Assembly: GCA_043812955.1 (NCBI GenBank)
Contig: JBDRLN010000012.1
Span: 12,749-76,748, forward strand
Length of the DNA stretch: 64,000 nt
Direction: 5' to 3'
From: Candidatus Omnitrophota bacterium
GTDB taxonomy: Bacteria; Omnitrophota; Gorgyraeia; Gygaellales; Profunditerraquicolaceae
Notes under the pieces: generated by a model
The model's input: only the letters and a program-made list of their open reading frames with translations
What the model was told of the DNA's origin: nothing
Databases searched by the model: none
Shown: positions 1-64,000 of the stretch, one piece after another
Layout of the letters: every line of letters starts with the position of its first letter
How positions within the stretch are numbered: the first letter of the stretch is position 1
Made by a program: the position numbers and the translations under genes

Positions 1-946
1 TTATGGATTTATTCTTATCCGGTATAATTAAGTCCGGGTCAAATTCCAGTTTTATTCCCAAGCCATTGCAAGAAGGACAGGCGCCGAATGGAGAATTAAA
101 TGAAAACAAACGAGGCTCAACCTCCGGTATATCAATACCGCATTTTGCGCAGGAATACTGTTCGCTGAAAATATAGTCCATAGTCGACAGTTTAGGGTTT
201 GTAGGTCTTCCCCGGATATTGGCTGCCGTCTTTGGGCCATTGACTATAACTACACCTTTGCCGGTTTTAAGTGCGGTCTCCACTGAATCAGTAAGCCGTT
301 TTTTTACCTCCGGTTTAATAATAAGCCTATCCACTACTACTTCTATATTATGTATATTATATTTCTCTAGTTTTATCTTTTGAGAGAGTTCATATAAATG
401 TCCGTCAACCCGGCAGCGCGCAAATCCGGATTTCTGGATCTGGATTAAGATATCTTTATACTCGCCCTTTCTTCCTTTAACTACAGGGGCTAATATCTGT
501 ATAGCCTCACCGGAAAAGTAAGACAAAATTCTTTCCACTATCTCCTGGGAGCTCTGCCTTTCAATTGGCTGTTGGCATTTATAACAATTAACCCGTCCGA
601 TCCTGGCAAATAAAAGCCTGAGGTAATCATAAATCTCAGTTTGAGTGCCTACGGTAGAACGGGGGTTGCCTCCGGCGCTTCTTTGTTCGATAGAAATAGC
701 CGGAGATAAACCTTCAATATACTCCACATCCGGTTTTTGCAGTTGCTCTAAAAACTGACGGGCGTAACTAGAGAGGCTTTCCACGTATCTACGCTGGCCT
801 TCGGCATAAATAGTATCAAAGGCCAGGCTGGATTTTCCCGAACCGGACAACCCGGTAACCACGATCAATTTATTTCTAGGCAAAGCCAGGTCGATATTCT
901 TTAAATTATGCTCCTTGGCCCCTTTAATTATAATATATCCGTCCAT
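1..946 (-). CDS. uvrA: excinuclease ABC subunit A (UvrA), N-terminal part; gene continues beyond window start
   Basis: Minus-strand translation from ATG (944-946) gives [65 protein letters not shown]..., a typical UvrA N-terminus with Walker [10 protein letters not shown] and CxxC zinc-finger motifs. The frame stays open to position 1, which is why it is absent from the ORF track. Confidence 0.9.
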
Positions 947-963
947 TGCTTTATACTAATAAA

Positions 964-1016
964 AACCCCGCCCTTTTGGCGTGATTGAAAAAATAAATTA
1001 CCAAAAGGGCGGGGTT
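964..1016 (-). terminator. Perfect 16-bp-stem hairpin (AACCCCGCCCTTTTGG / CCAAAAGGGCGGGGTT) followed on the minus strand by TTTTATT; putative intrinsic terminator of the 1023..1265 gene
   Basis: Inverted repeat read directly from the sequence; GC-rich stem base followed by a U-run on the coding (minus) strand. Confidence 0.5.
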
Positions 1017-1022
1017 AACTCT

Positions 1023-1265
1023 TTACTTCTTTTTCTTCTTTTTGCCGCCTCTTACCATTTTAGCGCAAGAGATATCACCCTGTTTGTCCACAAAATAGAG
1101 ATAACCCGCTTCTCTTTTGATGCCGCATTTTGCGACTTTCTTGGGCTTTCCTCCCTTATCTTTGCCCCTCGCCATCTTAGCGCAAGAGACATCACCCTGT
1201 TTGTCTACATAGTAGAGTAAGCCTTTCTGTCTCTTTATACCTACTTTGACTAATTTTTTGGCCAT
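1023..1265 (-). CDS. small lysine-rich protein built from two internal ~38-aa repeats; unknown function, possibly nucleic-acid binding
   Basis: ORF MAKKLVKVGIKRQKGLLYYVDKQGDVSCAKMARGKDKGGKPKK + VAKCGIKREAGYLYFVDKQGDISCAKMVRGGKKKKKK: two clear tandem repeats and a poly-Lys tail. No family recognised. Confidence 0.5.
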   Translation of the reverse strand: MAKKLVKVGIKRQKGLLYYVDKQGDVSCAKMARGKDKGGKPKKVAKCGIKREAGYLYFVDKQGDISCAKMVRGGKKKKKK

Positions 1266-1292
1266 TTTTTTAATTCACCTCCTTTCCTTTAG

Positions 1293-1652
1293 TTAACTTT
1301 TGTTTAAAACTCCCCTTATTGTTTCCAGTATTTTTTCTTTGGTAAATGGTTTAACTACAAAATCTATGGCCCCGATTTCGAAGGCCTCTTTTTTTAACCC
1401 TGCCAATGCCGATACGATAATTATTTTAACGCTGGGATTAATATCTAACATTTCTTCCAAAACCCTAAGGCCATTCCTCCCGGGCATAGATATATCCAAT
1501 AAAACCAAATCCGGCATTAACCCATTAAATTTTTCCAATGCCTCATCCGCATTACTAGCTGTCCCTATAACCGTAAATTCGGTTGAGATAGAATCAGTTA
1601 ATACCCGCTGCATAAAAACACTGTCTTCCACTATTAAAACCCTATGTTCCAT
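1293..1652 (-). CDS. single-domain CheY-like response regulator receiver
   Basis: VLIVEDSVFMQRVL...DLVLLDISMPGRNG...VKPF contains the D-D-K receiver signature; 119 aa with no output domain. Confidence 0.8.
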   Translation of the reverse strand: MEHRVLIVEDSVFMQRVLTDSISTEFTVIGTASNADEALEKFNGLMPDLVLLDISMPGRNGLRVLEEMLDINPSVKIIIVSALAGLKKEAFEIGAIDFVVKPFTKEKILETIRGVLNKS

Positions 1653-1663
1653 ATCTCACCTCC

Positions 1664-2485
1664 CTAGGTTCCAATTCTAACTGGTTCAAAAATTTGACCC
1701 AGAACCGCCACGGCTGATAAAAAAGCCAGATAGCTGGTTTTGGGGTTATCCGGATGCAATACATTCTCAGTCCGGCAGGAAATTTTGCCTCCATTTGAAT
1801 CAACGGTTATCTGATGTATATTCCTTTTAGTCCCGGGCGAGGCGATTATATTAACTCTTGTGTTAACCTCTCCTATGCCGGCTAGGCTTAATATGGCGGC
1901 AACATTAATATTCTGAGGAAAAAACTTTACCGCTTCTTTAGCGCTGCCTGAGAAAATAAGAGTATCTTTTTTGATCTTGCTTAAATTTATCTTTTTATCT
2001 TCAATATATTTGACTCCTTTAAAAGAAACCGGATTTTTAATCGTAGTCAGGGTAACCCTGTTTATTCCGGAGATACCGGCTGCCTTTAACGCGTCTATTC
2101 CCGAGATAGCTCCACTGGGGATATAAACTTTGGCTTTATTTGTTTTAGCCAGAGCGGATAATTCTTTAAAATTGTTAATTATTCCTCCCACGCTCATAAC
2201 CAACACATCTTTCCTGCTCTTTAAAGCCTCCCTGGAAATTTCCCAGGAGGATTTAGCTGAGGCTGATTCAATGACCAATTTTGAGCGAATGATTAACTGC
2301 TTTAAGGTTTTGGTAATTAAACCATTATCCCTTAGGGCCTGGGCTAACTTTTGGGATTTTTGCGAGTCGATATCAAAAAGGGCGGATAAAACAGCCTGGC
2401 CAGTAAAATTTTTCTTGATCTCTTTGGCTAAAGATGCGCCTATCGCCCCGCACCCCACTATTCCAATCTTCAATTTTGTGCCCAT
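1664..2485 (-). CDS. nadX: L-aspartate dehydrogenase (NadX-like, DUF108 fold)
   Basis: N-terminal Rossmann motif KIGIVGCGAIG; C-terminal FPQNINVAAIL...NPKTSYLA matches NadX signatures (FPRNINVA, NPKTS). 273 aa. Confidence 0.7.
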   Translation of the reverse strand: MGTKLKIGIVGCGAIGASLAKEIKKNFTGQAVLSALFDIDSQKSQKLAQALRDNGLITKTLKQLIIRSKLVIESASAKSSWEISREALKSRKDVLVMSVGGIINNFKELSALAKTNKAKVYIPSGAISGIDALKAAGISGINRVTLTTIKNPVSFKGVKYIEDKKINLSKIKKDTLIFSGSAKEAVKFFPQNINVAAILSLAGIGEVNTRVNIIASPGTKRNIHQITVDSNGGKISCRTENVLHPDNPKTSYLAFLSAVAVLGQIFEPVRIGT

Positions 2486-2504
2486 TTTCTTTCTCTACCT
2501 ATCG

Positions 2505-2565
2505 AAATGGGGTCAGAATTATTTTTTATTTATTTTACTAGTAAAAAATAATTCTGACCCCATTT
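2505..2565. repeat. Perfect 24-bp-stem palindrome (AAATGGGGTCAGAATTATTTTTTA ...13-nt loop... TAAAAAATAATTCTGACCCCATTT) between panC and nadX
   Basis: Read directly from the sequence. Intergenic, no U-run; possible attenuator or bidirectional terminator. Confidence 0.5.
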
Positions 2566-2595
2566 ATCTATTCCTTTACCTTCTATTATTGTAGG

Positions 2596-3444
2596 TTATC
2601 CAATCTTTACTATAATGTTATCAATCAACCTAGTTTTTCCTACAAATGCAGCCAAAGCTATCAATACCTTCCCCTTTAATGCTTTTATTGGTTTTAAATC
2701 TTTTAAATCTACAATAGAAATATACTGCGGACAGATAGTTTTGCTTTGTTTCAATAATTTACGGATTTTATTTATCGCTAAGGCGGAATTACGCTCTCCC
2801 TGCTTAATTAAACACCGGGCTAATTTTAACCCTTGATATAACAAAACTGCCTCTTTTCTCTCCTGTGGGTTTAGATAGATATTGCGCGAACTCATAGCCA
2901 GGCCATCCCGCTCCCGCTTGGTCGGCATAACCTTAACCCTAACCGGGATATTTAAATCTCTCACCATCTTATTTATGGCCAAGGCCTGCTGGCAGTCTTT
3001 TTGGCCAAAATAAGCGCTATCCGGGTGGATTAAATTGAATAACTTGTTTACAACCGTAGCTACTCCCTTAAAATGTCCTGGCCTGAATACCCCGCAAAGT
3101 GAATCAGTTAAACCCAGTACATTAACAAAAGTATTAAAACCATCAGGGTACATATTCTTTAATGACGGAAGGAAAATAAAATCAACCCCCTCTTTTTTGC
3201 ATATTGCTATATCTTTACCAATTGGCCGCGGGTATTGGTTTAAATCTTCCCTAGGCCCGAACTGAATAGGATTGACAAAAATACTGACTATAACTTCCGA
3301 ATTATCTTTACCGGCCTTACGGATCAAGCTAAGATGCCCAGCATGCATTGCCCCCATTGTGGGGACAAAACCAATGGTCCTGCCGCTTTTTTTTAGCTTA
3401 CTGGTTATTTTTTGAATTTCCCGGCTGCTACGGATAATTTTCAT
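2596..3444 (-). CDS. panC: pantoate--beta-alanine ligase
   Basis: GFVPTMGAMHAGHLSLI (HIGH-type motif) and the overall PanC pattern; 282 aa. Confidence 0.9.
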   Translation of the reverse strand: MKIIRSSREIQKITSKLKKSGRTIGFVPTMGAMHAGHLSLIRKAGKDNSEVIVSIFVNPIQFGPREDLNQYPRPIGKDIAICKKEGVDFIFLPSLKNMYPDGFNTFVNVLGLTDSLCGVFRPGHFKGVATVVNKLFNLIHPDSAYFGQKDCQQALAINKMVRDLNIPVRVKVMPTKRERDGLAMSSRNIYLNPQERKEAVLLYQGLKLARCLIKQGERNSALAINKIRKLLKQSKTICPQYISIVDLKDLKPIKALKGKVLIALAAFVGKTRLIDNIIVKIG

Positions 3445-3974
3445 TTATTCCGGCGTTTCATTTTTTTAATTTTTTCTCTACCCCTACCGCTACCTTTACC
3501 TTTACCAATACCTATACCTTTTCTTCCTTTTTTAATATCATTTTTACTTTTGGCAATCAATTTCTTAACAACCCCGGGAGCAATTTCTTTAAACGGCTCT
3601 AAAACAAAATTACGCTCGCAGATCCTTGGATGCGGCAGGCACAGCCCTTCCTCTTTAATACAAATATCCGAATAGGTCAAAATATCCAGATCAATGGTCC
3701 GCGGGGCATTAGGAATAGTGCGCACCCGGCCTAATAAAGATTCTATTTTTTGCAATTCTTGCAACAATTGATAAGGCAGAAGCTCGGTCTCAATCTCAAC
3801 CACTGCATTCAAATATTTCCCTTGCGGCGGACCGCCTTGAGGCTTAGTTTCAATTACCGACGAAATTTTAACTACCCGGGTAGAGGACAAAACCTTGATT
3901 TTTTTTATAGCGATATTGATATAGAATTGTCTTTCGCCCAGATTAGATCCGATAGCGATAAAACTAGTTACCAT
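3441..3974 (-). CDS. folK: 2-amino-4-hydroxy-6-hydroxymethyldihydropteridine pyrophosphokinase (HPPK) with Gly/Lys-rich C-terminal tail
   Basis: AIGSNLG...RTIDLDIL...LPHPR motifs of HPPK. The C-terminal KGRKGIGIGKGKGSGRGREK tail is encoded by a GGTAAA/GGTATA hexamer-repeat tract. Confidence 0.85.
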   Translation of the reverse strand: MVTSFIAIGSNLGERQFYINIAIKKIKVLSSTRVVKISSVIETKPQGGPPQGKYLNAVVEIETELLPYQLLQELQKIESLLGRVRTIPNAPRTIDLDILTYSDICIKEEGLCLPHPRICERNFVLEPFKEIAPGVVKKLIAKSKNDIKKGRKGIGIGKGKGSGRGREKIKKMKRRNK

Positions 3975-5140
3975 ATTTTCTTAAGCCTAATAAGCGCCTC
4001 TGCTATTCTTTCTTTAGGAACAGTAAGTGCAAACCTGATGTAGCCTTCGCCGTATTTACCAAAACCAACTCCGGGCGTAGCTACTATATCAGCCTTGGCC
4101 AGCAATTCCCGGCTAAAATCAATCGAACATATTTTCTTAGGTATCCTGGACCAGACATAAAAGGTTGCTTTGGGCTTTTTAATATCCCAACCTAAAGAAT
4201 TCAATCCCTCTACCAGGCTGTCGCGTCTATTTTGGTAAATTTCCGACATTTTCTTAATCTGTCCGACTGATCCTTCCAGGGCCGCAACTGCGGCAACTTG
4301 AAGAGCGGAAAATATCCCAGAATCAATATTAGACTTAACCTTAGCTAAAGCAGCAACTAAATCCTTGTTCCCGCAGGCCCAGCCCACCCGCCAGCCAGTC
4401 ATATTGCAGGTCTTGGATAATGAATGAAATTCAATGCCTACTTCCTTTGCCCCGTCAACCTCCAGAAAACTTGGAGGCTTAAATCCATCATATGACATTT
4501 CAGAATAAGCCAAATCAGAAACCACGATAAGCTTGTTCTTCCGGGCGAATTTAACGATACTCTTATAAAAATTAATATCGCAGACCGCGCCGGTAGGATT
4601 ATTAGGGTAATTAATATAGATCACTCTGGCTTTTTTAAGCACGCCTGCCGGAATTGCTTTGAGGTCAATCAAAAAATCATTCTTTTCTAATAAAGGCATT
4701 AAGTGGACCTTGCCCCCGGCAAAAATAGTTCCCCCTTTATAAGGAGGGTAACACGGATCAGGCACCAGAGTATAATCTCCCGGATTTATAATCCCTAAGG
4801 GAAAATGAGCAATACCTTCTTTTGAGCCGATTAAAGGAAGTATCTCAGTATTGATATCCAGCGTGACATTAAACCGGGAATTATACCATTGGGAAATTGC
4901 CTGGCGGAACACCGGCAGGCCCTGATCCAAGGCATAACGATGATTAGCTGGCTCAAGTGCTGCCCTATCTAAAGCCTGAATAATATAATCCGGCGTAGGT
5001 AAATCCGGGTCTCCGATGCCTAAGTCTATGATATCCCTTCCTTCAGAGCGGGCCAGGCGCTTAGCCTTATCTAACTCCAGGAATAAATAAGGCGGCAATG
5101 CCTGCAACCTTTTGGACAAAACAAAGGTGTTCTCTTTCAT
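3968..5140 (-). CDS. dapL: class I aminotransferase, most likely LL-diaminopimelate aminotransferase (DapL)
   Basis: PLP class-I aminotransferase (IIDLGIGDPDLPTP, SLSKT Lys region). The N-terminal LPPYLFLELDKAK resembles the DapL YLF motif. The gene is embedded in dapB-dapA-dapF-lysA with no dapD/dapE present. Confidence 0.65.
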   Translation of the reverse strand: MKENTFVLSKRLQALPPYLFLELDKAKRLARSEGRDIIDLGIGDPDLPTPDYIIQALDRAALEPANHRYALDQGLPVFRQAISQWYNSRFNVTLDINTEILPLIGSKEGIAHFPLGIINPGDYTLVPDPCYPPYKGGTIFAGGKVHLMPLLEKNDFLIDLKAIPAGVLKKARVIYINYPNNPTGAVCDINFYKSIVKFARKNKLIVVSDLAYSEMSYDGFKPPSFLEVDGAKEVGIEFHSLSKTCNMTGWRVGWACGNKDLVAALAKVKSNIDSGIFSALQVAAVAALEGSVGQIKKMSEIYQNRRDSLVEGLNSLGWDIKKPKATFYVWSRIPKKICSIDFSRELLAKADIVATPGVGFGKYGEGYIRFALTVPKERIAEALIRLKKIW

Positions 5141-5158
5141 TGATATTTTCCCTCTAAT

Positions 5159-5234
5159 CCCTGCCTGTCTGGCAGGCAGGCGGCAGCAAACCTACCTACT
5201 ACCTAACCCCTATCTGCTATATGCTACCTGCTAC
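5159..5234. repeat. GC-rich palindrome CCTGCCTGTCTGGCAGGCAGG plus CCTACCTAC-type short repeats (REP-like element) in the dapL upstream region
   Basis: Palindrome read directly; family members at 17745-17764, 25486-25505, 43467-43486 and a related one at 42970-42995. Confidence 0.6.
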
Positions 5235-5948
5235 CTACTGCCTTAATACATCCTGCATTGAATAAATCCCTGCGGGCTTATCAATAACCCATCTAGCTGC
5301 TTTCAACGCCCCTAAGGCAAAAAGATCGCGGGAATGAGCCTGATGCTTAATTTCTATGCGCTCAGAATTTCCGCAGAAAATAATTGTATGGTCGCCGACT
5401 ATATCACCTAATCTAACCGAATGAACCGGTATTTCTTTCCCGGTAGATTCAACTAATACCTGATGGAACTTTTTAGCTGTTCCTGAAGGCGCGTCTTTTT
5501 TAGCCTTATGGTGAGCCTCCACTATTTCAATGGCGTACTCCGGACCCAGCCTTTTAGCAATCTCAGGAAGCAGGCTGAATAAAACATTTACCCCCACCGC
5601 CATATTCGGCGAAAATACTACCGGAACAATCTTAGAGATCTCCTGAATTTTATTGATCTCCTGGTCATTAAAACCAGTAGTGCCCAGGACTAAGGCCTTT
5701 TTATAACGGGCTACGTAATCCAGATTAACAACGCTTGCCTCAGGCATGGTAAAATCCACAAATACATCCACTAAAAATAACCCGTCGGGTGAGGATGATA
5801 TTTTAATCTTACCCAGTTCCTTTCCGATTTCCGGTATACCCTTGCGCTCCAGGGCCAAGGTTATTTCAAAATCCTTGTTATTTCTCGCCAGGCTAAAAAT
5901 ACGTTTTCCCATTTTTCCGCACACACCGGCAATTCCTAATTTAATCAT
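5235..5948 (-). CDS. dapB: 4-hydroxy-tetrahydrodipicolinate reductase
   Basis: MIKLGIAGVCGKMGK Rossmann N-terminus and DapB-type C-terminal domain; 237 aa. Confidence 0.85.
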   Translation of the reverse strand: MIKLGIAGVCGKMGKRIFSLARNNKDFEITLALERKGIPEIGKELGKIKISSSPDGLFLVDVFVDFTMPEASVVNLDYVARYKKALVLGTTGFNDQEINKIQEISKIVPVVFSPNMAVGVNVLFSLLPEIAKRLGPEYAIEIVEAHHKAKKDAPSGTAKKFHQVLVESTGKEIPVHSVRLGDIVGDHTIIFCGNSERIEIKHQAHSRDLFALGALKAARWVIDKPAGIYSMQDVLRQ

Positions 5949-6066
5949 TTATTTCTCCCGAATTGATAAACAATAATATTATGTTTATATTACTAGGTAC
6001 AGGTATAGGAAAAGGTAAAGAAAAACTTTTCATTCTATACCTATACCTTTACCTCTACCTTCTCTA

Positions 6067-6981
6067 TTAATTTTTCAGTAGCCCGTAATCCTTTAAGGCC
6101 TGAGTTAATTTCTCTAAATTTTCCGGCAACATTTTACTCATCGGAAGCCTTAAATCAGGCTCGCACATACCCAATAACCCCATAGCGGTTTTAACCGGTA
6201 TCGGATTAGTCTCGATAAACATAGCCTTGATCAAAGGCAATAACCTATAATGGATCTCTTGGGCTTTTTTAATACTGCCTTTTTCAAATTCACTAACCAT
6301 CTGGGCTACATCTTTGGGGACAATATTGGCCACAACCGAAATAACCCCCGTTCCCCCTATTGCTAAAATAGGCAGGGTTAAACTGTCGTCTCCGGAAATC
6401 AAATCAAAATCTTTCCCACAGAGCGACTTAATCCTAGACATCTGGTCCAGGCTCCCGGAGGCTTCTTTCACTGCTTTTATATTCTGGCAATCTTTAGCCA
6501 ATCTGGCTATAGTCTCAGGCTCAATATTAACTCCTGTACGAGAAGCAATATTATAAAGAATTATCGGTATATCTACTGATTCGGCAATGGCTTTAAAATG
6601 TTCATAGAGCCCTTTTTGCGTAGGCCGGTTGTAATATGGCGATACCTGCAAAGAAGCGTCTGCCCCAGAAAGGGCAGCATGTTTAGTCAACATTATAGCC
6701 TCGGCAGTTGAATTTGAGCCGGTACCGGCAATAACCGGGACTCTTTTATTCGCCTGTTCAATAGCAATTTTAATAACCTGCTCATGCTCATCGAAAGTAA
6801 GGGTAGCCGATTCTCCGGTTGTGCCGCAGGGGACAATCCCGGAAACACCATTTTTGATCTGGAATTCAATAAGGTCCCTGAATTTTTTTTCATCAACCAC
6901 AAGTTTTCCGCCGGAGGCGGATCCGCCGCGATTTGTGGCGGAAAAAGGCGTTACTATTGCGGTAATCGAGCCTTTAAACAT
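6067..6981 (-). CDS. dapA: 4-hydroxy-tetrahydrodipicolinate synthase
   Basis: ITAIVTPF...GIVPCGTTGESATLT DapA/DHDPS signature; 304 aa. Confidence 0.9.
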   Translation of the reverse strand: MFKGSITAIVTPFSATNRGGSASGGKLVVDEKKFRDLIEFQIKNGVSGIVPCGTTGESATLTFDEHEQVIKIAIEQANKRVPVIAGTGSNSTAEAIMLTKHAALSGADASLQVSPYYNRPTQKGLYEHFKAIAESVDIPIILYNIASRTGVNIEPETIARLAKDCQNIKAVKEASGSLDQMSRIKSLCGKDFDLISGDDSLTLPILAIGGTGVISVVANIVPKDVAQMVSEFEKGSIKKAQEIHYRLLPLIKAMFIETNPIPVKTAMGLLGMCEPDLRLPMSKMLPENLEKLTQALKDYGLLKN

Positions 6982-7705
6982 AGTATACCCCCTTATAAAC
7001 TATACTGGCCTTTCCCTCCAGCCAGACATCCTTAAAATTGTCCCCTTCTTTCATATAATAAACCTTTAAGACTTCACCGCCTTTAGTATGTACATTGATC
7101 TTGCGATAACCGCTAACCCCTAACCGATAACCGGTAATTAAGGCGGAGGCTGCCGAGCCGGTGCCACAGGCCAAAGTCTCATCCTCAACGCCTCTTTCAT
7201 AAGTCCTGATCTTTAGGGAATTATCATTTACTATCTCTACAAAATTAACATTGGTCCCGGCAGGTGAAAATTGCAAATCATTTCGGATAAGCCTTCCTAA
7301 ATTAAATACGTCAATTTTATCCAAGCCTTCCACAAAAATAACAGCCTGGGGCACACCGGTATTTATAAAATTAATTTTAAGCTTCCTGCTATTTACCTTG
7401 ATAGGAATATCCAATCTAAAATCCTTAGGCTCAGTTAATTTTATTCTCACGCTATCTTTATTTACTACCGACTCGATTATCCCGGCTTTAGTTTGAATTA
7501 TTATCTTTTGCCGTGGGCTATGCCTGCCTGCCGCCTGCCGGCTAAAATACAATGCTGCGCAGCGAGCGCCATTTCCGCACATTTCAGCTTCCGAACCATC
7601 AGCATTAAAAATCCTCATTCTTACATCCCGGCCTTTTGATTTTTCCAAAATCAACAGACCGTCAGCCCCGATACCATATTTCCTGTCGCAGACTTCTCTG
7701 GCCAA
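6974..7705 (-). CDS. dapF: diaminopimelate epimerase, main C-terminal body; the true N-terminus (7737-7798, MKEKLEFTKIVASGNDFVVIE) lies in a different frame across a 7-bp tandem repeat
   Basis: FNADGSEAEMCGNGARC and ACGTGSAA catalytic Cys motifs. The upstream ATG at 7796-7798 encodes the canonical DapF N-terminus (GNDFVV) but is out of frame by the (TTTTGAC)x3 repeat at 7713-7736. Confidence 0.8.
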   Translation of the reverse strand: MAREVCDRKYGIGADGLLILEKSKGRDVRMRIFNADGSEAEMCGNGARCAALYFSRQAAGRHSPRQKIIIQTKAGIIESVVNKDSVRIKLTEPKDFRLDIPIKVNSRKLKINFINTGVPQAVIFVEGLDKIDVFNLGRLIRNDLQFSPAGTNVNFVEIVNDNSLKIRTYERGVEDETLACGTGSAASALITGYRLGVSGYRKINVHTKGGEVLKVYYMKEGDNFKDVWLEGKASIVYKGVYYV

Positions 7706-7712
7706 AGCTTTG

Positions 7713-7736
7713 AAATTTTTGACTTTTGACTTTTGA
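7713..7736. repeat. heptanucleotide tandem repeat (TTTTGAC)x3 inside the dapF N-terminal coding region causing an apparent frameshift
   Basis: atttttgac ttttgac ttttgac read directly. With 1 or 4 copies the DapF frame would be continuous: GNDFVVIEVKNFKALAREVCDRKYGIGADG. Confidence 0.8.
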
Positions 7737-7796
7737 CTTCGATAACGACAAAGTCGTTACCGGATGCCACTATTTTAGTAAATTCTAATTTTTCCT

Positions 7797-9047
7797 TCAT
7801 ATAATTTCCTTCATTATCAGATCCTGATAAGTATCTCTTCTTCTTATAACCCTAGATTTGTTTTTCCTGACCATTACTTCCGCAGCCTTCCGGCGGGAAT
7901 TATAGTTACTGGACATGCTAAAACCGTAAGCCCCGGCGCTCATTACCGCCAAGTAATCCCCGGCTTTTACACAAGGCAAAAGCCTGTCTTTGGCCAAGAA
8001 ATCACCGCTTTCACATATCGGCCCTACCACATCAACTTTTTCAACTTTACCTATACCTTTACCTATACCTTCCACTGGTAATATATTATGGTAGGCCTCA
8101 TATAGCGCTGGACGAATTAAATCATTCATCCCGGCATCAACTATGATAAATTTTTTTACCGGGGTGCCTTTAATATATAAAACTTTAGTAACTAGTATCC
8201 CGGCATTTCCAACAATAAACCTGCCCGGCTCAAAAATTATCTTCAGATTAATTTTCTTTAAAATGGGCAAAACCTTTGCGGCGAATTCCTGGGCCGTCTG
8301 AGGGGTCTCTTGATCATAAATAATCCCTAATCCTCCGCCCATATTCAAGAATTCTAACTTTACCCCGTTTCTTTGCAGGGCACTAATAAATGAAATAACC
8401 TTTTTTAAGGCTTGGACAAAAGGAGCTCCTTTAGTTATCTGCGAACCTATGTGCATATGTAAACCGCAGATATTTATATTTAAAAGTTTGCGCCTAAGCG
8501 ATAAAATCTTAGTGGCGTTATTTAAATCAATACCGAATTTATTGGTTATCTTGCCGGTGGTGATAAAATGATGCGTATTGGCCTCAACATCAGGATTAAT
8601 CCTAATCGCGACCTTGGTAATTTTATTTAATTTTTTAGCCACCCGGTTAATATTCTCCAGTTCAGGCAAAGATTCAACATTAAAAAGTAAAATTCCTTTT
8701 TTTATCGCTTCTTCAATTTCTCTGTCGGTTTTGCCTACCGAGGCGTATACTATTCTCTCCGGCGGGCATTTGGCCTTAAGCGCCCGGAACAGCTCTCCGC
8801 CGGAAACAATATCCAACCCGGCCCCTTTATCTACTAAGGCTTTTAATATAGCTAAATTTGAATTTGCTTTTACCGAATAGCAGATAATAGGCTTAATTTC
8901 CCGAAAAGCAGTTTTTAATTTTAAGAAATGGTCGATAAGAGTTTTATAGCTATAAACATAAAGCGGGGTGCCAAACTTTTCAGCCAAGTCCTTAACGTTT
9001 ACATTCTCGCAAAACAGTTTATTTTCTTGGTATTTAAATTCGTGCAT
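7797..9047 (-). CDS. lysA: diaminopimelate decarboxylase
   Basis: PLP fold-III decarboxylase: YSVKAN, HMHIGSQ, EPGRF, CESGD motifs; 416 aa. Confidence 0.9.
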   Translation of the reverse strand: MHEFKYQENKLFCENVNVKDLAEKFGTPLYVYSYKTLIDHFLKLKTAFREIKPIICYSVKANSNLAILKALVDKGAGLDIVSGGELFRALKAKCPPERIVYASVGKTDREIEEAIKKGILLFNVESLPELENINRVAKKLNKITKVAIRINPDVEANTHHFITTGKITNKFGIDLNNATKILSLRRKLLNINICGLHMHIGSQITKGAPFVQALKKVISFISALQRNGVKLEFLNMGGGLGIIYDQETPQTAQEFAAKVLPILKKINLKIIFEPGRFIVGNAGILVTKVLYIKGTPVKKFIIVDAGMNDLIRPALYEAYHNILPVEGIGKGIGKVEKVDVVGPICESGDFLAKDRLLPCVKAGDYLAVMSAGAYGFSMSSNYNSRRKAAEVMVRKNKSRVIRRRDTYQDLIMKEII

Positions 9048-9048
9048 A

Positions 9049-10407
9049 TTATTTGCTTCTTTTTACTGATTTCTTGGATTTTACCGAAACCAACGGATCA
9101 AAGAGTTCAATTATTTCGTCTTTTACAAATTTGACGCAGAATTCTTTCAGTAAACTATCCGGCATAGCCTTGATCTCAATAGCATTATCCAGCGAATATT
9201 TAACCAGCCTTCCTACAACGGTATGGGCTTCTTTAAAAGCCACTTTTCTATCTACCAGATAATATACCAGATCAGTGGCATACAAGGATTCGTCCTTCAG
9301 ATGTTCTTTTATTTTAGCTTCATTGAACTTAATAGTCCTGATCAATCCTGGTAAAACCTTTAATTCGCCTGAGACTATTTCCAAGGAATTAAATAAAGGC
9401 TCCTTATCCAGCTGCATATCCCGGTTATAGGTCAGGGGCAACCCTTTCATCAGAGTAAGTATACTGACTAAATTGCCGTATACCCGGGAAGAATAACCCC
9501 TGACCAGTTCCAGGACATCGGGATTTTTCTTCTGGGGCATTAATGAACTACCGGTGCAAAAAGACTCATCTATTTCAATAAAATCAAACTCTTTGCTCGA
9601 CCAGATTATGAGATCCTCGGATAGCCGGGATAAGTGCATGGCAATTATGGATAAGCAAGAGATAATTTCAATGATAAAATCCCGGTCGCTAACCGTATCC
9701 AGTGAATTAGAGGTTGCCTGGATATTAAGCATATTGCCGATCTTTAAACCTTTAAAGCAATCCAAGGCCTTAATATTATATTCCCGGCAATTTATGGGAG
9801 TCCCGGCTAATGCCCCCGAACCAAGCGTTACCTTCATATTTAGAGATATATAATCCAACCTCTCCAAATCCCGGCTTAGCATTTCAATATAGGCGCCAAG
9901 ATAATCTTTAAGATAAACCGGCTGGGCATGCTGCAGATGAGTAAAACCGGGTATTATAATATCTATGTTCTTGGCCATCAATTCATTAGTAGATTTAATG
10001 AATTTTACCACATCTGCCTTTAAACCGGCTATAGCCACTTTACAATACGCCTTAGTGGCAAATACCACCTGGTCATTTCTGGATCTGGCAGTATGTAGTT
10101 TTAAAGCCAGGCTGCCGACTTTTTTATACAGAATATTCTGGATATTAGTATGAATATCCTCAGACTTTTCATCCGGCCTAAAATTCCCCTTTACAACCTG
10201 GTTGTAAATAGAACGAATGGCCTTAGAGAGCTTCCTAGACTCAATTAGAGTCAAATATCCGACATTTTTCAAAACCTGGACATGGATCATCGAGCCGATA
10301 AGGTCATATTCAGCGATCTTGTAATCGTAATGAATAGACTTGGTAAATTCCTCGGCTATAGGATCTGTCTTCTTGCTGAATCTTCCGCCCCACAATTTCT
10401 CCGCCAT
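9049..10407 (-). CDS. argH: argininosuccinate lyase
   Basis: MAEKLWGGRFSKK N-terminus and fumarate-lyase signature GSSLMPQKKNPD; 452 aa. Confidence 0.9.
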   Translation of the reverse strand: MAEKLWGGRFSKKTDPIAEEFTKSIHYDYKIAEYDLIGSMIHVQVLKNVGYLTLIESRKLSKAIRSIYNQVVKGNFRPDEKSEDIHTNIQNILYKKVGSLALKLHTARSRNDQVVFATKAYCKVAIAGLKADVVKFIKSTNELMAKNIDIIIPGFTHLQHAQPVYLKDYLGAYIEMLSRDLERLDYISLNMKVTLGSGALAGTPINCREYNIKALDCFKGLKIGNMLNIQATSNSLDTVSDRDFIIEIISCLSIIAMHLSRLSEDLIIWSSKEFDFIEIDESFCTGSSLMPQKKNPDVLELVRGYSSRVYGNLVSILTLMKGLPLTYNRDMQLDKEPLFNSLEIVSGELKVLPGLIRTIKFNEAKIKEHLKDESLYATDLVYYLVDRKVAFKEAHTVVGRLVKYSLDNAIEIKAMPDSLLKEFCVKFVKDEIIELFDPLVSVKSKKSVKRSK

Positions 10408-10426
10408 CTCTTCTCCTAAAGTTTTT

Positions 10427-10456
10427 CTTTACCTTTACCTTTACCTTTACCTTTAC
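10427..10456. repeat. hexanucleotide tandem repeat (CTTTAC)x5 immediately upstream of the argH ribosome-binding site
   Basis: ctttacctttacctttacctttacctttac read directly, between the argG stop and argH start. Confidence 0.8.
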
Positions 10457-11638
10457 CTATCTTTGATATGGCATGCCCCAGATCTTAATAAAGCCTTCCG
10501 CTAATCTCTGGTCAAACTTATCTTCTTTTCCGTAAGTGCTCAATTCTTTTTTATAAAGCGAGTGCGCTGATTTTCGGGAAACCGGCGCGCAAACCCCTTT
10601 GGTCAATTTCAGCTTTATAGAACCGCTCACATATTTCTGAGTAGAATCAATAAAATCATCTAAAGCCTGCTTTAATGGAGAATACCATAATCCATAATAA
10701 ACCAATTCCGAATATTTTAAGCCGATAATTTCCTTAAAATGAGCTGTCTCCCGGTCCAAGACCAGACTCTCTAATTCCCGGTGAGCAATATGTAGTATAG
10801 TAGCAGCAGGCGCTTCATAGATCTCCCGGGATTTAATACCGACCAGCCTATTTTCAACCAAATCCTGTCTGCCCACTCCATACGTTCCGCCAACGACATT
10901 TAAATGACTTATTAAGTCTTTTAGCTTGTAAATCTTTCCGTCTATTTTCTTAGGTTTACCTTTTTCAAAATAAACCTCAATATATTTAGGATAGGTTGTG
11001 CCTCCTGCGGGGCTTTTAGTAATCAAATATGCGTCTTCAGGAGGTTCCTGCTCTAAATTCTCCAATATTCCGGCCTCAATGCTTACTCCCCAGATGTTCC
11101 GATCAATGCTATAAGGTTTTTTCTTAGTTACATCAATAGGTATATTTTTGGCTTTAGCATACTCTATTTCTTCTTCCCGAGACTTGAATTCCCATTCCCT
11201 GACCGGAGCCAAGATCTTCAGTTTCGAATCCAATATTCCGGCAGTAACTTCAAGCCTGACCTGATCATTTCCTTTTCCAGTACATCCATGCGCGATGCTA
11301 TCTGCCTTCTCCTTATGGGCTATCTCAACCAGATATTTAGCAATTAAAGGCCGGCCTAAAGCTGTAGCCAAAAGGTATTTGCCTTCATAAATAGCATTGG
11401 CTTTTAAAGCTGGCATGATAAAATCCTCAACAAATTCATCCTGTAGATCCTTGATATAAACCTTAGAAGCTCCGGCTGCCAAAGCCCTCTCCTCGATCGC
11501 CTCAAAACTCTCGCCTTGGCCCAGGCCCTGCCCTAAATCCGCAACAAAACAGATAACATCATAGCCTTTATCCTTTAACCATCTGACTATACAAGAAGTA
11601 TCTAAACCGCCGGAGTAAGCCAATACTACTTTATTCAT
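10457..11638 (-). CDS. argG: argininosuccinate synthase
   Basis: VVLAYSGGLDTS PP-loop and the ArgG pattern; 393 aa. Confidence 0.9.
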   Translation of the reverse strand: MNKVVLAYSGGLDTSCIVRWLKDKGYDVICFVADLGQGLGQGESFEAIEERALAAGASKVYIKDLQDEFVEDFIMPALKANAIYEGKYLLATALGRPLIAKYLVEIAHKEKADSIAHGCTGKGNDQVRLEVTAGILDSKLKILAPVREWEFKSREEEIEYAKAKNIPIDVTKKKPYSIDRNIWGVSIEAGILENLEQEPPEDAYLITKSPAGGTTYPKYIEVYFEKGKPKKIDGKIYKLKDLISHLNVVGGTYGVGRQDLVENRLVGIKSREIYEAPAATILHIAHRELESLVLDRETAHFKEIIGLKYSELVYYGLWYSPLKQALDDFIDSTQKYVSGSIKLKLTKGVCAPVSRKSAHSLYKKELSTYGKEDKFDQRLAEGFIKIWGMPYQR

Positions 11639-11660
11639 CTCCTCACCTCAACTATTGTAT

Positions 11661-11850
11661 TGGTATTGGGGACAGGTCCCTATGTGTATTGGGGACAGGT
11701 CCCTATGCTATAACACTATATAAAACAATAACTTCCAATTAGTCACTTTGCACTTTTATAGAATATAATTTATAATAAAAAGTGAAATGTGCCTTAATCT
11801 AACTAACATATATCCCAATAAGTTAGACCAAGGGGACCAGTCCCCCCCCT
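11661..11850. promoter_or_regulatory. argG upstream region with two 21-bp direct repeats (TATTGGGGACAGGTCCCTATG) each containing the palindrome GGGACAGGTCCC, plus a third palindrome GGGGACCAGTCCCC; candidate operator sites
   Basis: Repeats read directly at 11663-11710 and 11824-11842. Confidence 0.4.
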
Positions 11851-11855
11851 GCTTT

Positions 11856-12257
11856 TTACGGACAAGTCATTGCCGCACTTGGTTCTGCGTCACTACTATT
11901 AGTAAGATTAAAATACCTCTGGTCGCTGCTAAATCGCCTTGCCTGCACGCAACCGGAACTATAAACTGTATAGTTCCAATTTCGATTAGTATTATTGCTT
12001 AAGGAAACCGAAAGATTGTTATTGATTGCCATGATATCTGATACATTATTAATAGTAGAGTTAGGATAATACCTACCCATCTCCACAAAATATCCCTTTT
12101 GCGCTGACTGAAGTATTTTGAGGCTAGAAATAGCCTCTCTATCAGCTACCCTTTCAGTACTACCGGCAAAGTTCATCACGCTCAGGGTTGCCAGAATACT
12201 GATAATAACAAGAACAATATATAATTCTAAAAGAGTAAATCCTTTAGTATTCACCAT
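11856..12257 (-). CDS. prepilin-type N-terminal cleavage/methylation domain protein (type IV pilin / pseudopilin-like)
   Basis: KGFTLLELYIVLVIISILA is the class-III signal/N-methylation motif followed by a hydrophobic helix. Confidence 0.7.
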   Translation of the reverse strand: MVNTKGFTLLELYIVLVIISILATLSVMNFAGSTERVADREAISSLKILQSAQKGYFVEMGRYYPNSTINNVSDIMAINNNLSVSLSNNTNRNWNYTVYSSGCVQARRFSSDQRYFNLTNSSDAEPSAAMTCP

Positions 12258-13182
12258 TCCTCCATTTTAGTTTTAGTAATTTAATCAGTACTGCCTTTTG
12301 AATATGCATCCTGTTTTCCGCCTGATCAAATACTATAGAATTAGGACTATCCATGATCTCACTGGTAATTTCCAGGCCCCGGTGCGCTGGCAGACAATGC
12401 ATAATCAATGTCTTTTTTTTAGCTAACCTGACTAATTTACTATTCAGCTGAAATTCCTGGAAAATTTTCTGCCTTTTCTTAGTTTCTGACTCCTGGCCCA
12501 TACTTGCCCACACATCAGTATATATAACATCGGATCCCTTAACTGCTTCCCGCGGATTTAAAAAAAGCTTTATCTTAGATCCGGTCCTAGCGCCGGCATT
12601 TTTTGCCTCCCTAACAATAGCTGGATCAGGGGCATATCCTTTAGGCGTAGCGATATTCAAATTTAAACCTACCTTAGAAGCAGCATGCAGCAAAGAATGA
12701 CAAACGTTGTTTCCATCTCCTATATAAACTAAGGTTATACCTTTAAATTTAGAAAACTTCTCTTTAATAGTATAAATATCAGCTAACCCCTGACAAGGAT
12801 GGATAAGGTCAGACAGCCCATTAATTACCGGAACACTTGCATACCTAGCCATATCCAATAAACTCTTCTGGGCAAATGTCCTAAGGACTATCGCATCAAC
12901 ATACCGGCTTAGAGTCCTGGCCACATCCGGTATACTCTCCCTTACCCCTAATTTAATATGTTCAGGCCCGAGATATATCGAATTCCCTCCTAATTCATAC
13001 ATTCCTACCTGAAAAGAAACATAAGTTCTATTAGACGGCTTTTCAAATATCAAAGCCAGGGTTTTACCCTTAAGCGAATCATTAAATTTAGCTGGATCTT
13101 TTTTAAGCTCTGTGGTTAGTTCCAATATTTCATTAACCTCTTTGGTACTTAAATCGCTAATACAAATCAGGTCTTTTTTCAC
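12244..13182 (-). CDS. argF: ornithine carbamoyltransferase (GTG start)
   Basis: Carbamoyltransferase fold with the HCLPAHRGLE motif; the carbamoyl-phosphate motif appears as SNRTY. GTG start overlaps the TGA of the upstream mini-ORF. Confidence 0.85.
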   Translation of the reverse strand: MKKDLICISDLSTKEVNEILELTTELKKDPAKFNDSLKGKTLALIFEKPSNRTYVSFQVGMYELGGNSIYLGPEHIKLGVRESIPDVARTLSRYVDAIVLRTFAQKSLLDMARYASVPVINGLSDLIHPCQGLADIYTIKEKFSKFKGITLVYIGDGNNVCHSLLHAASKVGLNLNIATPKGYAPDPAIVREAKNAGARTGSKIKLFLNPREAVKGSDVIYTDVWASMGQESETKKRQKIFQEFQLNSKLVRLAKKKTLIMHCLPAHRGLEITSEIMDSPNSIVFDQAENRMHIQKAVLIKLLKLKWRNGEY

Positions 13183-14438
13183 CCCGCACCTTCTTTCCTA
13201 TTCATTATTCTAAAACCTGTCGCCTTTAAGTCATTTAATTTTTTGGAAGGTGCGGGGTCCGCGCCCCTTAAAACATTATCCAATATCTTAATCGCCTTAT
13301 TAATTTCTGTTTTACCTATATTTAAAGCCGGCATTAACCTTAATACCGTATCGTGGGTACAATTAATCAATAATCCCTGTTTTAGGCATTGCTCGACTAT
13401 TTCTCTTCCCTCCTGTTTTAATTCCAATCCCCACATTAAACCCATTCCCCTTATCTCCTTAATCAGAGGATATTTATCCTTAAGCTCCAGTAGTTTAGCC
13501 TGGAGATACTCACTCATCTTTAAAGTATTACGCAAGATCTTTTCCTTTTGTATTGACCTTAAAACCGCTACCGCTGCCTTGGCTACCAATGGCCCTCCGC
13601 CGAAAGTAGAAGCGTGAGTGCCCGGGCTAAGGCAATCGGAAATCTCTTTTTTTACCATCATAGCGCCAATAGGTAAACCCCCGCCTAAGGCCTTAGCCAT
13701 AGTAAAGATATCCGGGACAATCCCGTAATTCTGCCAGGCAAACATTTTACCGGTGCGCCCGATGCCAGTCTGAACCTCGTCAATTATCAAAAGAATATTT
13801 TCATCATCGCAAAGCTGCCGCAAATTCAGGATAAAACCCCGGGTAGCGATATTAATCCCGCCTTCACCCTGCACCAATTCCAGCATTATAGCCGCAGTCT
13901 TAGGGGTAAGCGCGCATTTTAGCGCTGAGAAATCATTAAATTTAACTGTCTTAAAACCCTCGGGCAGGGGCGCGAAGCCCTGCTGATATTTAGCCTGGCC
14001 TGTAGCTGCCAAAGCAGCCAGAGTCCTTCCATGAAAAGAATTTTCAAAAGTAATAACCTCATACTTGCCTTTGCCGAATTTACGGCTGAATTTTATTGCC
14101 GCCTCATTTGCCTCAGCCCCGGAATTGCAAAAAAAAGCCTTAAACGGATACTTGGTCCAATGATTTAATTCCCGGGCTAATTTTGCCTGGGGTAAATTAT
14201 AATAATTATTGGGCACAAAGATCAGTTTAGTAACCTGGTCTTTCACAGCTGACATCACCTTGGGATGGCAATGACCTAAATTACAGACCCCCCATCCGGG
14301 AAAAAAATCCAAATATTTATTTCCCTGGATATCCCAAAGAAAGCTGCCTTTTCCTTTAACAAATACTAGAGGCTGCTTGGTATAGGTGGGCATTACATAA
14401 TCTTTATAGATATTAAACACATCCTGGAGCTTGGTCAT
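13179..14438 (-). CDS. argD: acetylornithine aminotransferase
   Basis: Class-III PLP aminotransferase (FCNSGAEANEAAIK, DEVQTGIGRTG); 419 aa including a ~30-aa C-terminal extension encoded by the repeated intergenic element. Confidence 0.85.
   Translation of the reverse strand: MTKLQDVFNIYKDYVMPTYTKQPLVFVKGKGSFLWDIQGNKYLDFFPGWGVCNLGHCHPKVMSAVKDQVTKLIFVPNNYYNLPQAKLARELNHWTKYPFKAFFCNSGAEANEAAIKFSRKFGKGKYEVITFENSFHGRTLAALAATGQAKYQQGFAPLPEGFKTVKFNDFSALKCALTPKTAAIMLELVQGEGGINIATRGFILNLRQLCDDENILLIIDEVQTGIGRTGKMFAWQNYGIVPDIFTMAKALGGGLPIGAMMVKKEISDCLSPGTHASTFGGGPLVAKAAVAVLRSIQKEKILRNTLKMSEYLQAKLLELKDKYPLIKEIRGMGLMWGLELKQEGREIVEQCLKQGLLINCTHDTVLRLMPALNIGKTEINKAIKILDNVLRGADPAPSKKLNDLKATGFRIMNRKEGAG
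13183..13270 (-). promoter_or_regulatory. Conserved ~85-nt structured intergenic element, copy 1 (upstream of argF): 5' CCCCGCACCTTC pairs with 3' GAAGGTGCGGGG (the argF SD); contains mini-ORF MNRKEGAG whose TGA overlaps the argF GTG
   Basis: Near-identical copies at 16442-16517 and 56700-56769. The argD ORF reads through this element to its stop at 13179. Confidence 0.6.
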
Positions 14439-15289
14439 TTTATTATCTCCGTGCCGATACCCTTATCGGTAAATATCTCCAGAAGCAAGGCATGAGAGAT
14501 GCAGGCATCAATAATATGGGTCTTTTTTACGCCTTTATCCAGGGCCTCAATACAAGCCTTAACCTTGGGGATCATCCCCTGTTGAATAACCTTACTTTTA
14601 ATCAACCCCCGGGCGTCTTCTTCGTTTAAAGTCGAGATAAAAGAATGCTGATCCTCTGGGTTACGCATAATACCTTTTACATTAGTCAATAAAACTAGCT
14701 TTTCCGCCTTTAAAGAAGCTGCGACATTAGCAGCCGCCTCATCGGCATTGACATTATAAGCAAACTTATCCAATCCTACGCCCATCGGTAAAATAGCTAC
14801 TAAGGCGTTACTCCTTAATTCATCAAGGATAACCTGGCCATTTACCCCAATGATATTTCCGACCCGGCCTAAATCTATTTTGGCTTTTTTCTTCTCAGCC
14901 TGGATCAAACCTTTATGTTTGCCGTTTAACCCTACTGCCTTTACGCCCATCCCTAAAATCTCTTTAACTATTATATCGTTTAATTTTTGTAATTCTTCTT
15001 CAACCACTACCAGGGTCTCTTCATCAGTTACCCGCATGCCATCGACAAAATCAGTTTTCTTCCCTGAGGCCCGCATCCGGTCGCTGATATTCGGGCCGCC
15101 GCCATGGACTAATACCGGCTTTAAACCGATAAAACTCAAAAACACAATATCTTCTAATACGCCTTTACGTATTTTATCCTCGCCCAATATACTGCCTCCG
15201 TATTTGATCACAATAATTTTATTGTGAAATTTTCGGATATAAGGCAAGGCCTCGATCAAAACATCCGCTTTCTTAATAGCTTCTTCCAT
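14435..15289 (-). CDS. argB: acetylglutamate kinase
   Basis: Amino-acid kinase family: VIKYGGS, VLVHGGGP; 284 aa. Confidence 0.9.
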   Translation of the reverse strand: MEEAIKKADVLIEALPYIRKFHNKIIVIKYGGSILGEDKIRKGVLEDIVFLSFIGLKPVLVHGGGPNISDRMRASGKKTDFVDGMRVTDEETLVVVEEELQKLNDIIVKEILGMGVKAVGLNGKHKGLIQAEKKKAKIDLGRVGNIIGVNGQVILDELRSNALVAILPMGVGLDKFAYNVNADEAAANVAASLKAEKLVLLTNVKGIMRNPEDQHSFISTLNEEDARGLIKSKVIQQGMIPKVKACIEALDKGVKKTHIIDACISHALLLEIFTDKGIGTEIIK

Positions 15290-15304
15290 AGTTTTTTACC
15301 TCAT

Positions 15305-16441
15305 CTAGTTATAGGCTGCGTTGATCTTAATATACTCGGGGGTAAGGTCGCAGGTATAAACCGTCGAACCACAATTACCCGCAAAGAGATTAACCTTAAC
15401 CTCGATATCTTGCTTATCTAAAGGGCTTAAAAAAACTTTTAATCTATCTTCATTAAAACTTACTCCGGCCGCCCCAATGCCTGCCGCCACTCTGCCGAAA
15501 TTAGGATTTTCCCCGAAAATCGCGGTCTTAAATAAATTAGAATTTGCAATTGCCAAACCCGCCTGTTTGGCTTCCTTTTTGCTCCTGGCTCCAGTCACAT
15601 TAATCTTAATAAATTTAGTAGCCCCCTCGCCATCCCGGATTATCATCTTCGCTAATTCCAGGCAAACTAAGCTTAAAGCCTTAAGAAATAACTGGTAGCC
15701 AATCCCATCATTAATAAGTTTATTTTCAGCAGCCCCGTTAGCCAGAATGATCACGGTATCATTTGTACTCATACACCCGTCAACTGTAATGCAATTAAAA
15801 GAATCATCTACTGCCATCCTCAAGGCCTTATCCAGGCCGGGCTGGGTAATTAAAGCATCCGTAAATATAAACCCGAGCATTGTCGCCATATTCGGGGCGA
15901 TCATACCTGAACCTTTGGCAATACCGCAGATTTTTATCCGCTGGCGGCCGTAGCTAAACTCTAGAGTAACTTCTTTGGTAATGATATCCGTAGTCAGAAT
16001 CGCTAATTTAGCTTTTTCTATCCCCTTAGGCGTTAATCCGGCAATCAATTCCGGAATAAACTTTTTTATTTTATCCATAGGCAGCCTTTTACCGATAATT
16101 CCGGTAGAGGCCACCAATACACCCTCTTTTTTTAAACCCATTTCCCGGGATAATATCCGGGCAGTCTCCTGAGCATCCCTCAATCCTTGCGCACCGGTAA
16201 AACAATTGGCATTACCGCTGTTAACTATTATCGCCTGAAAAACCTTTTCTTGCTTAAGATGTCTTTGGTTTAATTTCAAGGGAGCAGCCTTAATTTTATT
16301 AGCGGTAACTACACAACTAGCCTTGGCCGGCACTAAAGAATAGAATAAGGCTAAATCCGGTTTCCCGGATCTTTTAATCCCCGCGCATAAACCATTAGCT
16401 TTAAAACCAATAGGTAAAATAGCTTTTTTAAAGATCTTCAC
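15305..16441 (-). CDS. argJ: bifunctional glutamate N-acetyltransferase / amino-acid acetyltransferase (GTG start)
   Basis: ArgJ autoproteolytic-site motif ATMLGFIFTDA; 378 aa. Confidence 0.9.
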   Translation of the reverse strand: MKIFKKAILPIGFKANGLCAGIKRSGKPDLALFYSLVPAKASCVVTANKIKAAPLKLNQRHLKQEKVFQAIIVNSGNANCFTGAQGLRDAQETARILSREMGLKKEGVLVASTGIIGKRLPMDKIKKFIPELIAGLTPKGIEKAKLAILTTDIITKEVTLEFSYGRQRIKICGIAKGSGMIAPNMATMLGFIFTDALITQPGLDKALRMAVDDSFNCITVDGCMSTNDTVIILANGAAENKLINDGIGYQLFLKALSLVCLELAKMIIRDGEGATKFIKINVTGARSKKEAKQAGLAIANSNLFKTAIFGENPNFGRVAAGIGAAGVSFNEDRLKVFLSPLDKQDIEVKVNLFAGNCGSTVYTCDLTPEYIKINAAYN

Positions 16442-16517
16442 CCTGCACCTTCTTTTATATTCATAATCTTAAAAACTTTCACCTCTAAATCATTTAATTT
16501 TTTAGAAGGTGCGGGGT
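16442..16517 (-). promoter_or_regulatory. Conserved ~85-nt structured intergenic element, copy 2 (argC stop to argJ start); mini-ORF MNIKEGAG with TGA overlapping the argJ GTG
   Basis: TGAACCCCGCACCTTCTAAAAAATTAAATGATTTAGAGGTGAAAGTTTTTAAGATTATGAATATAAAAGAAGGTGCAGGGTGAAG on the minus strand. Confidence 0.6.
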
Positions 16518-17543
16518 TCATTTTAACCCAGTCGTTTCGGACAAGCCATACATAATATTCATATTCTGGAGCGCCTGGCCGGAAGCCCCTTTGAGAAGAT
16601 TGTCAATTACCGCGATAATTATTATCTTATCGCCATCGTCTTTAACCGCGATATCGCAGAAATTCGTCCCTACCACATCTTTGAGCTTAGGAAAAACCCC
16701 TGCTTCTTTAATTCTTACGAAAGGTTCGTTTTTATAGAATTTCCTATATAGCTCTATTAAACTTTGCGCTTTGAGCTTTACGCTTTGAGCTTTATTAATA
16801 TATATAGTTTCCAAGATCCCTCTATTTAAAGGCAGAAGATGCGGCACAAAAGTAACCTCGATTTTCTTACCCGAAATCCGGGATAATTCCTGGTTGATTT
16901 CGGGTTTATGCTGATGGTTATTAATCTTGTAGGCTTTAAAATCCTCATTAATCTCCGAAAAAAGGAAATCCTCAGCGATTTTTCTGCCTGCGCCAGTTAC
17001 CCCGGATTTAGCGTCGATGATTATTGAGCCGCCTTCAATTAAATTCACGGCTAGAACAGGAGCTAAGGCTAAAATTGCCGCGGTCGGATAACACCCGGGG
17101 TTGGCGATTAATTTTGCTTTTTTAATCTTTATCCGGTAAATTTCAGGCAAGCCATAAACCGCTTCTTTTAGATATGTTTTATCTTTATGCTTAGTCTTAT
17201 AAAATTCTTCATAAACTGAAGTGCTTTTTAGCCTGTAATCAGCGCTTAAATCAATGACTTTCTTTCCGGCGGATAATAATCTCGGGACAACCTCCATAGA
17301 AACTGTATGCGGTAATGCCAAAAAAACCAGGTCGCATTTATCAGCAATTTCTTTTATATCAATCTCCTTGCAGACCAGGTCAAGTTTTTGTTTAAATTTA
17401 GGAAATATATCCGATATTATCCTGGGTTTATCTATTTTGGCATAGAGCCCGGATATCCTGACGTTAGGATGTTTTAAAAGCATCTCGATCAAGATTTCGC
17501 CGGCATAACCGGTTGCACCCACAATTCCCGCGTTTATCAACAT
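16518..17543 (-). CDS. argC: N-acetyl-gamma-glutamyl-phosphate reductase
   Basis: GIVGATGYAGE N-terminus and active-site Cys motif ANPGCYPTA; 341 aa. Confidence 0.9.
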   Translation of the reverse strand: MLINAGIVGATGYAGEILIEMLLKHPNVRISGLYAKIDKPRIISDIFPKFKQKLDLVCKEIDIKEIADKCDLVFLALPHTVSMEVVPRLLSAGKKVIDLSADYRLKSTSVYEEFYKTKHKDKTYLKEAVYGLPEIYRIKIKKAKLIANPGCYPTAAILALAPVLAVNLIEGGSIIIDAKSGVTGAGRKIAEDFLFSEINEDFKAYKINNHQHKPEINQELSRISGKKIEVTFVPHLLPLNRGILETIYINKAQSVKLKAQSLIELYRKFYKNEPFVRIKEAGVFPKLKDVVGTNFCDIAVKDDGDKIIIIAVIDNLLKGASGQALQNMNIMYGLSETTGLK

Positions 17544-17661
17544 ATTAGTGCTCCTTAAATACTCCGCTTAAAAAACCTAAAAGATTTTACCCCAAAATGA
17601 GCTGGCTCTACCGGATGCCTATATTATACATTTAACAAATTTTAAATCAAGTATTTTTCTC

Positions 17662-17702
17662 GTCGGTGTATAAAATAAAAAATCCCGCTCACTTTTTGCG
17701 GG
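17662..17702 (-). terminator. intrinsic terminator downstream of rpsI (stem CCCGC/GCGGG followed by a U-run on the minus strand)
   Basis: Minus strand reads CCCGCAAAAAGTGAGCGGGATTTTTTATTTTAT. Confidence 0.6.
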
Positions 17703-17710
17703 ACCTTTAT

Positions 17711-17764
17711 AAATCTACCTGCAACCTATCCTACCTACTATCTACCTGCCTACCGGCAGGCAGG
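17711..17764. repeat. REP-like element: CTACCT short repeats plus palindrome CCTGCCTACCGGCAGGCAGG
   Basis: Read directly; same family as 5159-5234, 25486-25505, 43467-43486 and 58901-59037. Confidence 0.6.
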
Positions 17765-17785
17765 CTACCTACTACATACTGTCTT

Positions 17786-18181
17786 TTACCTCTTGGTCCA
17801 CTGGAAGCGTTTACGGGCGCCCTTCTGCCCGGACTTCTTACGCTCTTTCATCCTAGGATCACGGGTAAGAAAACCGTTTTTACGTAAAGTCTCTTTGAGC
17901 TGTGGCTCTGCCGACATTAAAGCCCTGGCTATTCCTAAACGGATCGCCCCGGCCTGACCGGCTAACCCGCCGCCCTGAATATTAGCCGCTACGTCATATT
18001 TTCCGGCGGTATTAGTTAATTCTAACGGCTGACGGACGATGATCCTGTCTGTCTCGCGGATAAAATACTCTTCAAAAACCCGGTGATTAACCGTAATCTT
18101 TCCCTTACCAGGAATAAGATATATCCTAACCTTGGCTTCCTTACGCCTACCTATTGCCGCATATTTTATAATATCGCTCAT
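17786..18181 (-). CDS. rpsI: 30S ribosomal protein S9
   Basis: GGGLAGQAGAIRLGIARAL and C-terminal KRFQWTKR; 131 aa. Confidence 0.9.
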   Translation of the reverse strand: MSDIIKYAAIGRRKEAKVRIYLIPGKGKITVNHRVFEEYFIRETDRIIVRQPLELTNTAGKYDVAANIQGGGLAGQAGAIRLGIARALMSAEPQLKETLRKNGFLTRDPRMKERKKSGQKGARKRFQWTKR

Positions 18182-18185
18182 ATTA

Positions 18186-18617
18186 TTATAATTTAATTAA
18201 CTCCGGTTTTTGGGCCGCATGTTTATGCTTGTCATCGGCATAAACATGTAATTTAGAAAACATAGCCTCGGCTAAAGCCCCCTTAGGCAGCATTCTTCTT
18301 ACTGCCAATTGGATCACAGTAGCCGGTTTTTTAGCCAACATCTGATCTAATACCACTTCCCGCAAGCCACCCTGGTATCCGGAATACCTGCGGTAGACCT
18401 TCTGCTTCAGTTTTCTTCCGGTCACCTTGATTTTTGCGGCATTAATTACGATCACCGCATCTCCCGTATCAATATGCGGGCTGTAAATAGCCTTATGCTT
18501 ACCCTTCAGTATACTGGCAACTTTACTAGCCAGCCTTCCTAATACCTTACCTTCGGCATCTATCAGGAACCATTTACAGATTATATCTTCTTTCTTGGGA
18601 ATATACGTCTTTTGCAT
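18186..18617 (-). CDS. rplM: 50S ribosomal protein L13
   Basis: KWFLIDAEGKVLGRLAS...KVYRRYSGYQGG; 143 aa. Confidence 0.9.
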   Translation of the reverse strand: MQKTYIPKKEDIICKWFLIDAEGKVLGRLASKVASILKGKHKAIYSPHIDTGDAVIVINAAKIKVTGRKLKQKVYRRYSGYQGGLREVVLDQMLAKKPATVIQLAVRRMLPKGALAEAMFSKLHVYADDKHKHAAQKPELIKL

Positions 18618-18624
18618 AGTTTAT

Positions 18625-18652
18625 AAAATATAGCACAATTCCAGATTATGTC
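18625..18652 (-). promoter_or_regulatory. near-consensus sigma70-type promoter for rplM-rpsI (TTGACA, 16-nt spacer, TATATT)
   Basis: Minus strand: TTGACATAATCTGGAATTGTGCTATATTTTATAAACTATG. Confidence 0.55.
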
Positions 18653-18673
18653 AAATATTTTTTTAAAATAATA

Positions 18674-18727
18674 GGGGACGTTTCTATTTTTCTGTTTATC
18701 TAAATATTGAAAAATAGAAACGTCCCC
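18674..18727. repeat. 54-bp perfect hairpin (GGGGACGTTTCTATTTTTC / 16-nt loop / GAAAAATAGAAACGTCCCC), copy A, 3' of the transporter gene; terminator-like on the minus strand
   Basis: Identical to copy B at 19904-19957; the two copies bracket the 18746..19894 gene. Confidence 0.8.
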
Positions 18728-18745
18728 TATTCGTCCCCTGTTAAC

Positions 18746-19894
18746 CTAGTTTATCTTATTGATCAGGAACAGGCACAAAAAACTAGTCACCGCGGAAAAT
18801 ACAATAAGCCATTGTAATCCTACGATGGGCAAAAGAAAAGCCCCGGAGAGATTGCTGGCGATCATAGCCAGATTGCTTATGCTGCACAAAAATGCAAATG
18901 AGGTTGCCTCTAATCCGGAAATTGTGTTTCTAGCCATAAAATCCATAACCATCAAAAATATAAACATCCCGATAAAATTATAGATAATATCATAAATAAC
19001 CGCGCTAACCGGCACATAATAAAGATAACTTAAAGTAGTAAACGCGCCCAGAAAAACGGAAAAATAAAGCCATTTGCGCATATTTATCTTCTGACTGAAT
19101 TTATAATACAATAATGACCCGATAATCCCGAAAACTGTACCTATAGTGCCTAACGTGCCGATCCAGACCTTATTCCACTTAAAAATATCTCTCTGGATAA
19201 AAAAAAGCGGAGTGCCGAAAGACGGCGAGAATTTGTAAAGAAAGATAAATAGGCCTACGATCATCAATTGTTTATGGCTGAATAATTTCTTTAAATCAGA
19301 AGAAAGCGTATTTTTAGAAGACGCCAGAACTGCGCGGTCCTCTCGGTAAAAAAAATTGATGATCCCGGCTAAAGCGTAAAATGGCAGTAAACAGAAGAAG
19401 GCTCTACGATAATCCCATCTCTGGGCAATATAACCGCCGCCTATGCCGGTGATTAGACCGGCTATTAATATAGAAACCCACTGGATGCTCTGGATCTTTC
19501 CGGTAATGCTTAATTTTTTTCCTTCCACGCACATTATCCCGTCAACAGATACATCCCTGAAAGCGGAATTCGTGGAACTTAAGACTAATAAAATAACTAA
19601 AGGAAGAATTGGCAAGGCAATAAGCCCTATGACCATAACCACAATTATATCCAAGCTCAATGAGATGAAAATCCAAACCTTTTTATTGAAAAACCTATCT
19701 ATTATATAACCTATTAATGGCTTAATCAGCCAGGCAGAAATCGTAACGCTGCTTAAGACCATTATTTTCTGGGGAGAAAAACCCAAGGTTTCTTTTAAAT
19801 AATAGAATATGCCCTGGGAAGGAAGGCCTTCAAATCCCTGGATAAAATAAACAATGCTGCTTAGGGCGTAGATAGAGAATATTTTTTTATTCAT
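18746..19894 (-). CDS. folate-biopterin transporter (FBT/BT1) family MFS permease
   Basis: N-terminal VYFIQGFEGLPSQGIFYYLKETLGFSP matches the FBT-family signature; ~12 predicted TM helices; 382 aa. Confidence 0.65.
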   Translation of the reverse strand: MNKKIFSIYALSSIVYFIQGFEGLPSQGIFYYLKETLGFSPQKIMVLSSVTISAWLIKPLIGYIIDRFFNKKVWIFISLSLDIIVVMVIGLIALPILPLVILLVLSSTNSAFRDVSVDGIMCVEGKKLSITGKIQSIQWVSILIAGLITGIGGGYIAQRWDYRRAFFCLLPFYALAGIINFFYREDRAVLASSKNTLSSDLKKLFSHKQLMIVGLFIFLYKFSPSFGTPLFFIQRDIFKWNKVWIGTLGTIGTVFGIIGSLLYYKFSQKINMRKWLYFSVFLGAFTTLSYLYYVPVSAVIYDIIYNFIGMFIFLMVMDFMARNTISGLEATSFAFLCSISNLAMIASNLSGAFLLPIVGLQWLIVFSAVTSFLCLFLINKIN

Positions 19895-19903
19895 AAATAA
19901 ATG

Positions 19904-19957
19904 GGGGACGTTTCTATTTTTCTGTTTATCTAAATATTGAAAAATAGAAACGTCCCC
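19904..19957. repeat. 54-bp perfect hairpin, copy B, between the secG stop and the transporter start (9 nt upstream of its ATG)
   Basis: Sequence identical to 18674-18727. Confidence 0.8.
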
Positions 19958-19962
19958 TAGTT

Positions 19963-20295
19963 TTACGGCTTTATTGGAGCTGCTCCGGTTTGGTTGGAAA
20001 CAACTGCCGCAGCAGTTACGTTTTCAACTGCTGCCGGCTTTTCCGCCTTGACATCCCGCATTAAAGAGCGGCTCTGCCTTAAAGATAAAAACGCCAGGCT
20101 CAGACAGGTAATAAAAAACAGGACTGAAAGAACCGTAGTTGTCTTGGTAAGAAAAGCGTTAGTTTTAGTCCCCAGCATTGATTCAATACCGGAGAAATTC
20201 TCCACCAGCCCGCCACCCCTGCCGGACTGAATCAGAATAATAGTAATTAAAAGCGCGCAGATAATAATATGAATAACTATAACTAACCCCATCAT
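19963..20295 (-). CDS. secG: preprotein translocase subunit SecG
   Basis: Two TM helices with the SecG motif LIQSGRGGGL...LTKTTTVLSVLFF; 110 aa. Confidence 0.75.
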   Translation of the reverse strand: MMGLVIVIHIIICALLITIILIQSGRGGGLVENFSGIESMLGTKTNAFLTKTTTVLSVLFFITCLSLAFLSLRQSRSLMRDVKAEKPAAVENVTAAAVVSNQTGAAPIKP

Positions 20296-21068
20296 TTTTT
20301 CCTCACTTGGTTTGCTTTTTTGACTAAATCGCTAAAAGAATCAACCTTAAGGCTGGCCCCTCCTACCAAGGCGCCGTCAATATCCGGCTGATTCATTAAT
20401 TCTATGATATTATCCGGTTTTACGCTACCACCATACTGGATCCGCAACCCAGCGGCAGTATCCTGACTATACATCTTAGCCAGTAACTTACGTATATACC
20501 CATGCACCTCCTGGGCCTGGACAGGAGACGCGGTTTTTCCTGTTCCAATCGCCCAAACTGGCTCATAGGCAATAATCACATTTAAAACATCTTCGGCATT
20601 AATATCTTTTAGCCCATTTAAGACATGGTCATCTATTACCATAAAAGTCTCATTCTTTTCCCTCTGGGCTAAAGTCTCGCCAACGCACATGATTGGCTTA
20701 AGCCCGGAATTTATTGCTGCCTTAACCTTCTTATTCACCGTTTCATTGCTCTCCGAGAAATATTGCCTGCGTTCAGAATGCCCGATAATCACGAAATCGC
20801 AACCTATATCTTTCAACATCTTAGGCGATACTTCTCCGGTAAATGCCCCTTCTTCCTGCCAATATAAATCCTGACCGCCTAATTGAATATTGGATTCAGA
20901 GATAATTTCAGCTACCTCGCTTAAAGCGGTATAAGGCGGACACAATACAATCTCAATGGCCTCTTTATCCAAATTAAACAACTCCCTTTTTAAACCATTT
21001 GATAATTCAATGGCCTCAGGGATAGTTTTATACATCTTCCAGTTTCCAGCTATAATTGTTTTACGCAT
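20292..21068 (-). CDS. tpiA: triosephosphate isomerase
   Basis: IIAGNWKM, IIGHSERR, AYEPVWAIGTG motifs; 258 aa. Confidence 0.95.
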   Translation of the reverse strand: MRKTIIAGNWKMYKTIPEAIELSNGLKRELFNLDKEAIEIVLCPPYTALSEVAEIISESNIQLGGQDLYWQEEGAFTGEVSPKMLKDIGCDFVIIGHSERRQYFSESNETVNKKVKAAINSGLKPIMCVGETLAQREKNETFMVIDDHVLNGLKDINAEDVLNVIIAYEPVWAIGTGKTASPVQAQEVHGYIRKLLAKMYSQDTAAGLRIQYGGSVKPDNIIELMNQPDIDGALVGGASLKVDSFSDLVKKANQVRKK

Positions 21069-21069
21069 C

Positions 21070-22251
21070 TTATTTATCAGTTAAGGCAGCAATACCGGGA
21101 AGAATCTTCCCCTCTAAAAACTCCAGGCTCGCGCCGCCTCCGGTTGATATATGGGTCATTTTATCCTGCAGCTTAAATTTAGCTACAGCCGCAGCCGTAT
21201 CTCCTCCGCCGATTATAGTAGTTGCTTTGAGCGTGCTTAGGAATTTTGCCAGCTCAAAAGTCCCCTGGCTAAACGGCTCCATCTCAAATATGCCCAGCGG
21301 GCCATTCCAAACAACTGTCTTGGCCAATTTTAATTTCTTTTCAAACAACAAGATCGACTTTGGGCCGATATCCACAGCTATTTTACCATCGGGAATATTC
21401 TCTCCCACAATCTCGGTTTTAGCATTTAGGTCAATAGTATCCACAACCAGATGATCTATAGGCAAAATAATTTCCTTATTTAAAGCTTTAGCTTTATCCA
21501 AGATACTCTTAGCTAAATCTATTTTATCTTTTTCTAATTTAGAATTACCGATTGATTTTCCCAAAGCCTTGAGAAAAGTATAGCTCATGCCTCCGCCGAT
21601 TATAATAGCAGCACATTTGGGAAGCAGGTTTTCAATCACGCCTATTTTATCCGAAACCTTAGCCCCGCCTAAAATTACCACAAATGGTTTTTCAGGGTTA
21701 GAAACTACGCCGCCTAAATAGCGGATCTCTTTTTCCAGAAGAAAACCGGCAGCGGACTTTAAATACTTAGTTACTCCTTCGGTTGAGGCGTGGGCCCGGT
21801 GGGCAGTGCCAAAAGCGTCATTCACAAAAACCTCAGCTAAAGAAGCCAGCTGGATAGCAAACGCAGGATCATCAGCCTCTTCTTCTGGATGATACCTTAA
21901 ATTCTCTAAAAGTATTACTCTTTCCGGACAAGAAGCAATCTCTGCCTTGACCTTATCCCCAACACAATCATCCAAGAATTTCACCGGCTCTGCCAATAGC
22001 TCTTTTAACCTTAAAGCTACAGGCTGAAGGCTATACTTATCCACCCTTTTTCCATCCGGCCGGCCTAAATGGCTGATTAAGATAAGCTTCTTAACCGAGG
22101 CCTGTAAAATATATTTTATTGTAGCCAGGGTCTCCCTTATCCTAGTATCATCGGTAATATTAAGCAAATCATCCAGGGGCACATTAAAATCCGCCCGCAT
22201 TAAAACTGTTTTATCTTTAAAGTCAATATCTTTTACGGTTAATTTATCCAT
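21070..22251 (-). CDS. pgk: phosphoglycerate kinase
   Basis: RADFNVP, SHLGRP and Pgk hinge/ATP motifs; 393 aa. Confidence 0.95.
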   Translation of the reverse strand: MDKLTVKDIDFKDKTVLMRADFNVPLDDLLNITDDTRIRETLATIKYILQASVKKLILISHLGRPDGKRVDKYSLQPVALRLKELLAEPVKFLDDCVGDKVKAEIASCPERVILLENLRYHPEEEADDPAFAIQLASLAEVFVNDAFGTAHRAHASTEGVTKYLKSAAGFLLEKEIRYLGGVVSNPEKPFVVILGGAKVSDKIGVIENLLPKCAAIIIGGGMSYTFLKALGKSIGNSKLEKDKIDLAKSILDKAKALNKEIILPIDHLVVDTIDLNAKTEIVGENIPDGKIAVDIGPKSILLFEKKLKLAKTVVWNGPLGIFEMEPFSQGTFELAKFLSTLKATTIIGGGDTAAAVAKFKLQDKMTHISTGGGASLEFLEGKILPGIAALTDK

Positions 22252-22275
22252 GATCCATGTCTGCGCATACCCGTT

Positions 22276-22382
22276 TCCACCCTACCCATTCCACCCCGTA
22301 GGTGGGCTCCACCCCGTAGGTGGGCTCCACCTACGGGGTGGACATGAAGGTTTAATATAGCCTAATTTAGCTTATTTGTCAA
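22276..22382 (-). promoter_or_regulatory. pgk promoter region: consensus promoter (TTGACA-17-TATATT) followed by three tandem 15-bp sites CCACCCCGTAGGTGG separated by GCT (third copy inverted); putative repressor operator array
   Basis: Sites at 22291-22305, 22309-22323 and 22327-22341 with a degenerate fourth upstream. The same motif occurs at 55600-55632 (gap) and 63695-63727 (DegT unit). Confidence 0.6.
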
Positions 22383-24662
22383 AGAAATTTTCTTAAAAGA
22401 AATAAGTAAAACTAGACTGCTCAGCTTCAATATTACTACTATCATACAAGTATTGAATAGCCCTAATATAGGTAAGAATATTACCCCGGTTAATATACCT
22501 GCCAGCCAACTTCCGGCTAGATCGGCAAAATATAGCGCCCCTGTCGCCTTACCTATATTACCATCTCCTTTAAGGTACAACTTAGCAGCCAAAGGAAATT
22601 CCATACCACAAAGCAGGCCGGATAATAAAAATAAGGATAAATAAATCCAATAATTATAGCGGGAATCCCGGATTATTTCCTGAGCCATAAACCAGGCTAA
22701 AAATAAGGAAAACAGGATAATTGCGGCTTCCAAACCCCAAAATGGCTTAAAACTATCCTTGATCTTTTTTAGCCCAGCAGTAATCAGCAGGCTTCCCGCG
22801 GCAATACCAGCCATAAACACACTGATAAGCAACCCTAGGGCATGATATACAAACCCATAATTAATCTGAAAACTAAAAATTAAAACTAAACTTATAAGCA
22901 TACTGGAGAATCCGGTCGTAGCTATACTATAGACAACAGCTGATTTCAAACAACCATCCCCTCTGGCTTTTAATAAATAAAATAGGATTATAGATATTAA
23001 TATAATTAATAATAACAAATGCTCTATTCTTAAACCATCAAAAAGGCCTAAAACGTATGCCCCCCGGGAAGAAAACTGTTTATTCCAAAAGATCAGCATC
23101 TCAAATACGGCAATAGGGGCTAAATCGCGGTTAATCCTAAAAGTCGCGCCAACAGAAGAATCTTTAAACCACTTAACCCAAACAGGATCAAGCCTATAAT
23201 CCAGATATCGCGGCAAAAGGAGATTAGTGAAGATATTTTGCTGGCTTAACTTATTAGAAATAACCTGGGAATCAACTTTTAAGATATCCGCTGAATCCGA
23301 GGCTAAATATATATTATAATCGCCAGGGATTATCCTGACATAGGAATAAGACTTATTAGCCGCGTTTAATATCGAATAATTGAGGTCCCTTAATTCCCGG
23401 CTCAAATAAGTTAAAGAACCGGGAAGGCTAAATCCCAGAATGCCCCCGGAATTAAGATGTTTCCGGCAAAGCTTAAAGAATTCATAGCTCAGATGTCGAT
23501 TTATGGATAAATCCAAAGGTTGGGAAAATCCGATTAAAATAACATCATACTTATTTTTACTATTCTTAAGAAAGAACGAGCTATCCTGATTAATAACCTC
23601 AACCCGGCTATCACCCAGTTCTTTCCGGGTTAAATCTGACGGGTATTTATTCAACATATCTATTAGCACTGGATCAAGCTCAACATAATCAATTTTCCTC
23701 ACCCCATGCTTTAGGATCTCATTGATCACTCCTCCCGCTCCGCCGCCTATAACCAGGATATCTTTAGGGCTCTTATTAAATAATAAAGGCAGATTAGCGA
23801 ATTCTTCGCTAAAGGCTATATCCGCAAAAGGAGTGGTAATTATAGGGATGCCGTTATAAAAAAAGGTAATTTGTCCCTGCCGCTCCAGGACTACGATATT
23901 ACCATATACTGAATTACGATAATCCAAAACCTTGCCTATACTCCATTGTTTCTTTAAAGAATTATTCTGCAGATAACTCGGGGATATAAAAAAGAATAAA
24001 GACGCGCCAATCAACAATATGAAAACCAGTAAATATCTTAATCTGGTATTGCTCAAGCTCCTAACTAAGACTATACAGACAAAAATATTTATGATTGAAA
24101 CCAGTAAAACCGCCTGGAATGAATTTAAATATGGTATTAATAAATAGGTCAGGATTATACCTCCGCTAACTGTACCGATAGTCTCCCAGGCATAAACTTT
24201 ACCTAAAATAACCGATGAATCTCTTTTGGTATAGGCGGAGATGATCTTGGGGCTTAAGCCGAATAATCCACCGTGGATAAAAGCCAGCGGAAAGATTACT
24301 AATAATGAAGACCAAAATACTATTGCTAAACTTATTGTCTCACCGAAAGGTAAACCAAAATAGAACTTAAATGTACGGGATAAATAGATGGACGCCGGCA
24401 GGAATAAAGAAAATAAAAGGTTTAAGATTATAAATACGGCTTGGGGATTCCGGAATTTATAAACTATCCTGCCGATAAGAAAAACGCCCAGGCCTTCAGC
24501 TAAAAGCCAGTTGCCTAAGATTATTCCTAAGATAAGCTCGTTTCCATAAAAACTAACCAACAACTCCCTTAAAATAAATACCTGGGCAATTATGCCGCTT
24601 AATCCTACCAACCCAATTGTGAAAAATAAAAAAATAGTCATTTTAATAAAAAAACCCGCCAA
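22362..24662 (-). CDS. spermidine/spermine synthase-family (aminopropyltransferase) domain flanked by N- and C-terminal multi-pass membrane domains
   Basis: Central VIGGGAGGVINEILKHGVRKIDYVELDP...SGGILGF matches the PABS-type methyltransferase fold; >14 hydrophobic helices on both sides; 766 aa. Confidence 0.6.
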   Translation of the reverse strand: MAGFFIKMTIFLFFTIGLVGLSGIIAQVFILRELLVSFYGNELILGIILGNWLLAEGLGVFLIGRIVYKFRNPQAVFIILNLLFSLFLPASIYLSRTFKFYFGLPFGETISLAIVFWSSLLVIFPLAFIHGGLFGLSPKIISAYTKRDSSVILGKVYAWETIGTVSGGIILTYLLIPYLNSFQAVLLVSIINIFVCIVLVRSLSNTRLRYLLVFILLIGASLFFFISPSYLQNNSLKKQWSIGKVLDYRNSVYGNIVVLERQGQITFFYNGIPIITTPFADIAFSEEFANLPLLFNKSPKDILVIGGGAGGVINEILKHGVRKIDYVELDPVLIDMLNKYPSDLTRKELGDSRVEVINQDSSFFLKNSKNKYDVILIGFSQPLDLSINRHLSYEFFKLCRKHLNSGGILGFSLPGSLTYLSRELRDLNYSILNAANKSYSYVRIIPGDYNIYLASDSADILKVDSQVISNKLSQQNIFTNLLLPRYLDYRLDPVWVKWFKDSSVGATFRINRDLAPIAVFEMLIFWNKQFSSRGAYVLGLFDGLRIEHLLLLIILISIILFYLLKARGDGCLKSAVVYSIATTGFSSMLISLVLIFSFQINYGFVYHALGLLISVFMAGIAAGSLLITAGLKKIKDSFKPFWGLEAAIILFSLFLAWFMAQEIIRDSRYNYWIYLSLFLLSGLLCGMEFPLAAKLYLKGDGNIGKATGALYFADLAGSWLAGILTGVIFLPILGLFNTCMIVVILKLSSLVLLISFKKISLTNKLN

Positions 24663-24699
24663 TGTTTGATGGCGGGCCTTTTATCATATGTTGTTATAT

Positions 24700-24834
<135 letters not shown>

Positions 24835-24904
24835 TTACCGTCCAGTTATGGTTATTTAACCATTTTTGGCCTTATACCGATTTGGTACACGTTCAGATAT
24901 GTAT

Positions 24905-24932
24905 ATTATATGATTATCATCCCCTCTGTCAA
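24905..24932 (-). promoter_or_regulatory. near-consensus sigma70-type promoter (TTGACA, 16-nt spacer, TATAAT) directed towards the 22362..24662 gene
   Basis: Minus strand: TTGACAGAGGGGATGATAATCATATAATATAC. Confidence 0.45.
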
Positions 24933-25110
24933 CAACAGAAATAGAAATTGCTTTATGCTTTCTTCGTAAAAGCTATAATAGTTGGCTCTACATTCAATCT
25001 ATCTGACAGCCAATGCTCAATAACAGCTAAAGGGATTTCGTTAATGGTGTCGGCACTGGTTATTTTCTTAATTCTTTTCCGATAAACCCTGTGTTTTTGT
25101 TTCTGGGGAA

Positions 25111-25482
25111 TTACTTCGCACTGTTATCCGCGCCTATCTTAACATCTGTTTCTCTTTTTATCTTTTCGCAATAATAGACGTCTTCGGAAACGTCAATATT
25201 ATTATTGTGCCCCTGTTCTTTTAACTTAAAAATGGCATCTGAAAGATAAGATTCTGCGGTGGCATAAGATTCTTTCGCTTGGAATGGCGTTGAAGAACAT
25301 TCTGCCTTGTCTAGCCAATCTATGGCTTTTCTATAGCTCACATTCGCCTCTGCCAGCTTGGGATTATGAGATAGTTCTCTGCGGTATGGTGTCCCACACG
25401 TAGCACAAGAGCTAAGTGCAATAACGACAATTCCTAAAACCAAGATACTAAATCCTCTGATATATTTCTTCATCACATTCAC
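25111..25482 (-). CDS. hypothetical lipoprotein (signal peptide + lipobox LSSC)
   Basis: MKKYIRGFSILVLGIVVIALSSCAT... N-terminus; no domain recognised. Confidence 0.55.
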   Translation of the reverse strand: MNVMKKYIRGFSILVLGIVVIALSSCATCGTPYRRELSHNPKLAEANVSYRKAIDWLDKAECSSTPFQAKESYATAESYLSDAIFKLKEQGHNNNIDVSEDVYYCEKIKRETDVKIGADNSAK

Positions 25483-25485
25483 CTC

Positions 25486-25505
25486 CCTGCCTGCCGGCAG
25501 GCAGG
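25486..25505. repeat. perfect 20-bp palindrome CCTGCCTGCCGGCAGGCAGG immediately upstream of the lipoprotein SD
   Basis: Minus strand reads CCTGCCTGCCGGCAGGCAGGGAGGTGAATGTGATG. Confidence 0.7.
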
Positions 25506-25519
25506 CTTTACACCGTTTT

Positions 25520-25605
25520 GGGGCTGGTCATCAACAACTAAAATTACTGATTTGTCTTTGATCCTCTACCTCTTTTGAGTTTGACTTTTCAACATATTAG
25601 GGGTG
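25520..25605 (-). pseudogene. ~85-bp duplicated segment: 5' UTR + first 18 codons of the receiver gene at 31703-31790 (ATG mutated to ATC); forms the C-terminal tail of the glgP fusion ORF
   Basis: ggctggtcatcaacaactaaaattactgatttgtctttgatcctctacctcttttgagtttgacttttcaacatattag against 31703-31788: only two mismatches over 82 nt. Confidence 0.7.
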
Positions 25606-28481
25606 GCGCCTAGGGGAACGTCCCCGGAATACGCGCATGGAACATTCCAAATATCTTTTGCATATTCCCTTATTGTCCTATCACTTGAGAATCTACCTGA
25701 TTTAGCTACATTAATAATTGATTTTCTGGTCCACTCTTTCTTATCTGCATAAAGCTGGGAGGCTTTCTCCTGCTTTGCGCAATAATCATCAAAATCCGCG
25801 CAGACAAAGTAGCGGTCGCCGCAAAACAGGCTATTTAAAAGCGGGGAAAAAAGATTGGGTTGGTCCAGAGAAAAGAAATTATTCTGGATAAGCCCAATTA
25901 TCTCCTTAAGCACCATAGAGCGATTAATATAGTCCTGAGAATTATATCCGGATGCCAATATCTTCTCGATCTCTTCAAGCCTTAAGCCAAAAATAATAAT
26001 GTTGTCTTCGCCCACAGCTTCGGCTATTTCAATATTTGCCCCATCATAGGTTCCGATAGTCAGAGCGCCATTCATCATAAACTTCATACAGCCCGTTCCT
26101 GAAGCTTCGGTGCCTGCGGTTGAAATCTGCTCGGATAGGTCACTCGCAGGAATTATACGTTCCGCTAAAGTTACACGATAATTCTCCAAGAATATTACCT
26201 TTAATTTATCGCCAATCGCTTTATCGCTGTTCACTACATCCGCGATGCTGTTAATAAATTTAATTACAAGCTTGGCCATGAAATATCCAGGGGCAGCCTT
26301 ACCAGCAACAATAAAAGTCCTTGGGACAAGGCTTGCGCGCGGATTATTTTTAACCCTTAGGTACTGCGAAGCGATATAAAGCCCAAACAAAAATTGCCTT
26401 TTATATTCATGAAATCTTTTAACCTGTACATCAAACATAGAATCCGGGTTTACACGAATACCGGTACTTTCATAAATATATTCGGTGAGGTGTTTTTTGT
26501 TTGCTTTCTTTACCCCCTGCCAACTTTTGCAAAAATCACTATCATCTTTTAAGGTAGTAAGCTTTTCCAATTCGTAGAGATCAGTAACCCATTTATTACC
26601 GATTGCCGAAGTTATTAACTCAGAAAGGTGAGTATTGGATTTCTGCAGCCACCTTCTTTGGGTAATACCATTAGTCTTGTTATTGAATCTTTCCGGGAAG
26701 AACTCATAGAAATCCTTAAAGAGCTGTTCCTTAATAAGCTTTGTGTGTAATTCAGATACGCCGTTTATTGAGTGTGAACCGATTATAGCCAAATTGGCCA
26801 TACGGACTTTATTAGGATATCCCTCTTCAATAATAGACATCCTTCTTAGACGATCTGCATCTTGAGGATATCTTTTGGCCACATCTTTTAAAAAACGCAT
26901 GTTGATTTCATAAATGAGCTGCATATGCCTAGGCAGAAGACGCTCGAAACTCGGAACAGGCCAACACTCAAGGGCTTCTGACATTACCGTGTGATTTGTA
27001 TAACCAAATGTCCTCACAGCTATATCCCAAACAGTATCCCAATCTAGATTTTCTTCGTCAATTAAGATACGCATCAGCTCAACTATTGCCAAAGATGGAT
27101 GAGTATCGTTAAGTTGAATTGCTACTTTATCAGGGAAAAATTTAAAATCGGAATTGCCTTCTTTAAAACGACGGATAATATCCGCGATTGAGGCAGCGGT
27201 AAAGAAGTATTCCTGTTTTAAGCGCAGTTCCTTACCCTGGCTGCTGCTATCTCTGGGATAGAGGACCTTGGAAATATTTTCTGAAGATACCTTACTATAA
27301 ACTGCATGCTCATAATCACCTTCATTAAAATAGTTTAAATCAAAGTCAGCGCTGCTGCGCGCAGACCAAAGTTGCAATGTATTTACAATGTCAGTTTTAT
27401 ACCCTACAACTGGGATATGATAAGGTACCGCCAGAACATCTTCAGTATCAACCCATTTAACCCGCAACTTTCCCAATTCATCGTTAAACATGGAAGTGCG
27501 GCCGCCAAAACTTACCCTCACCGTACACTCAATCCTAGGAAATTCCCAGGGATTACCTTTATTAAGCCAAGCGTCAGGATATTCCGCCTGGTAACCATTT
27601 ATTATTTTTTGATTAAAAATCCCATATTCATATCGTATGCCATAGCCATGGGCCGGAATACCAAGGGTAGCCATCGAATCAAGAAAACATGCTGCCAATC
27701 TTCCTAAACCGCCATTCCCAAGACCCGCATCCTGCTCGCAGTCATACACTTCTTCAAGGTCAAGCCCCAATTCCTTAACAGCAAGTTTTGTCTCATTCCA
27801 TAGGCCTAAGTTAAGCATATTAGACCCAAGGAGGCGGCCAATTAAAAACTCCAAGGATAAATAATAAACTCTCTTTACGTTTTCTTTGTGGTATCCTTGT
27901 TGCGTATTAATCCAGCGCTCAATAAGCCTGTCTCTGATAGCGATGGCCAAAGCCATAAAATTATCATTAGGGGTTACGCTATACTGATCTTTGGCAAGCG
28001 AGTATTCGCGGGTAGCAAGAAATGAATGCTTGATACCATCCTTAGACATATCTTTGCCGATATTAAACCAAGAATTGACGTCTATTTTACTCTGCGGCAA
28101 GAATTTTATCCTAAGAAGAGATTTTATCCTGACAGAAAGCTCAGTCTTATCAAATGGCTTAGAAATAAAATCATCGCAACCTGCCTCTACCCCTTTAATC
28201 CTCTCTTCTTCTCCCGTTAAAGAAGTGATCATAACCACAGGCAAGGCTTGAGTCTCCTTTGTGGATTTTATCTTCTTGCATACTTCATATCCGTCAAGCT
28301 TAGGCATCATAACGTCTAATAGAATAAGATCCGGAGGATCTAAGGCCACCTTAGCCAGCGCTTCGCTTCCATTTACCGCCATTATGACATTGTAGCCGCG
28401 CGGGACGAGCAGCGCCTCGAGAAGTTCAAGATTCTTCGGTTCGTCGTCAACACAGAGAATCGTCAGCTTTTTATCGGTCAT
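25566..28481 (-). CDS. glgP: CheY-like receiver domain fused to glycogen/alpha-glucan phosphorylase
   Basis: The N-terminal ~130 aa (KKLTILCVDDEP...LILLDVMMPKLDGYEV...SKPF) is a receiver paralogous to that of 30777..31748. The remaining ~830 aa is a GT35 phosphorylase (AIRDRLIERW, EASGTGCMKFMMNGALTIGTYDGANIE, Lys-PLP region). ATG at 28481 has SD AAGGAGG. Confidence 0.85.
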   Translation of the reverse strand: MTDKKLTILCVDDEPKNLELLEALLVPRGYNVIMAVNGSEALAKVALDPPDLILLDVMMPKLDGYEVCKKIKSTKETQALPVVMITSLTGEEERIKGVEAGCDDFISKPFDKTELSVRIKSLLRIKFLPQSKIDVNSWFNIGKDMSKDGIKHSFLATREYSLAKDQYSVTPNDNFMALAIAIRDRLIERWINTQQGYHKENVKRVYYLSLEFLIGRLLGSNMLNLGLWNETKLAVKELGLDLEEVYDCEQDAGLGNGGLGRLAACFLDSMATLGIPAHGYGIRYEYGIFNQKIINGYQAEYPDAWLNKGNPWEFPRIECTVRVSFGGRTSMFNDELGKLRVKWVDTEDVLAVPYHIPVVGYKTDIVNTLQLWSARSSADFDLNYFNEGDYEHAVYSKVSSENISKVLYPRDSSSQGKELRLKQEYFFTAASIADIIRRFKEGNSDFKFFPDKVAIQLNDTHPSLAIVELMRILIDEENLDWDTVWDIAVRTFGYTNHTVMSEALECWPVPSFERLLPRHMQLIYEINMRFLKDVAKRYPQDADRLRRMSIIEEGYPNKVRMANLAIIGSHSINGVSELHTKLIKEQLFKDFYEFFPERFNNKTNGITQRRWLQKSNTHLSELITSAIGNKWVTDLYELEKLTTLKDDSDFCKSWQGVKKANKKHLTEYIYESTGIRVNPDSMFDVQVKRFHEYKRQFLFGLYIASQYLRVKNNPRASLVPRTFIVAGKAAPGYFMAKLVIKFINSIADVVNSDKAIGDKLKVIFLENYRVTLAERIIPASDLSEQISTAGTEASGTGCMKFMMNGALTIGTYDGANIEIAEAVGEDNIIIFGLRLEEIEKILASGYNSQDYINRSMVLKEIIGLIQNNFFSLDQPNLFSPLLNSLFCGDRYFVCADFDDYCAKQEKASQLYADKKEWTRKSIINVAKSGRFSSDRTIREYAKDIWNVPCAYSGDVPLGATPNMLKSQTQKR

Positions 28482-28597
28482 AATGCCTCCTTGAGCATCG
28501 ACCACAGTTTATGGTCGACTCACCAGACGCCGGTGTTTTTTAACTGGAAATGGCGTAACTCTTTGAAAGATAATGTAATTACGTGTATATGTAAAAA

Positions 28598-29980
28598 TTA
28601 TTCTAAATAAATATCTTTATCGCCCCTGATGCTCCCTCCTTTAATCTTACTGTGCAATTCTTCTTTAGACAACGCAAAAAGAGGGCTGATCTCTACTCTT
28701 ACCTGTGGCTCTACTTTAATTCCTGCATCATTGAGCCAATTTTTATACATGTTACTCAATATCTTTCTAACGGTTTCCGGGGAATCATCGCCCTGTTTAT
28801 TCTTCAGCGGAGCAAATTCTTCTTCGCGGGATATTTCCATACAGCAGGTGTTTTTCGCTAAAGGTATGGCGTCGAAAATAAAGGTTTCAAATTTCCATCC
28901 TTTGATTTCTGTGATTTCATCTTGCGCTCCAAATGAATCTAACATTTTAATAGCATGATGATACGGCAAAGCAAATCCGGACTCATTTAAACGCTGGATG
29001 AAAACTAGAGAAACCATATGTATTGCAGTATTACCCGCCCAATCGCGGATTTGCCCGTTATTATCTAAGATGCAGCGGTTATCCGAGTCTAACTCGCTGT
29101 ACTCAATAACTTTTGCCTTGCCATTTTCAGCGGCAAAGATCCCGACCTTTTCCTCACAGCTTCTGCGGCGCACTATTTTAGTAGACATTTCTGAATCTTC
29201 CATCTTATGATACCCGATGAAAACCGGATCCATTATCTTTACCAAGAGATTGTCGATCTGACAATAGAACAAATCGGAATATCCATCTTCAATTAGTTGT
29301 TTTAACAAACCGGAGTCACGCAACGCCTTGATACAACCACCGTGACCGTTTGGATTAACGAATAGATGAGTTTTGTCCTTTAAAATTAATTTACCATCTA
29401 CAGTTAAAGTAGGAAGCATCTCCTGCTCAAAGAAATGCACCGTTTGCGGATCGAGGGTAAAAAAATTATGGGTTTTAAAAAAGTCTTTTACTTCCGGCAG
29501 CATTTCCGTATCCGTCATTATCAGCAACGGAATAACAACTTTGTAGCGCAAAGATAAAGCCCTGACCGACTCGGCAAAAAGCTGGAATAAAGATTTGTTT
29601 TTTACGGGAGAAATCGGAAACATTCCTTTAGGGCCATTAAAACCTAAACGAGAGCCATGTCCTCCGGCTACGATCAAAACAGCTATCTTGTTCTTGGAGA
29701 TTATTGACTCACCCAATATGCGCGCCTCGTCCCTTTGCACTTGCTCATCAGAATCTTTAGGAATACTAAATATCGGTGATGGATAGATGTCTATGCGATG
29801 TTTGACGGGTAATTTTTGAACGGACGCCTTTTTATAAAGTGAGAAGACGAGCTCAAAATCAAGATTCCCGATTTCACCGATAAACTTTTCTTTCTCCAAA
29901 AGGCTTAACGACTGGTAATGCCTAAGAATATGGGTTTGGTTATATACTTTAAGCAGATTTAAAAAATATTCTTCTTTCAT
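28598..29980 (-). CDS. UDP-sugar pyrophosphorylase of the UDPGP family (UAP1/USP-like, eukaryote-type)
   Basis: VLIVAGGHGSRLGFNGPKGMFPIS matches the UDPGP nucleotide-binding loop (L-x-GG-x-G-T/S-R-L-G); 460 aa. Confidence 0.6.
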   Translation of the reverse strand: MKEEYFLNLLKVYNQTHILRHYQSLSLLEKEKFIGEIGNLDFELVFSLYKKASVQKLPVKHRIDIYPSPIFSIPKDSDEQVQRDEARILGESIISKNKIAVLIVAGGHGSRLGFNGPKGMFPISPVKNKSLFQLFAESVRALSLRYKVVIPLLIMTDTEMLPEVKDFFKTHNFFTLDPQTVHFFEQEMLPTLTVDGKLILKDKTHLFVNPNGHGGCIKALRDSGLLKQLIEDGYSDLFYCQIDNLLVKIMDPVFIGYHKMEDSEMSTKIVRRRSCEEKVGIFAAENGKAKVIEYSELDSDNRCILDNNGQIRDWAGNTAIHMVSLVFIQRLNESGFALPYHHAIKMLDSFGAQDEITEIKGWKFETFIFDAIPLAKNTCCMEISREEEFAPLKNKQGDDSPETVRKILSNMYKNWLNDAGIKVEPQVRVEISPLFALSKEELHSKIKGGSIRGDKDIYLE

Positions 29981-30033
29981 GGTTTACCTATCCGTATCGT
30001 CTAAAACCTTTAATCGCAGCATATTTTTTAAGT

Positions 30034-30738
30034 TTAATTATTATGAAGACTGTATGTTTTCATTAATAAAGCGTATTTAAAGGCGCCCTTACCCTGTATT
30101 TTAATCGGGACCCGCGGAGTCTCCTTGTTAACCCAGATCTCAAACTCATCGGGGATACTTTTAAAATGGTAAGCCTGGTATTTACCGGCAGGGACCGTTA
30201 TTTCATCTATTGAAACTAATTCTAATCTAAATTCAGCGGGGACTCTTATAGTAAAACTCCAGCCTATTTCAATATCAGGATGCCTGCGTATATAAAAAGG
30301 GATCAGGATTGTGTTCTGGATCGGGCTGCCTGCTTTGGTTATCTGCTCCTTTATTAATTTCACGCCTTTAAACTTCCTTGTTACAACTGTAAATTTCTGC
30401 TGGTCATATTCTTCTGTTATATATTCCTTACTCAAGAACCCGGAGATGGCGCGTTCTATCCTGTACGGCAATAAGCTTTCCGGGTCGCTATAAATTTTCT
30501 CCGTGTCCTCAAAAAAAAATACCTTAGTCTTAAACGTTACTAAATTAACCTTTACCCCGTTTAAATCAACCACCCCAAGGTCGTTATATTCTGATCTTCC
30601 AAAAGGGCTTATAAGATACGTTATGCTTTCTCCTGTATAATCATGACTGCCGGTTTCCCCCTTCAATAAATCATTGCCTGCAAAAACCATTAAAACTATC
30701 GCCGATACAATAAGTATTTTATTGATTTTCATATTCAT
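30034..30738 (-). CDS. secreted protein of unknown function (paralog of 33509..34222)
   Basis: Signal peptide; ~45% identity to the 33509..34222 product along the full length (DYTGE..YLI.P.G.SEY.D.G.VDLNGV...YDPES.LPY..ER...). Confidence 0.6.
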   Translation of the reverse strand: MNMKINKILIVSAIVLMVFAGNDLLKGETGSHDYTGESITYLISPFGRSEYNDLGVVDLNGVKVNLVTFKTKVFFFEDTEKIYSDPESLLPYRIERAISGFLSKEYITEEYDQQKFTVVTRKFKGVKLIKEQITKAGSPIQNTILIPFYIRRHPDIEIGWSFTIRVPAEFRLELVSIDEITVPAGKYQAYHFKSIPDEFEIWVNKETPRVPIKIQGKGAFKYALLMKTYSLHNN

Positions 30739-30776
30739 TTACCTTGGCAAATCTTGAGACTACATGCTTACATCTG

Positions 30777-31748
30777 TCATAAGGAGTGACCACCTGCTAT
30801 GGTAAGCCCAAGCAGTTCCTCCACTATTGAAACAAGCAAAGCGGATTGCTTAGAGACGCTATCAATTACTTTTTTTTGTTCCTCATTAAGAGCTCCGTAT
30901 GATCCATCCTGAAGTAATGATAGGTTTCCGTTAATCACTCCCAACGGTGTACGCAGTTTATGCGAAATAAGAGTTAAGGTATCCTGTTTTTGAAATTCTT
31001 CCGTGCGCGATAAGGTAACATCGCGTAAAACAAAAACAGTGCTTAATAGCTCTCCGGCTGAATTCTTTATCACATTCAAATTTACCTCTAAATATAATGC
31101 CTCTGTCGAATCGCTCTTTTGGCGCACTATATCAAATGTTTTATGCGTAATCGCTAAATCCATAAGAGCTTCTTTTTTTATAGAAACAGAATAATTCGTG
31201 AATAACTTTTCGACCAAATTAACATTCGCCGGATCGGTAATATTTAAATACTTTAAAATCTCCGCATTGCAATCTTTAATTAGATAATCCGGGGCGCAGA
31301 TTGCAATGCCATCGCTTACTTTATCAACCACTGCCTTAAATTTCTCCTTTTCCTCTAACTGCCGGCGGTAATAACTTATCTTGAGTATAGACTTAACTCT
31401 TGCTAATAGTTCAACCTTATCAACGGGCTTGGAGATAAAATCATCGCATCCTGCCTCAAGGGCTTTTACCTTGTCTTCGGTCTCCTTAAGTACGGTTACC
31501 ATTACCACCGGGATTTCCTTAGTCTTTTCGTCGGCACGCAAATTCTTGAGCACTTCTATGCCGGACATCTTGGGCATCATTACGTCCAGCAGAATCAGAT
31601 CGATTTGGTTATGGATAAGTTTTTCCAACGCTTCTTCACCGCTTGCCGCCTTGACAATTTCATAACCCTGCGGAACAAGATATGCTTCGAGAAGTTCAAT
31701 GTTTTGAGGCTGGTCATCAACAACTAAAATTACTGATTTGTCTTTCAT
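30777..31748 (-). CDS. receiver domain + PAS-like region + HisKA dimerisation/phosphoacceptor domain, no HATPase_c domain (Spo0B-like phosphotransfer protein or truncated hybrid kinase)
   Basis: Receiver KSVILVVDDQPQN...LILLDVMMPKMSGIEV...SKPV; H-box LISHKLRTPLGVINGN. The protein ends about 60 aa after the H-box and the next gene starts 39 nt later. Confidence 0.75.
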   Translation of the reverse strand: MKDKSVILVVDDQPQNIELLEAYLVPQGYEIVKAASGEEALEKLIHNQIDLILLDVMMPKMSGIEVLKNLRADEKTKEIPVVMVTVLKETEDKVKALEAGCDDFISKPVDKVELLARVKSILKISYYRRQLEEKEKFKAVVDKVSDGIAICAPDYLIKDCNAEILKYLNITDPANVNLVEKLFTNYSVSIKKEALMDLAITHKTFDIVRQKSDSTEALYLEVNLNVIKNSAGELLSTVFVLRDVTLSRTEEFQKQDTLTLISHKLRTPLGVINGNLSLLQDGSYGALNEEQKKVIDSVSKQSALLVSIVEELLGLTIAGGHSL

Positions 31749-31790
31749 CCTCTACCTCTTTTGAGTTTGACTTTTCAACATATTAGAAAC

Positions 31791-32156
31791 TCACTTAATA
31801 AACTGACTGACTTCTTTCGCAAAGGTGCGCGTATTTATCGGCTTGCCAATAAATCCGGAATTAGGTATGTCTTCTATCTCTTTTTTTCCTTCCGCCATAA
31901 CCGAAGCAGTCACAAAAACAATTGGGATACCGATTGTCTCTTTGTCTTCGCGCAATATTCTAGCAGCTTCGCTACCACGCATATCCGGAAGCCGCACATC
32001 CATAATTATGATATCCGGTTTTTCTCTCTTGGTAATGGCAATTCCATCGGTAGCATTTTCAGCTTCAAATACTTCAAAGCCAGCGACCTCCAAAAGGTCT
32101 TTTTCCAGCATCAGATTATTTCTATTATCATCGACAATTACAACTTTCTTCTTCAT
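31791..32156 (-). CDS. stand-alone CheY-like receiver (Spo0F-like)
   Basis: KKKVVIVDDNRNN...DIIIMDVRLPDMRGSEA...GKPI; ATG at 32156 preceded by AAAGGAGG. Confidence 0.8.
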   Translation of the reverse strand: MKKKVVIVDDNRNNLMLEKDLLEVAGFEVFEAENATDGIAITKREKPDIIIMDVRLPDMRGSEAARILREDKETIGIPIVFVTASVMAEGKKEIEDIPNSGFIGKPINTRTFAKEVSQFIK

Positions 32157-32157
32157 C

Positions 32158-33453
32158 TCAAACCTCCTTTCTTGAAGCAATGGGCAGAGTAAACTTTACT
32201 CCGGTCCCTTTATTTAGCCCTCCCGATTCTACAGAAAAATTCCCGCCGTGCAGCTCAACCAGTTTTTTCGAGAGCGGCAATCCCAGCCCTGTCCCTTCAG
32301 TTACCCGGGAATACGGAGTATCGACCCGAAAAAACCCTTCAAAGACTTTCCCTATGTTCTCCGGAGCGATACCGACTCCCGTATCCCAAACCTCTACTTC
32401 TATCTTAGAATCAACTTTCTTCGCCCGCATGCCGATTTTACCACCATCAGGGGTAAACTTGACCGCGTTGGAAAGGAGGTTGTAAATTATCTCTTTTATC
32501 TTGAGCTCATCCCCCTCAATATCTGGAAGGTCTTCGGCTATTTCAAGCAATATTTGAAGCTTCTTTTTACTGACCATATCCGCTACCAGCAGTGAAATCT
32601 CATTTAACAGGCTTTTCATAGGTAAGCTGGATAATGCCAGCTTCATCTTTCCGGATTCAACTTTTGCCATATCAAGTATCTGATTTATCAGTAAGAGGAG
32701 GTGTTTTCCGCTAGTTAAAATATTATTAATGTATTTTTTCTGCTTCTCGTTAAGCGGCCCGAAAGTCTCATCCCATAATATCTCAGAGAAACCGTTAATG
32801 GAGTTAAGCGGAGTCCTGAGCTCATGCGACATGTTGGCCAGGAACTCGGATTTTGCCCGGGTGGTACGTTTTAACTCGACGGCCAACTCCTGTAACTCTT
32901 TATGGGTCTTTTCCAGGCCTTTTTCTATCTCCCTGCGCTCGGTGATATCCTCGATAGCCAGAAGGATAACCCGCTCTTTACCCAGCACTTGTTTAATCTG
33001 CCGGGCATTCAGAAGCATTGTGCGCCTGCCAATGGTAGTAAAATCGTGTTCCACCTCATAGTTATCAAAGGTTGCTTTTTGGGGAAGGATGGTTTCCAGC
33101 AGTTCCCGCAGCTTGGGGATATTCCACTGTTTATTGCCCAGGTCATAAATAAGCTGCCCCACGGTCTCTTCAGGCTTTACCTTAAAGAATTCGTAGAAAG
33201 AACGGCTGACGGAGACCACCCTTAAGTCTTGATCCAGAGAAATCAAGGGTTCACGCACAGTGTTGATGATGCTCTCGGCGAATTCGAGGGCACCCTGAGC
33301 TACTCGCTCTGTTTTTTTACTTCCTTTAATTTCTTGGTGAAGCTGCTTGATAGTCTTTCTTCCTGGCACGGTGCGGATTTCTGCCCGATCCTGGATTTTT
33401 TTGGAGAATTTAATATTTTTCTTTTTATCTTTCATGGTTTCACCTCTATTCAT
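32158..33453 (-). CDS. cytoplasmic PAS-domain sensor histidine kinase
   Basis: PAS region (EPLISLDQDLRVVSVSRSFYEFF), H-box MSHELRTPLNSI, N/G1/G2 boxes (NLLSNAVKFT, DTGVGI, GTGLGL); 431 aa. Confidence 0.85.
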   Translation of the reverse strand: MNRGETMKDKKKNIKFSKKIQDRAEIRTVPGRKTIKQLHQEIKGSKKTERVAQGALEFAESIINTVREPLISLDQDLRVVSVSRSFYEFFKVKPEETVGQLIYDLGNKQWNIPKLRELLETILPQKATFDNYEVEHDFTTIGRRTMLLNARQIKQVLGKERVILLAIEDITERREIEKGLEKTHKELQELAVELKRTTRAKSEFLANMSHELRTPLNSINGFSEILWDETFGPLNEKQKKYINNILTSGKHLLLLINQILDMAKVESGKMKLALSSLPMKSLLNEISLLVADMVSKKKLQILLEIAEDLPDIEGDELKIKEIIYNLLSNAVKFTPDGGKIGMRAKKVDSKIEVEVWDTGVGIAPENIGKVFEGFFRVDTPYSRVTEGTGLGLPLSKKLVELHGGNFSVESGGLNKGTGVKFTLPIASRKEV

Positions 33454-33508
33454 GAGAAAGGTTATTATTTAGCCCTCTCGCTAGATTGATATATTTAGAA
33501 AACTTTTC

Positions 33509-34222
33509 TTAATTATTGCGGAGACTGTATCCTTTCATTAATAAAGAACAATTAACAATACCTTTAATTTTTATTTTAAGCGGAATTCGCGGGCTGCTTT
33601 TATCGATCCAGATTTCAAACGTATCAGGCACGCTTTTAAAATGGTAAGCTTGGAATTTTCCGCCCGGAACTATTATTTCATCTATTGAAATTAATTCTAA
33701 ATTAAATTTCACAAGTTTAAGTTCATTGAGGACCTTCGCGCTAAATTGCCAGCCTATTTTAAAGTCCGGTTGCTTACGCAGATAAAAAAGAAGCGTGTTC
33801 ATATTTTGAATCGGGCCGTCTGATTTGATTAGCCGCTCCTTTACTAACTTTTTGCCTTTGAACTTTTTTATTACAACTGTAAATTTCTTCTGATCGTATT
33901 CTTCTGTTCTATATTCTTTAATCCAAAGGCCTGAATTAGTGCGCTCTGTTTTATATGGCAACGAGCTTTCCGGATCGTAAAAAATCTTTTCCATAACTTC
34001 GACAAATAATATTTTACTCTTAAGCGTTACCAAATTCGCCGTCACTCCATTTAAATCAACCGTTCCACAATCTGTATATTCCGATTTTCCGATAGGTTCT
34101 ATAAGATATTGGATTCTTTCGCCGGTATAATCATAAATACCAGCTTCTCCCCTTAATAAATTATTATCACAAAGAATAATTAAAATTATTACCGATACAA
34201 TAATTATTATTTTAATTTTCAT
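33509..34222 (-). CDS. secreted protein of unknown function (paralog of 30034..30738)
   Basis: Signal peptide; paralogous as described for 30034..30738. The 3' flanks of both genes also share ttaattatt-gactgtat-tttcattaataaag. Confidence 0.6.
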   Translation of the reverse strand: MKIKIIIIVSVIILIILCDNNLLRGEAGIYDYTGERIQYLIEPIGKSEYTDCGTVDLNGVTANLVTLKSKILFVEVMEKIFYDPESSLPYKTERTNSGLWIKEYRTEEYDQKKFTVVIKKFKGKKLVKERLIKSDGPIQNMNTLLFYLRKQPDFKIGWQFSAKVLNELKLVKFNLELISIDEIIVPGGKFQAYHFKSVPDTFEIWIDKSSPRIPLKIKIKGIVNCSLLMKGYSLRNN

Positions 34223-35538
34223 ATTTTTGGGGTAGTCGTATCTTTAATCTTTAGGGGTTCTGTTTTCTGAAAACCGCCTTCGAGCACTGATGTAACTATG
34301 GATTTAATATAATTGCTGCAAATATCCCACTCCGCTTTCATGCGCCATTGAATGAGATACCGCGAACTATTTTTTTTGCCCAGAGAAACAGCTCTTCTTG
34401 ATCTAATTTTATCGTAAATCTCTAACGTATGTTTGGCGGCAGACATAATCGGGTATTTCTGTACCGTCATTCTTATGATCTGTTTTATGGTTTGTAACTC
34501 TTCAGGGGTTCGAGATAAAGTCCAGATAAGGGCATCAACAAAACTTTGCTGATCCATCTCATTGAGCAATCGCCCGTTGTGATAATCAACTACTACTTCC
34601 CGCGCTCCCGGAGCATTCAGCGCCACCACCGGAACTCCCGCTGCCATGGCTTCAATAAGAACTATTCCTTGTGTTTCGCTTAATGAAGCAAATGCGAAAA
34701 CATCCATGGCAAAATAAGCATCAACCAAATCCTGATAACGTAAAACCCCGGTTAAATGTAATCTTTTTTCAAGGCCAGCCTGTTCAAAGGTATCCTTGAT
34801 CAAATTTTGCGATGGGCCAAGGCCCACGATTAGAGCATGTACCTTTGGATCTTTTTTTAATAATTCAACCAGACAATTTGTCAGGAATACCAAATTCTTT
34901 TCCGGAGCCAGCCGACCGGCATGGCCAACCACTAAGGCATCGGGAGGGATCTGATGCTGCTCTCGAAAAGCAATTCCATCGCCTTTTGAAAAACGTTGTG
35001 CATCTATCCCTGTCGGAATAACCTCCATGGGAGTCTTAACGCCTCTTTTAAGTAAAATATCCTGTACGCTTTCGCTAGGCACGATTACCTGATCTACCAA
35101 ATTTGAATATCCGGCAGCAAGCTTGACCATAAATCTTTTCACTCCCTCATTTTGAACCGGCCAATCATGCACGTACTGCTCAAACATGCAGTGATAAGTA
35201 AATACAAGCGGTATGGCGTGCTGTCGACTAAGGCGTAGAGCAAAATCTCCCATGAAAAACGGGCCGTGGCTATGCACCATATCCGGCACAAATTCTTTCA
35301 TGTATCGCTTTAAGAGCCCAGAAATCGGAAAGTTAACGGAAAAAACAGTCCCGCCAAATTTTTGGAAAGCCGGAATCCGAATTACGCCTTGCTCCTCTTG
35401 CGGCGCGCCCCCAAAGGCCGGAGTAACAATCAAAACCTCATGCCCCAAACTTCTAAATGCCTCGCTAAAAGAATAAACCGATTGCTCTAATCCTCCTACC
35501 ATTGGAAAATAGGTATTCGTCATCATGAGAATATTCAT
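34219..35538 (-). CDS. family 4 glycosyltransferase (GT-B, diacylglycerol/sugar transferase-like)
   Basis: N-terminal MTNTYFPMVGGLEQSV and C-terminal E-x7-E region (ETQGIVLIEAMAAGVPVV) typical of GT4; 439 aa. Confidence 0.75.
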   Translation of the reverse strand: MNILMMTNTYFPMVGGLEQSVYSFSEAFRSLGHEVLIVTPAFGGAPQEEQGVIRIPAFQKFGGTVFSVNFPISGLLKRYMKEFVPDMVHSHGPFFMGDFALRLSRQHAIPLVFTYHCMFEQYVHDWPVQNEGVKRFMVKLAAGYSNLVDQVIVPSESVQDILLKRGVKTPMEVIPTGIDAQRFSKGDGIAFREQHQIPPDALVVGHAGRLAPEKNLVFLTNCLVELLKKDPKVHALIVGLGPSQNLIKDTFEQAGLEKRLHLTGVLRYQDLVDAYFAMDVFAFASLSETQGIVLIEAMAAGVPVVALNAPGAREVVVDYHNGRLLNEMDQQSFVDALIWTLSRTPEELQTIKQIIRMTVQKYPIMSAAKHTLEIYDKIRSRRAVSLGKKNSSRYLIQWRMKAEWDICSNYIKSIVTSVLEGGFQKTEPLKIKDTTTPKI

Positions 35539-37016
35539 TATTTATCTCCGCCTACCGTTGGACCGGCTTTTAGCTCTATAAGCGCTTTTCTCGCTGCCAC
35601 GCATATTGCTTCGTAAGAATTTTGCGCACCCATGGCCAACCCTTCCTTTTCTAGATCCTCAGTGAGAAGCGGCTTGCCGAATCTGACTCTAATCGGGTGG
35701 AGTTTGGGATACTTTGCCATACTGGGCCAGGCCTCATAAGCCCCTTCTATAGCTACAGGCACAAGCAACGCCCCTGTCTCCTTGGCTAAGATACCGAACC
35801 CTTTTTTAAATTTTCCGATTTTGCCGGTAGTACTACGCAACCCTTCCGGGAAAAAACACAAACCTTTACCGCGTTTTAATACTAAATAAGCGCTACGTAG
35901 CGCCTCCAGAAAATGCGTTGAATAATCAAAGGGAATAAGTCTCATCATCTTTACAAGATTCCTTAATAGGCGAGATTTTATAAACGGCCTAAAAAAATAC
36001 GGTATGAATAAGAAGTAAAAAAGCTGAAACACTGGCCTACGCGGCAGACTTGCGTTAATGGCCGGCCCATCAAGATCACTCGCGTGATTGGGATATAGAA
36101 TATAAGCTCCGACTTTTGGCACATTCTCTGCTCCTTCTGCCTTAATTCTGAAAAACAATCTACAAATCAAATAATCTATAGCTGTTACGCTAAATCGTAA
36201 CAGCCAGGCGGAAAAACCGGTACTGAATTCCAGCGCCCCCAAATGTTCTTCTTTCGGCAGGACTCGTAAATGTTTTTTCCAGTAGCCTGGTTCTAAAGGT
36301 AAACTTTTATCCTCCTCAGGGCGGATGCCTTTAGCTCCTTTCAACGCATCTGTTATTCCCAGGATAAGATCCTTTACAATAAAGGCTCTCGAGATTGCCT
36401 CGTCTTTTATATCAGCGTTAAAAGCTAACTCAAGGCACGAAGCCAGCTCTACCCTGCCTAATGAATCAATCCCTAAATCCAGCTCTAAAGAATCCTCGAG
36501 TATTATCGGTCTTCTAATACCAGACATCTTCTTTAAACATTCCGAAATTTTTATGCCGGTCTCGGATTCTATCAATAGATGGTCCGCAGCCGAAAGCTCT
36601 TCTAATACCGGGAGAGCGCCTTCTATTCCTGCTCTCACCCTAGGTTCATATATTTCTTTAACCGCATGTCTATCTAACTTGCCAAACAGATCATGCGGTA
36701 GCTCCTCAAGCGTAACAGTAAAACCTTTAAGCCTTTTATGAATAGGAAGCGATGGTGAGGCATTATCAAATCTCTCCTTAATGGCTAAATGCAGATTCAC
36801 TGAGGCGAATTTCCTGAATTCATCAAGATCCGGCTGAATGACAGCCCAAAGAACTTTCGATTTCCCTGCGCCTCCCATTCCGGAGACTGTAAAAACGCAC
36901 ATCTCCTTGACGGGTCCAGCCTTACTATAGAACTCCTCAATCTCTTCCGGGTAAATTTTCTTCTCCAAATTAACTATGATAAAATCTTTTAACCTAATCC
37001 TAAGGTCTTTTATCAT
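35538..37016 (-). CDS. acyl-carrier-protein-like domain fused to lysophospholipid acyltransferase (PlsC family), preceded by a vestigial AMP-binding C-terminal subdomain; N-truncated paralog of 50567..53311
   Basis: Phosphopantetheine site LDLGIDSLGRVEL; PlsC H-x4-D motif YPNHASDLDGP and FPEGLRS; N-terminus aligns to the last ~100 aa of the AMP-ligase domain of the 914-aa paralog. Confidence 0.7.
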   Translation of the reverse strand: MIKDLRIRLKDFIIVNLEKKIYPEEIEEFYSKAGPVKEMCVFTVSGMGGAGKSKVLWAVIQPDLDEFRKFASVNLHLAIKERFDNASPSLPIHKRLKGFTVTLEELPHDLFGKLDRHAVKEIYEPRVRAGIEGALPVLEELSAADHLLIESETGIKISECLKKMSGIRRPIILEDSLELDLGIDSLGRVELASCLELAFNADIKDEAISRAFIVKDLILGITDALKGAKGIRPEEDKSLPLEPGYWKKHLRVLPKEEHLGALEFSTGFSAWLLRFSVTAIDYLICRLFFRIKAEGAENVPKVGAYILYPNHASDLDGPAINASLPRRPVFQLFYFLFIPYFFRPFIKSRLLRNLVKMMRLIPFDYSTHFLEALRSAYLVLKRGKGLCFFPEGLRSTTGKIGKFKKGFGILAKETGALLVPVAIEGAYEAWPSMAKYPKLHPIRVRFGKPLLTEDLEKEGLAMGAQNSYEAICVAARKALIELKAGPTVGGDK

Positions 37017-39760
37017 TTATCCGCCTCATATTTCAATTCCAGAGAATTTGTTGCAGGTGGAATTCTTACGCTCTTTAAACCAGGCAATTGAATATCAATC
37101 GGGGGTTCTTTTGCAAACCAAAGTCCGTGCCATTCGACCAGGATATTTTGCCCCTGGGGTTTTAGGGAAATTTGAATATCTCCAAAACTTGTCGGCGCAG
37201 GCCCAAACGCAATCGTTTGATTTTTCGTAAGCCAGACCAGCGGTATTCCCGAACATAAAATTAATCGGTTGCCTTCTTCGCGCACAAAACAATTTCTTAT
37301 CATCATTACCCATTCTGCTGCGGCCCAGACTTGCTGCCCGTCTCCCATACATCCTCCGCCCGTACGCGGATGTATTGACTCAGGCCATTGTCCCGTGGGT
37401 GAAGCCAATTTTGCCACCGCTGTCATCAAACCAAAATACCTGGGATCCCCCGCACGCAAAAGCACTTGAGCCAAATGCAATGTAAGGTAAGTATTTATCC
37501 CTGAATGGGTCATGTCATGGAAAAATCCTCCGTGAACCAAACAATTTTTCATTAAAAAATCAGCTGTGTCTAAAATCCTTGGATCGTTCTCTTTAAAAAC
37601 ACGGAGCGGATAACTGGCAGCCAAAGAGCCGATCGCTCCTGAATCCAAACGCCGATAAGGAGAAGCTGGCATCGCAGGCCTTTTTAAACGAACATCTACT
37701 TGCTTTAAACTTTGATTAATACTCTCCAGTAGCGCGTTTGACTCCTTTTCAAACAAATTAGCCTCATCATTATCCTTGTAAGCAGCACACATTAAGGCCG
37801 CTGCTTTTAATCCCTCAACACCCCAAAAATCATCCCAATAATAAAAATCATTCGGCCCCAAATGCTCGGCGCTAAATCCCGAAGGTAATAAGCCTGCATG
37901 GGGAGATTGTAAATTACTAGGCAAACGCTTTTTATAAATCCACTTACCCGCCTTAGTAATTGATTCTTTCCACTCTCTTGGCGGAATATTTCCTGACATC
38001 TGGCAATACTGACGCATAATCCATAAGGCCTCGCCGTTAGAATCCCATTCCCCTTCCTGAGAGAGGAAATAACCTTGGGCTGTCTGACGGGCGCGGAAAC
38101 AATCCAAGGAGCGTCGAACACGCTCCTTGAACCCGACACATAACAAGGCATTTAATATGAAAGCGGCATCGCGAAACCAAAACTGCCGGTAAATATAAGG
38201 CCCAGGATAAACTTCCTTGGGAGAATGCAAAACCATGGTGTAGATAGCGGCTTCGTAAAGAAACTTAAAAAATTCATCAGGAATCTGCAAAGAACATACG
38301 CCTTGAAGACTTTTCTTCCATGCTAGTTTCGCAGTTTCTTGATAGCTCAAAAGGGATTTTTTTTCATATTTGTTTTTCGTTAAAGGTACGGACATAGTAA
38401 TTTCTTCTGATTTATTCGCCTCCAATATATAAACGGCTGCTGCGCTGGCCATACCCACTTTACATGAAATTTCTTTTTCATACATTCGCCCGCCGCAAGA
38501 ACCAACAGCGGGCTCAGTATTCCGCCCAAGGGACTCCTGACTTAATCCCTGATGGGCTCCATTTTCCTTGCAAGACAATCGGCTATAAACATCGCCTCGA
38601 TGATAATCCGAAAATACCCACTGATCCGGAGGCTTATCAAAATAGACAAAATTTTCTCGATTTACTTGCCAGCCTAACGAATCTTCAAAGAGTGTAATAC
38701 TATTTATAAAGCTCACCCCTTCGGGGTTATAAGGCCTGAGAGAAACAATTAACCGCGCCTTGACGCCAGCAGTTCCTGTGATTTTAACCTGGCAAAGAGG
38801 CGCTTGAATCGAACCTATAACTTGCGCTTCCAACCGGAGTTTTAATTGATCCAGACTTGATTCTGTAATCACACAAAGATTGTTATTCATAATCATCTTT
38901 TGTGATACACTTGGGCTACGCGACGGGATTAATGGCTCTCCCTCTTCTGGGATAATCCAAACATCAATAGACCAGCTATCGTAATAGGGAGTAACCAGGC
39001 CATGAGGGTCTACAAGAGAAAATTCGGCACTGTCGGGAACACCCAAAGCTGTCCAATTTCTATGGGTGAGATTAATTTGGGTCATAGAAAAAGAACGGGG
39101 GATAAACGCAACGTTACGAGGGTTATATTGACATTCGACCCAATACGGCCAGATCCAATCCAGGTTATGCTGGATGGCTAAACTATTTATCAAACCACGA
39201 GCGTGCAAGACAGCACCTAAACGCAACAGCTCCATCGGGACTGCCACCTCTGAGGGTTGGGCAAAATTCTGTAATTGAGAAAGAAGCTTAGTAGGATCTA
39301 AAAAACCGTGCTTACGCGCAGCATCTCTTACTAAAAATCTCCACGGGAACCATTTCCACCACACAAAATAACCTCCCTCTTTCTTTAAGGTTCTAAAAAC
39401 CCACCATTTAAAGCAACTATAGGTAAACAAGCCCGTTAATATCGTGGCAATGATTAAAGCTAATAAAACAGCACCGTGCCAAATTCTAAGAATAGTTTGA
39501 TTTGTTAAAACATTAATGCCTAAGGCTAAAGAATTAATCAGTGCATAGCGGCCGACTTCAGCAAACGATAACGGCTTGTTATATTTAAACGTCCAAAATT
39601 TAATAAGAAAAAACCCGGCAATACCCGCGCACGTAAACGAGATGCCTTTGGATAAGCTAAAGGGAAGAAAATGAAATAAAATATAATAAATACTAAAGTC
39701 TGTTGCATTGATAATAGCCCCCGCAATTAAAAACCGGATTATCTCTTTTTTAGTATTCAT
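37013..39760 (-). CDS. GtrA-like membrane anchor fused to a GH15-like (alpha/alpha)6 glycoside hydrolase domain
   Basis: N-terminal RFLIAGAIINATDFSIYYIL is a GtrA-family motif with 4 TM helices; the GH15-type signature YIYRQFWFRDAAF is in the C-terminal half; 915 aa. Confidence 0.55.
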   Translation of the reverse strand: MNTKKEIIRFLIAGAIINATDFSIYYILFHFLPFSLSKGISFTCAGIAGFFLIKFWTFKYNKPLSFAEVGRYALINSLALGINVLTNQTILRIWHGAVLLALIIATILTGLFTYSCFKWWVFRTLKKEGGYFVWWKWFPWRFLVRDAARKHGFLDPTKLLSQLQNFAQPSEVAVPMELLRLGAVLHARGLINSLAIQHNLDWIWPYWVECQYNPRNVAFIPRSFSMTQINLTHRNWTALGVPDSAEFSLVDPHGLVTPYYDSWSIDVWIIPEEGEPLIPSRSPSVSQKMIMNNNLCVITESSLDQLKLRLEAQVIGSIQAPLCQVKITGTAGVKARLIVSLRPYNPEGVSFINSITLFEDSLGWQVNRENFVYFDKPPDQWVFSDYHRGDVYSRLSCKENGAHQGLSQESLGRNTEPAVGSCGGRMYEKEISCKVGMASAAAVYILEANKSEEITMSVPLTKNKYEKKSLLSYQETAKLAWKKSLQGVCSLQIPDEFFKFLYEAAIYTMVLHSPKEVYPGPYIYRQFWFRDAAFILNALLCVGFKERVRRSLDCFRARQTAQGYFLSQEGEWDSNGEALWIMRQYCQMSGNIPPREWKESITKAGKWIYKKRLPSNLQSPHAGLLPSGFSAEHLGPNDFYYWDDFWGVEGLKAAALMCAAYKDNDEANLFEKESNALLESINQSLKQVDVRLKRPAMPASPYRRLDSGAIGSLAASYPLRVFKENDPRILDTADFLMKNCLVHGGFFHDMTHSGINTYLTLHLAQVLLRAGDPRYFGLMTAVAKLASPTGQWPESIHPRTGGGCMGDGQQVWAAAEWVMMIRNCFVREEGNRLILCSGIPLVWLTKNQTIAFGPAPTSFGDIQISLKPQGQNILVEWHGLWFAKEPPIDIQLPGLKSVRIPPATNSLELKYEADK

Positions 39761-39781
39761 ACTTATGTAAAATTTATCTTC

Positions 39782-41077
39782 CTAAGACGATGGGGCCTGC
39801 AACAACCCATGCTTGTCAGAGTTTAGCCTTATCCATTGCTTAATAATAAAATAACCCATGAAGCGAAAGATAGCATTTCTTAAGCGAAGCTTAAAGAGCA
39901 GTGAAATTGACCTGCGAAGAGAATAGAATTTAGTATATGCCTTAAGCACGCAAAGTTGTAATTCTTGGGCAGATAATAATTTTGGCTTAAAAACAATATG
40001 TTGGCCGTCATAAAAGCTCCAATCTTTGCTGAAAATCCTTTTTTGAGCTTCCAGTTCCTGATAAACTTTAGTCCCGGGAAAAGGAGTGAGGACTGCCATT
40101 TGAATGGTATCTATTTTATGCTTTATAGCAAACCTCAAGGTTTCCCAAACCGTATTTTTGTTATCATCTTCTCCTCCCAAAACAAACATGCCGTGGATTT
40201 TTATTCTTTTTTGATGAAAAGAGCGAATAGCATTAACAATTTCTTCGATGGTTTGGTTCTTTTGATAAGCCTTAAGAGTCCTGGGATTAATAGATTCAAA
40301 GCCTATACAGACAAGTTTACATCCTGCCCGAGCCATAAGATTTAACAGCCCATTATCTTTGGCAACGTCACAACGCACCTGGCAGCTCCAATTACTTATT
40401 TTATGTTTTAACAAAAGTTCCAATAAGCGCTTTGTACGTTTAGTATGCGCGGTAAAATTATCATCGCAGAAAAAGAAGGATTTTGTATTCCTGGATTTCA
40501 TTTCATTGACAATATTTTCAGCGCTGCGGAAACGGTATTTGCGGCCGAACATCTTTGTGACTGAACAAAAACTGCAATCAAAAGGACAGCCCCTGGAGGT
40601 AGAAATAGGGTGCAATGGAGAAGGCAGCTTAAATCCTTTAATCAATGAAAAATCCGGGATTGGCAGGATATCCAGGTCCGCAACCGGCTTACCAAAAACA
40701 ATCGGCTCTGTCCTTCTACCCTCAACCACATCAATGATAACCTCCTCAGCCTCTCCTACCACAACTTGTCTGGCAAACTCCAGCGCCTCATCAGGCATAA
40801 GACTTGCATGGACTCCGCCTATGATCACTTTTTCTTTAAGGAATCTTTTGGCTATTTCATAACCGCGCTTGGCTGTTGGAGTCAATATAGAAATACCGAT
40901 AAGATCCGCCTTTAAACTCGCATAATCAGGCGCAAGGATATTTTCGTTATATACCTCGACCTCATGACCCCTATTTTTTAAAATAGTCCCCAGATAAACA
41001 GGGCCCAATAAGGGCATGGGTATTTTACTATAGACATTTGCCTCGCACGCGCGAGGCTCAATAAGCACGATTTTCAT
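39782..41077 (-). CDS. B12-binding domain radical SAM enzyme (class B)
   Basis: N-terminal cobalamin-binding Rossmann-like domain, then CPFDCSFCS (CxxxCxxC) and a TIM-barrel region; 431 aa. Confidence 0.8.
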   Translation of the reverse strand: MKIVLIEPRACEANVYSKIPMPLLGPVYLGTILKNRGHEVEVYNENILAPDYASLKADLIGISILTPTAKRGYEIAKRFLKEKVIIGGVHASLMPDEALEFARQVVVGEAEEVIIDVVEGRRTEPIVFGKPVADLDILPIPDFSLIKGFKLPSPLHPISTSRGCPFDCSFCSVTKMFGRKYRFRSAENIVNEMKSRNTKSFFFCDDNFTAHTKRTKRLLELLLKHKISNWSCQVRCDVAKDNGLLNLMARAGCKLVCIGFESINPRTLKAYQKNQTIEEIVNAIRSFHQKRIKIHGMFVLGGEDDNKNTVWETLRFAIKHKIDTIQMAVLTPFPGTKVYQELEAQKRIFSKDWSFYDGQHIVFKPKLLSAQELQLCVLKAYTKFYSLRRSISLLFKLRLRNAIFRFMGYFIIKQWIRLNSDKHGLLQAPSS

Positions 41078-41165
41078 TTTTATAGTTTATTAGAGTGACC
41101 GTCTCTATATCAACTAACGCCCCCGCAAATCATTGGTGGGGGGCGCTAGCAAGAATATAATCCTC

Positions 41166-41285
41166 TTAAGACTTCATGATGTTTCGGCCTGCTCGACGAT
41201 TTTTAACCATTCCCTTACCGCCAGGACTCTTCTTAGCACGCCTCTTGGCTGCAGTCATTCTGCCTCCCCTGCTTTTCTTTGCCAT
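41166..41285 (-). CDS. 39-aa highly basic small protein (not in ORF track)
   Basis: MAKKSRGGRMTAAKRRAKKSPGGKGMVKNRRAGRNIMKS preceded by a strong SD (GGAGGTGATTGAAAAATG) and sited just downstream of a terminator-like hairpin. Confidence 0.4.
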   Translation of the reverse strand: MAKKSRGGRMTAAKRRAKKSPGGKGMVKNRRAGRNIMKS

Positions 41286-41316
41286 TTTTCAATCACCTCC
41301 TTCCGCAAAAAGCGTA

Positions 41317-41345
41317 ACACCGGACGATCCGATACGGCCGGGTGT
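41317..41345 (-). terminator. hairpin (ACACCGG...CCGGGTGT) followed by a T-run on the minus strand; putative terminator of the patatin gene
   Basis: Minus strand: ACACCCGGCCGTATCGGATCGTCCGGTGTTACGCTTTTTGCGG. Confidence 0.35.
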
Positions 41346-41348
41346 ATT

Positions 41349-42560
41349 TTATTTACCCTCTGCCACAAGTCCGGGCGGAGCCTTGTGCCACTTATACCCA
41401 ACTGCTGCGTCGTCATATCCGCGCTTAAAAAGCCTCTTCATTTCCTGCTTATCAAACATCTCTTTTTGATTAGGCTTAAAATCATCTGGAATATACGCTA
41501 AATTATAATCCCATCCTCTTTCCTTCGCGAATGCGTAAATCCTGTAAGTGTCCCCGGCCATTTTTGACGCTCCATTGGTTTCAATCAAACGCGAAGTTAT
41601 CGCCGGCAGATTTACTTCTATCTGTTTGGAGTGCGGCGACATATAACAACAATTTAGGATATAAACCCGAGTCCTGAATCCTTCCTGATTGATCTCGGAT
41701 GATTGAACCGTAGATCCCCCCCCTTCCATTAGCTGATGAATATAAAAAAGCCCGCCAATAACCCCGCCGTCAGCATGCATCTCGTCATAACGCCTACCGC
41801 CGGCTTCAACTTGAAAATAGACCGGAGGAAGCATAGCTGAAAACGAGCAGGAGGCCAAAATTATTTTGCGGAACATTTTCATTGAATCGAGGCTTCCTCG
41901 GGATGCCAGCGCTCCCATGTCCCATATAACAAACCCCTGGGCGTCAAGATCCGAGGTTCCTACATATAGCCTGCGCCCTTTCCTATGCTCTTCGGCGATC
42001 CGCGCCATTAAATCCTCATCCACAATATCATCGATTTTTTTAGCGAACAGGGCTGAGCTATACACAGAATCTCCGAACAGAATGCCAAAAATACTCTTTG
42101 GTCTCACAACATCTTTGGTCGATATTGAGGTAAACAGGTCCGCAAGCCGGTCTTCATAGTCTTTTCCTGAAAACGCGGCAAGAGCGATGATCGATCCACT
42201 GGAATAGCCTGTAACTATCTTAAATACCGGCCGAGAGCCTTCCTTTGACCACCCGTGCAATAGCCCTATACCGTAAGCGCTGTTGGATACACCGCCTCCG
42301 ATTATAAGCACAGGGTACGTCTTGATACCGTCAACTAAATAGTCTGATTTGCCTTCTTCTTTAAAGGAATCTACCAGGCTCTGCCGCATCAAATAGAAAG
42401 AATCGGGCTTACCTTCATAGTAGCGTATATCCGGCATACCGACAACGACGGCCTTGCCAACAAGATTTTCCGGTACAGCATGTCGCACATGGGCACACCC
42501 TGATGCTGCGAAAACACAGGTTATTATTATAAATAAATGATATAATTTCTTTTGTCTCAT
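41349..42560 (-). CDS. secreted/lipoprotein patatin-like phospholipase (paralog of 46827..48104)
   Basis: Signal peptide + Cys; GGGVSNSAYGIG oxyanion motif and GYSSGS (G-x-S-x-G) nucleophile motif. The C-terminus LFKRGYDDAAVGYKWHKAPPG is shared with the paralog. Confidence 0.75.
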   Translation of the reverse strand: MRQKKLYHLFIIITCVFAASGCAHVRHAVPENLVGKAVVVGMPDIRYYEGKPDSFYLMRQSLVDSFKEEGKSDYLVDGIKTYPVLIIGGGVSNSAYGIGLLHGWSKEGSRPVFKIVTGYSSGSIIALAAFSGKDYEDRLADLFTSISTKDVVRPKSIFGILFGDSVYSSALFAKKIDDIVDEDLMARIAEEHRKGRRLYVGTSDLDAQGFVIWDMGALASRGSLDSMKMFRKIILASCSFSAMLPPVYFQVEAGGRRYDEMHADGGVIGGLFYIHQLMEGGGSTVQSSEINQEGFRTRVYILNCCYMSPHSKQIEVNLPAITSRLIETNGASKMAGDTYRIYAFAKERGWDYNLAYIPDDFKPNQKEMFDKQEMKRLFKRGYDDAAVGYKWHKAPPGLVAEGK

Positions 42561-42618
42561 ATTGTGTATCCTTAGTGTTGGGGAACGCCTATTAAAGAAA
42601 CTCTCCTAACCTCTCGAG

Positions 42619-42786
42619 CTATGTCTTCTTGCCAATTAAAAAATAAAGCGCCATACCGACAACAGGCAGGATAAGTATCAGCATAATCCACAATGCCTTT
42701 TTACCAGTGTCCATTGAACTTTTTAGAGCATCAACAATGGCGATAATGTCTAGAACTAAAACCAGTAACCCTAATATTCCTCCCAT
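42619..42786 (-). CDS. small membrane protein with PLD/cardiolipin-synthase N-terminal-like domain (55 aa; not in ORF track)
   Basis: MGGILGLLVLVLDIIAIVDALKSSMDTGKKALWIMLILILPVVGMALYFLIGKKT; SD GGAAGG. Confidence 0.55.
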   Translation of the reverse strand: MGGILGLLVLVLDIIAIVDALKSSMDTGKKALWIMLILILPVVGMALYFLIGKKT

Positions 42787-42804
42787 AGACCTTCCTTCGA
42801 AGAA

Positions 42805-42969
42805 TTATACGGACCGTGTCCTTCCAAAAATAAAGATGATAACCGCCAAAACTAAGAAAATAAAGAACAAAATTTTAGCGATATCCATAGCCGAACCTGC
42901 AATCCGCGTAAATCCAAACAACGCCGCAACAATTGCGATAACCAAGAATGTAGCTGCCCATCGTAACAT
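42805..42969 (-). CDS. UPF0391/DUF1328 family small membrane protein (54 aa; not in ORF track)
   Basis: [54 protein letters not shown] matches the DUF1328 pattern (MLRWA...LFGFGGIAG...[11 protein letters not shown]); SD GGGGAGGG. Confidence 0.6.
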
Positions 42970-43024
42970 AGTACCCTCCCCGCCTGCCGATGAAGCAGGT
43001 CTTATTCTTATTTTATTTTACAAT

Positions 43025-43156
43025 TTATTTACCGATATTTTCAATATGCTTTCCCGTATTCTCTATATCTTTTCCTGCGCCTCTCATTGCGTTACAGCCT
43101 AAGAGTGAAGTCATTAAAATCAGGGCTAGCAAGCTCAATAAAGTAAGTTTTTTCAT
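43025..43156 (-). CDS. entericidin A/B family small lipoprotein (43 aa; not in ORF track)
   Basis: MKKLTLLSLLALILMTSLLGCNAMRGAGKDIENTGKHIENIGK: lipobox LLGC followed by the NxMRGAGxDIxNxGKxIE entericidin pattern; SD GGGAGAA. Confidence 0.6.
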   Translation of the reverse strand: MKKLTLLSLLALILMTSLLGCNAMRGAGKDIENTGKHIENIGK

Positions 43157-43190
43157 ATTGTTCTCCCTTGTGTACAAACACAACATGCAC

Positions 43191-43454
43191 CTATACGTTC
43201 CTTACGACCAAGCGTGTCAGGCCCACTAAAATCACTGCGCCAGCAAGGGCCACTAAGAATGCGCCTACCGAACTACTGGTATATATTCCCATCCCTCTGG
43301 CAATCCATCCGCCAAGCATAGCTCCCACAATCCCGACCACGATATCTGCGATAAGCCCAAACCCCCGGCCTCTGACGATCAGCCCCGCCAACCACCCGAT
43401 CACCGCACCGATAAGGAGAAACCACGCCCAATATCCTGTAGTATTATATTCCAT
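43191..43454 (-). CDS. GlsB/YeaQ/YmgE family (transglycosylase-associated) stress membrane protein
   Basis: WFLLIGAVIGWLAGLIVRGRGFGLIADIVVGIVGAMLGGWI is the family signature; 87 aa. Confidence 0.75.
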   Translation of the reverse strand: MEYNTTGYWAWFLLIGAVIGWLAGLIVRGRGFGLIADIVVGIVGAMLGGWIARGMGIYTSSSVGAFLVALAGAVILVGLTRLVVRNV

Positions 43455-43466
43455 GTTCGTTTCCTC

Positions 43467-43486
43467 CCTGCCTGCCGACAGGCAGG
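43467..43486. repeat. 20-bp palindrome CCTGCCTGCCGACAGGCAGG immediately upstream of the SD of the YeaQ-family gene
   Basis: Minus strand: CCTGCCTGTCGGCAGGCAGGGAGGAAACGAACATG. Confidence 0.7.
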
Positions 43487-43517
43487 CTTTTTGTTGTTAC
43501 CTGTTACCGTTTTTTAT

Positions 43518-43913
43518 TTATATCTCTCCTTTCTTTTTAAACGCACTATTAATAAGATCAACCAGCGCCTGGTCATTAAACGGTTTTTGTAAAAAACCTA
43601 CGGCCCCTGCATTTATAGCCTTCTTATTAAGCCTATAATTTTTATCCGCCGACATCATAATAATCGGGCGGCTAGAACCTGATTTAATAAGTTGCTGCTG
43701 CGTTTCCCATCCGTCTAATCCCGGCATATGGATATCCAGGAGTAAACAACCGGGAACGCTATTGGGCACAGCGCAAAAAAATTCTCCTGCGGAAGTAAAG
43801 GTATCCACAGTAAACCCGTACGTAGCCAGCAGGATGCTGAGCGCGCGGCATACTGAGATATCGTCATCCACAATAAAAATTTGTTTATTCCCCGGTGACA
43901 TTTTCTTTTCCAT
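43518..43913 (-). CDS. stand-alone receiver domain protein (paralog of the receiver of 44517..45137)
   Basis: IFIVDDDISVCRALSILLATYGF...LLLDIHMPGLDG...LQKPF; 131 aa. Confidence 0.8.
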   Translation of the reverse strand: MEKKMSPGNKQIFIVDDDISVCRALSILLATYGFTVDTFTSAGEFFCAVPNSVPGCLLLDIHMPGLDGWETQQQLIKSGSSRPIIMMSADKNYRLNKKAINAGAVGFLQKPFNDQALVDLINSAFKKKGEI

Positions 43914-43956
43914 CCTTACGTTACACCTTATCTTACTTGTAATGCTATTATTTGTA

Positions 43957-44355
43957 CTATTTAAGATTATTTTCTTGTTCAGTAATTTTAGCAGCCTTAA
44001 CTCCGCCTCCGGGATTGACAGTCTCTAGAAATTCATATGATGGTTGAGCATAGACCCTATTTTTATCCCGCTGGACTAACTTACCGTCAAGAAAAAATAC
44101 TTCTGAATATATAATGCCCAGCGCGTTCATTTTCTCTATTTTTGACCTATTATTATTCGGATATTCCCAAACCTCATATTTTTTATTGTCTACTACCAGC
44201 GTACTTATTTTTTGCGGCTCCCCGATCTTGCGGATCACCTCTTCTTTGGACATTCCATACGTTAAGTCCATGTGTTCGGCTTGGTCAAAATTTTGAAAGA
44301 TAAAACCGCATCCCGATAACACCATCAATAAGAAAAAAACTATTAAGTTTCTCAT
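43957..44355 (-). CDS. hypothetical lipoprotein
   Basis: MRNLIVFFLLMVLSGCGF lipobox; no domain recognised. Confidence 0.5.
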   Translation of the reverse strand: MRNLIVFFLLMVLSGCGFIFQNFDQAEHMDLTYGMSKEEVIRKIGEPQKISTLVVDNKKYEVWEYPNNNRSKIEKMNALGIIYSEVFFLDGKLVQRDKNRVYAQPSYEFLETVNPGGGVKAAKITEQENNLK

Positions 44356-44433
44356 ATCTAACCCCCCTAAAATAAGACATCGAATTAGAAATAGCTTATG
44401 ATGGCATTATAGAAATATATCAGAATAAAATCA

Positions 44434-44453
44434 ATTGTACCTGGGTATAATCG
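44434..44453. promoter_or_regulatory. 20-bp near-palindrome AATTGTACCTGGGTATAATC (copy 1 of 3) upstream of the 43957..44355 lipoprotein gene and downstream of the FixJ-type regulator
   Basis: Related copies at 48147-48166 (perfect AATTATACC-TG-GGTATAATT) and 54241-54260. Confidence 0.5.
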
Positions 44454-44516
44454 AAAGGTTTTACGGTGCTAGTAGAGAAGATTGTATCGTTGAAGTGATT
44501 GATAAGAAATTAACGC

Positions 44517-45137
44517 TCAGGAGGAAGTAATGCCGCACTTTTCGGCGAAACGGATGAGCTCAGTCACGGTTTTAGCCTGCATCTTCTGCATGACCCGGCT
44601 GCGGTGAACTTTGATCGTCTGGAGGGCTGTTCCCCGCTTTCGGGCAATCTGCTTGCTCAGCATCCCCTTGGCTACGAGTCGAAAAACCTCTAGTTCTCGC
44701 GGAGACAAGGTTTTAATGCGGCGCTTAATCTTTGATATTACGGCTTGTTCTTTATCTTGAGCTTTGCTTTTTAAGATGGCTTGCGTAATGGCACTAAGTA
44801 GCTTCTTCTTAGTAAAGGGTTTGGGAAGAAAATCAATAGCCCCTGCCTTCATGCCTTTGACGCTCATCGGAATATCACCATGTCCCGTAATAAAGACAAT
44901 AGGGATGGTGAGTTTCCGTGCTGCCATGGCATCCTGAAGCGCAAATCCATTGATATCCGGTAGCTGGATATCCAAAACCAAGCACGACGGAAATTTAAGG
45001 TGCTTAAATGCCAGGAAGTCTGCTGCACGCATAAACGTCTCGACCTCAAACCCGTGTGATTTTAACAATAAGGATAGGGCCCTGCACACGGAAACATCGT
45101 CATCAACGATATAGATAATAGGCCTGCGGTTGTTCAC
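44517..45137 (-). CDS. FixJ/NarL-family response regulator (receiver + LuxR-type HTH); GTG start coupled to the kinase stop
   Basis: Receiver IYIVDDDVSVCRAL...VLDIQLPDINGF...LPKPF; C-terminal HTH LSPRELEVFRLVAKGMLSKQIARKRGTALQTIKVHRSRVMQKM. Confidence 0.9.
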   Translation of the reverse strand: MNNRRPIIYIVDDDVSVCRALSLLLKSHGFEVETFMRAADFLAFKHLKFPSCLVLDIQLPDINGFALQDAMAARKLTIPIVFITGHGDIPMSVKGMKAGAIDFLPKPFTKKKLLSAITQAILKSKAQDKEQAVISKIKRRIKTLSPRELEVFRLVAKGMLSKQIARKRGTALQTIKVHRSRVMQKMQAKTVTELIRFAEKCGITSS

Positions 45138-46081
45138 TAAACATCCTTCTTATTAACAGGAAGGGTAAAATAAAAAGTTGCCCCGCGATCAGGATTATTT
45201 TTTACATCCAATCGCCCGCCATGCCCCTCAATAATAGAACGGCTGATAGACAACCCCATACCCAAACCATCTGGCTTGCTGGTAAAAAATCGGGTGAATA
45301 GCTTAGGCATATTGTGTATAGGTATTCCACATCCGGAATCCTTCACCTCCACGATAATCGTGTCGGTATCTAAAAGCTTTGTGCGAATCAATATGTTACG
45401 GGCACCTTTACTACTCTCCAAGGCATCGAAACTATTGCTAATAAGATTCAGGAAAACCTGCTGCAGCTGTATTCGGTCGCCACAGACAAGCGGGATATTA
45501 GTATCCAACTCAGTTTTAATGATACTGTTCCTCACGGTGGCATCAGTGGCAATAAGCACGATAGTTTCGTTAATAAGAGCATTAATATCTATGGGCTTCC
45601 TTTCAGGCTTATTCTTCTTTAACAGTGAGCGTAATCGCTGGATGACATCAGTCGCCCGCTGGCCATCATTAATGATGTACTGAAGAATCTCCTGGAGTTT
45701 AGGCTCCCTGCCTACGAGCATGCGTTTGGCAGCCTGAGCGTAGGAAAGAATGGCCGTAAGAGGCTGGCTAATCTCATGAGCCAAAGACGAAACAAATTCC
45801 GCAAGTTTTCCCACCCTCGTGACGTGCAAAAGCTCCTGGCGCTGTTCATCAATCTCTTTCATACGAATCTGGATCTGCGCTTCTGAGCATATCTGTTTCT
45901 CGGCCCCAATCCTCAATTGCCCATTTCTTACCTTCAGCTCATCGGTTTGCTGCCGGATTTTATCTTTCAAATCGCTACGGTTTTTACGTAAACTAGCGAC
46001 TACCTCCTCAAGACGCACGCTCTCCCTGTTTCGGATTTTATTTCTCAATACGGGCTTTTTCGTTTTCTTTTTAATTTTCAT
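45137..46081 (-). CDS. cytoplasmic sensor histidine kinase (coiled-coil N-terminus, HisKA + HATPase_c, no recognisable sensor domain)
   Basis: H-box LAHEISQPLTAI; N box LISNSFDAL; G boxes DSGCGI, GLGMGLSISRSI; 314 aa. Confidence 0.85.
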   Translation of the reverse strand: MKIKKKTKKPVLRNKIRNRESVRLEEVVASLRKNRSDLKDKIRQQTDELKVRNGQLRIGAEKQICSEAQIQIRMKEIDEQRQELLHVTRVGKLAEFVSSLAHEISQPLTAILSYAQAAKRMLVGREPKLQEILQYIINDGQRATDVIQRLRSLLKKNKPERKPIDINALINETIVLIATDATVRNSIIKTELDTNIPLVCGDRIQLQQVFLNLISNSFDALESSKGARNILIRTKLLDTDTIIVEVKDSGCGIPIHNMPKLFTRFFTSKPDGLGMGLSISRSIIEGHGGRLDVKNNPDRGATFYFTLPVNKKDV

Positions 46082-46232
46082 TTATTGTTGTTTGCCGATC
46101 TTTTTGCCCAATAAGAAGAATACCCTATGGCTACATAACCCTTAGGATATATTTTACTACTAAAAAAAAACTCTTCAATAAATTTTATACATAAGCTCGG
46201 GTGCTGCCGGTGCATTGCCTTCTGCAATCAAA

Positions 46233-46262
46233 AGGCTATTGATCGTATTTGATCAATAGCCT
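46233..46262 (-). terminator. perfect 12-bp-stem hairpin AGGCTATTGATC/GATCAATAGCCT followed by TTTTGATTG on the minus strand; terminator of the 46308..46763 gene
   Basis: Read directly from the sequence. Confidence 0.5.
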
Positions 46263-46307
46263 ATAAACTCTCCCAATTTTTCTACACCTTAGGTGCGGGG
46301 TTATTCC

Positions 46308-46763
46308 TTACTCAACTTCACGCAGTCTTTTTGCGGCTTCTTCGAGCGCTTTGCGCGCCTGGTCTCTTACATTAATCCAATTACCCTGATTAGCGGCACT
46401 TACCATCACTAATTGCTCGGAAAGACCTTGCTTTATATGCTCGAGCGTATTTATATCAGCCTTAACTTTTTCTGTCTGCCCTTGGCGTTGTCGTTGCGTT
46501 ATATTAGCATCTACAAGCTCGATTTTTCTTTGCAATACTTTTGTAAACTTATCCTTTTGCTTATAGGGATAGTTTTTTAGAATCTCAAACACAAGCTGAT
46601 TGGGGTCCTCTTTGTTGCCTGACGTATTTTCTTTTATACTGCATTTGCTAGAATTGGCAAGGTTATAATAATCCCGCGGTTCACAAAGTTCGATTGCATA
46701 CACTTGGCATAAAAATTGTGACCCTAAAAATAACGCTGCACCTGCCACATAGAGTATCTTCAT
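46308..46763 (-). CDS. secreted hypothetical protein
   Basis: Signal peptide MKILYVAGAALFLGSQFLCQVYA; charged/coiled C-terminal half; no domain recognised. Confidence 0.5.
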   Translation of the reverse strand: MKILYVAGAALFLGSQFLCQVYAIELCEPRDYYNLANSSKCSIKENTSGNKEDPNQLVFEILKNYPYKQKDKFTKVLQRKIELVDANITQRQRQGQTEKVKADINTLEHIKQGLSEQLVMVSAANQGNWINVRDQARKALEEAAKRLREVE

Positions 46764-46826
46764 CCTTATCTCCTTTACTTTATTGCCATATTAAAAATAT
46801 CTTTTTCATTCGGTTTTTTCTGAAAC

Positions 46827-48104
46827 TTAATCCTCCGCCGCATATCCGGGTGGTGTTTTATGCCACTCATATCCATTGAACGCATCATCATATCCGCGCT
46901 TAAAGAGCCTCTGCATTTCTTTTGTATCAAAAAACTCTTTTGGATTAGACTTAAAATCGGCCGGAATATACGCTAAATTGAAATCCAGGCCCTTTCTCTT
47001 CACAAAAGCATAGATCCTGTAGATATCCCCGCCAAACGCCGCTGCCTGCAATGTCTCAAGAGAACGCAGGCCTATACCTAGCAGACTGTCTTTTACCCGT
47101 TGCCTAATCGGCGACATGTAACTAGTACTTAAAACATAAATCTGCGTCCGGTATTTTGAGGGATCGATACCAGAAACATTAGCCGCTCCTTCCATATTTT
47201 TTGTTAATCGGTCGATATAAAATATCTGCCTCATCGACCCGCCATCGACATGCATCTCATCATAAAGCTCTCCGGTTGCAGAAGAAACTTTGAAATACAC
47301 CGGAGGAAACATCATGGGCATGGCGCTTGAGGCCAGAAGTATTTTCTGGAACATTCTCACCGAATCGGCCCCGCCCTTACACGCAAGCGCCCCCATATCC
47401 CAAACAACAAACTCCTGCGCGTCAAGATTTACGGTCCCTATAAAGAGCCTGCGGCCGCGCCTATGTTCTTTGGCAACCTTTTCTATTAATTTCACATCCA
47501 CAATGGCCGAAACCTTTTTAACCAGCGGAGCGGGGCTCATAAAGGAGTTTCCGAATAAAATGCTGAATAAATTATTTTGTTTCATTATATCTTTGGTTGA
47601 AATCGTGGTAAAAAATTTCTCAAGCTGGCCGTCATAGTCTTTTCCTAAAAAAGCATAGCACGCTATGATCGCTCCGCTGCTGACGCCTGTAATTATCTTA
47701 AAAAGCGGCCGCGAGCCTTTCCTAGACCACCCCACTAAGAACCCTGCGCCATAGGCGCCCTTAGGCCCGCCGGCTGAGACGGCTAGCACAGGATAGGTCT
47801 TTCTACCAAGCAGATCGGTGGGATAATCAAAATTAGCTTCTTCTTTAAATGAATCCGCTAAGCTCTTCTGCATAGCGATCGGATCGGGATCATCAATATC
47901 AACACGGATATCCGGCATGCCGCTCATAGTAACTTTTCCGGCAGAATCTGGCGGCACGGCGTTGCGTGGCCGCATGCTCACACACCCCTGGATTGCTAGC
48001 ACGCTCATCAATAAAATAAATATAAAAAAACTGACATTAATTTTGTTCTTGTGGCTCTCGCGCATTAACCCCCACTCTCCTTTTATCGCTTCCGCTCTCG
48101 GCAT
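46827..48104 (-). CDS. secreted patatin-like phospholipase (paralog of 41349..42560)
   Basis: SAGGPKGAYGAGFLVGW oxyanion motif and GVSSGA nucleophile motif. The DGG catalytic Asp region (MHVDGGSM) and the LFKRGYDDAFNGYEWHKTPPG C-terminus are conserved. Confidence 0.75.
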   Translation of the reverse strand: MPRAEAIKGEWGLMRESHKNKINVSFFIFILLMSVLAIQGCVSMRPRNAVPPDSAGKVTMSGMPDIRVDIDDPDPIAMQKSLADSFKEEANFDYPTDLLGRKTYPVLAVSAGGPKGAYGAGFLVGWSRKGSRPLFKIITGVSSGAIIACYAFLGKDYDGQLEKFFTTISTKDIMKQNNLFSILFGNSFMSPAPLVKKVSAIVDVKLIEKVAKEHRRGRRLFIGTVNLDAQEFVVWDMGALACKGGADSVRMFQKILLASSAMPMMFPPVYFKVSSATGELYDEMHVDGGSMRQIFYIDRLTKNMEGAANVSGIDPSKYRTQIYVLSTSYMSPIRQRVKDSLLGIGLRSLETLQAAAFGGDIYRIYAFVKRKGLDFNLAYIPADFKSNPKEFFDTKEMQRLFKRGYDDAFNGYEWHKTPPGYAAED

Positions 48105-48146
48105 CTATAGTTCCGACTCTATTATAGAGAGCGACAGAATTAAATC

Positions 48147-48166
48147 AATTATACCTGGGTATAATT
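48147..48166. promoter_or_regulatory. perfect inverted repeat AATTATACC-TG-GGTATAATT in the divergent promoter region between the patatin gene (minus) and fabF (plus)
   Basis: Read directly. Overlaps a TATAAT -10-like box; a plausible fabF promoter TTGTAA-16-TGATATAAT lies at ~48220-48250. Confidence 0.55.
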
Positions 48167-48293
48167 GACACAATATTGGAATTAAATTAGCATATAAAAT
48201 AATACAAAGGACGATGATAATTTCTTGTAAATAATGATGGCAGTGATATAATTTATTTAATAAATTCCATTACTGAAATAAAAGGATCTAAAA

Positions 48294-49532
48294 ATGCCGA
48301 AGCGCCGCGTAGTGATTACCGGTTTGGGCATAGTAGCGCCCAATACTGTGGGAAAAGATAATTTTTGGTCTGCATTAACCGAAGGTAAATCCGGAATCAG
48401 AAGGATTACCCGCTTTGACCCTACCCCTTTTCCTTCCCAAATTGCCGGAGAAGTGGATTTGGATATCTTTCAATTTATTGAGCCAAAAAAGGCCCGGAGA
48501 ATGGACCGCACCACGCATCTGGCCATTGCGGCAGCCAAGCTTGCTTCTGCAGATTCCCATTTAGACCTTGCCGCTTCTAACCCGGAAAAAATCGGCGTGA
48601 TTCTGGCAACCACTATGGCCGGCAAAGGTTTTACCTTGGAACAATATGAAAATAATTACCGCGCAAAAGGCCCGATGAAAATTAGCGCCTTTACTGCCAT
48701 TGCTTCTTTTCCAGATGCTGCGGCAAGCTGTATTTCCCTTGAATTCGGATTACAGGGGCCAAGTTTATCTTTGGCAACCGCATGTTCATCTTCTTCGGAT
48801 GCGATTAGTTTTTCCCGCAGCCTGATCCAAAATGATACTGCGGATATTATGTTCGTCGGCGGAAGCGACGCACCGCTTTTTGCGCCGGTTTTTGGCTCTT
48901 TTTGTGTGTTAAGAGCTTTATCCGAAAGAAATGACGCGCCGGAAACCGCATCACGCCCCTTTGACCTATTAAGGGACGGTTTTGTTTTAAGCGAAGGTGC
49001 CGGGGTGTTGGTCTTAGAAGAATTGGAACACGCGAAAAAGAGAAATGCTCCGATCTACGCAGAAATCTTAGGCGTAAGCTCTACCTGCGATGCATACCAT
49101 ATCACCAGCCCTGACCCAAAAGGGCAACAGGCAGAACGGGCTTTAAGGTTAGCGATTCAAGAGGCTCAAATTCAACCGCAAGACGTTGATTATATTAATG
49201 CCCACGGCACTTCAACACTCTATAATGACAGAATAGAGACAATGATAATCAAAAGAATATTTGGCAATAGAGCCAAAGAAATTCCGATTTCTTCCACAAA
49301 ATCAATGATTGGGCATACCATTGCTGCCGCAGGAGCAATAGAAACTTGCGCTGCTATCTTAGCGCTGGAAAAAGGTATTATCCATCCGACAATCAACCAA
49401 GAGGTTCCTGACCCTGAATGTGACTTAAACTATGTTCCCAATAAAGCCATTAGAGCTAACCCCAAGATAATCCTAAAAAACTCTTTTGGTTTTGGCGGCA
49501 AAAATGCGGCATTAGTAATCGGTAAAATATAA
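48294..49532 (+). CDS. fabF: 3-oxoacyl-[acyl-carrier-protein] synthase II
   Basis: Active-site Cys ATACSSSSDAI; His/His motifs (NAHGTST, GHTIAAAGA); C-terminal NSFGFGG; 412 aa. Confidence 0.9.
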   Translation: MPKRRVVITGLGIVAPNTVGKDNFWSALTEGKSGIRRITRFDPTPFPSQIAGEVDLDIFQFIEPKKARRMDRTTHLAIAAAKLASADSHLDLAASNPEKIGVILATTMAGKGFTLEQYENNYRAKGPMKISAFTAIASFPDAAASCISLEFGLQGPSLSLATACSSSSDAISFSRSLIQNDTADIMFVGGSDAPLFAPVFGSFCVLRALSERNDAPETASRPFDLLRDGFVLSEGAGVLVLEELEHAKKRNAPIYAEILGVSSTCDAYHITSPDPKGQQAERALRLAIQEAQIQPQDVDYINAHGTSTLYNDRIETMIIKRIFGNRAKEIPISSTKSMIGHTIAAAGAIETCAAILALEKGIIHPTINQEVPDPECDLNYVPNKAIRANPKIILKNSFGFGGKNAALVIGKI

Positions 49533-49599
49533 AAATAAGATTTTACCGGTAAATCTAAGAGTAAGTCGCCAAACAACATGAAATCCACCGATTCTTCCG

Positions 49600-49810
49600 C
49601 CAATTTGGAACGCCCTTGATCTTGACTGGCATAATCGTCTGCGCCTTGATCCGCGCGATCTAGAAATCCTCGAAAACTTCCCGAAAGATTCCGGCTTGAT
49701 ATTGACAGCTAACCATTCTGACGAAACGGACCCCAGAGTCTGTGTCGAGCTTTCTCGCCGTTCACATCGTCGATTCATCTACATGGTTAATGCCGATTTC
49801 TTACCTAGAT
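49600..49810 (+). pseudogene. remnant of a PlsC-family acyltransferase N-terminal region
   Basis: Frame encodes ...LILTANHSDETDPRVCVELSRRSHRRFIYMVNADFL with the H-x4-D acyltransferase motif. It has no start codon and runs into the plsC start region; similar to the PlsC domain of 35538..37016 (ILYPNHASDLDGP). Confidence 0.4.
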
Positions 49811-49852
49811 TTAGCATTGACAATCTGCTCATTAAAACTTATGATATGATAT

Positions 49853-50566
49853 ATGAAAAAAATATTTTTATCGATACTCATCTGGACAGTGGGATCCCTG
49901 CTTACCATTGCCTTGTACTTCGCAATGCTATTATGCTCTGCCCTTTTTTATCCGTTTGACAAAAAACGCGCCCTTGCGCATAGGCAGTGCTTCTGGTGGT
50001 CAGATGCAGTGATCGCGCTCAACCCTTATTGGAATATTAAAATAAGCGGCTTAAACAATATCGATAAAAACCGCACCTATATAATAATAGCCAACCACCA
50101 GAGCCTAGGCGATATCGTACTTGCCTATCAGTTAAAAATGCAGTTCAAATGGGTGGCTAAAGAAAGTTTATTCAAGATACCTTTTCTTGGATGGTCAATG
50201 GCGCTGGCCAAACACATCAAGCTCCAAAGAGACAATCTGGGCAGCATAAAGAAAGTTTACCGGGAAGCACATCATTGGTTACGTAGCGGGGTATCAATAC
50301 TTTTCTTTCCGGAGGGGACACGAAGTAAAACAACCGAGATGGGCGATTTCCGTAACGGCGCGTTTAAGCTGGCGATAAAAGAGCGGGTACCGATACTACC
50401 AATGTTGTTTGAAGGGACCGGCACAGCCATACCCAGAGGTAGCTGGATATTTACCACCAAAACTTCCGCGAAGGTAAAGATCTTCCCTCCCATAGAAACA
50501 ACTGATTATCAGCCAAAAGACTATGTTAAACTCAAGGATTTAGCGCGCTCTGTTTTAGAAAAATGA
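49853..50566 (+). CDS. plsC: 1-acyl-sn-glycerol-3-phosphate acyltransferase
   Basis: N-terminal TM helix; IIIANHQSLGDIV (H-x4-D) and FPEGTRS motifs; 237 aa. Confidence 0.85.
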   Translation: MKKIFLSILIWTVGSLLTIALYFAMLLCSALFYPFDKKRALAHRQCFWWSDAVIALNPYWNIKISGLNNIDKNRTYIIIANHQSLGDIVLAYQLKMQFKWVAKESLFKIPFLGWSMALAKHIKLQRDNLGSIKKVYREAHHWLRSGVSILFFPEGTRSKTTEMGDFRNGAFKLAIKERVPILPMLFEGTGTAIPRGSWIFTTKTSAKVKIFPPIETTDYQPKDYVKLKDLARSVLEK

Positions 50567-53311
50567 TCATGATACCAGACCTGCTACCTGCTTTTTAAGC
50601 TTTATAACCTCTTGCCTTATACCTAAGGCTATTGCTTCATATTCATCTTTGGCCCCCAATTTTAGCCCCTCTACTTTAAGTTCGTCAAAATTAAAAGGCC
50701 TTCCAAAAGTTATTTTGATCGGATAAGGCCTCGGGAGCGACTTTGTCCTAGGCCAAGATTCGTATGAACCTGTTATTAATACCGGAATTAGCGGGATATT
50801 CAGCTCTTTTGCCAATATCCCGACCCCTTTTTTGAATTCTTTAACATTCCCGTCGATAGTTCTTTGACCCTCAGGAAAGATACAGACCATCTTGTCATTC
50901 TTTAGAACATAAGAAGCTGCCTGCATAGCTTCCACGAAATGCATACCCGGATCAATGGGAATAACCCTGATATATTTTATGATATCCTTAATAAAGAACT
51001 GTTCGAAATAGGCTCTAAAACCGACAAAGAAAAGGCCCTTTCGTAAACTCGCAGGCATAGCAGCCTCAACAATAAACGCATCCAGGTAACTGCCGTGGTT
51101 AACGCACAAGATGCACTTTCCCGTTCTCGGAATATTCTCTGTTCCTAAAACCTTAAGTCCCCAGATCACCCTAGACACAAGGCGTAAAATTTCAGCGAAT
51201 AGCCACATCCCTAAAATTGTCATCCGGCTTGGAGCTAAATTTAACTTTTTTATTATATCTTTAGCTGGCTTTTCGTTTAAGATCTCATTCCATAAAGTTT
51301 GGCTCTTGAGCTCTGGAATGGGCGCGCTTTGCAGTCCTTCGCCTGGAACCAGTCTTTCTATATCGAGAATAAGCTCTTTAACAGTAAAAATCTTAGCCAT
51401 TAACTCATTCGGGATGCGGATATTAAGCGCCTGCTCTAACGCGATTATTAGTTCTACGCGGCCCAACGAATCAATACCGAGATCCAATTCGATATGATCG
51501 CTGGGGGAAATCTCTCTTTCTAACTTTGCGCTTTTTTTCAGGGCCTCGATTATCTTCCTGCCAACACCGAAAGTGAGCAGCCTGAGATCCTCATCTGTAG
51601 CGGGGATTTCCTCCATCACGCCTTTTAACTTTATACCATTAAGCTCATTTAGATATTTGTTCTTAATTTCATACCTTTTTATCTTGCCCAGCCGCGTGCG
51701 CGGCAAGTCTTCCTTTACAATAATATAGCCCTTGATGCGTTTGTAGGGAGCAAGCCCCTCAGATGAATTTTCCAACTCCCATCTGATCACACTATTAAGA
51801 TCGACCTGCCCAACCTTGCGGCAATAGTCAGCGTCGGGCACTACCACGGCGGTCAACCTCTCCTCCTGCGCCCCGCCGACACCAAGAACGCATATTTCTT
51901 TAATGTAAGGGCTCTTAGTATAATGGGATTCTACCTCTTCGGGATAGATATTTTTTCCGGAGCTTAAAACAATTATCTCTTTTTTCCTTCCTGTAATATA
52001 AAGATAACCGTCCTTATCTATAAGGCCCAGGTCGCCGGAGTAAAACCATCCGTCCTTTAAAACACTCAAGGTCTCGTCCGCTCTGTTATAGTAGCCTTTC
52101 GTGACATTAGGGCCTTTGATCACCACCTCACCCATGCCGCTAACGTCAGGATTATCGATTTTCAATTCTACATCCGGGATCACTCTGCCGACAGAACCGA
52201 TCTTCTGCTTCTTTAATGGATTAAATGTTACCACCGGAGATGTTTCGGTAAGTCCGTATCCTTCAAGTATAGTAAAACCGATCTTCATAAGAAATCTCGC
52301 CGCTTCTTCATTTAACTTAGCGCCGCCACAGGCAAAAAATCTTAAAGTTTGCCCGAATGGCCGGTGTATTTTCGGCAGGGCCAGCTTGCTTAAATTTATT
52401 CCGCTAAACCTTCTTATCTGCCACAATATCTCTATCAGCCCAAAAAGAGGCGCCTTAAGTAAAAACGGCATCTTTTTCATCTTCTCTAATATATTCGTAA
52501 AAAAGAGAGAAAAAAGTTGCGGTACCCCTACCAGTATCGTTACCCCGGACTCTCTCATCAAATTCAGCAATTCATCGCTCCTAAGGCTTGAGGTATAAAT
52601 GACCCGTGCGCGGCAAAAAAGAGGCGTGATCAACGTAATCATAAAAGGGTAGGAATGATGCAGCGGTAATATCGATATGAAAGTATCCTTATCCGAGAAG
52701 AGTTTCAGCTTGTCGATACTTTGAAAATTAGAGCAAAAATTTTTATGCGTGAGCATTACTCCTTTTGGCGAGCCTGTGGTGCCTGATGTATAGATAAGCG
52801 AAGCGATATCTTCAGGAATAACTTCGGGCCATACGAGCCCTTCGCGCAAGGTAGATTTGACCTGCGCCAGACCCAAAAGGCGCTCTTTTTCAATATCCAG
52901 GTCTAATATAACGATTTTGTTCAGCCCGGCTTTTATCTTATTAATATTCTTTGTCTGAAAAACGGCGTTGGAGACAAATATGATTTTTGCGGCGCAGTCA
53001 TTGATGAGATTCTCTATTTCTTGTTCGGTCAACTGTGGATCTAGGGGGACACAGGCCAGTCCCGCAGCCATTATGCCTAAATAGATTATTGCCCATTCCG
53101 GCCGATTCTCTAAACATAAGCCAGCGAAGTCCCCCTTTTTAAAACCCTCATTTATTAGAAATGCGCCTATCCTTAGAGAGAGATCTTGAGTTTCCCCATA
53201 TGTCCATCCCTCCCAGGTAGAGCCTTTTTTTATTTGAAGGCATATCCTATCTGAAAATTGAGAAGAAATTTGAGCAAATATCTTATGGATAACTAAATCT
53301 TCCTTCTTCAT
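50567..53311 (-). CDS. tri-domain fatty-acid--AMP ligase / acyl-carrier domain / lysophospholipid acyltransferase (Aas-like but in reversed domain order)
   Basis: AMP-binding motifs YTSGTTGSPKGV and GYGLTE; phosphopantetheine site LDLGIDSLGRVEL; PlsC motif CVNHGSYLDAF and FPEGQRT; 914 aa. Confidence 0.8.
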   Translation of the reverse strand: MKKEDLVIHKIFAQISSQFSDRICLQIKKGSTWEGWTYGETQDLSLRIGAFLINEGFKKGDFAGLCLENRPEWAIIYLGIMAAGLACVPLDPQLTEQEIENLINDCAAKIIFVSNAVFQTKNINKIKAGLNKIVILDLDIEKERLLGLAQVKSTLREGLVWPEVIPEDIASLIYTSGTTGSPKGVMLTHKNFCSNFQSIDKLKLFSDKDTFISILPLHHSYPFMITLITPLFCRARVIYTSSLRSDELLNLMRESGVTILVGVPQLFSLFFTNILEKMKKMPFLLKAPLFGLIEILWQIRRFSGINLSKLALPKIHRPFGQTLRFFACGGAKLNEEAARFLMKIGFTILEGYGLTETSPVVTFNPLKKQKIGSVGRVIPDVELKIDNPDVSGMGEVVIKGPNVTKGYYNRADETLSVLKDGWFYSGDLGLIDKDGYLYITGRKKEIIVLSSGKNIYPEEVESHYTKSPYIKEICVLGVGGAQEERLTAVVVPDADYCRKVGQVDLNSVIRWELENSSEGLAPYKRIKGYIIVKEDLPRTRLGKIKRYEIKNKYLNELNGIKLKGVMEEIPATDEDLRLLTFGVGRKIIEALKKSAKLEREISPSDHIELDLGIDSLGRVELIIALEQALNIRIPNELMAKIFTVKELILDIERLVPGEGLQSAPIPELKSQTLWNEILNEKPAKDIIKKLNLAPSRMTILGMWLFAEILRLVSRVIWGLKVLGTENIPRTGKCILCVNHGSYLDAFIVEAAMPASLRKGLFFVGFRAYFEQFFIKDIIKYIRVIPIDPGMHFVEAMQAASYVLKNDKMVCIFPEGQRTIDGNVKEFKKGVGILAKELNIPLIPVLITGSYESWPRTKSLPRPYPIKITFGRPFNFDELKVEGLKLGAKDEYEAIALGIRQEVIKLKKQVAGLVS

Positions 53312-54084
53312 AGCGTATCAAGGAACCAATTTTTTACTTCCGCGACGAATTGCCTGGGATAATCCCGCATTAAGAACTCTGCGTGCGGACCGTTTTTAAT
53401 AGAAATTATTTTCTTCATCCCGCCTGCCTTTTGGAATAGGGCCTGGGAATGCCACGGCCTAATTACCCAATCCCGGCTGCCGTGTATAAACATAATCGGA
53501 ATGGTAATTTTAGCGACGTTATCAATTGGCCTTTCCTTAGGCAACCAAAATGGCCCCGGCCGCACTCCTTTGCCGATCCATCCCCTAGGATTAAATAACA
53601 TGTATACCACGTCTCCTTTCCAGTCAAAGGCCCATACCCGGTAATCAATTCTCGACATCTCCGAAGGAGCGCTGACGCAGATAAAGCTATCCACACGTTT
53701 ATCATTGGCGAGGACATTAATGCTAATACTTGCTCCTACAGAAAAGGCGATCAATCCAATCTTTGGGTAAAGCGGCGCAATAAAATCTAATACCGCACGC
53801 AAATCATTCCCTTCCCGGCTCGTCCAGGTAAATACCCCGCTGCTTTTGCCATGCCCACGAAAATCAAACATAAAAATATCGTATTCTCCCCCAAGCGCCT
53901 GAGTCAACTGCTGCAAAACCATGCACTGTTTGCTATTATAATAACCGTGCGCAATAATGATAACGGCGAGGCCGCCATTCTTAAAATGCTGGAATGATAT
54001 TTTCTGATGGTCAACAGTGGTAAGCGTACCGCTTTCTACCGCAGGAATCGCTGATTCAGGGCCCGGCGTATTCATCGCAACCAT
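53308..54084 (-). CDS. alpha/beta-hydrolase fold esterase/lipase
   Basis: HGYYNS...FRGHGKSSG oxyanion region and IAFSVGASI nucleophile elbow; 258 aa. Confidence 0.7.
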   Translation of the reverse strand: MVAMNTPGPESAIPAVESGTLTTVDHQKISFQHFKNGGLAVIIIAHGYYNSKQCMVLQQLTQALGGEYDIFMFDFRGHGKSSGVFTWTSREGNDLRAVLDFIAPLYPKIGLIAFSVGASISINVLANDKRVDSFICVSAPSEMSRIDYRVWAFDWKGDVVYMLFNPRGWIGKGVRPGPFWLPKERPIDNVAKITIPIMFIHGSRDWVIRPWHSQALFQKAGGMKKIISIKNGPHAEFLMRDYPRQFVAEVKNWFLDTL

Positions 54085-54240
54085 CCCATCTCAATTTTAG
54101 CTAAAATATTTATTTTGCAACTCTATCTTACGCGCTTTTTCGATCCCGGCCGTTAAACTCTCCCGCATCCTAAAAAGATGCTCTTTCCCTAACTTCATGT
54201 TAGTATTATAGAATATTATAGAAGTATTCGAAATGGAATC

Positions 54241-54260
54241 AATTGTACCTAGGTATTATA
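54241..54260. promoter_or_regulatory. 20-bp near-palindrome AATTGTACCTAGGTATTATA (copy 3) in the upstream region of the hydrolase / acyl-ligase-ACP-PlsC unit
   Basis: Flanking ~170 bp is homologous to 44431-44600. Confidence 0.45.
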
Positions 54261-54299
54261 GTCCTAGGATTTTACTGTTTCTTTCGGGAAAATTTTGTC

Positions 54300-54400
54300 T
54301 TTGAAGTGATTACGAAGAAATTAGTACCGGAAGGAAGTAATGCCTATTTTTTGGGCGAAGCGGATGAGTTTAGTCGCGGCATTAGCCTGCAGCTTCCGCC
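54300..54400 (-). pseudogene. remnant of the C-terminus of a FixJ/LuxR-type response regulator gene
   Basis: Minus strand encodes ...NAATKLIRFAQKIGITSFRY* against the C-terminus of 44517..45137 (KTVTELIRFAEKCGITSS*). Downstream non-coding sequence is also conserved. Confidence 0.5.
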
Positions 54401-54524
54401 TTTTTATGCATATTTTGAGAAAGATACTTTCTTATATTTATGAAATATCTTAACCAAAAAATGTGAAGTGTTTGATGTTTTTATGCCTATTTTCGAAAAC
54501 CCTCAAAAAAGGCTTTTGTCGTAA

Positions 54525-55577
54525 CTATATGCCACACTTGAAGATATATTCGCACAAATCAACTACCCGGTTAGAATAACCCCATTCATTGTCATACCAA
54601 GCGAGGACTTTCACAAAATCATCCTGGATAACCTTGGTATTCGCGGCATCTAAGATAGAACTTAACGGATAATGGTTAAAATCAATTGAAACCAAAGGCT
54701 CTGTGCAAACCTCTAGGATTCCCTTCATCTTTCCGGCTGCGGCTTCTTTCATTGCCGCATTGATCTCTTCAGCGCTAACCTTTTTGCCTAAAAGACAGGT
54801 CAAGTCAACTACCGAAACATTTGGCGTAGGAACCCGGATAGCAAAACCATCTAGCTTACCTTTAAGTTCAGGTATAACTAACGATATCGCCTTAGCCGCT
54901 CCGGTAGAAGTCGGGATCATTGAAATGGCTGCAGCCCGGGCCCGACGGGGATCAGAATGGGCCATATCGTGTATTCTCTGGTCATTAGTATAAGAGTGGA
55001 TCGTAGTCATTAATCCCTTTTGGATGCCCCATTTATCCTGCAGCACCTTGGCTATTGGAGCCAGGCAATTAGTAGTACAAGAGGCATTAGATAAAACAAA
55101 ATGATTCTTGGGATCATATTTATCTTCATTAACTCCCATAACAATAGTGATATCTTCGCCTTCAGCCGGAGCCGAGATAACTACTTTTTTCGCCCCGCCT
55201 TTGGTTATATGATTTTCCGCCCCTTTTACCGTCTTGCCTTTTTTATTCACTCCGTCTTTCTTCACCGTAAATAACCCGGTTGACTCTATCACTATCTCAA
55301 CCCCCAGGTCCTTCCAGGGCAGCTCTGACGGATCAGTTTTGCTTAAAACCTTAATTATCTGACCATTTACCGAAATCTCATCAACGCCGGTAGCCTTAAC
55401 ATCGGCGTTAAGCCTGCCGTGCACGGAATCATATTTAAATAAATGGGCGTTGGTTTTAGCATCACAGAGATCATTAATCGCGACCAGCTCCAAATTTTTA
55501 GAATTTTTCTCAAGTATTGCCCGGGCTACCAGCCTGCCAATCCTTCCAAAACCATTAATACCTACTTTTACCGCCAT
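54525..55577 (-). CDS. gap: type I glyceraldehyde-3-phosphate dehydrogenase
   Basis: [12 protein letters not shown]; active site [10 protein letters not shown]; C-terminal WYDNEWGYS; 350 aa. Confidence 0.95.
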
Positions 55578-55599
55578 TCTACTCCTCCTTAACCTATCT

Positions 55600-55632
55600 C
55601 CACCCCGTAGGTGGGCTCCACCTACGGGGTGG
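55600..55632 (-). promoter_or_regulatory. two 15-bp sites CCACCCCGTAGGTGG-GCT-CCACCTACGGGGTGG (perfect hairpin) 10 nt upstream of the gap Shine-Dalgarno sequence; putative operator
   Basis: Read directly; the same motif is found upstream of pgk (22291-22341) and of the DegT gene (63695-63727). Confidence 0.6.
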
Positions 55633-55648
55633 AATTATGGTTGATATA

Positions 55649-56653
55649 TTAACTAACTTTTTCCTCTCTTATGAATTTTGCCGCTAATTCCGGCGGAGTA
55701 GGCACCAGATAAAAACCAGTACCCCATTCAAATCCCGCAACTTTAGTTAACTTCGGCATAAACTCCAGATGCCAGTGATAACCTTCCATTTCGCCATCGC
55801 CGTTAATAGGCGCGCTGTGAATAATAAAATTATAAGCTATATTTCCGAAAATCTTTTTCACCCTGGAGATCAACTCCTTGACGATCTCTGCTAACGCCGG
55901 AATTTCCTCCATAGACATATGGCAGAAATATTTATTATGTGCCTTGGGGATAACCCAGACCTCAAAAGGAAAACGCGAAACAAAAGGGCAAAAAGCCAGA
56001 AAATATTTATTTTCTATGACTATCCTCTCCTTCTCCTGAACTTCCTGGCGGATAACATCGCAGAATATGCACCTATCCCGGTATTCAAAATATTTACGCG
56101 CCCCCATAATCTCTTCCTTGACATTCTTGGGCACCATTGGTAAAGCAATTAATTGAGTATGTGGATGCTCCAACGAAGCCCCGGCAGCCGGGCCGTAATT
56201 CTTAAACACCATCACATATTTAAAACGGCTGTCCCGAATCAGGTCCAAGGCCCGGACGCAGCACAACGAAAAGATATTCTCGACTTCATTATTTAATAAA
56301 TCCGGTATATCCTTATGGTGGTAGGGAGAATCGATGATAACTTCATGAGCGCCTACGCCATTAGACATATCGTAAATACCCAAGCCTCTTCGGTCCAAAT
56401 CTCCCTCGATCTGAAGCGCAGGATATTTATTCGAAACCACCCTGGTAAGCCATCCGGGGGTATCAGGGGAAGTTCCGGATTCGCGGATCGCGATTATTTC
56501 CGGAGGGGTCTGGGATTCATTGCCGTAGCAAAAAGGGCAAACCCCATCTCTCCAGGCCGGAGATTCAATATCATAATCTTTAGGCAGATTAGGATGGTCA
56601 GTATCCACTATTACCCACCTGCCGGCGATCGGATCTCTTCTTAATTCTGACAT
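55649..56653 (-). CDS. galactose-1-phosphate uridylyltransferase (GalT/HIT branch III) family nucleotidyltransferase with intact H-P-H motif
   Basis: Zn site CPFCYGNE; catalytic GASLEHPHTQLIALP; 334 aa. Confidence 0.7.
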   Translation of the reverse strand: MSELRRDPIAGRWVIVDTDHPNLPKDYDIESPAWRDGVCPFCYGNESQTPPEIIAIRESGTSPDTPGWLTRVVSNKYPALQIEGDLDRRGLGIYDMSNGVGAHEVIIDSPYHHKDIPDLLNNEVENIFSLCCVRALDLIRDSRFKYVMVFKNYGPAAGASLEHPHTQLIALPMVPKNVKEEIMGARKYFEYRDRCIFCDVIRQEVQEKERIVIENKYFLAFCPFVSRFPFEVWVIPKAHNKYFCHMSMEEIPALAEIVKELISRVKKIFGNIAYNFIIHSAPINGDGEMEGYHWHLEFMPKLTKVAGFEWGTGFYLVPTPPELAAKFIREEKVS

Positions 56654-56699
56654 TAACGAGCGCCTCTATTCATTATGTTACGAGTTAACCCAACACCTT

Positions 56700-56769
56700 C
56701 TTTATTATTCATAATTCTAAAACCATTCGTCTTAAAGCCATTTAATCTTCCAGAAGGTGCTGAGTAGAT
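56700..56769 (-). promoter_or_regulatory. Conserved ~85-nt structured intergenic element, copy 3 (between the two GalT-like genes); mini-ORF MNNKEGVGLTRNIMNRGAR whose TAA overlaps the downstream ATG
   Basis: GCACCTTCTGGAAGATTAAATGGCTTTAAGACGAATGGTTTTAGAATTATGAATAATAAAGAAGGTGTTGGG on the minus strand; compare copies 1 and 2. Confidence 0.55.
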
Positions 56770-57810
56770 CTATCCTCCCTTGGAGGATATCTCTACTTCT
56801 CTTAAAAATTTAGCCGAACTCTCCGGTGGCACCGGACAGATATAAAAACCCGTTCCCCATTCAAACCCGGCTACCCGGGTCAGGCGGGGAGTAATCTCTA
56901 TATGCCAATGATAATCTTCTTCAATACTCTTCCAGTATCCCATCTTTTTCCTACGGAACGGCGCTGTATGCACAATGTAATTATAGGGCGGGTCATTTAA
57001 ACCTGTTTTTATCTTCAATAAAACTTGTTTTAATATCCGGGCTAAATTTTTCCTCTCTTGATCATCTAACCGGACAAAATCGCAGCTATGTTTCTTGGGC
57101 AGAATCCAGACTTCAAAAGGAAACCGAGAAGCAAAAGGAACTACGGCAATAAAACCGTCGATCTCCAGGATCAACCGGTCTTTTGACTCTAATTCCTGCT
57201 TGACTAAATCACAGAAAACGCACCTTTCATGATGGTCATAATATTCTTTTGCGCCCACTAATTCTTCTTTTACCCGTTTGGGATTAATCGGGGTAGCAAT
57301 TAACTGGGTCCGGGAATGCCTGACCTTTCCTCCGCCGGCAGACCAGCCATAGTTCTTAAATACTAAAACATACTTAAAGCGTTCGTCTTTTTCCAGGTCA
57401 ACGATCCGGTCGATATAACAGGCAATAACCCGTTTGATCTGTTCTTCAGGCAGATCGCAGATATTAGCCATATGTTGGTTGGTTTCAACGACTATCTCAT
57501 GGGCGCCGACACCGTTCATCAAGTCGTATAAACCCTTGCCGGTCCGGTCAAGTTCTCCCTCAATCCTCAAAAATGGGGTAAGACTAGGCACAACCCGCAA
57601 TTCCCATCCCGGGGTATTAGAAGGAGTATGGGTTGGCCTTATCGAATATATTTCATTGGGAGTTTCCAATTCCTTGCCCGGACAAAAAGGGCAGGGTTTT
57701 TCAACAGGCCCTTCCTGGGCAAAGTTAGTTAACTGATCCGGCCTTTTAGCCCGTTCAGTAGCAATAATTACCCAGCGTCCGATAATAGGATCTTTTCTTA
57801 ATTCCGGCAT
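56770..57810 (-). CDS. GalT-family paralog with the catalytic H-P-H replaced by H-S-R (probably non-catalytic or altered function)
   Basis: Zn site CPFCPGKE conserved, but the active-site region reads GGGKVRHSRTQLIATP; 346 aa. ~40% identity to the upstream paralog. Confidence 0.65.
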   Translation of the reverse strand: MPELRKDPIIGRWVIIATERAKRPDQLTNFAQEGPVEKPCPFCPGKELETPNEIYSIRPTHTPSNTPGWELRVVPSLTPFLRIEGELDRTGKGLYDLMNGVGAHEIVVETNQHMANICDLPEEQIKRVIACYIDRIVDLEKDERFKYVLVFKNYGWSAGGGKVRHSRTQLIATPINPKRVKEELVGAKEYYDHHERCVFCDLVKQELESKDRLILEIDGFIAVVPFASRFPFEVWILPKKHSCDFVRLDDQERKNLARILKQVLLKIKTGLNDPPYNYIVHTAPFRRKKMGYWKSIEEDYHWHIEITPRLTRVAGFEWGTGFYICPVPPESSAKFLREVEISSKGG

Positions 57811-57951
57811 CTATCTCTTTCAATTCGGGGACGGTTCTGAAATCAAAGCTAAAGTGTCCCTTTTTCGGGGACAGTTTAAGATCAGTTTCAGAACCGTCCC
57901 TGCTTTTATAATTTAACTTTAAGATTATAACACAAGTTCAAACCCGCGCAA

Positions 57952-58887
57952 CTATTTTTTACCTAGAATATCACCTATAGAGGGTTTATATCCGATAAGG
58001 AATTCTTGGGCACTCATCCTGCGCTTACCTTCTATTTGCAATTCCTTAACTAATAAAATACCTTTGCCGGTGCCTAGGCTTAAACCTTTACTAGAAACAT
58101 TAACCAACTCTCCGGGCGTATGTTTATTTAATGTCCTTATAACCTGGGCCTGAAAAACTTTCAGTATTTTACCTTTATAATAAGTAAACGCCCCGGGCCA
58201 TTCCAGGCAGCCCCGGATTAAATTATAAATATCCTGGGCCGGCTTCCCCCAATCAATCAATCCATCGCTTTTTTTTAAACGCGGGGCAAAAGTGACTTTA
58301 GATTCATTTTGGGCTAACAAATTATATATCCCGCTGGCAATAGCATCTATTGAAATTAATAAAAGAGCGACTCCCATATGAGATAACCTCTCCTCCAAAG
58401 AAATCACTGTTTCGTTATCAGCTATCTTGGTCTCTTCCTGAAAGAGTATCGGTCCGGCATCCATCTTCTTAACCATTTTAATAATACTGTTACCGGTTTT
58501 TTTCTCTGCGTTAATAATAGCCCAATTAATCGGAGCTGCCCCTCTATATTTAGGCAATATAGAGGCATGGAGATTAATCGGCAAAATCCTGGGTATATTT
58601 AAAATCTCCTCCGCAAGAAACTGGCCATAGGCAATAACTACAAATAAATCCGGATTGAGGTTTTTAAGCAGTTTGATTGTTTCAGGAGTGTTGATCTCAG
58701 ACGGCTGATAAATTTTGAGTTTTGAACTGATAGCAATTTTTTTAATCGGAGTAGGGGCCAGCCGCATTCCCCGGCCCTGCTTTTTATCCGGCTGGGTTAT
58801 AACGCAGGAGATTTCATGCCCGGCTCTTAATAAAGCCTCAAGCGCTGGCACTGCAAATTGTGAGCTTCCAAAAAATACTATTCTCAT
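57952..58887 (-). CDS. fmt: methionyl-tRNA formyltransferase
   Basis: MRIVFFGSSQFAVP, HASILPKYRGAAPINWAI (formyltransferase SLLP-type motif) and Fmt C-terminal domain; 311 aa. Confidence 0.9.
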   Translation of the reverse strand: MRIVFFGSSQFAVPALEALLRAGHEISCVITQPDKKQGRGMRLAPTPIKKIAISSKLKIYQPSEINTPETIKLLKNLNPDLFVVIAYGQFLAEEILNIPRILPINLHASILPKYRGAAPINWAIINAEKKTGNSIIKMVKKMDAGPILFQEETKIADNETVISLEERLSHMGVALLLISIDAIASGIYNLLAQNESKVTFAPRLKKSDGLIDWGKPAQDIYNLIRGCLEWPGAFTYYKGKILKVFQAQVIRTLNKHTPGELVNVSSKGLSLGTGKGILLVKELQIEGKRRMSAQEFLIGYKPSIGDILGKK

Positions 58888-58900
58888 AATTCAGTATATA

Positions 58901-59037
58901 GTAGGTAGTAGATAGTAGTTAGTATATAGGGTTTCCCCTATTACCTACCTACTCCATACTACCTACTGATTTAGTAAATAATAGTTATTATATAGGGTTT
59001 TCCCTGATACCTACCTGCTATCTACTACCTGCTGTAT
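58901..59037. repeat. intergenic block of GGTAGTAG / CCTACCTAC short repeats with a ~30-bp direct repeat (TATATAGGGTTTCCCCTATTACCTACCT x2)
   Basis: Read directly; same CCTACCT-type motif family as 5190-5234 and 17711-17745. Confidence 0.6.
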
Positions 59038-60888
59038 TTAAACTGGATCTATATCTACCGTAACTATTATACCCGAATGTTTAAAACCTTTTAAGTTTAT
59101 TTTTAAAAACTTAACTATTCCCTTAGGGTCATCCGAACTTAAAAGCACCTGCCAATAATAATTCCCTCTGAGTTTAGGATGGACTCCGGGACTGACCGAT
59201 ATTACCTTGGTCCCCTTTTTATTTTTAATTCTATTTAATTTATCGAATAAAATATGGGCGGATTCTTTTACCTTATTTTCTTTTTTACCTCTCAGCCTTA
59301 CCGCCCCCAGATGTTTGTAGGGCGCAAGCCCGAGAGGCTTTCTTTGTTTTAACTCTTCAGCATAAAAAATATCCGGATTACCGGTTTCAATAGCTTTGAA
59401 AACATGATGGGTTGGGTACCCGGTTTGGATTATTATCAATTTATCGGTTAATTCGCTTAAACCCGCCAGAATAGAAAATGTCTTTTCTGAGCTCCGGAAA
59501 TCAAAATGATTCAGGGAATTATCTATAGCTAATACCCCGACTAGATCAAACTTAAAAGCAGTATGCCTGATGATATCCTGGGTGGAGATAAAAATATCTG
59601 CTGATTGAATATCAATATCATTGCCGGCCTCCACTAACTTTATCCTGGCCTGGGGGAATATCCGGGAGAGCTCGCTTTCTATTTTCTCTGTCCCGATACC
59701 ACAGTAACGTATATAGCCGGAATTGCACTCCGGACAGATCTTAGGAGGCGATTCCAGCTTAAAATTACAGTAGTTGCAACTTAATAGGTTTTCTTTAAAA
59801 TGGAATACCAGACTAATATTGCAACGCGGGCATTTTAAAGCCTTACCGCAATGACGGCAGGCGACAAAAGTAGCAAAACCTTTACGGTTTAAAAATATCA
59901 AAACTTTCCCCTGCCTAGCCAAGACTTCAAGTATAGAATCCTGCAAATAACGGGTTAATAGGATATCTCCCTTTTTACTAACCGCGGGAAAATCTTTAAT
60001 ATTCATTATTTTTACTTCCGGCATTCCGCCCCTACGGATAATAGGTTCATACTTTAATCTGCCCTGTCTGGAAAAATATATACTCTCTAACGAAGGAGTC
60101 GAACTACCCAAAACAACATCTGCTTTTTCAATTGCGCCGCGCATAAAAGCTACTTCCCGGGCATTATAATGGGGCGCCTGATCCTGTTTATATGCATAAT
60201 CCTGCTCTTTATCAATGATTATCAAGCCTAAATCCGGCGTGGGCGCGAAAACTGCTGACCGGGTACCCGTAATAACAGTCATCCCGCCTTTTTTTAGCTT
60301 AATCCATTCCCCCAGTTCATCCGGCTGTTTGCGATACATGACACCAACCGGCATATTTAATCTTGAACTGATAAGGTCCCTGGTTTTTAATACAGTTTCG
60401 ATATCCGGCAATATTACGATCACCGACTTATTTATTGCTAAAACATCCTTTATCCGCTCAATATATCTATCCCAACGCGCGCTATTATCCAGACCAAGGA
60501 TCAGGGTATTGCTAGGCTTACAATCAGCACTGGGATTTTTTCTATCAATAGATCCTGCTATAAGGGCTTTTTTCCCTTTGCGCAAACCATCAGGAATAGC
60601 AGTCTCAATCGCCTCTCCCCAGGAACAGGAATAATATTCGGACAATTCCTTGGAAAGCCTAAGCAAATTTTCATCCAGGACAGGATAATCGTCGATAATT
60701 TCCAGGATGGGTTTAATATTGCGGATATTGCTTTTTAAATTAACCCCCACTACATATCCGATCATCCGTTTAGGGCCGAAAGAAACCTTAACCCTTTTTC
60801 CGATCTTTATTTGCCCGGTTAATCCTTGGGGAACCAGATAATCAAACGGGCCATCCAGAGGCAGCCCAAATACTACTTTAGCATACAT
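59038..60888 (-). CDS. priA: primosomal protein N' (PriA) homolog with degenerate Walker A and B motifs
   Basis: N-terminal 3'-DNA-binding domain (VVFGLPLDGPFDYLVP...IGYVVGV) and Cys-rich zinc-binding region (CRHCGKALKCPRCN...CNYCNF...CPECNS) are present. The helicase motif I position reads ILGLDNSARW and motif II reads IIIDKEQDY instead of GxGKT and DEEH. Confidence 0.8.
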   Translation of the reverse strand: MYAKVVFGLPLDGPFDYLVPQGLTGQIKIGKRVKVSFGPKRMIGYVVGVNLKSNIRNIKPILEIIDDYPVLDENLLRLSKELSEYYSCSWGEAIETAIPDGLRKGKKALIAGSIDRKNPSADCKPSNTLILGLDNSARWDRYIERIKDVLAINKSVIVILPDIETVLKTRDLISSRLNMPVGVMYRKQPDELGEWIKLKKGGMTVITGTRSAVFAPTPDLGLIIIDKEQDYAYKQDQAPHYNAREVAFMRGAIEKADVVLGSSTPSLESIYFSRQGRLKYEPIIRRGGMPEVKIMNIKDFPAVSKKGDILLTRYLQDSILEVLARQGKVLIFLNRKGFATFVACRHCGKALKCPRCNISLVFHFKENLLSCNYCNFKLESPPKICPECNSGYIRYCGIGTEKIESELSRIFPQARIKLVEAGNDIDIQSADIFISTQDIIRHTAFKFDLVGVLAIDNSLNHFDFRSSEKTFSILAGLSELTDKLIIIQTGYPTHHVFKAIETGNPDIFYAEELKQRKPLGLAPYKHLGAVRLRGKKENKVKESAHILFDKLNRIKNKKGTKVISVSPGVHPKLRGNYYWQVLLSSDDPKGIVKFLKINLKGFKHSGIIVTVDIDPV

Positions 60889-61982
60889 AATTTACAAATC
60901 TCCTGCGCTGCATCAGGCTTCCTGATCTTTTGAATATTACCGCGCAAAAGATCAACCCTCTGGCGGTTATTTTTCAAATCCATAACTATATCCCGGATAT
61001 CCTCGAGTCTCCTGGCCTGCCAGGCGCATCCGCTCCTTACCAATACTTCGGAATTCCCGCTCTCCTGCCCGGGTATACCGTCAATAAATATCAAAGGAAT
61101 CTGCATTACCAGGCTTTCGGAAATACTTAAACCCCCGGGCTTAGTAATCAAAAGGCTGGCTTTAGACATCAACTCCGGCATCTGGTCAGTAAAACCCAGC
61201 AAAGTTACATTAGAATAGTTTTTCTTTTTTAACCGCTTAAACAAAAATTTATTTCTACCGCAGACTATAGTCATTTTAACTTCATTATGCAGCATATCCG
61301 CTATATCTTCCATCAGCATAAAGCCCAATGAGCCGGTAGCCAGCAGAACCCTGAATTCCCCTTCTGCCGCGCTATTTTCTTTACCCATATCTCTACCTAT
61401 ACCTATACCTATACCTCTACCTTTACCTAGATCGACAAATTGCTTATCTACCGGTATGCCTAAAACCTTGATCTTGGCCTCATCCACTCCCCGGCGCAAT
61501 AAATCCCGGACAGTATAATCACAGGCTACAACATAATTATCGCATTTAGAAGTTATCCAAATAGGATGGGCCCGGAAATCGGTAATTACAGTTACTAACC
61601 GCGACGAGATCTTATTCTTAAGTTTAAGGCACGAGGCTATAAAGGGGGGCAGAAAATGAGTGGATAAGATAACGTCCGGATTTTCCCGGATAAGATAATT
61701 TACAAACCTCTGGCTGTGTACCAGAGAAATAAATTGAAAAATACCGCGGACAAAAGTATAAGAGCTTAAATAATAAAGGGCCATCCAGATAAATTTCAGA
61801 TAGATGGCCAGGATACTATAACCCACGCTATAGAAATAAGTAAAGACCGGATTATTAAATTGTAATATATCCAAAACTTCAACTTTAACATCCGGATATT
61901 TATCCTTAAAGCCGGCTGACAAAGCAATGGCTGCGGCGCGATGGCCTCCGCCTGCCGAAGCATGGACGATTAGTATTTTCAT
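60873..61982 (-). CDS. MGDG-synthase-like / UgtP-type diacylglycerol glycosyltransferase (GT28) with an internal hexamer-repeat-encoded Gly/Ile linker
   Basis: N-terminal ILIVHASAGGGHRAAAIAL (MGDG_synth motif) and C-terminal GT28 domain (LITKPGGLSISESL). An internal GKGRGIGIGIGRDMGK segment is encoded by (GGTATA)n at 61385-61430. Confidence 0.75.
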   Translation of the reverse strand: MKILIVHASAGGGHRAAAIALSAGFKDKYPDVKVEVLDILQFNNPVFTYFYSVGYSILAIYLKFIWMALYYLSSYTFVRGIFQFISLVHSQRFVNYLIRENPDVILSTHFLPPFIASCLKLKNKISSRLVTVITDFRAHPIWITSKCDNYVVACDYTVRDLLRRGVDEAKIKVLGIPVDKQFVDLGKGRGIGIGIGRDMGKENSAAEGEFRVLLATGSLGFMLMEDIADMLHNEVKMTIVCGRNKFLFKRLKKKNYSNVTLLGFTDQMPELMSKASLLITKPGGLSISESLVMQIPLIFIDGIPGQESGNSEVLVRSGCAWQARRLEDIRDIVMDLKNNRQRVDLLRGNIQKIRKPDAAQEICKLCMLK

Positions 61983-62536
61983 TATTTTTTTAAAATTATA
62001 TCCGCGGCTTGAGATAGATCTTGCGCTGTAAAGTCAGGCTGGATATCCCAATTTTTTTGATTAGCTGACTTTTCTTTTCCGGAAAAAACCATGATCGTGC
62101 GGCAGCCGGAAATCTTGCCGGCCTGGATATCTCTTTGGGTATCACCGATAAAAAAAGAATGTTTAAGCGAACTCCTCGGGATCTTATGTTCTAAAAGGGC
62201 TTTTTCAATTAATCCGGTCTTGGGCTTGCGGCAGGCGCAATTATCTTCTTCGCGGTGGATACAATAATAAACTCCCTGGATCCCGGTTTTTTCTTTGGCT
62301 AATTTATTGAGCATATTCCGGGTTATTTCATCCAGGGTTTTTTTTGAATATATCCCCTTACTCACTCCGGCCTGATTGGATATTACAAACAGCTTATAAC
62401 CGGCCTGCCTTAGGCGGCGCAGGGCTAATTTAGCTCCCCTGATAAACCGGAAACCCTTTACAGAGGTAACATAATTCCTGTCTCCGGGATATTTATTAAT
62501 TACCCCATCTCGGTCCAGAAATATCACTCTCTTCAT
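61982..62536 (-). CDS. gmhB: HAD-IIIA phosphatase, D,D-heptose 1,7-bisphosphate phosphatase (GmhB)-like
   Basis: VIFLDRDGVIN (DxDGT/V motif), ISNQAG, CxC zinc-loop REEDNCACRKP, GDTQRD; 184 aa. Confidence 0.75.
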   Translation of the reverse strand: MKRVIFLDRDGVINKYPGDRNYVTSVKGFRFIRGAKLALRRLRQAGYKLFVISNQAGVSKGIYSKKTLDEITRNMLNKLAKEKTGIQGVYYCIHREEDNCACRKPKTGLIEKALLEHKIPRSSLKHSFFIGDTQRDIQAGKISGCRTIMVFSGKEKSANQKNWDIQPDFTAQDLSQAADIILKK

Positions 62537-63672
62537 CTTCCAAAAAACTCCTTTACCGAGCCCACTATATAATCCAGCTGCCCTTGAGTTAAATCCGGAT
62601 AAACCGGTATAGACAAAACTTCTTCTGCGGCTTTCTCCGACTCCGGAAAATCGCCTATGCGGTATCCTAAATACTTAAAACACTCCTGTAGATGCAAGGG
62701 GACCGGATAATAAACCCGGGCATCAATATCCTTACTGTTTAGATGATTCATAAGCTCAGCGCTGGAAACGTCTAAACGCAGGGTATACTGATGGTAGATA
62801 TGAGTATTTCTCTCAGGCACAAAGGGAATTTTAACCATCAATGATTTAAAGTAGTGGTTGTAATAATCTGCGTTGGCCCGCCTTCTCTTATTCCAATCGT
62901 CCAGATATTTTAATTTTACCTTTAATATTGCCGCCTGGATTGTGTCTAAACGGTTATTGAAGCCTAAAACTAAATGATGATACTTATCCTTGTTGCCCTG
63001 GTTTCTTAAAATCTTCAATTTCGACTCTATATCCGGGTTATCGGTTAAAACCATGCCGGCATCGCCGAAACCGCCTAAATTTTTACCCGGAAAAAAACTT
63101 ACTGTCCCGCAATCGCCTATGGTTCCGGATTTTTTACCAAAGCCTGTCTGTCTGGCAGGCGTGTATTCCGCTCCGAATGCCTGAGCATTATCCTCAATCA
63201 CTTTTAAATTATTTTTTTTAGCGATATCTAAAACCCCATCCATATCCGCACACTGGCCGTAAAGATGCACCGGAATAATGGCTTTTATTTTTACTTTCGG
63301 ATTTTTTAGCGCATTTATAATACCCCCTAAAGAAATATTGTAAGTCATTGGATCAATATCCGCGAAAACCGGAACTGCCCCTATTGCGGCAATTGCTCCG
63401 GCAGTGGCAAAATAAGTAAAAGTCGGGCAGATCACCCCGTCTCCGGGCTTGATCCCCAGAGCTACCAGGGCTAATTTTATGGCGTCAGTGCCGTTGGAAA
63501 CGCCGACCGCGCACCTAACTTTGCAATACATTTTAACATCATTCTCGAATTCATCTACTTCCTTGCCTAAAACAAAACTGGTATTATCAATTACATTTTT
63601 GATCGCAGCGTCAATCTCCTGCCTAATGGGAGCAATCTGTTTTTTAAGGTCCAACACTGGTATCTTTTCCAC
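62533..63672 (-). CDS. DegT/DnrJ/EryC1/StrS-family sugar aminotransferase (GTG start)
   Basis: Fold-I PLP enzyme with the family's characteristic spacing: conserved Lys region FSFFPGKNLG and N-terminal VLDLKKQ; 379 aa. Confidence 0.85.
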   Translation of the reverse strand: MEKIPVLDLKKQIAPIRQEIDAAIKNVIDNTSFVLGKEVDEFENDVKMYCKVRCAVGVSNGTDAIKLALVALGIKPGDGVICPTFTYFATAGAIAAIGAVPVFADIDPMTYNISLGGIINALKNPKVKIKAIIPVHLYGQCADMDGVLDIAKKNNLKVIEDNAQAFGAEYTPARQTGFGKKSGTIGDCGTVSFFPGKNLGGFGDAGMVLTDNPDIESKLKILRNQGNKDKYHHLVLGFNNRLDTIQAAILKVKLKYLDDWNKRRRANADYYNHYFKSLMVKIPFVPERNTHIYHQYTLRLDVSSAELMNHLNSKDIDARVYYPVPLHLQECFKYLGYRIGDFPESEKAAEEVLSIPVYPDLTQGQLDYIVGSVKEFFGR

Positions 63673-63694
63673 TCTTAATCCTTTCTACCTTCCT

Positions 63695-63727
63695 CCACCT
63701 ACGGGGTGGAGCCCACCTACGGGGTGG
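63695..63727 (-). promoter_or_regulatory. two direct 15-bp sites CCACCTACGGGGTGG-AGC-CCACCTACGGGGTGG immediately upstream of the SD of the DegT aminotransferase gene
   Basis: Minus strand: CCACCCCGTAGGTGGGCTCCACCCCGTAGGTGGAGGAAGGTAGAAAGGATTAAGAGTG. Confidence 0.55.
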
Positions 63728-64000
63728 AACGGGTTTGGTGCATCTCGCGGTATTTTAAATAACTGATAAATTGATATAAAGCGGCATTAAAACCGACTAT
63801 AAAACCGATAAAGCCGTCTTTGTAACCTTTTTTTACTATATATACCCGCACAAACCGATCAATAGTCCGATAAAGAAATCTTCCTAAGCGCATAGGCTTG
63901 CCCATCCTGTTCCATTTTTGCGCCTCCCAGGTTGTCTGTTTATTCAGCTTAGCCCAAAAATCTTCCAAATCCTTGTAAGAATAATGCAACATATCCGCGC
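63717..64000 (-). CDS. C-terminal part of a family 2 glycosyltransferase (WaaE/KdtX-like); N-terminus lies beyond the window end
   Basis: C-terminal amphipathic/TM segment YKDGFIGFIVGFNAALYQFISYLKY resembles the GT2 LPS-core transferase tail. The ORF is open to the window edge; the M at 63992 is probably internal. Confidence 0.45.
   Translation of the reverse strand, partial: ADMLHYSYKDLEDFWAKLNKQTTWEAQKWNRMGKPMRLGRFLYRTIDRFVRVYIVKKGYKDGFIGFIVGFNAALYQFISYLKYREMHQTRSTP

Follow-up and report, generated by a model that had tools for sequence, protein, structure and literature searches.

Escherichia coli Aas combines an AMP-forming ligase for fatty acids with an acyltransferase of the HX4D type, whose substrate is acyl-ACP bound to the enzyme: free fatty acid is ligated to a tightly bound ACP, and that acyl-ACP serves to acylate lysophospholipids (PMC13170283). 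The variant AasH36A is inactive (PMC13170283). In FAAL fusions the fatty acid is loaded onto a carrier thiol and not onto CoA, the logic also proposed for the protein considered here, and fusions of FAAL-like domains with lysophospholipid acyltransferases are on record from bacteria (PMC8460268). In the NRPS and carboxylic acid reductase (CAR) didomains, the C-terminal subdomain of a ligase is followed by a carrier domain, with a condensation or reductase domain downstream. M. xanthus ElbD has a ligase–carrier–acyltransferase core together with an N-terminal fatty-acyl reductase; its ligase and carrier activities have been confirmed in vitro, as summarised in PMC9131029, whilst acyltransferase activity of the isolated protein was undetectable (PMC9131029). 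The existence of reductase-less ElbD homologues in other phyla is mentioned in the same source (PMC9131029, citing Lorenzen 2014). No characterised ligase–carrier–PlsC enzyme was found in the literature.

The gene considered here encodes a 914-aa protein and lies in a 64-kb stretch of Omnitrophota DNA, referred to below as the window (Table 1). The protein is 100% identical to a database entry (P0001) named ‘AMP-binding protein [Candidatus Omnitrophota bacterium]’. The original prediction had read it as a fusion of ligase, carrier and PlsC domains, and a domain scan recovered all three with their catalytic residues intact. The ligase (PF00501) has the P-loop, the GYGxTE motif, the hinge and the catalytic lysine of the ANL family, the Pfam AMP-binding_C match covering residues 459-543; the acyltransferase (PF01553) has both HX4D and FPEGxR; and the carrier segment scores 33.7 bits against PP-binding (PF00550), for which the cut-off is 20.8. 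The motifs as found read YTSGTTGSPKG, GYGLTE, DLGIDSL, NHGSYLD and FPEGQRT. The carrier segment aligns with the ACPs of fatty-acid synthases and has its serine in the canonical DSL position, so that the Ser context on which the carrier assignment depended is present; Ser615 (codon 51467..51469) is the predicted site of phosphopantetheine attachment within the four-helix carrier domain. Across 33 homologues of 33-75% identity, K183 of the P-loop, E356, D427, R442, K543, Ser615, H739 and D744 are all invariant, and both the tri-domain gene and a shorter paralog in the window are under purifying selection.

Table 1. Features of the window discussed in the text (positions are those of the window; residues are those of the encoded protein).
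Feature	Position	Strand	Basis or details
Tri-domain gene, 914 aa (ligase, carrier domain, acyltransferase)	50567..53311	-	ORF and Pfam
Ligase N-terminal (core) domain, residues 17-408	52088..53263	-	Pfam AMP-binding, 4e-83
Ligase C-terminal subdomain, residues 442-560, catalytic lysine K543	51632..51988	-	Pfam AMP-binding_C, AMP-binding_C_3
Built-in acyl carrier domain, residues 586-648	51368..51556	-	Pfam PP-binding, 4e-8
PlsC/LPLAT acyltransferase domain, residues 720-846, H739-x4-D744, FPEGQRT	50774..51154	-	Pfam Acyltransferase, 1e-22
Alpha/beta-hydrolase, esterase-like, 258 aa	53308..54084	-	Pfam Hydrolase_4, Abhydrolase
Canonical plsC, 237 aa	49853..50566	+	Pfam Acyltransferase, 6e-28; TIGR00530, 107.5 bits, above cut-off
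Pseudogene remnant of a ~400-aa LPLAT-family acyltransferase; frameshifted N-terminal ~70 codons including NHSDETD	49578..49800	+	
fabF (beta-ketoacyl-ACP synthase II)	48294..49532	+	TIGR03150, 510 bits, above cut-off
Patatin-like phospholipase, lipoprotein signal peptide	46827..48104	-	Pfam Patatin
Patatin-like phospholipase, lipoprotein signal peptide, paralog of 46827..48104	41349..42560	-	Pfam Patatin
GtrA transmembrane domain plus 790-aa domain of unknown family, 915 aa	37013..39760	-	Pfam
Short paralog, 492 aa	35538..37016	-	Ligase C-terminal subdomain 1-125; carrier Ser185; acyltransferase H311/D316
GT4 glycosyltransferase, directly downstream of the short paralog	34219..35538	-	Pfam; NCBIfam
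DUF3108 protein, last gene of the coupled operon	33509..34222	-	Pfam

The ligase had been labelled a FAAL, and this label is not supported. The domain matches MatB at 2e-55 against 3e-24 for the E. coli FAAL 3PBK, and residues 312-553 align to MatB 259-498 with zero length excess at the point where the FAAL insertion would be expected; by its alignments the ligase is thus CoA-ligase-like, nearer to the CoA ligases and without the FAAL insertion. The likeness to Aas, which had also been proposed, is reasonable. The ligase domains of Aas and of the 914-aa protein are 29% identical (1e-34) and the acyltransferase domains 23% identical (6e-12), with I/VP-I/L-DP common to both, and the latter alignment runs around the essential H36 of the Aas HX4D motif. 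The top solved-structure match of the acyltransferase domain is PlsC from T. maritima (5KYM) and its top NCBIfam match is the Aas-type model NF006386. The Aas models (NF005959, NF006386 and NF005291) are the best-matching models that contain an acyltransferase, but the scores fall far short of their cut-offs (275.5 against 1221 bits and 217.8 against 1349 bits). The order of the domains also differs, being acyltransferase then ligase in Aas and ligase, carrier, acyltransferase here; the carrier is covalently built in, whereas Aas has no built-in carrier and binds a separate ACP; and the ligase core has an extra 37-aa insert (residues 275-311) when compared with Aas. By analogy, the built-in carrier would do the job of the ACP that is bound by Aas.

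The nearest known relatives of the protein are of the ElbD type and not Aas. Residues 10-911 align end to end (30% identity, 6e-134) with an acidobacterial protein, L011, that has the same architecture as M. xanthus ElbD; the ligase–carrier–acyltransferase core is in the same order in both and the 37-aa ligase insert is common to the two. Such an alignment would fit orthology with ElbD and a role in the making of alkyl ether lipids, a reading that is implicit in the count of ‘ElbD homologues’ in a Black Sea metagenome survey, where they are reported for 93 of 267 Omnitrophota genomes from euxinic water (PMC11868695). The defining reductase (NAD_binding_4 / Sterile) is, however, present in L011 but absent from the 914-aa protein (Pfam), from all 120 Omnitrophota homologues listed and from every scanned ORF of the 64-kb window, and no genes of the elbB (phosphohydrolase-like) or elbE (epimerase-like) type adjoin the tri-domain gene as they would in an elb operon. 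An ether-lipid role is made unlikely by these two absences, and Pontiella strains that have ElbD homologues make no ether lipids (PMC11868695); orthology with ElbD in this sense is considered very unlikely. The protein has an ElbD-like design that lacks only the reductase domain. This architecture was found in 328 diverged clusters at E<=1e-30 and in at least five other phyla, with examples from Bacteroidota, Gammaproteobacteria, Planctomycetota, Acidobacteriota and Nitrosomonas. The tri-domain design is widespread as well as previously noticed, so the gene itself is fairly ordinary.

It is considered probable, if by no great distance, that the 914-aa protein is a self-contained enzyme for the activation and transfer of fatty acids, ElbD-like without the reductase and acting in the manner of Aas; the most likely activity, as predicted from its sequence, is ATP-dependent re-esterification of fatty acids into a lyso- or glycolipid. 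The ligase, of the CoA-ligase type, would adenylate a free long-chain fatty acid with ATP and would attach the acyl group, as a thioester, to the phosphopantetheine arm on Ser615 of its own carrier. The PlsC-type acyltransferase (H739/D744), which may be held at the membrane behind an amphipathic helix, would then pass the acyl chain on from the carrier to a hydroxyl on a lipid; the likeliest acceptor is a lysophospholipid, and a lyso-glycolipid is a possible one. Several points count against the Aas-like model: acyltransferase activity was undetectable in isolated ElbD, the scores against the Aas models are low, a ligase that is CoA-ligase-like might also make acyl-CoA, and with fabF and a canonical plsC present in the genome, salvage would not be obligatory.

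The tri-domain gene has an esterase gene, GAPDH, plsC and fabF as neighbours. The start of the tri-domain gene is overlapped by 4 bp by the esterase gene, the product of which has esterases as its top solved-structure matches, and plsC abuts the tri-domain gene in convergent orientation. The esterase shows 85% identity to the N-terminal domain of ~1160-aa homologues in which it is joined to the tri-domain protein, and 41-44% to the hydrolase domain at the C-terminal end of GT4-hydrolase fusions; some relatives thus have the esterase as part of the tri-domain protein, others as part of GT4. The position of the gene among lipid genes, with fabF and plsC close by, could also suggest that the enzyme carries out the first acylation of glycerol-3-phosphate (or dihydroxyacetone-phosphate) using exogenous fatty acids, replacing or supplementing PlsB or PlsX/PlsY, with the neighbouring PlsC performing the second. 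Glycerol-3-phosphate acyltransferases are among the Foldseek matches, and putative GNPAT (dihydroxyacetone-phosphate acyltransferase) domains have been described among ElbD, MXAN_1676 and MXAN_1675 (PMC9131029), but the acyltransferase scores best against Aas-type and lysophosphatidate-acyltransferase models and not against those for glycerol-3-phosphate acyltransferases, and this reading is judged to be very unlikely indeed.

Two secreted patatins had been proposed to work with the acyltransferases as a system for lysolipid generation and re-acylation. Both do belong to the Patatin family and have lipoprotein-type signal peptides, the last residue of each being a lipobox Cys (AASGC and AIQGC), and in the Aas-like model these exported lipases could supply lysolipids and free fatty acids. 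The evidence for the functional link is recurrent proximity, in four of five related loci (these loci sample the family and do not amount to a census of genomes). Since the patatins are lipoproteins and exported, whatever they release would need to pass the inner membrane. The lplT gene of E. coli overlaps aas, whereas no gene for an LplT-like lysophospholipid flippase, and no MFS gene of any kind, adjoins the tri-domain gene; the only MFS gene in the window is ~30 kb away.

The short paralog aligns to residues 442-906 of the 914-aa protein (39% identity over 482 aa, 1e-96) and starts exactly at the ligase hinge, which bears out the view that it retains the C-terminal end of the ligase together with the carrier and PlsC domains. 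It is not a piece of a longer gene split by assembly: the ORF upstream is intact and unrelated, no remnant of the ligase N-terminal core was found elsewhere in the 64-kb window, and the family comprises more than 100 orthologous clusters, all of ~485-493 aa and with a common start. Nor is it a decaying gene, as its dN/dS is 0.16-0.22 and its catalytic residues are invariant; the ligase remnant is itself under purifying selection, with 71% mean pairwise identity among orthologues. The adenylation lysine, invariant in full-length proteins, is replaced in 3 of 20 orthologues and also in Chlamydiota and other short forms, and in short forms it is thus dispensable. An AlphaFold model of the short paralog (pLDDT 76) was matched by Foldseek to PlsC (TM-score 0.63 for the T. 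maritima protein), to ligase C-terminal subdomains and to the adenylation-carrier didomains of CAR, LgrA, EntF and McyG. The order of ligase C-terminal subdomain and carrier is that of the NRPS and CAR didomains; in contrast to these, the short paralog is entirely without a ligase core, and a membrane lipid acyltransferase is found where they have the condensation or reductase domain. Its acyltransferase domain, too, scores best against the NCBIfam Aas-type models and can be aligned with that of E. coli Aas, H36 and the I/VP-I/L-DP motif included.

A further acyltransferase sequence, upstream of plsC, is a true pseudogene, as had been suggested. Positions 49600-49800 of the + strand read ...ENFPKDSGLILTANHSDETDPRV..., with a weak Pfam Acyltransferase match (0.008, below the cut-off). 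Relatives have an intact acyltransferase whose N-terminus matches the fragment (75% identity over 65 aa, 1e-37), and L005, a 97% relative, retains a different deletion derivative. This parent acyltransferase, which shares only ~24% identity with the acyltransferase domain of the tri-domain protein, belongs to a separate lineage, so that the fragment is no copy of plsC or of one of the two paralogs. The proposal of repeated duplication and decay of acyltransferase modules fits only this fragment, the short paralog being a stable family.

The short paralog sits in a conserved operon with the GtrA-fusion gene and a glycolipid-synthase-like GT4. The GtrA-fusion gene is upstream, with a 4-bp overlap and translational coupling, and L002, L006 and the P0181 locus have the same adjacency. 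Its 790-aa domain gave no sequence match in Pfam, in NCBIfam or among solved structures, and the pLDDT of a single-sequence AlphaFold model of this domain, at 35, is too low for the model to be used. The top NCBIfam match of the GT4 protein is alpha-monoglucosyl-diacylglycerol synthase (140 bits, below the 400-bit cut-off), and GT4 orthologues that are 77-80% identical bear a C-terminal alpha/beta-hydrolase domain. In the window as in L002 and L006, the tri-domain gene is separated from the short paralog by 6-14 kb, and 16 contig sizes are common to the homologue lists of the two proteins.

This operon points to a glycolipid rather than a phospholipid as the acceptor. Both paralogs might then belong to one dedicated glycolipid or lipoglycan pathway, that is, to specialised lipid synthesis and not to general phospholipid repair: GT4 would make a lipid of the glycosyl-diacylglycerol type, the esterase would remove or exchange an acyl chain, and the acyltransferases would add one particular fatty acid, which the ligase of the tri-domain protein has activated, to the sugar or glycerol of the glycolipid. 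The coupling of the short paralog with the GtrA-fusion and GT4 genes, the gene order kept in the three related loci and the fusion of the same esterase subfamily to GT4 or to the tri-domain protein all fit such a pathway, as does the recovery by Foldseek of PatA, the mannose acyltransferase of phosphatidylinositol mannosides. The GT4 match is nonetheless far below its cut-off, the tri-domain gene of the window is beside fabF and plsC and not GT4, and in L004, a more distant PVC-group relative, the tri-domain gene is alone among unrelated genes; this pathway is regarded as credible but on the unlikely side. Under the favoured Aas-like model, the tri-domain gene would be part of a conserved Omnitrophota lipid-remodelling set that also includes the esterase, the hinge-truncated paralog, the glycolipid-synthase-like GT4, the GtrA-fusion protein and the patatins.

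A more speculative proposal, and a rather improbable one, is that esterase, tri-domain enzyme and hinge-truncated paralog work together in a single machine for acyl exchange. In this scheme the esterase would strip a chain from a donor lipid, possibly of prey or host, or from a patatin-made lysolipid; the single ligase core would re-activate this chain and load both its own carrier and, in a putative trans reaction, that of the short paralog, whose retained ligase C-terminal subdomain would be a docking element; and the two acyltransferase domains would hand it to two different acceptors, one of them a phospholipid and the other the glycolipid that GT4 produces. The start of the short paralog at the hinge, its selected ligase remnant and the dispensable adenylation lysine are consistent with this proposal. 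If it is true, the four-domain fusion relatives would represent a complete deacylation-reacylation (Lands-type) cycle in a single polypeptide.

Environmental surveys take BLAST hits to ElbD as a marker of ether-lipid capacity, for which Omnitrophota score high. As the Omnitrophota proteins examined here are without the reductase and have an Aas-type look, counts based on ElbD probably overstate the potential of these bacteria to make ether lipids. The shortened sister gene and the fused helper enzymes provide a useful lead, and the esterase fusions, the GT4 link and the hinge-truncated paralog together offer a concrete hypothesis of lipid remodelling in an uncultured phylum.

The 914-amino acid ('tri-domain') protein is a 100% match to the NCBI entry 'AMP-binding protein [Candidatus Omnitrophota bacterium]'. 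A Pfam scan resolved four domains, in agreement with the ligase, embedded carrier and C-terminal acyltransferase originally predicted, and every motif quoted in that prediction was found in the translation. In alignment with fatty-acid-synthase ACPs from mitochondria and bacteria, the carrier segment places its DLGIDSL opposite their DLGLDSL, and thus the context of the serine is conserved. Across an alignment of 33 homologues (33–75% identity) the ligase P-loop K183, E356, D427, hinge R442 and adenylation lysine K543 are invariant, as are carrier Ser615 and acyltransferase H739/D744. The ligase had been labelled a FAAL, a label that is not supported: its top relatives of solved structure are CoA ligases (MatB at 2e-55, next 4-coumarate ligases, luciferases and FadD enzymes), against only 3e-24 for the E. 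coli FAAL 3PBK, and residues 312–553 align to MatB 259–498 with no length excess where the FAAL-specific insertion of ~20 amino acids (FAAL features as defined in PMC8460268) is expected. A 37-amino acid insert (residues 275–311), missing in MatB and Aas, is common to ElbD-type proteins.

Features and their positions (in the window unless a related locus is named; (-), reverse strand)
Feature	Position	Length or match
Tri-domain protein	50567..53311(-)	914 aa
AMP-binding	residues 17-408 of tri-domain protein	Pfam 4e-83
AMP-binding_C	residues 459-543 of tri-domain protein	Pfam
PP-binding	residues 586-648 of tri-domain protein	Pfam 4e-8
Acyltransferase	residues 720-846 of tri-domain protein	Pfam 1e-22
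Short paralog	35538..37016(-)	492 aa
GtrA-fusion	37013..39760(-)	915 aa
B12-binding radical SAM enzyme	39782..41077(-)	
DUF3108 protein, end of short paralog's operon	33509..34222(-)	
Second DUF3108 protein	30034..30738(-)	
Acyltransferase remnant	49600-49800	
MGDG_synth-family glycosyltransferase	60873..61982(-)	
Receiver-glycogen phosphorylase	25566..28505(-)	979 aa
GalT-like tandem paralogs	55649..56653 + 56770..57810(-)	
Acyltransferase-Glyco_hydro_1 fusion	L002 12748..14670	640 aa
IS200-type Y1 transposase	L005 4831..5487	
Archaeal-binned tri-domain homologue	L016 1377..3815	

E. coli Aas holds an ACP tightly, joins a fatty acid to it and re-acylates lysophospholipids with the product, for which its His36 is essential (PMC13170283). 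The proposed analogy with Aas is a fair account of the probable working of the tri-domain protein, since in NCBIfam the top-scoring models for the acyltransferase domain of either paralog are of Aas type, and both domains align to that of Aas around His36, but it does not extend to family membership; the ACP of Aas is a separate protein, whereas here the carrier is built in. A second comparison is with ElbD, the ether-lipid enzyme of M. xanthus, whose ligase and carrier activities were demonstrated in vitro (summarised in PMC9131029). Among the matches listed in a genome scan, an acidobacterial protein of 1468 amino acids has the ElbD architecture (reductase, ligase, carrier, acyltransferase), and the tri-domain protein aligns end to end with its residues 561–1436 (30% identity, 6e-134). 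The ligase–carrier–acyltransferase part and the 37-amino acid insert are common to both, but the tri-domain protein lacks the reductase domain, which was found in 0 of the 120 Omnitrophota homologues among the matches listed; with no reductase, an ether-lipid role is unlikely. Most likely, the protein captures a free fatty acid on its built-in carrier in an ATP-dependent step, and from there the acyl group would be passed to a lyso-lipid, the candidate acceptor being a phospholipid or a glycolipid.

The architecture is common and has already been noticed, though it is biochemically uncharacterised, and the gene is another member of this known kind. 'ElbD-like homologues' without the reductase domain are recorded from other phyla (PMC9131029), and in a Black Sea survey (PMC11868695) 93 of 267 Omnitrophota genomes were counted as having ElbD homologues. 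The carrier–acyltransferase half, used in a full profile search, returned 328 clusters at E≤1e-30 (50%-identity level), most of which are 860–940 amino acids long and are matched at their C-terminus. Among the matches listed, genomes assigned to Bacteroidales, Gammaproteobacteria, Planctomycetota and Nitrosomonas also encode this three-domain protein. Variants from the profile search (proteins P0263, P0310 and P0328) have three or two carriers in tandem, or a pair of acyltransferase domains preceded by a single ligase and a single carrier. Tri-domain homologues also lie on contigs that were binned as archaea, of the Methanosarcinales and Thermoproteota (in locus L016, and protein P0323), through either horizontal transfer or mis-binning.

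The short paralog aligns to tri-domain residues 442–906 at 39% identity (ligase C-terminal subdomain 40%, carrier 47%, acyltransferase 42%), which bears out its description as the end of a ligase plus ACP-PlsC, and it starts exactly at the hinge motif dividing the two ligase subdomains. It had been read as a decaying gene, a reading that is ruled out: more than 100 clusters (73–88% identity) share its start and a length of ~485–493 amino acids, Ser185, H311, D316 and FPEG are invariant in its orthologues, and its dN/dS of 0.16–0.22 equals that of the tri-domain gene. It is a stable architecture. The ligase remnant retains 71% mean pairwise identity, and 3 of 20 orthologues have another residue in place of the adenylation lysine, which is invariant in full-length proteins. 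An AlphaFold model (pLDDT 76) matches T. maritima PlsC, adenylation–carrier didomains and CoA-ligase C-terminal subdomains, the last at ~3 Å over 110–120 residues. Hinge-truncated forms are also found in one Chlamydiota genome and elsewhere.

Decay was correctly recognized in the PlsC fragment at 49600–49810, although it belongs to a third lineage. The frame shares 75% identity (1e-37) with the N-terminal part of an acyltransferase intact in relatives (~400 amino acids, pieced from the overlapping proteins P0403 and P0405), but only ~24% with the acyltransferase domain of the tri-domain protein. In the 97%-identical locus L005 the fragment's first ~20 codons are present as in the window, the middle of the gene is gone, and its last 88 codons, missing from the window, remain. 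The two thus hold different deletion remnants, and the fragment is a genuine pseudogene. L005 also has a transposase gene, absent from the window, between fmt and the GalT-like genes.

Translational coupling connects the short paralog to genes for the GtrA-fusion, a GT4 glycosyltransferase (best model alpha-monoglucosyl-diacylglycerol synthase, below cut-off) and a DUF3108 protein, and this order is repeated in L002 (the 72% relative), L006 and the P0181 locus. The GtrA-fusion gene always adjoins the short paralog in relatives; behind its N-terminal GtrA transmembrane domain lies a 790-amino acid domain with no match in Pfam, NCBIfam or solved-structure sequences, and with only a beta/helical/beta pattern in a poor single-sequence model. 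The radical SAM enzyme heading the operon best matches BchE, HpnJ and a 'lipid biosynthesis B12/radical SAM' model, all far below cut-off, and its gene is absent from the corresponding position in L002 and L006. The second DUF3108 gene lies 3 kb off, past two sensor-kinase genes. Elsewhere in the window are a second glycolipid-type glycosyltransferase (best NCBIfam match diglucosyl-diacylglycerol synthase, below cut-off), a response-regulator receiver domain joined N-terminally to a glycogen phosphorylase, which fuses signalling directly to catabolism in an unusual manner, and tandem GalT-like/HIT-fold nucleotidyltransferases (DUF4921/DUF4931), a pair also present in L005.

An esterase-like alpha/beta hydrolase is the product of the gene that overlaps the start of the tri-domain gene. 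In some relatives this domain is fused N-terminally to the tri-domain protein (85% identity to the separate esterase), and elsewhere another member of its subfamily (41–44% identity) forms the C-terminal domain of the GT4 orthologue adjoining the short paralog; these alternative fusions link both acyltransferase loci to a single pathway. In 4 of 5 related loci, patatin genes are found no more than ~10 kb away, and both patatins of the window carry lipoprotein signal peptides. In L002 the tri-domain gene is followed by another lipid/sugar fusion, of an acyltransferase domain to Glyco_hydro_1. More interesting as leads than the tri-domain gene itself are its conserved, hinge-truncated paralog and the fusions that involve the esterase and the GT4.
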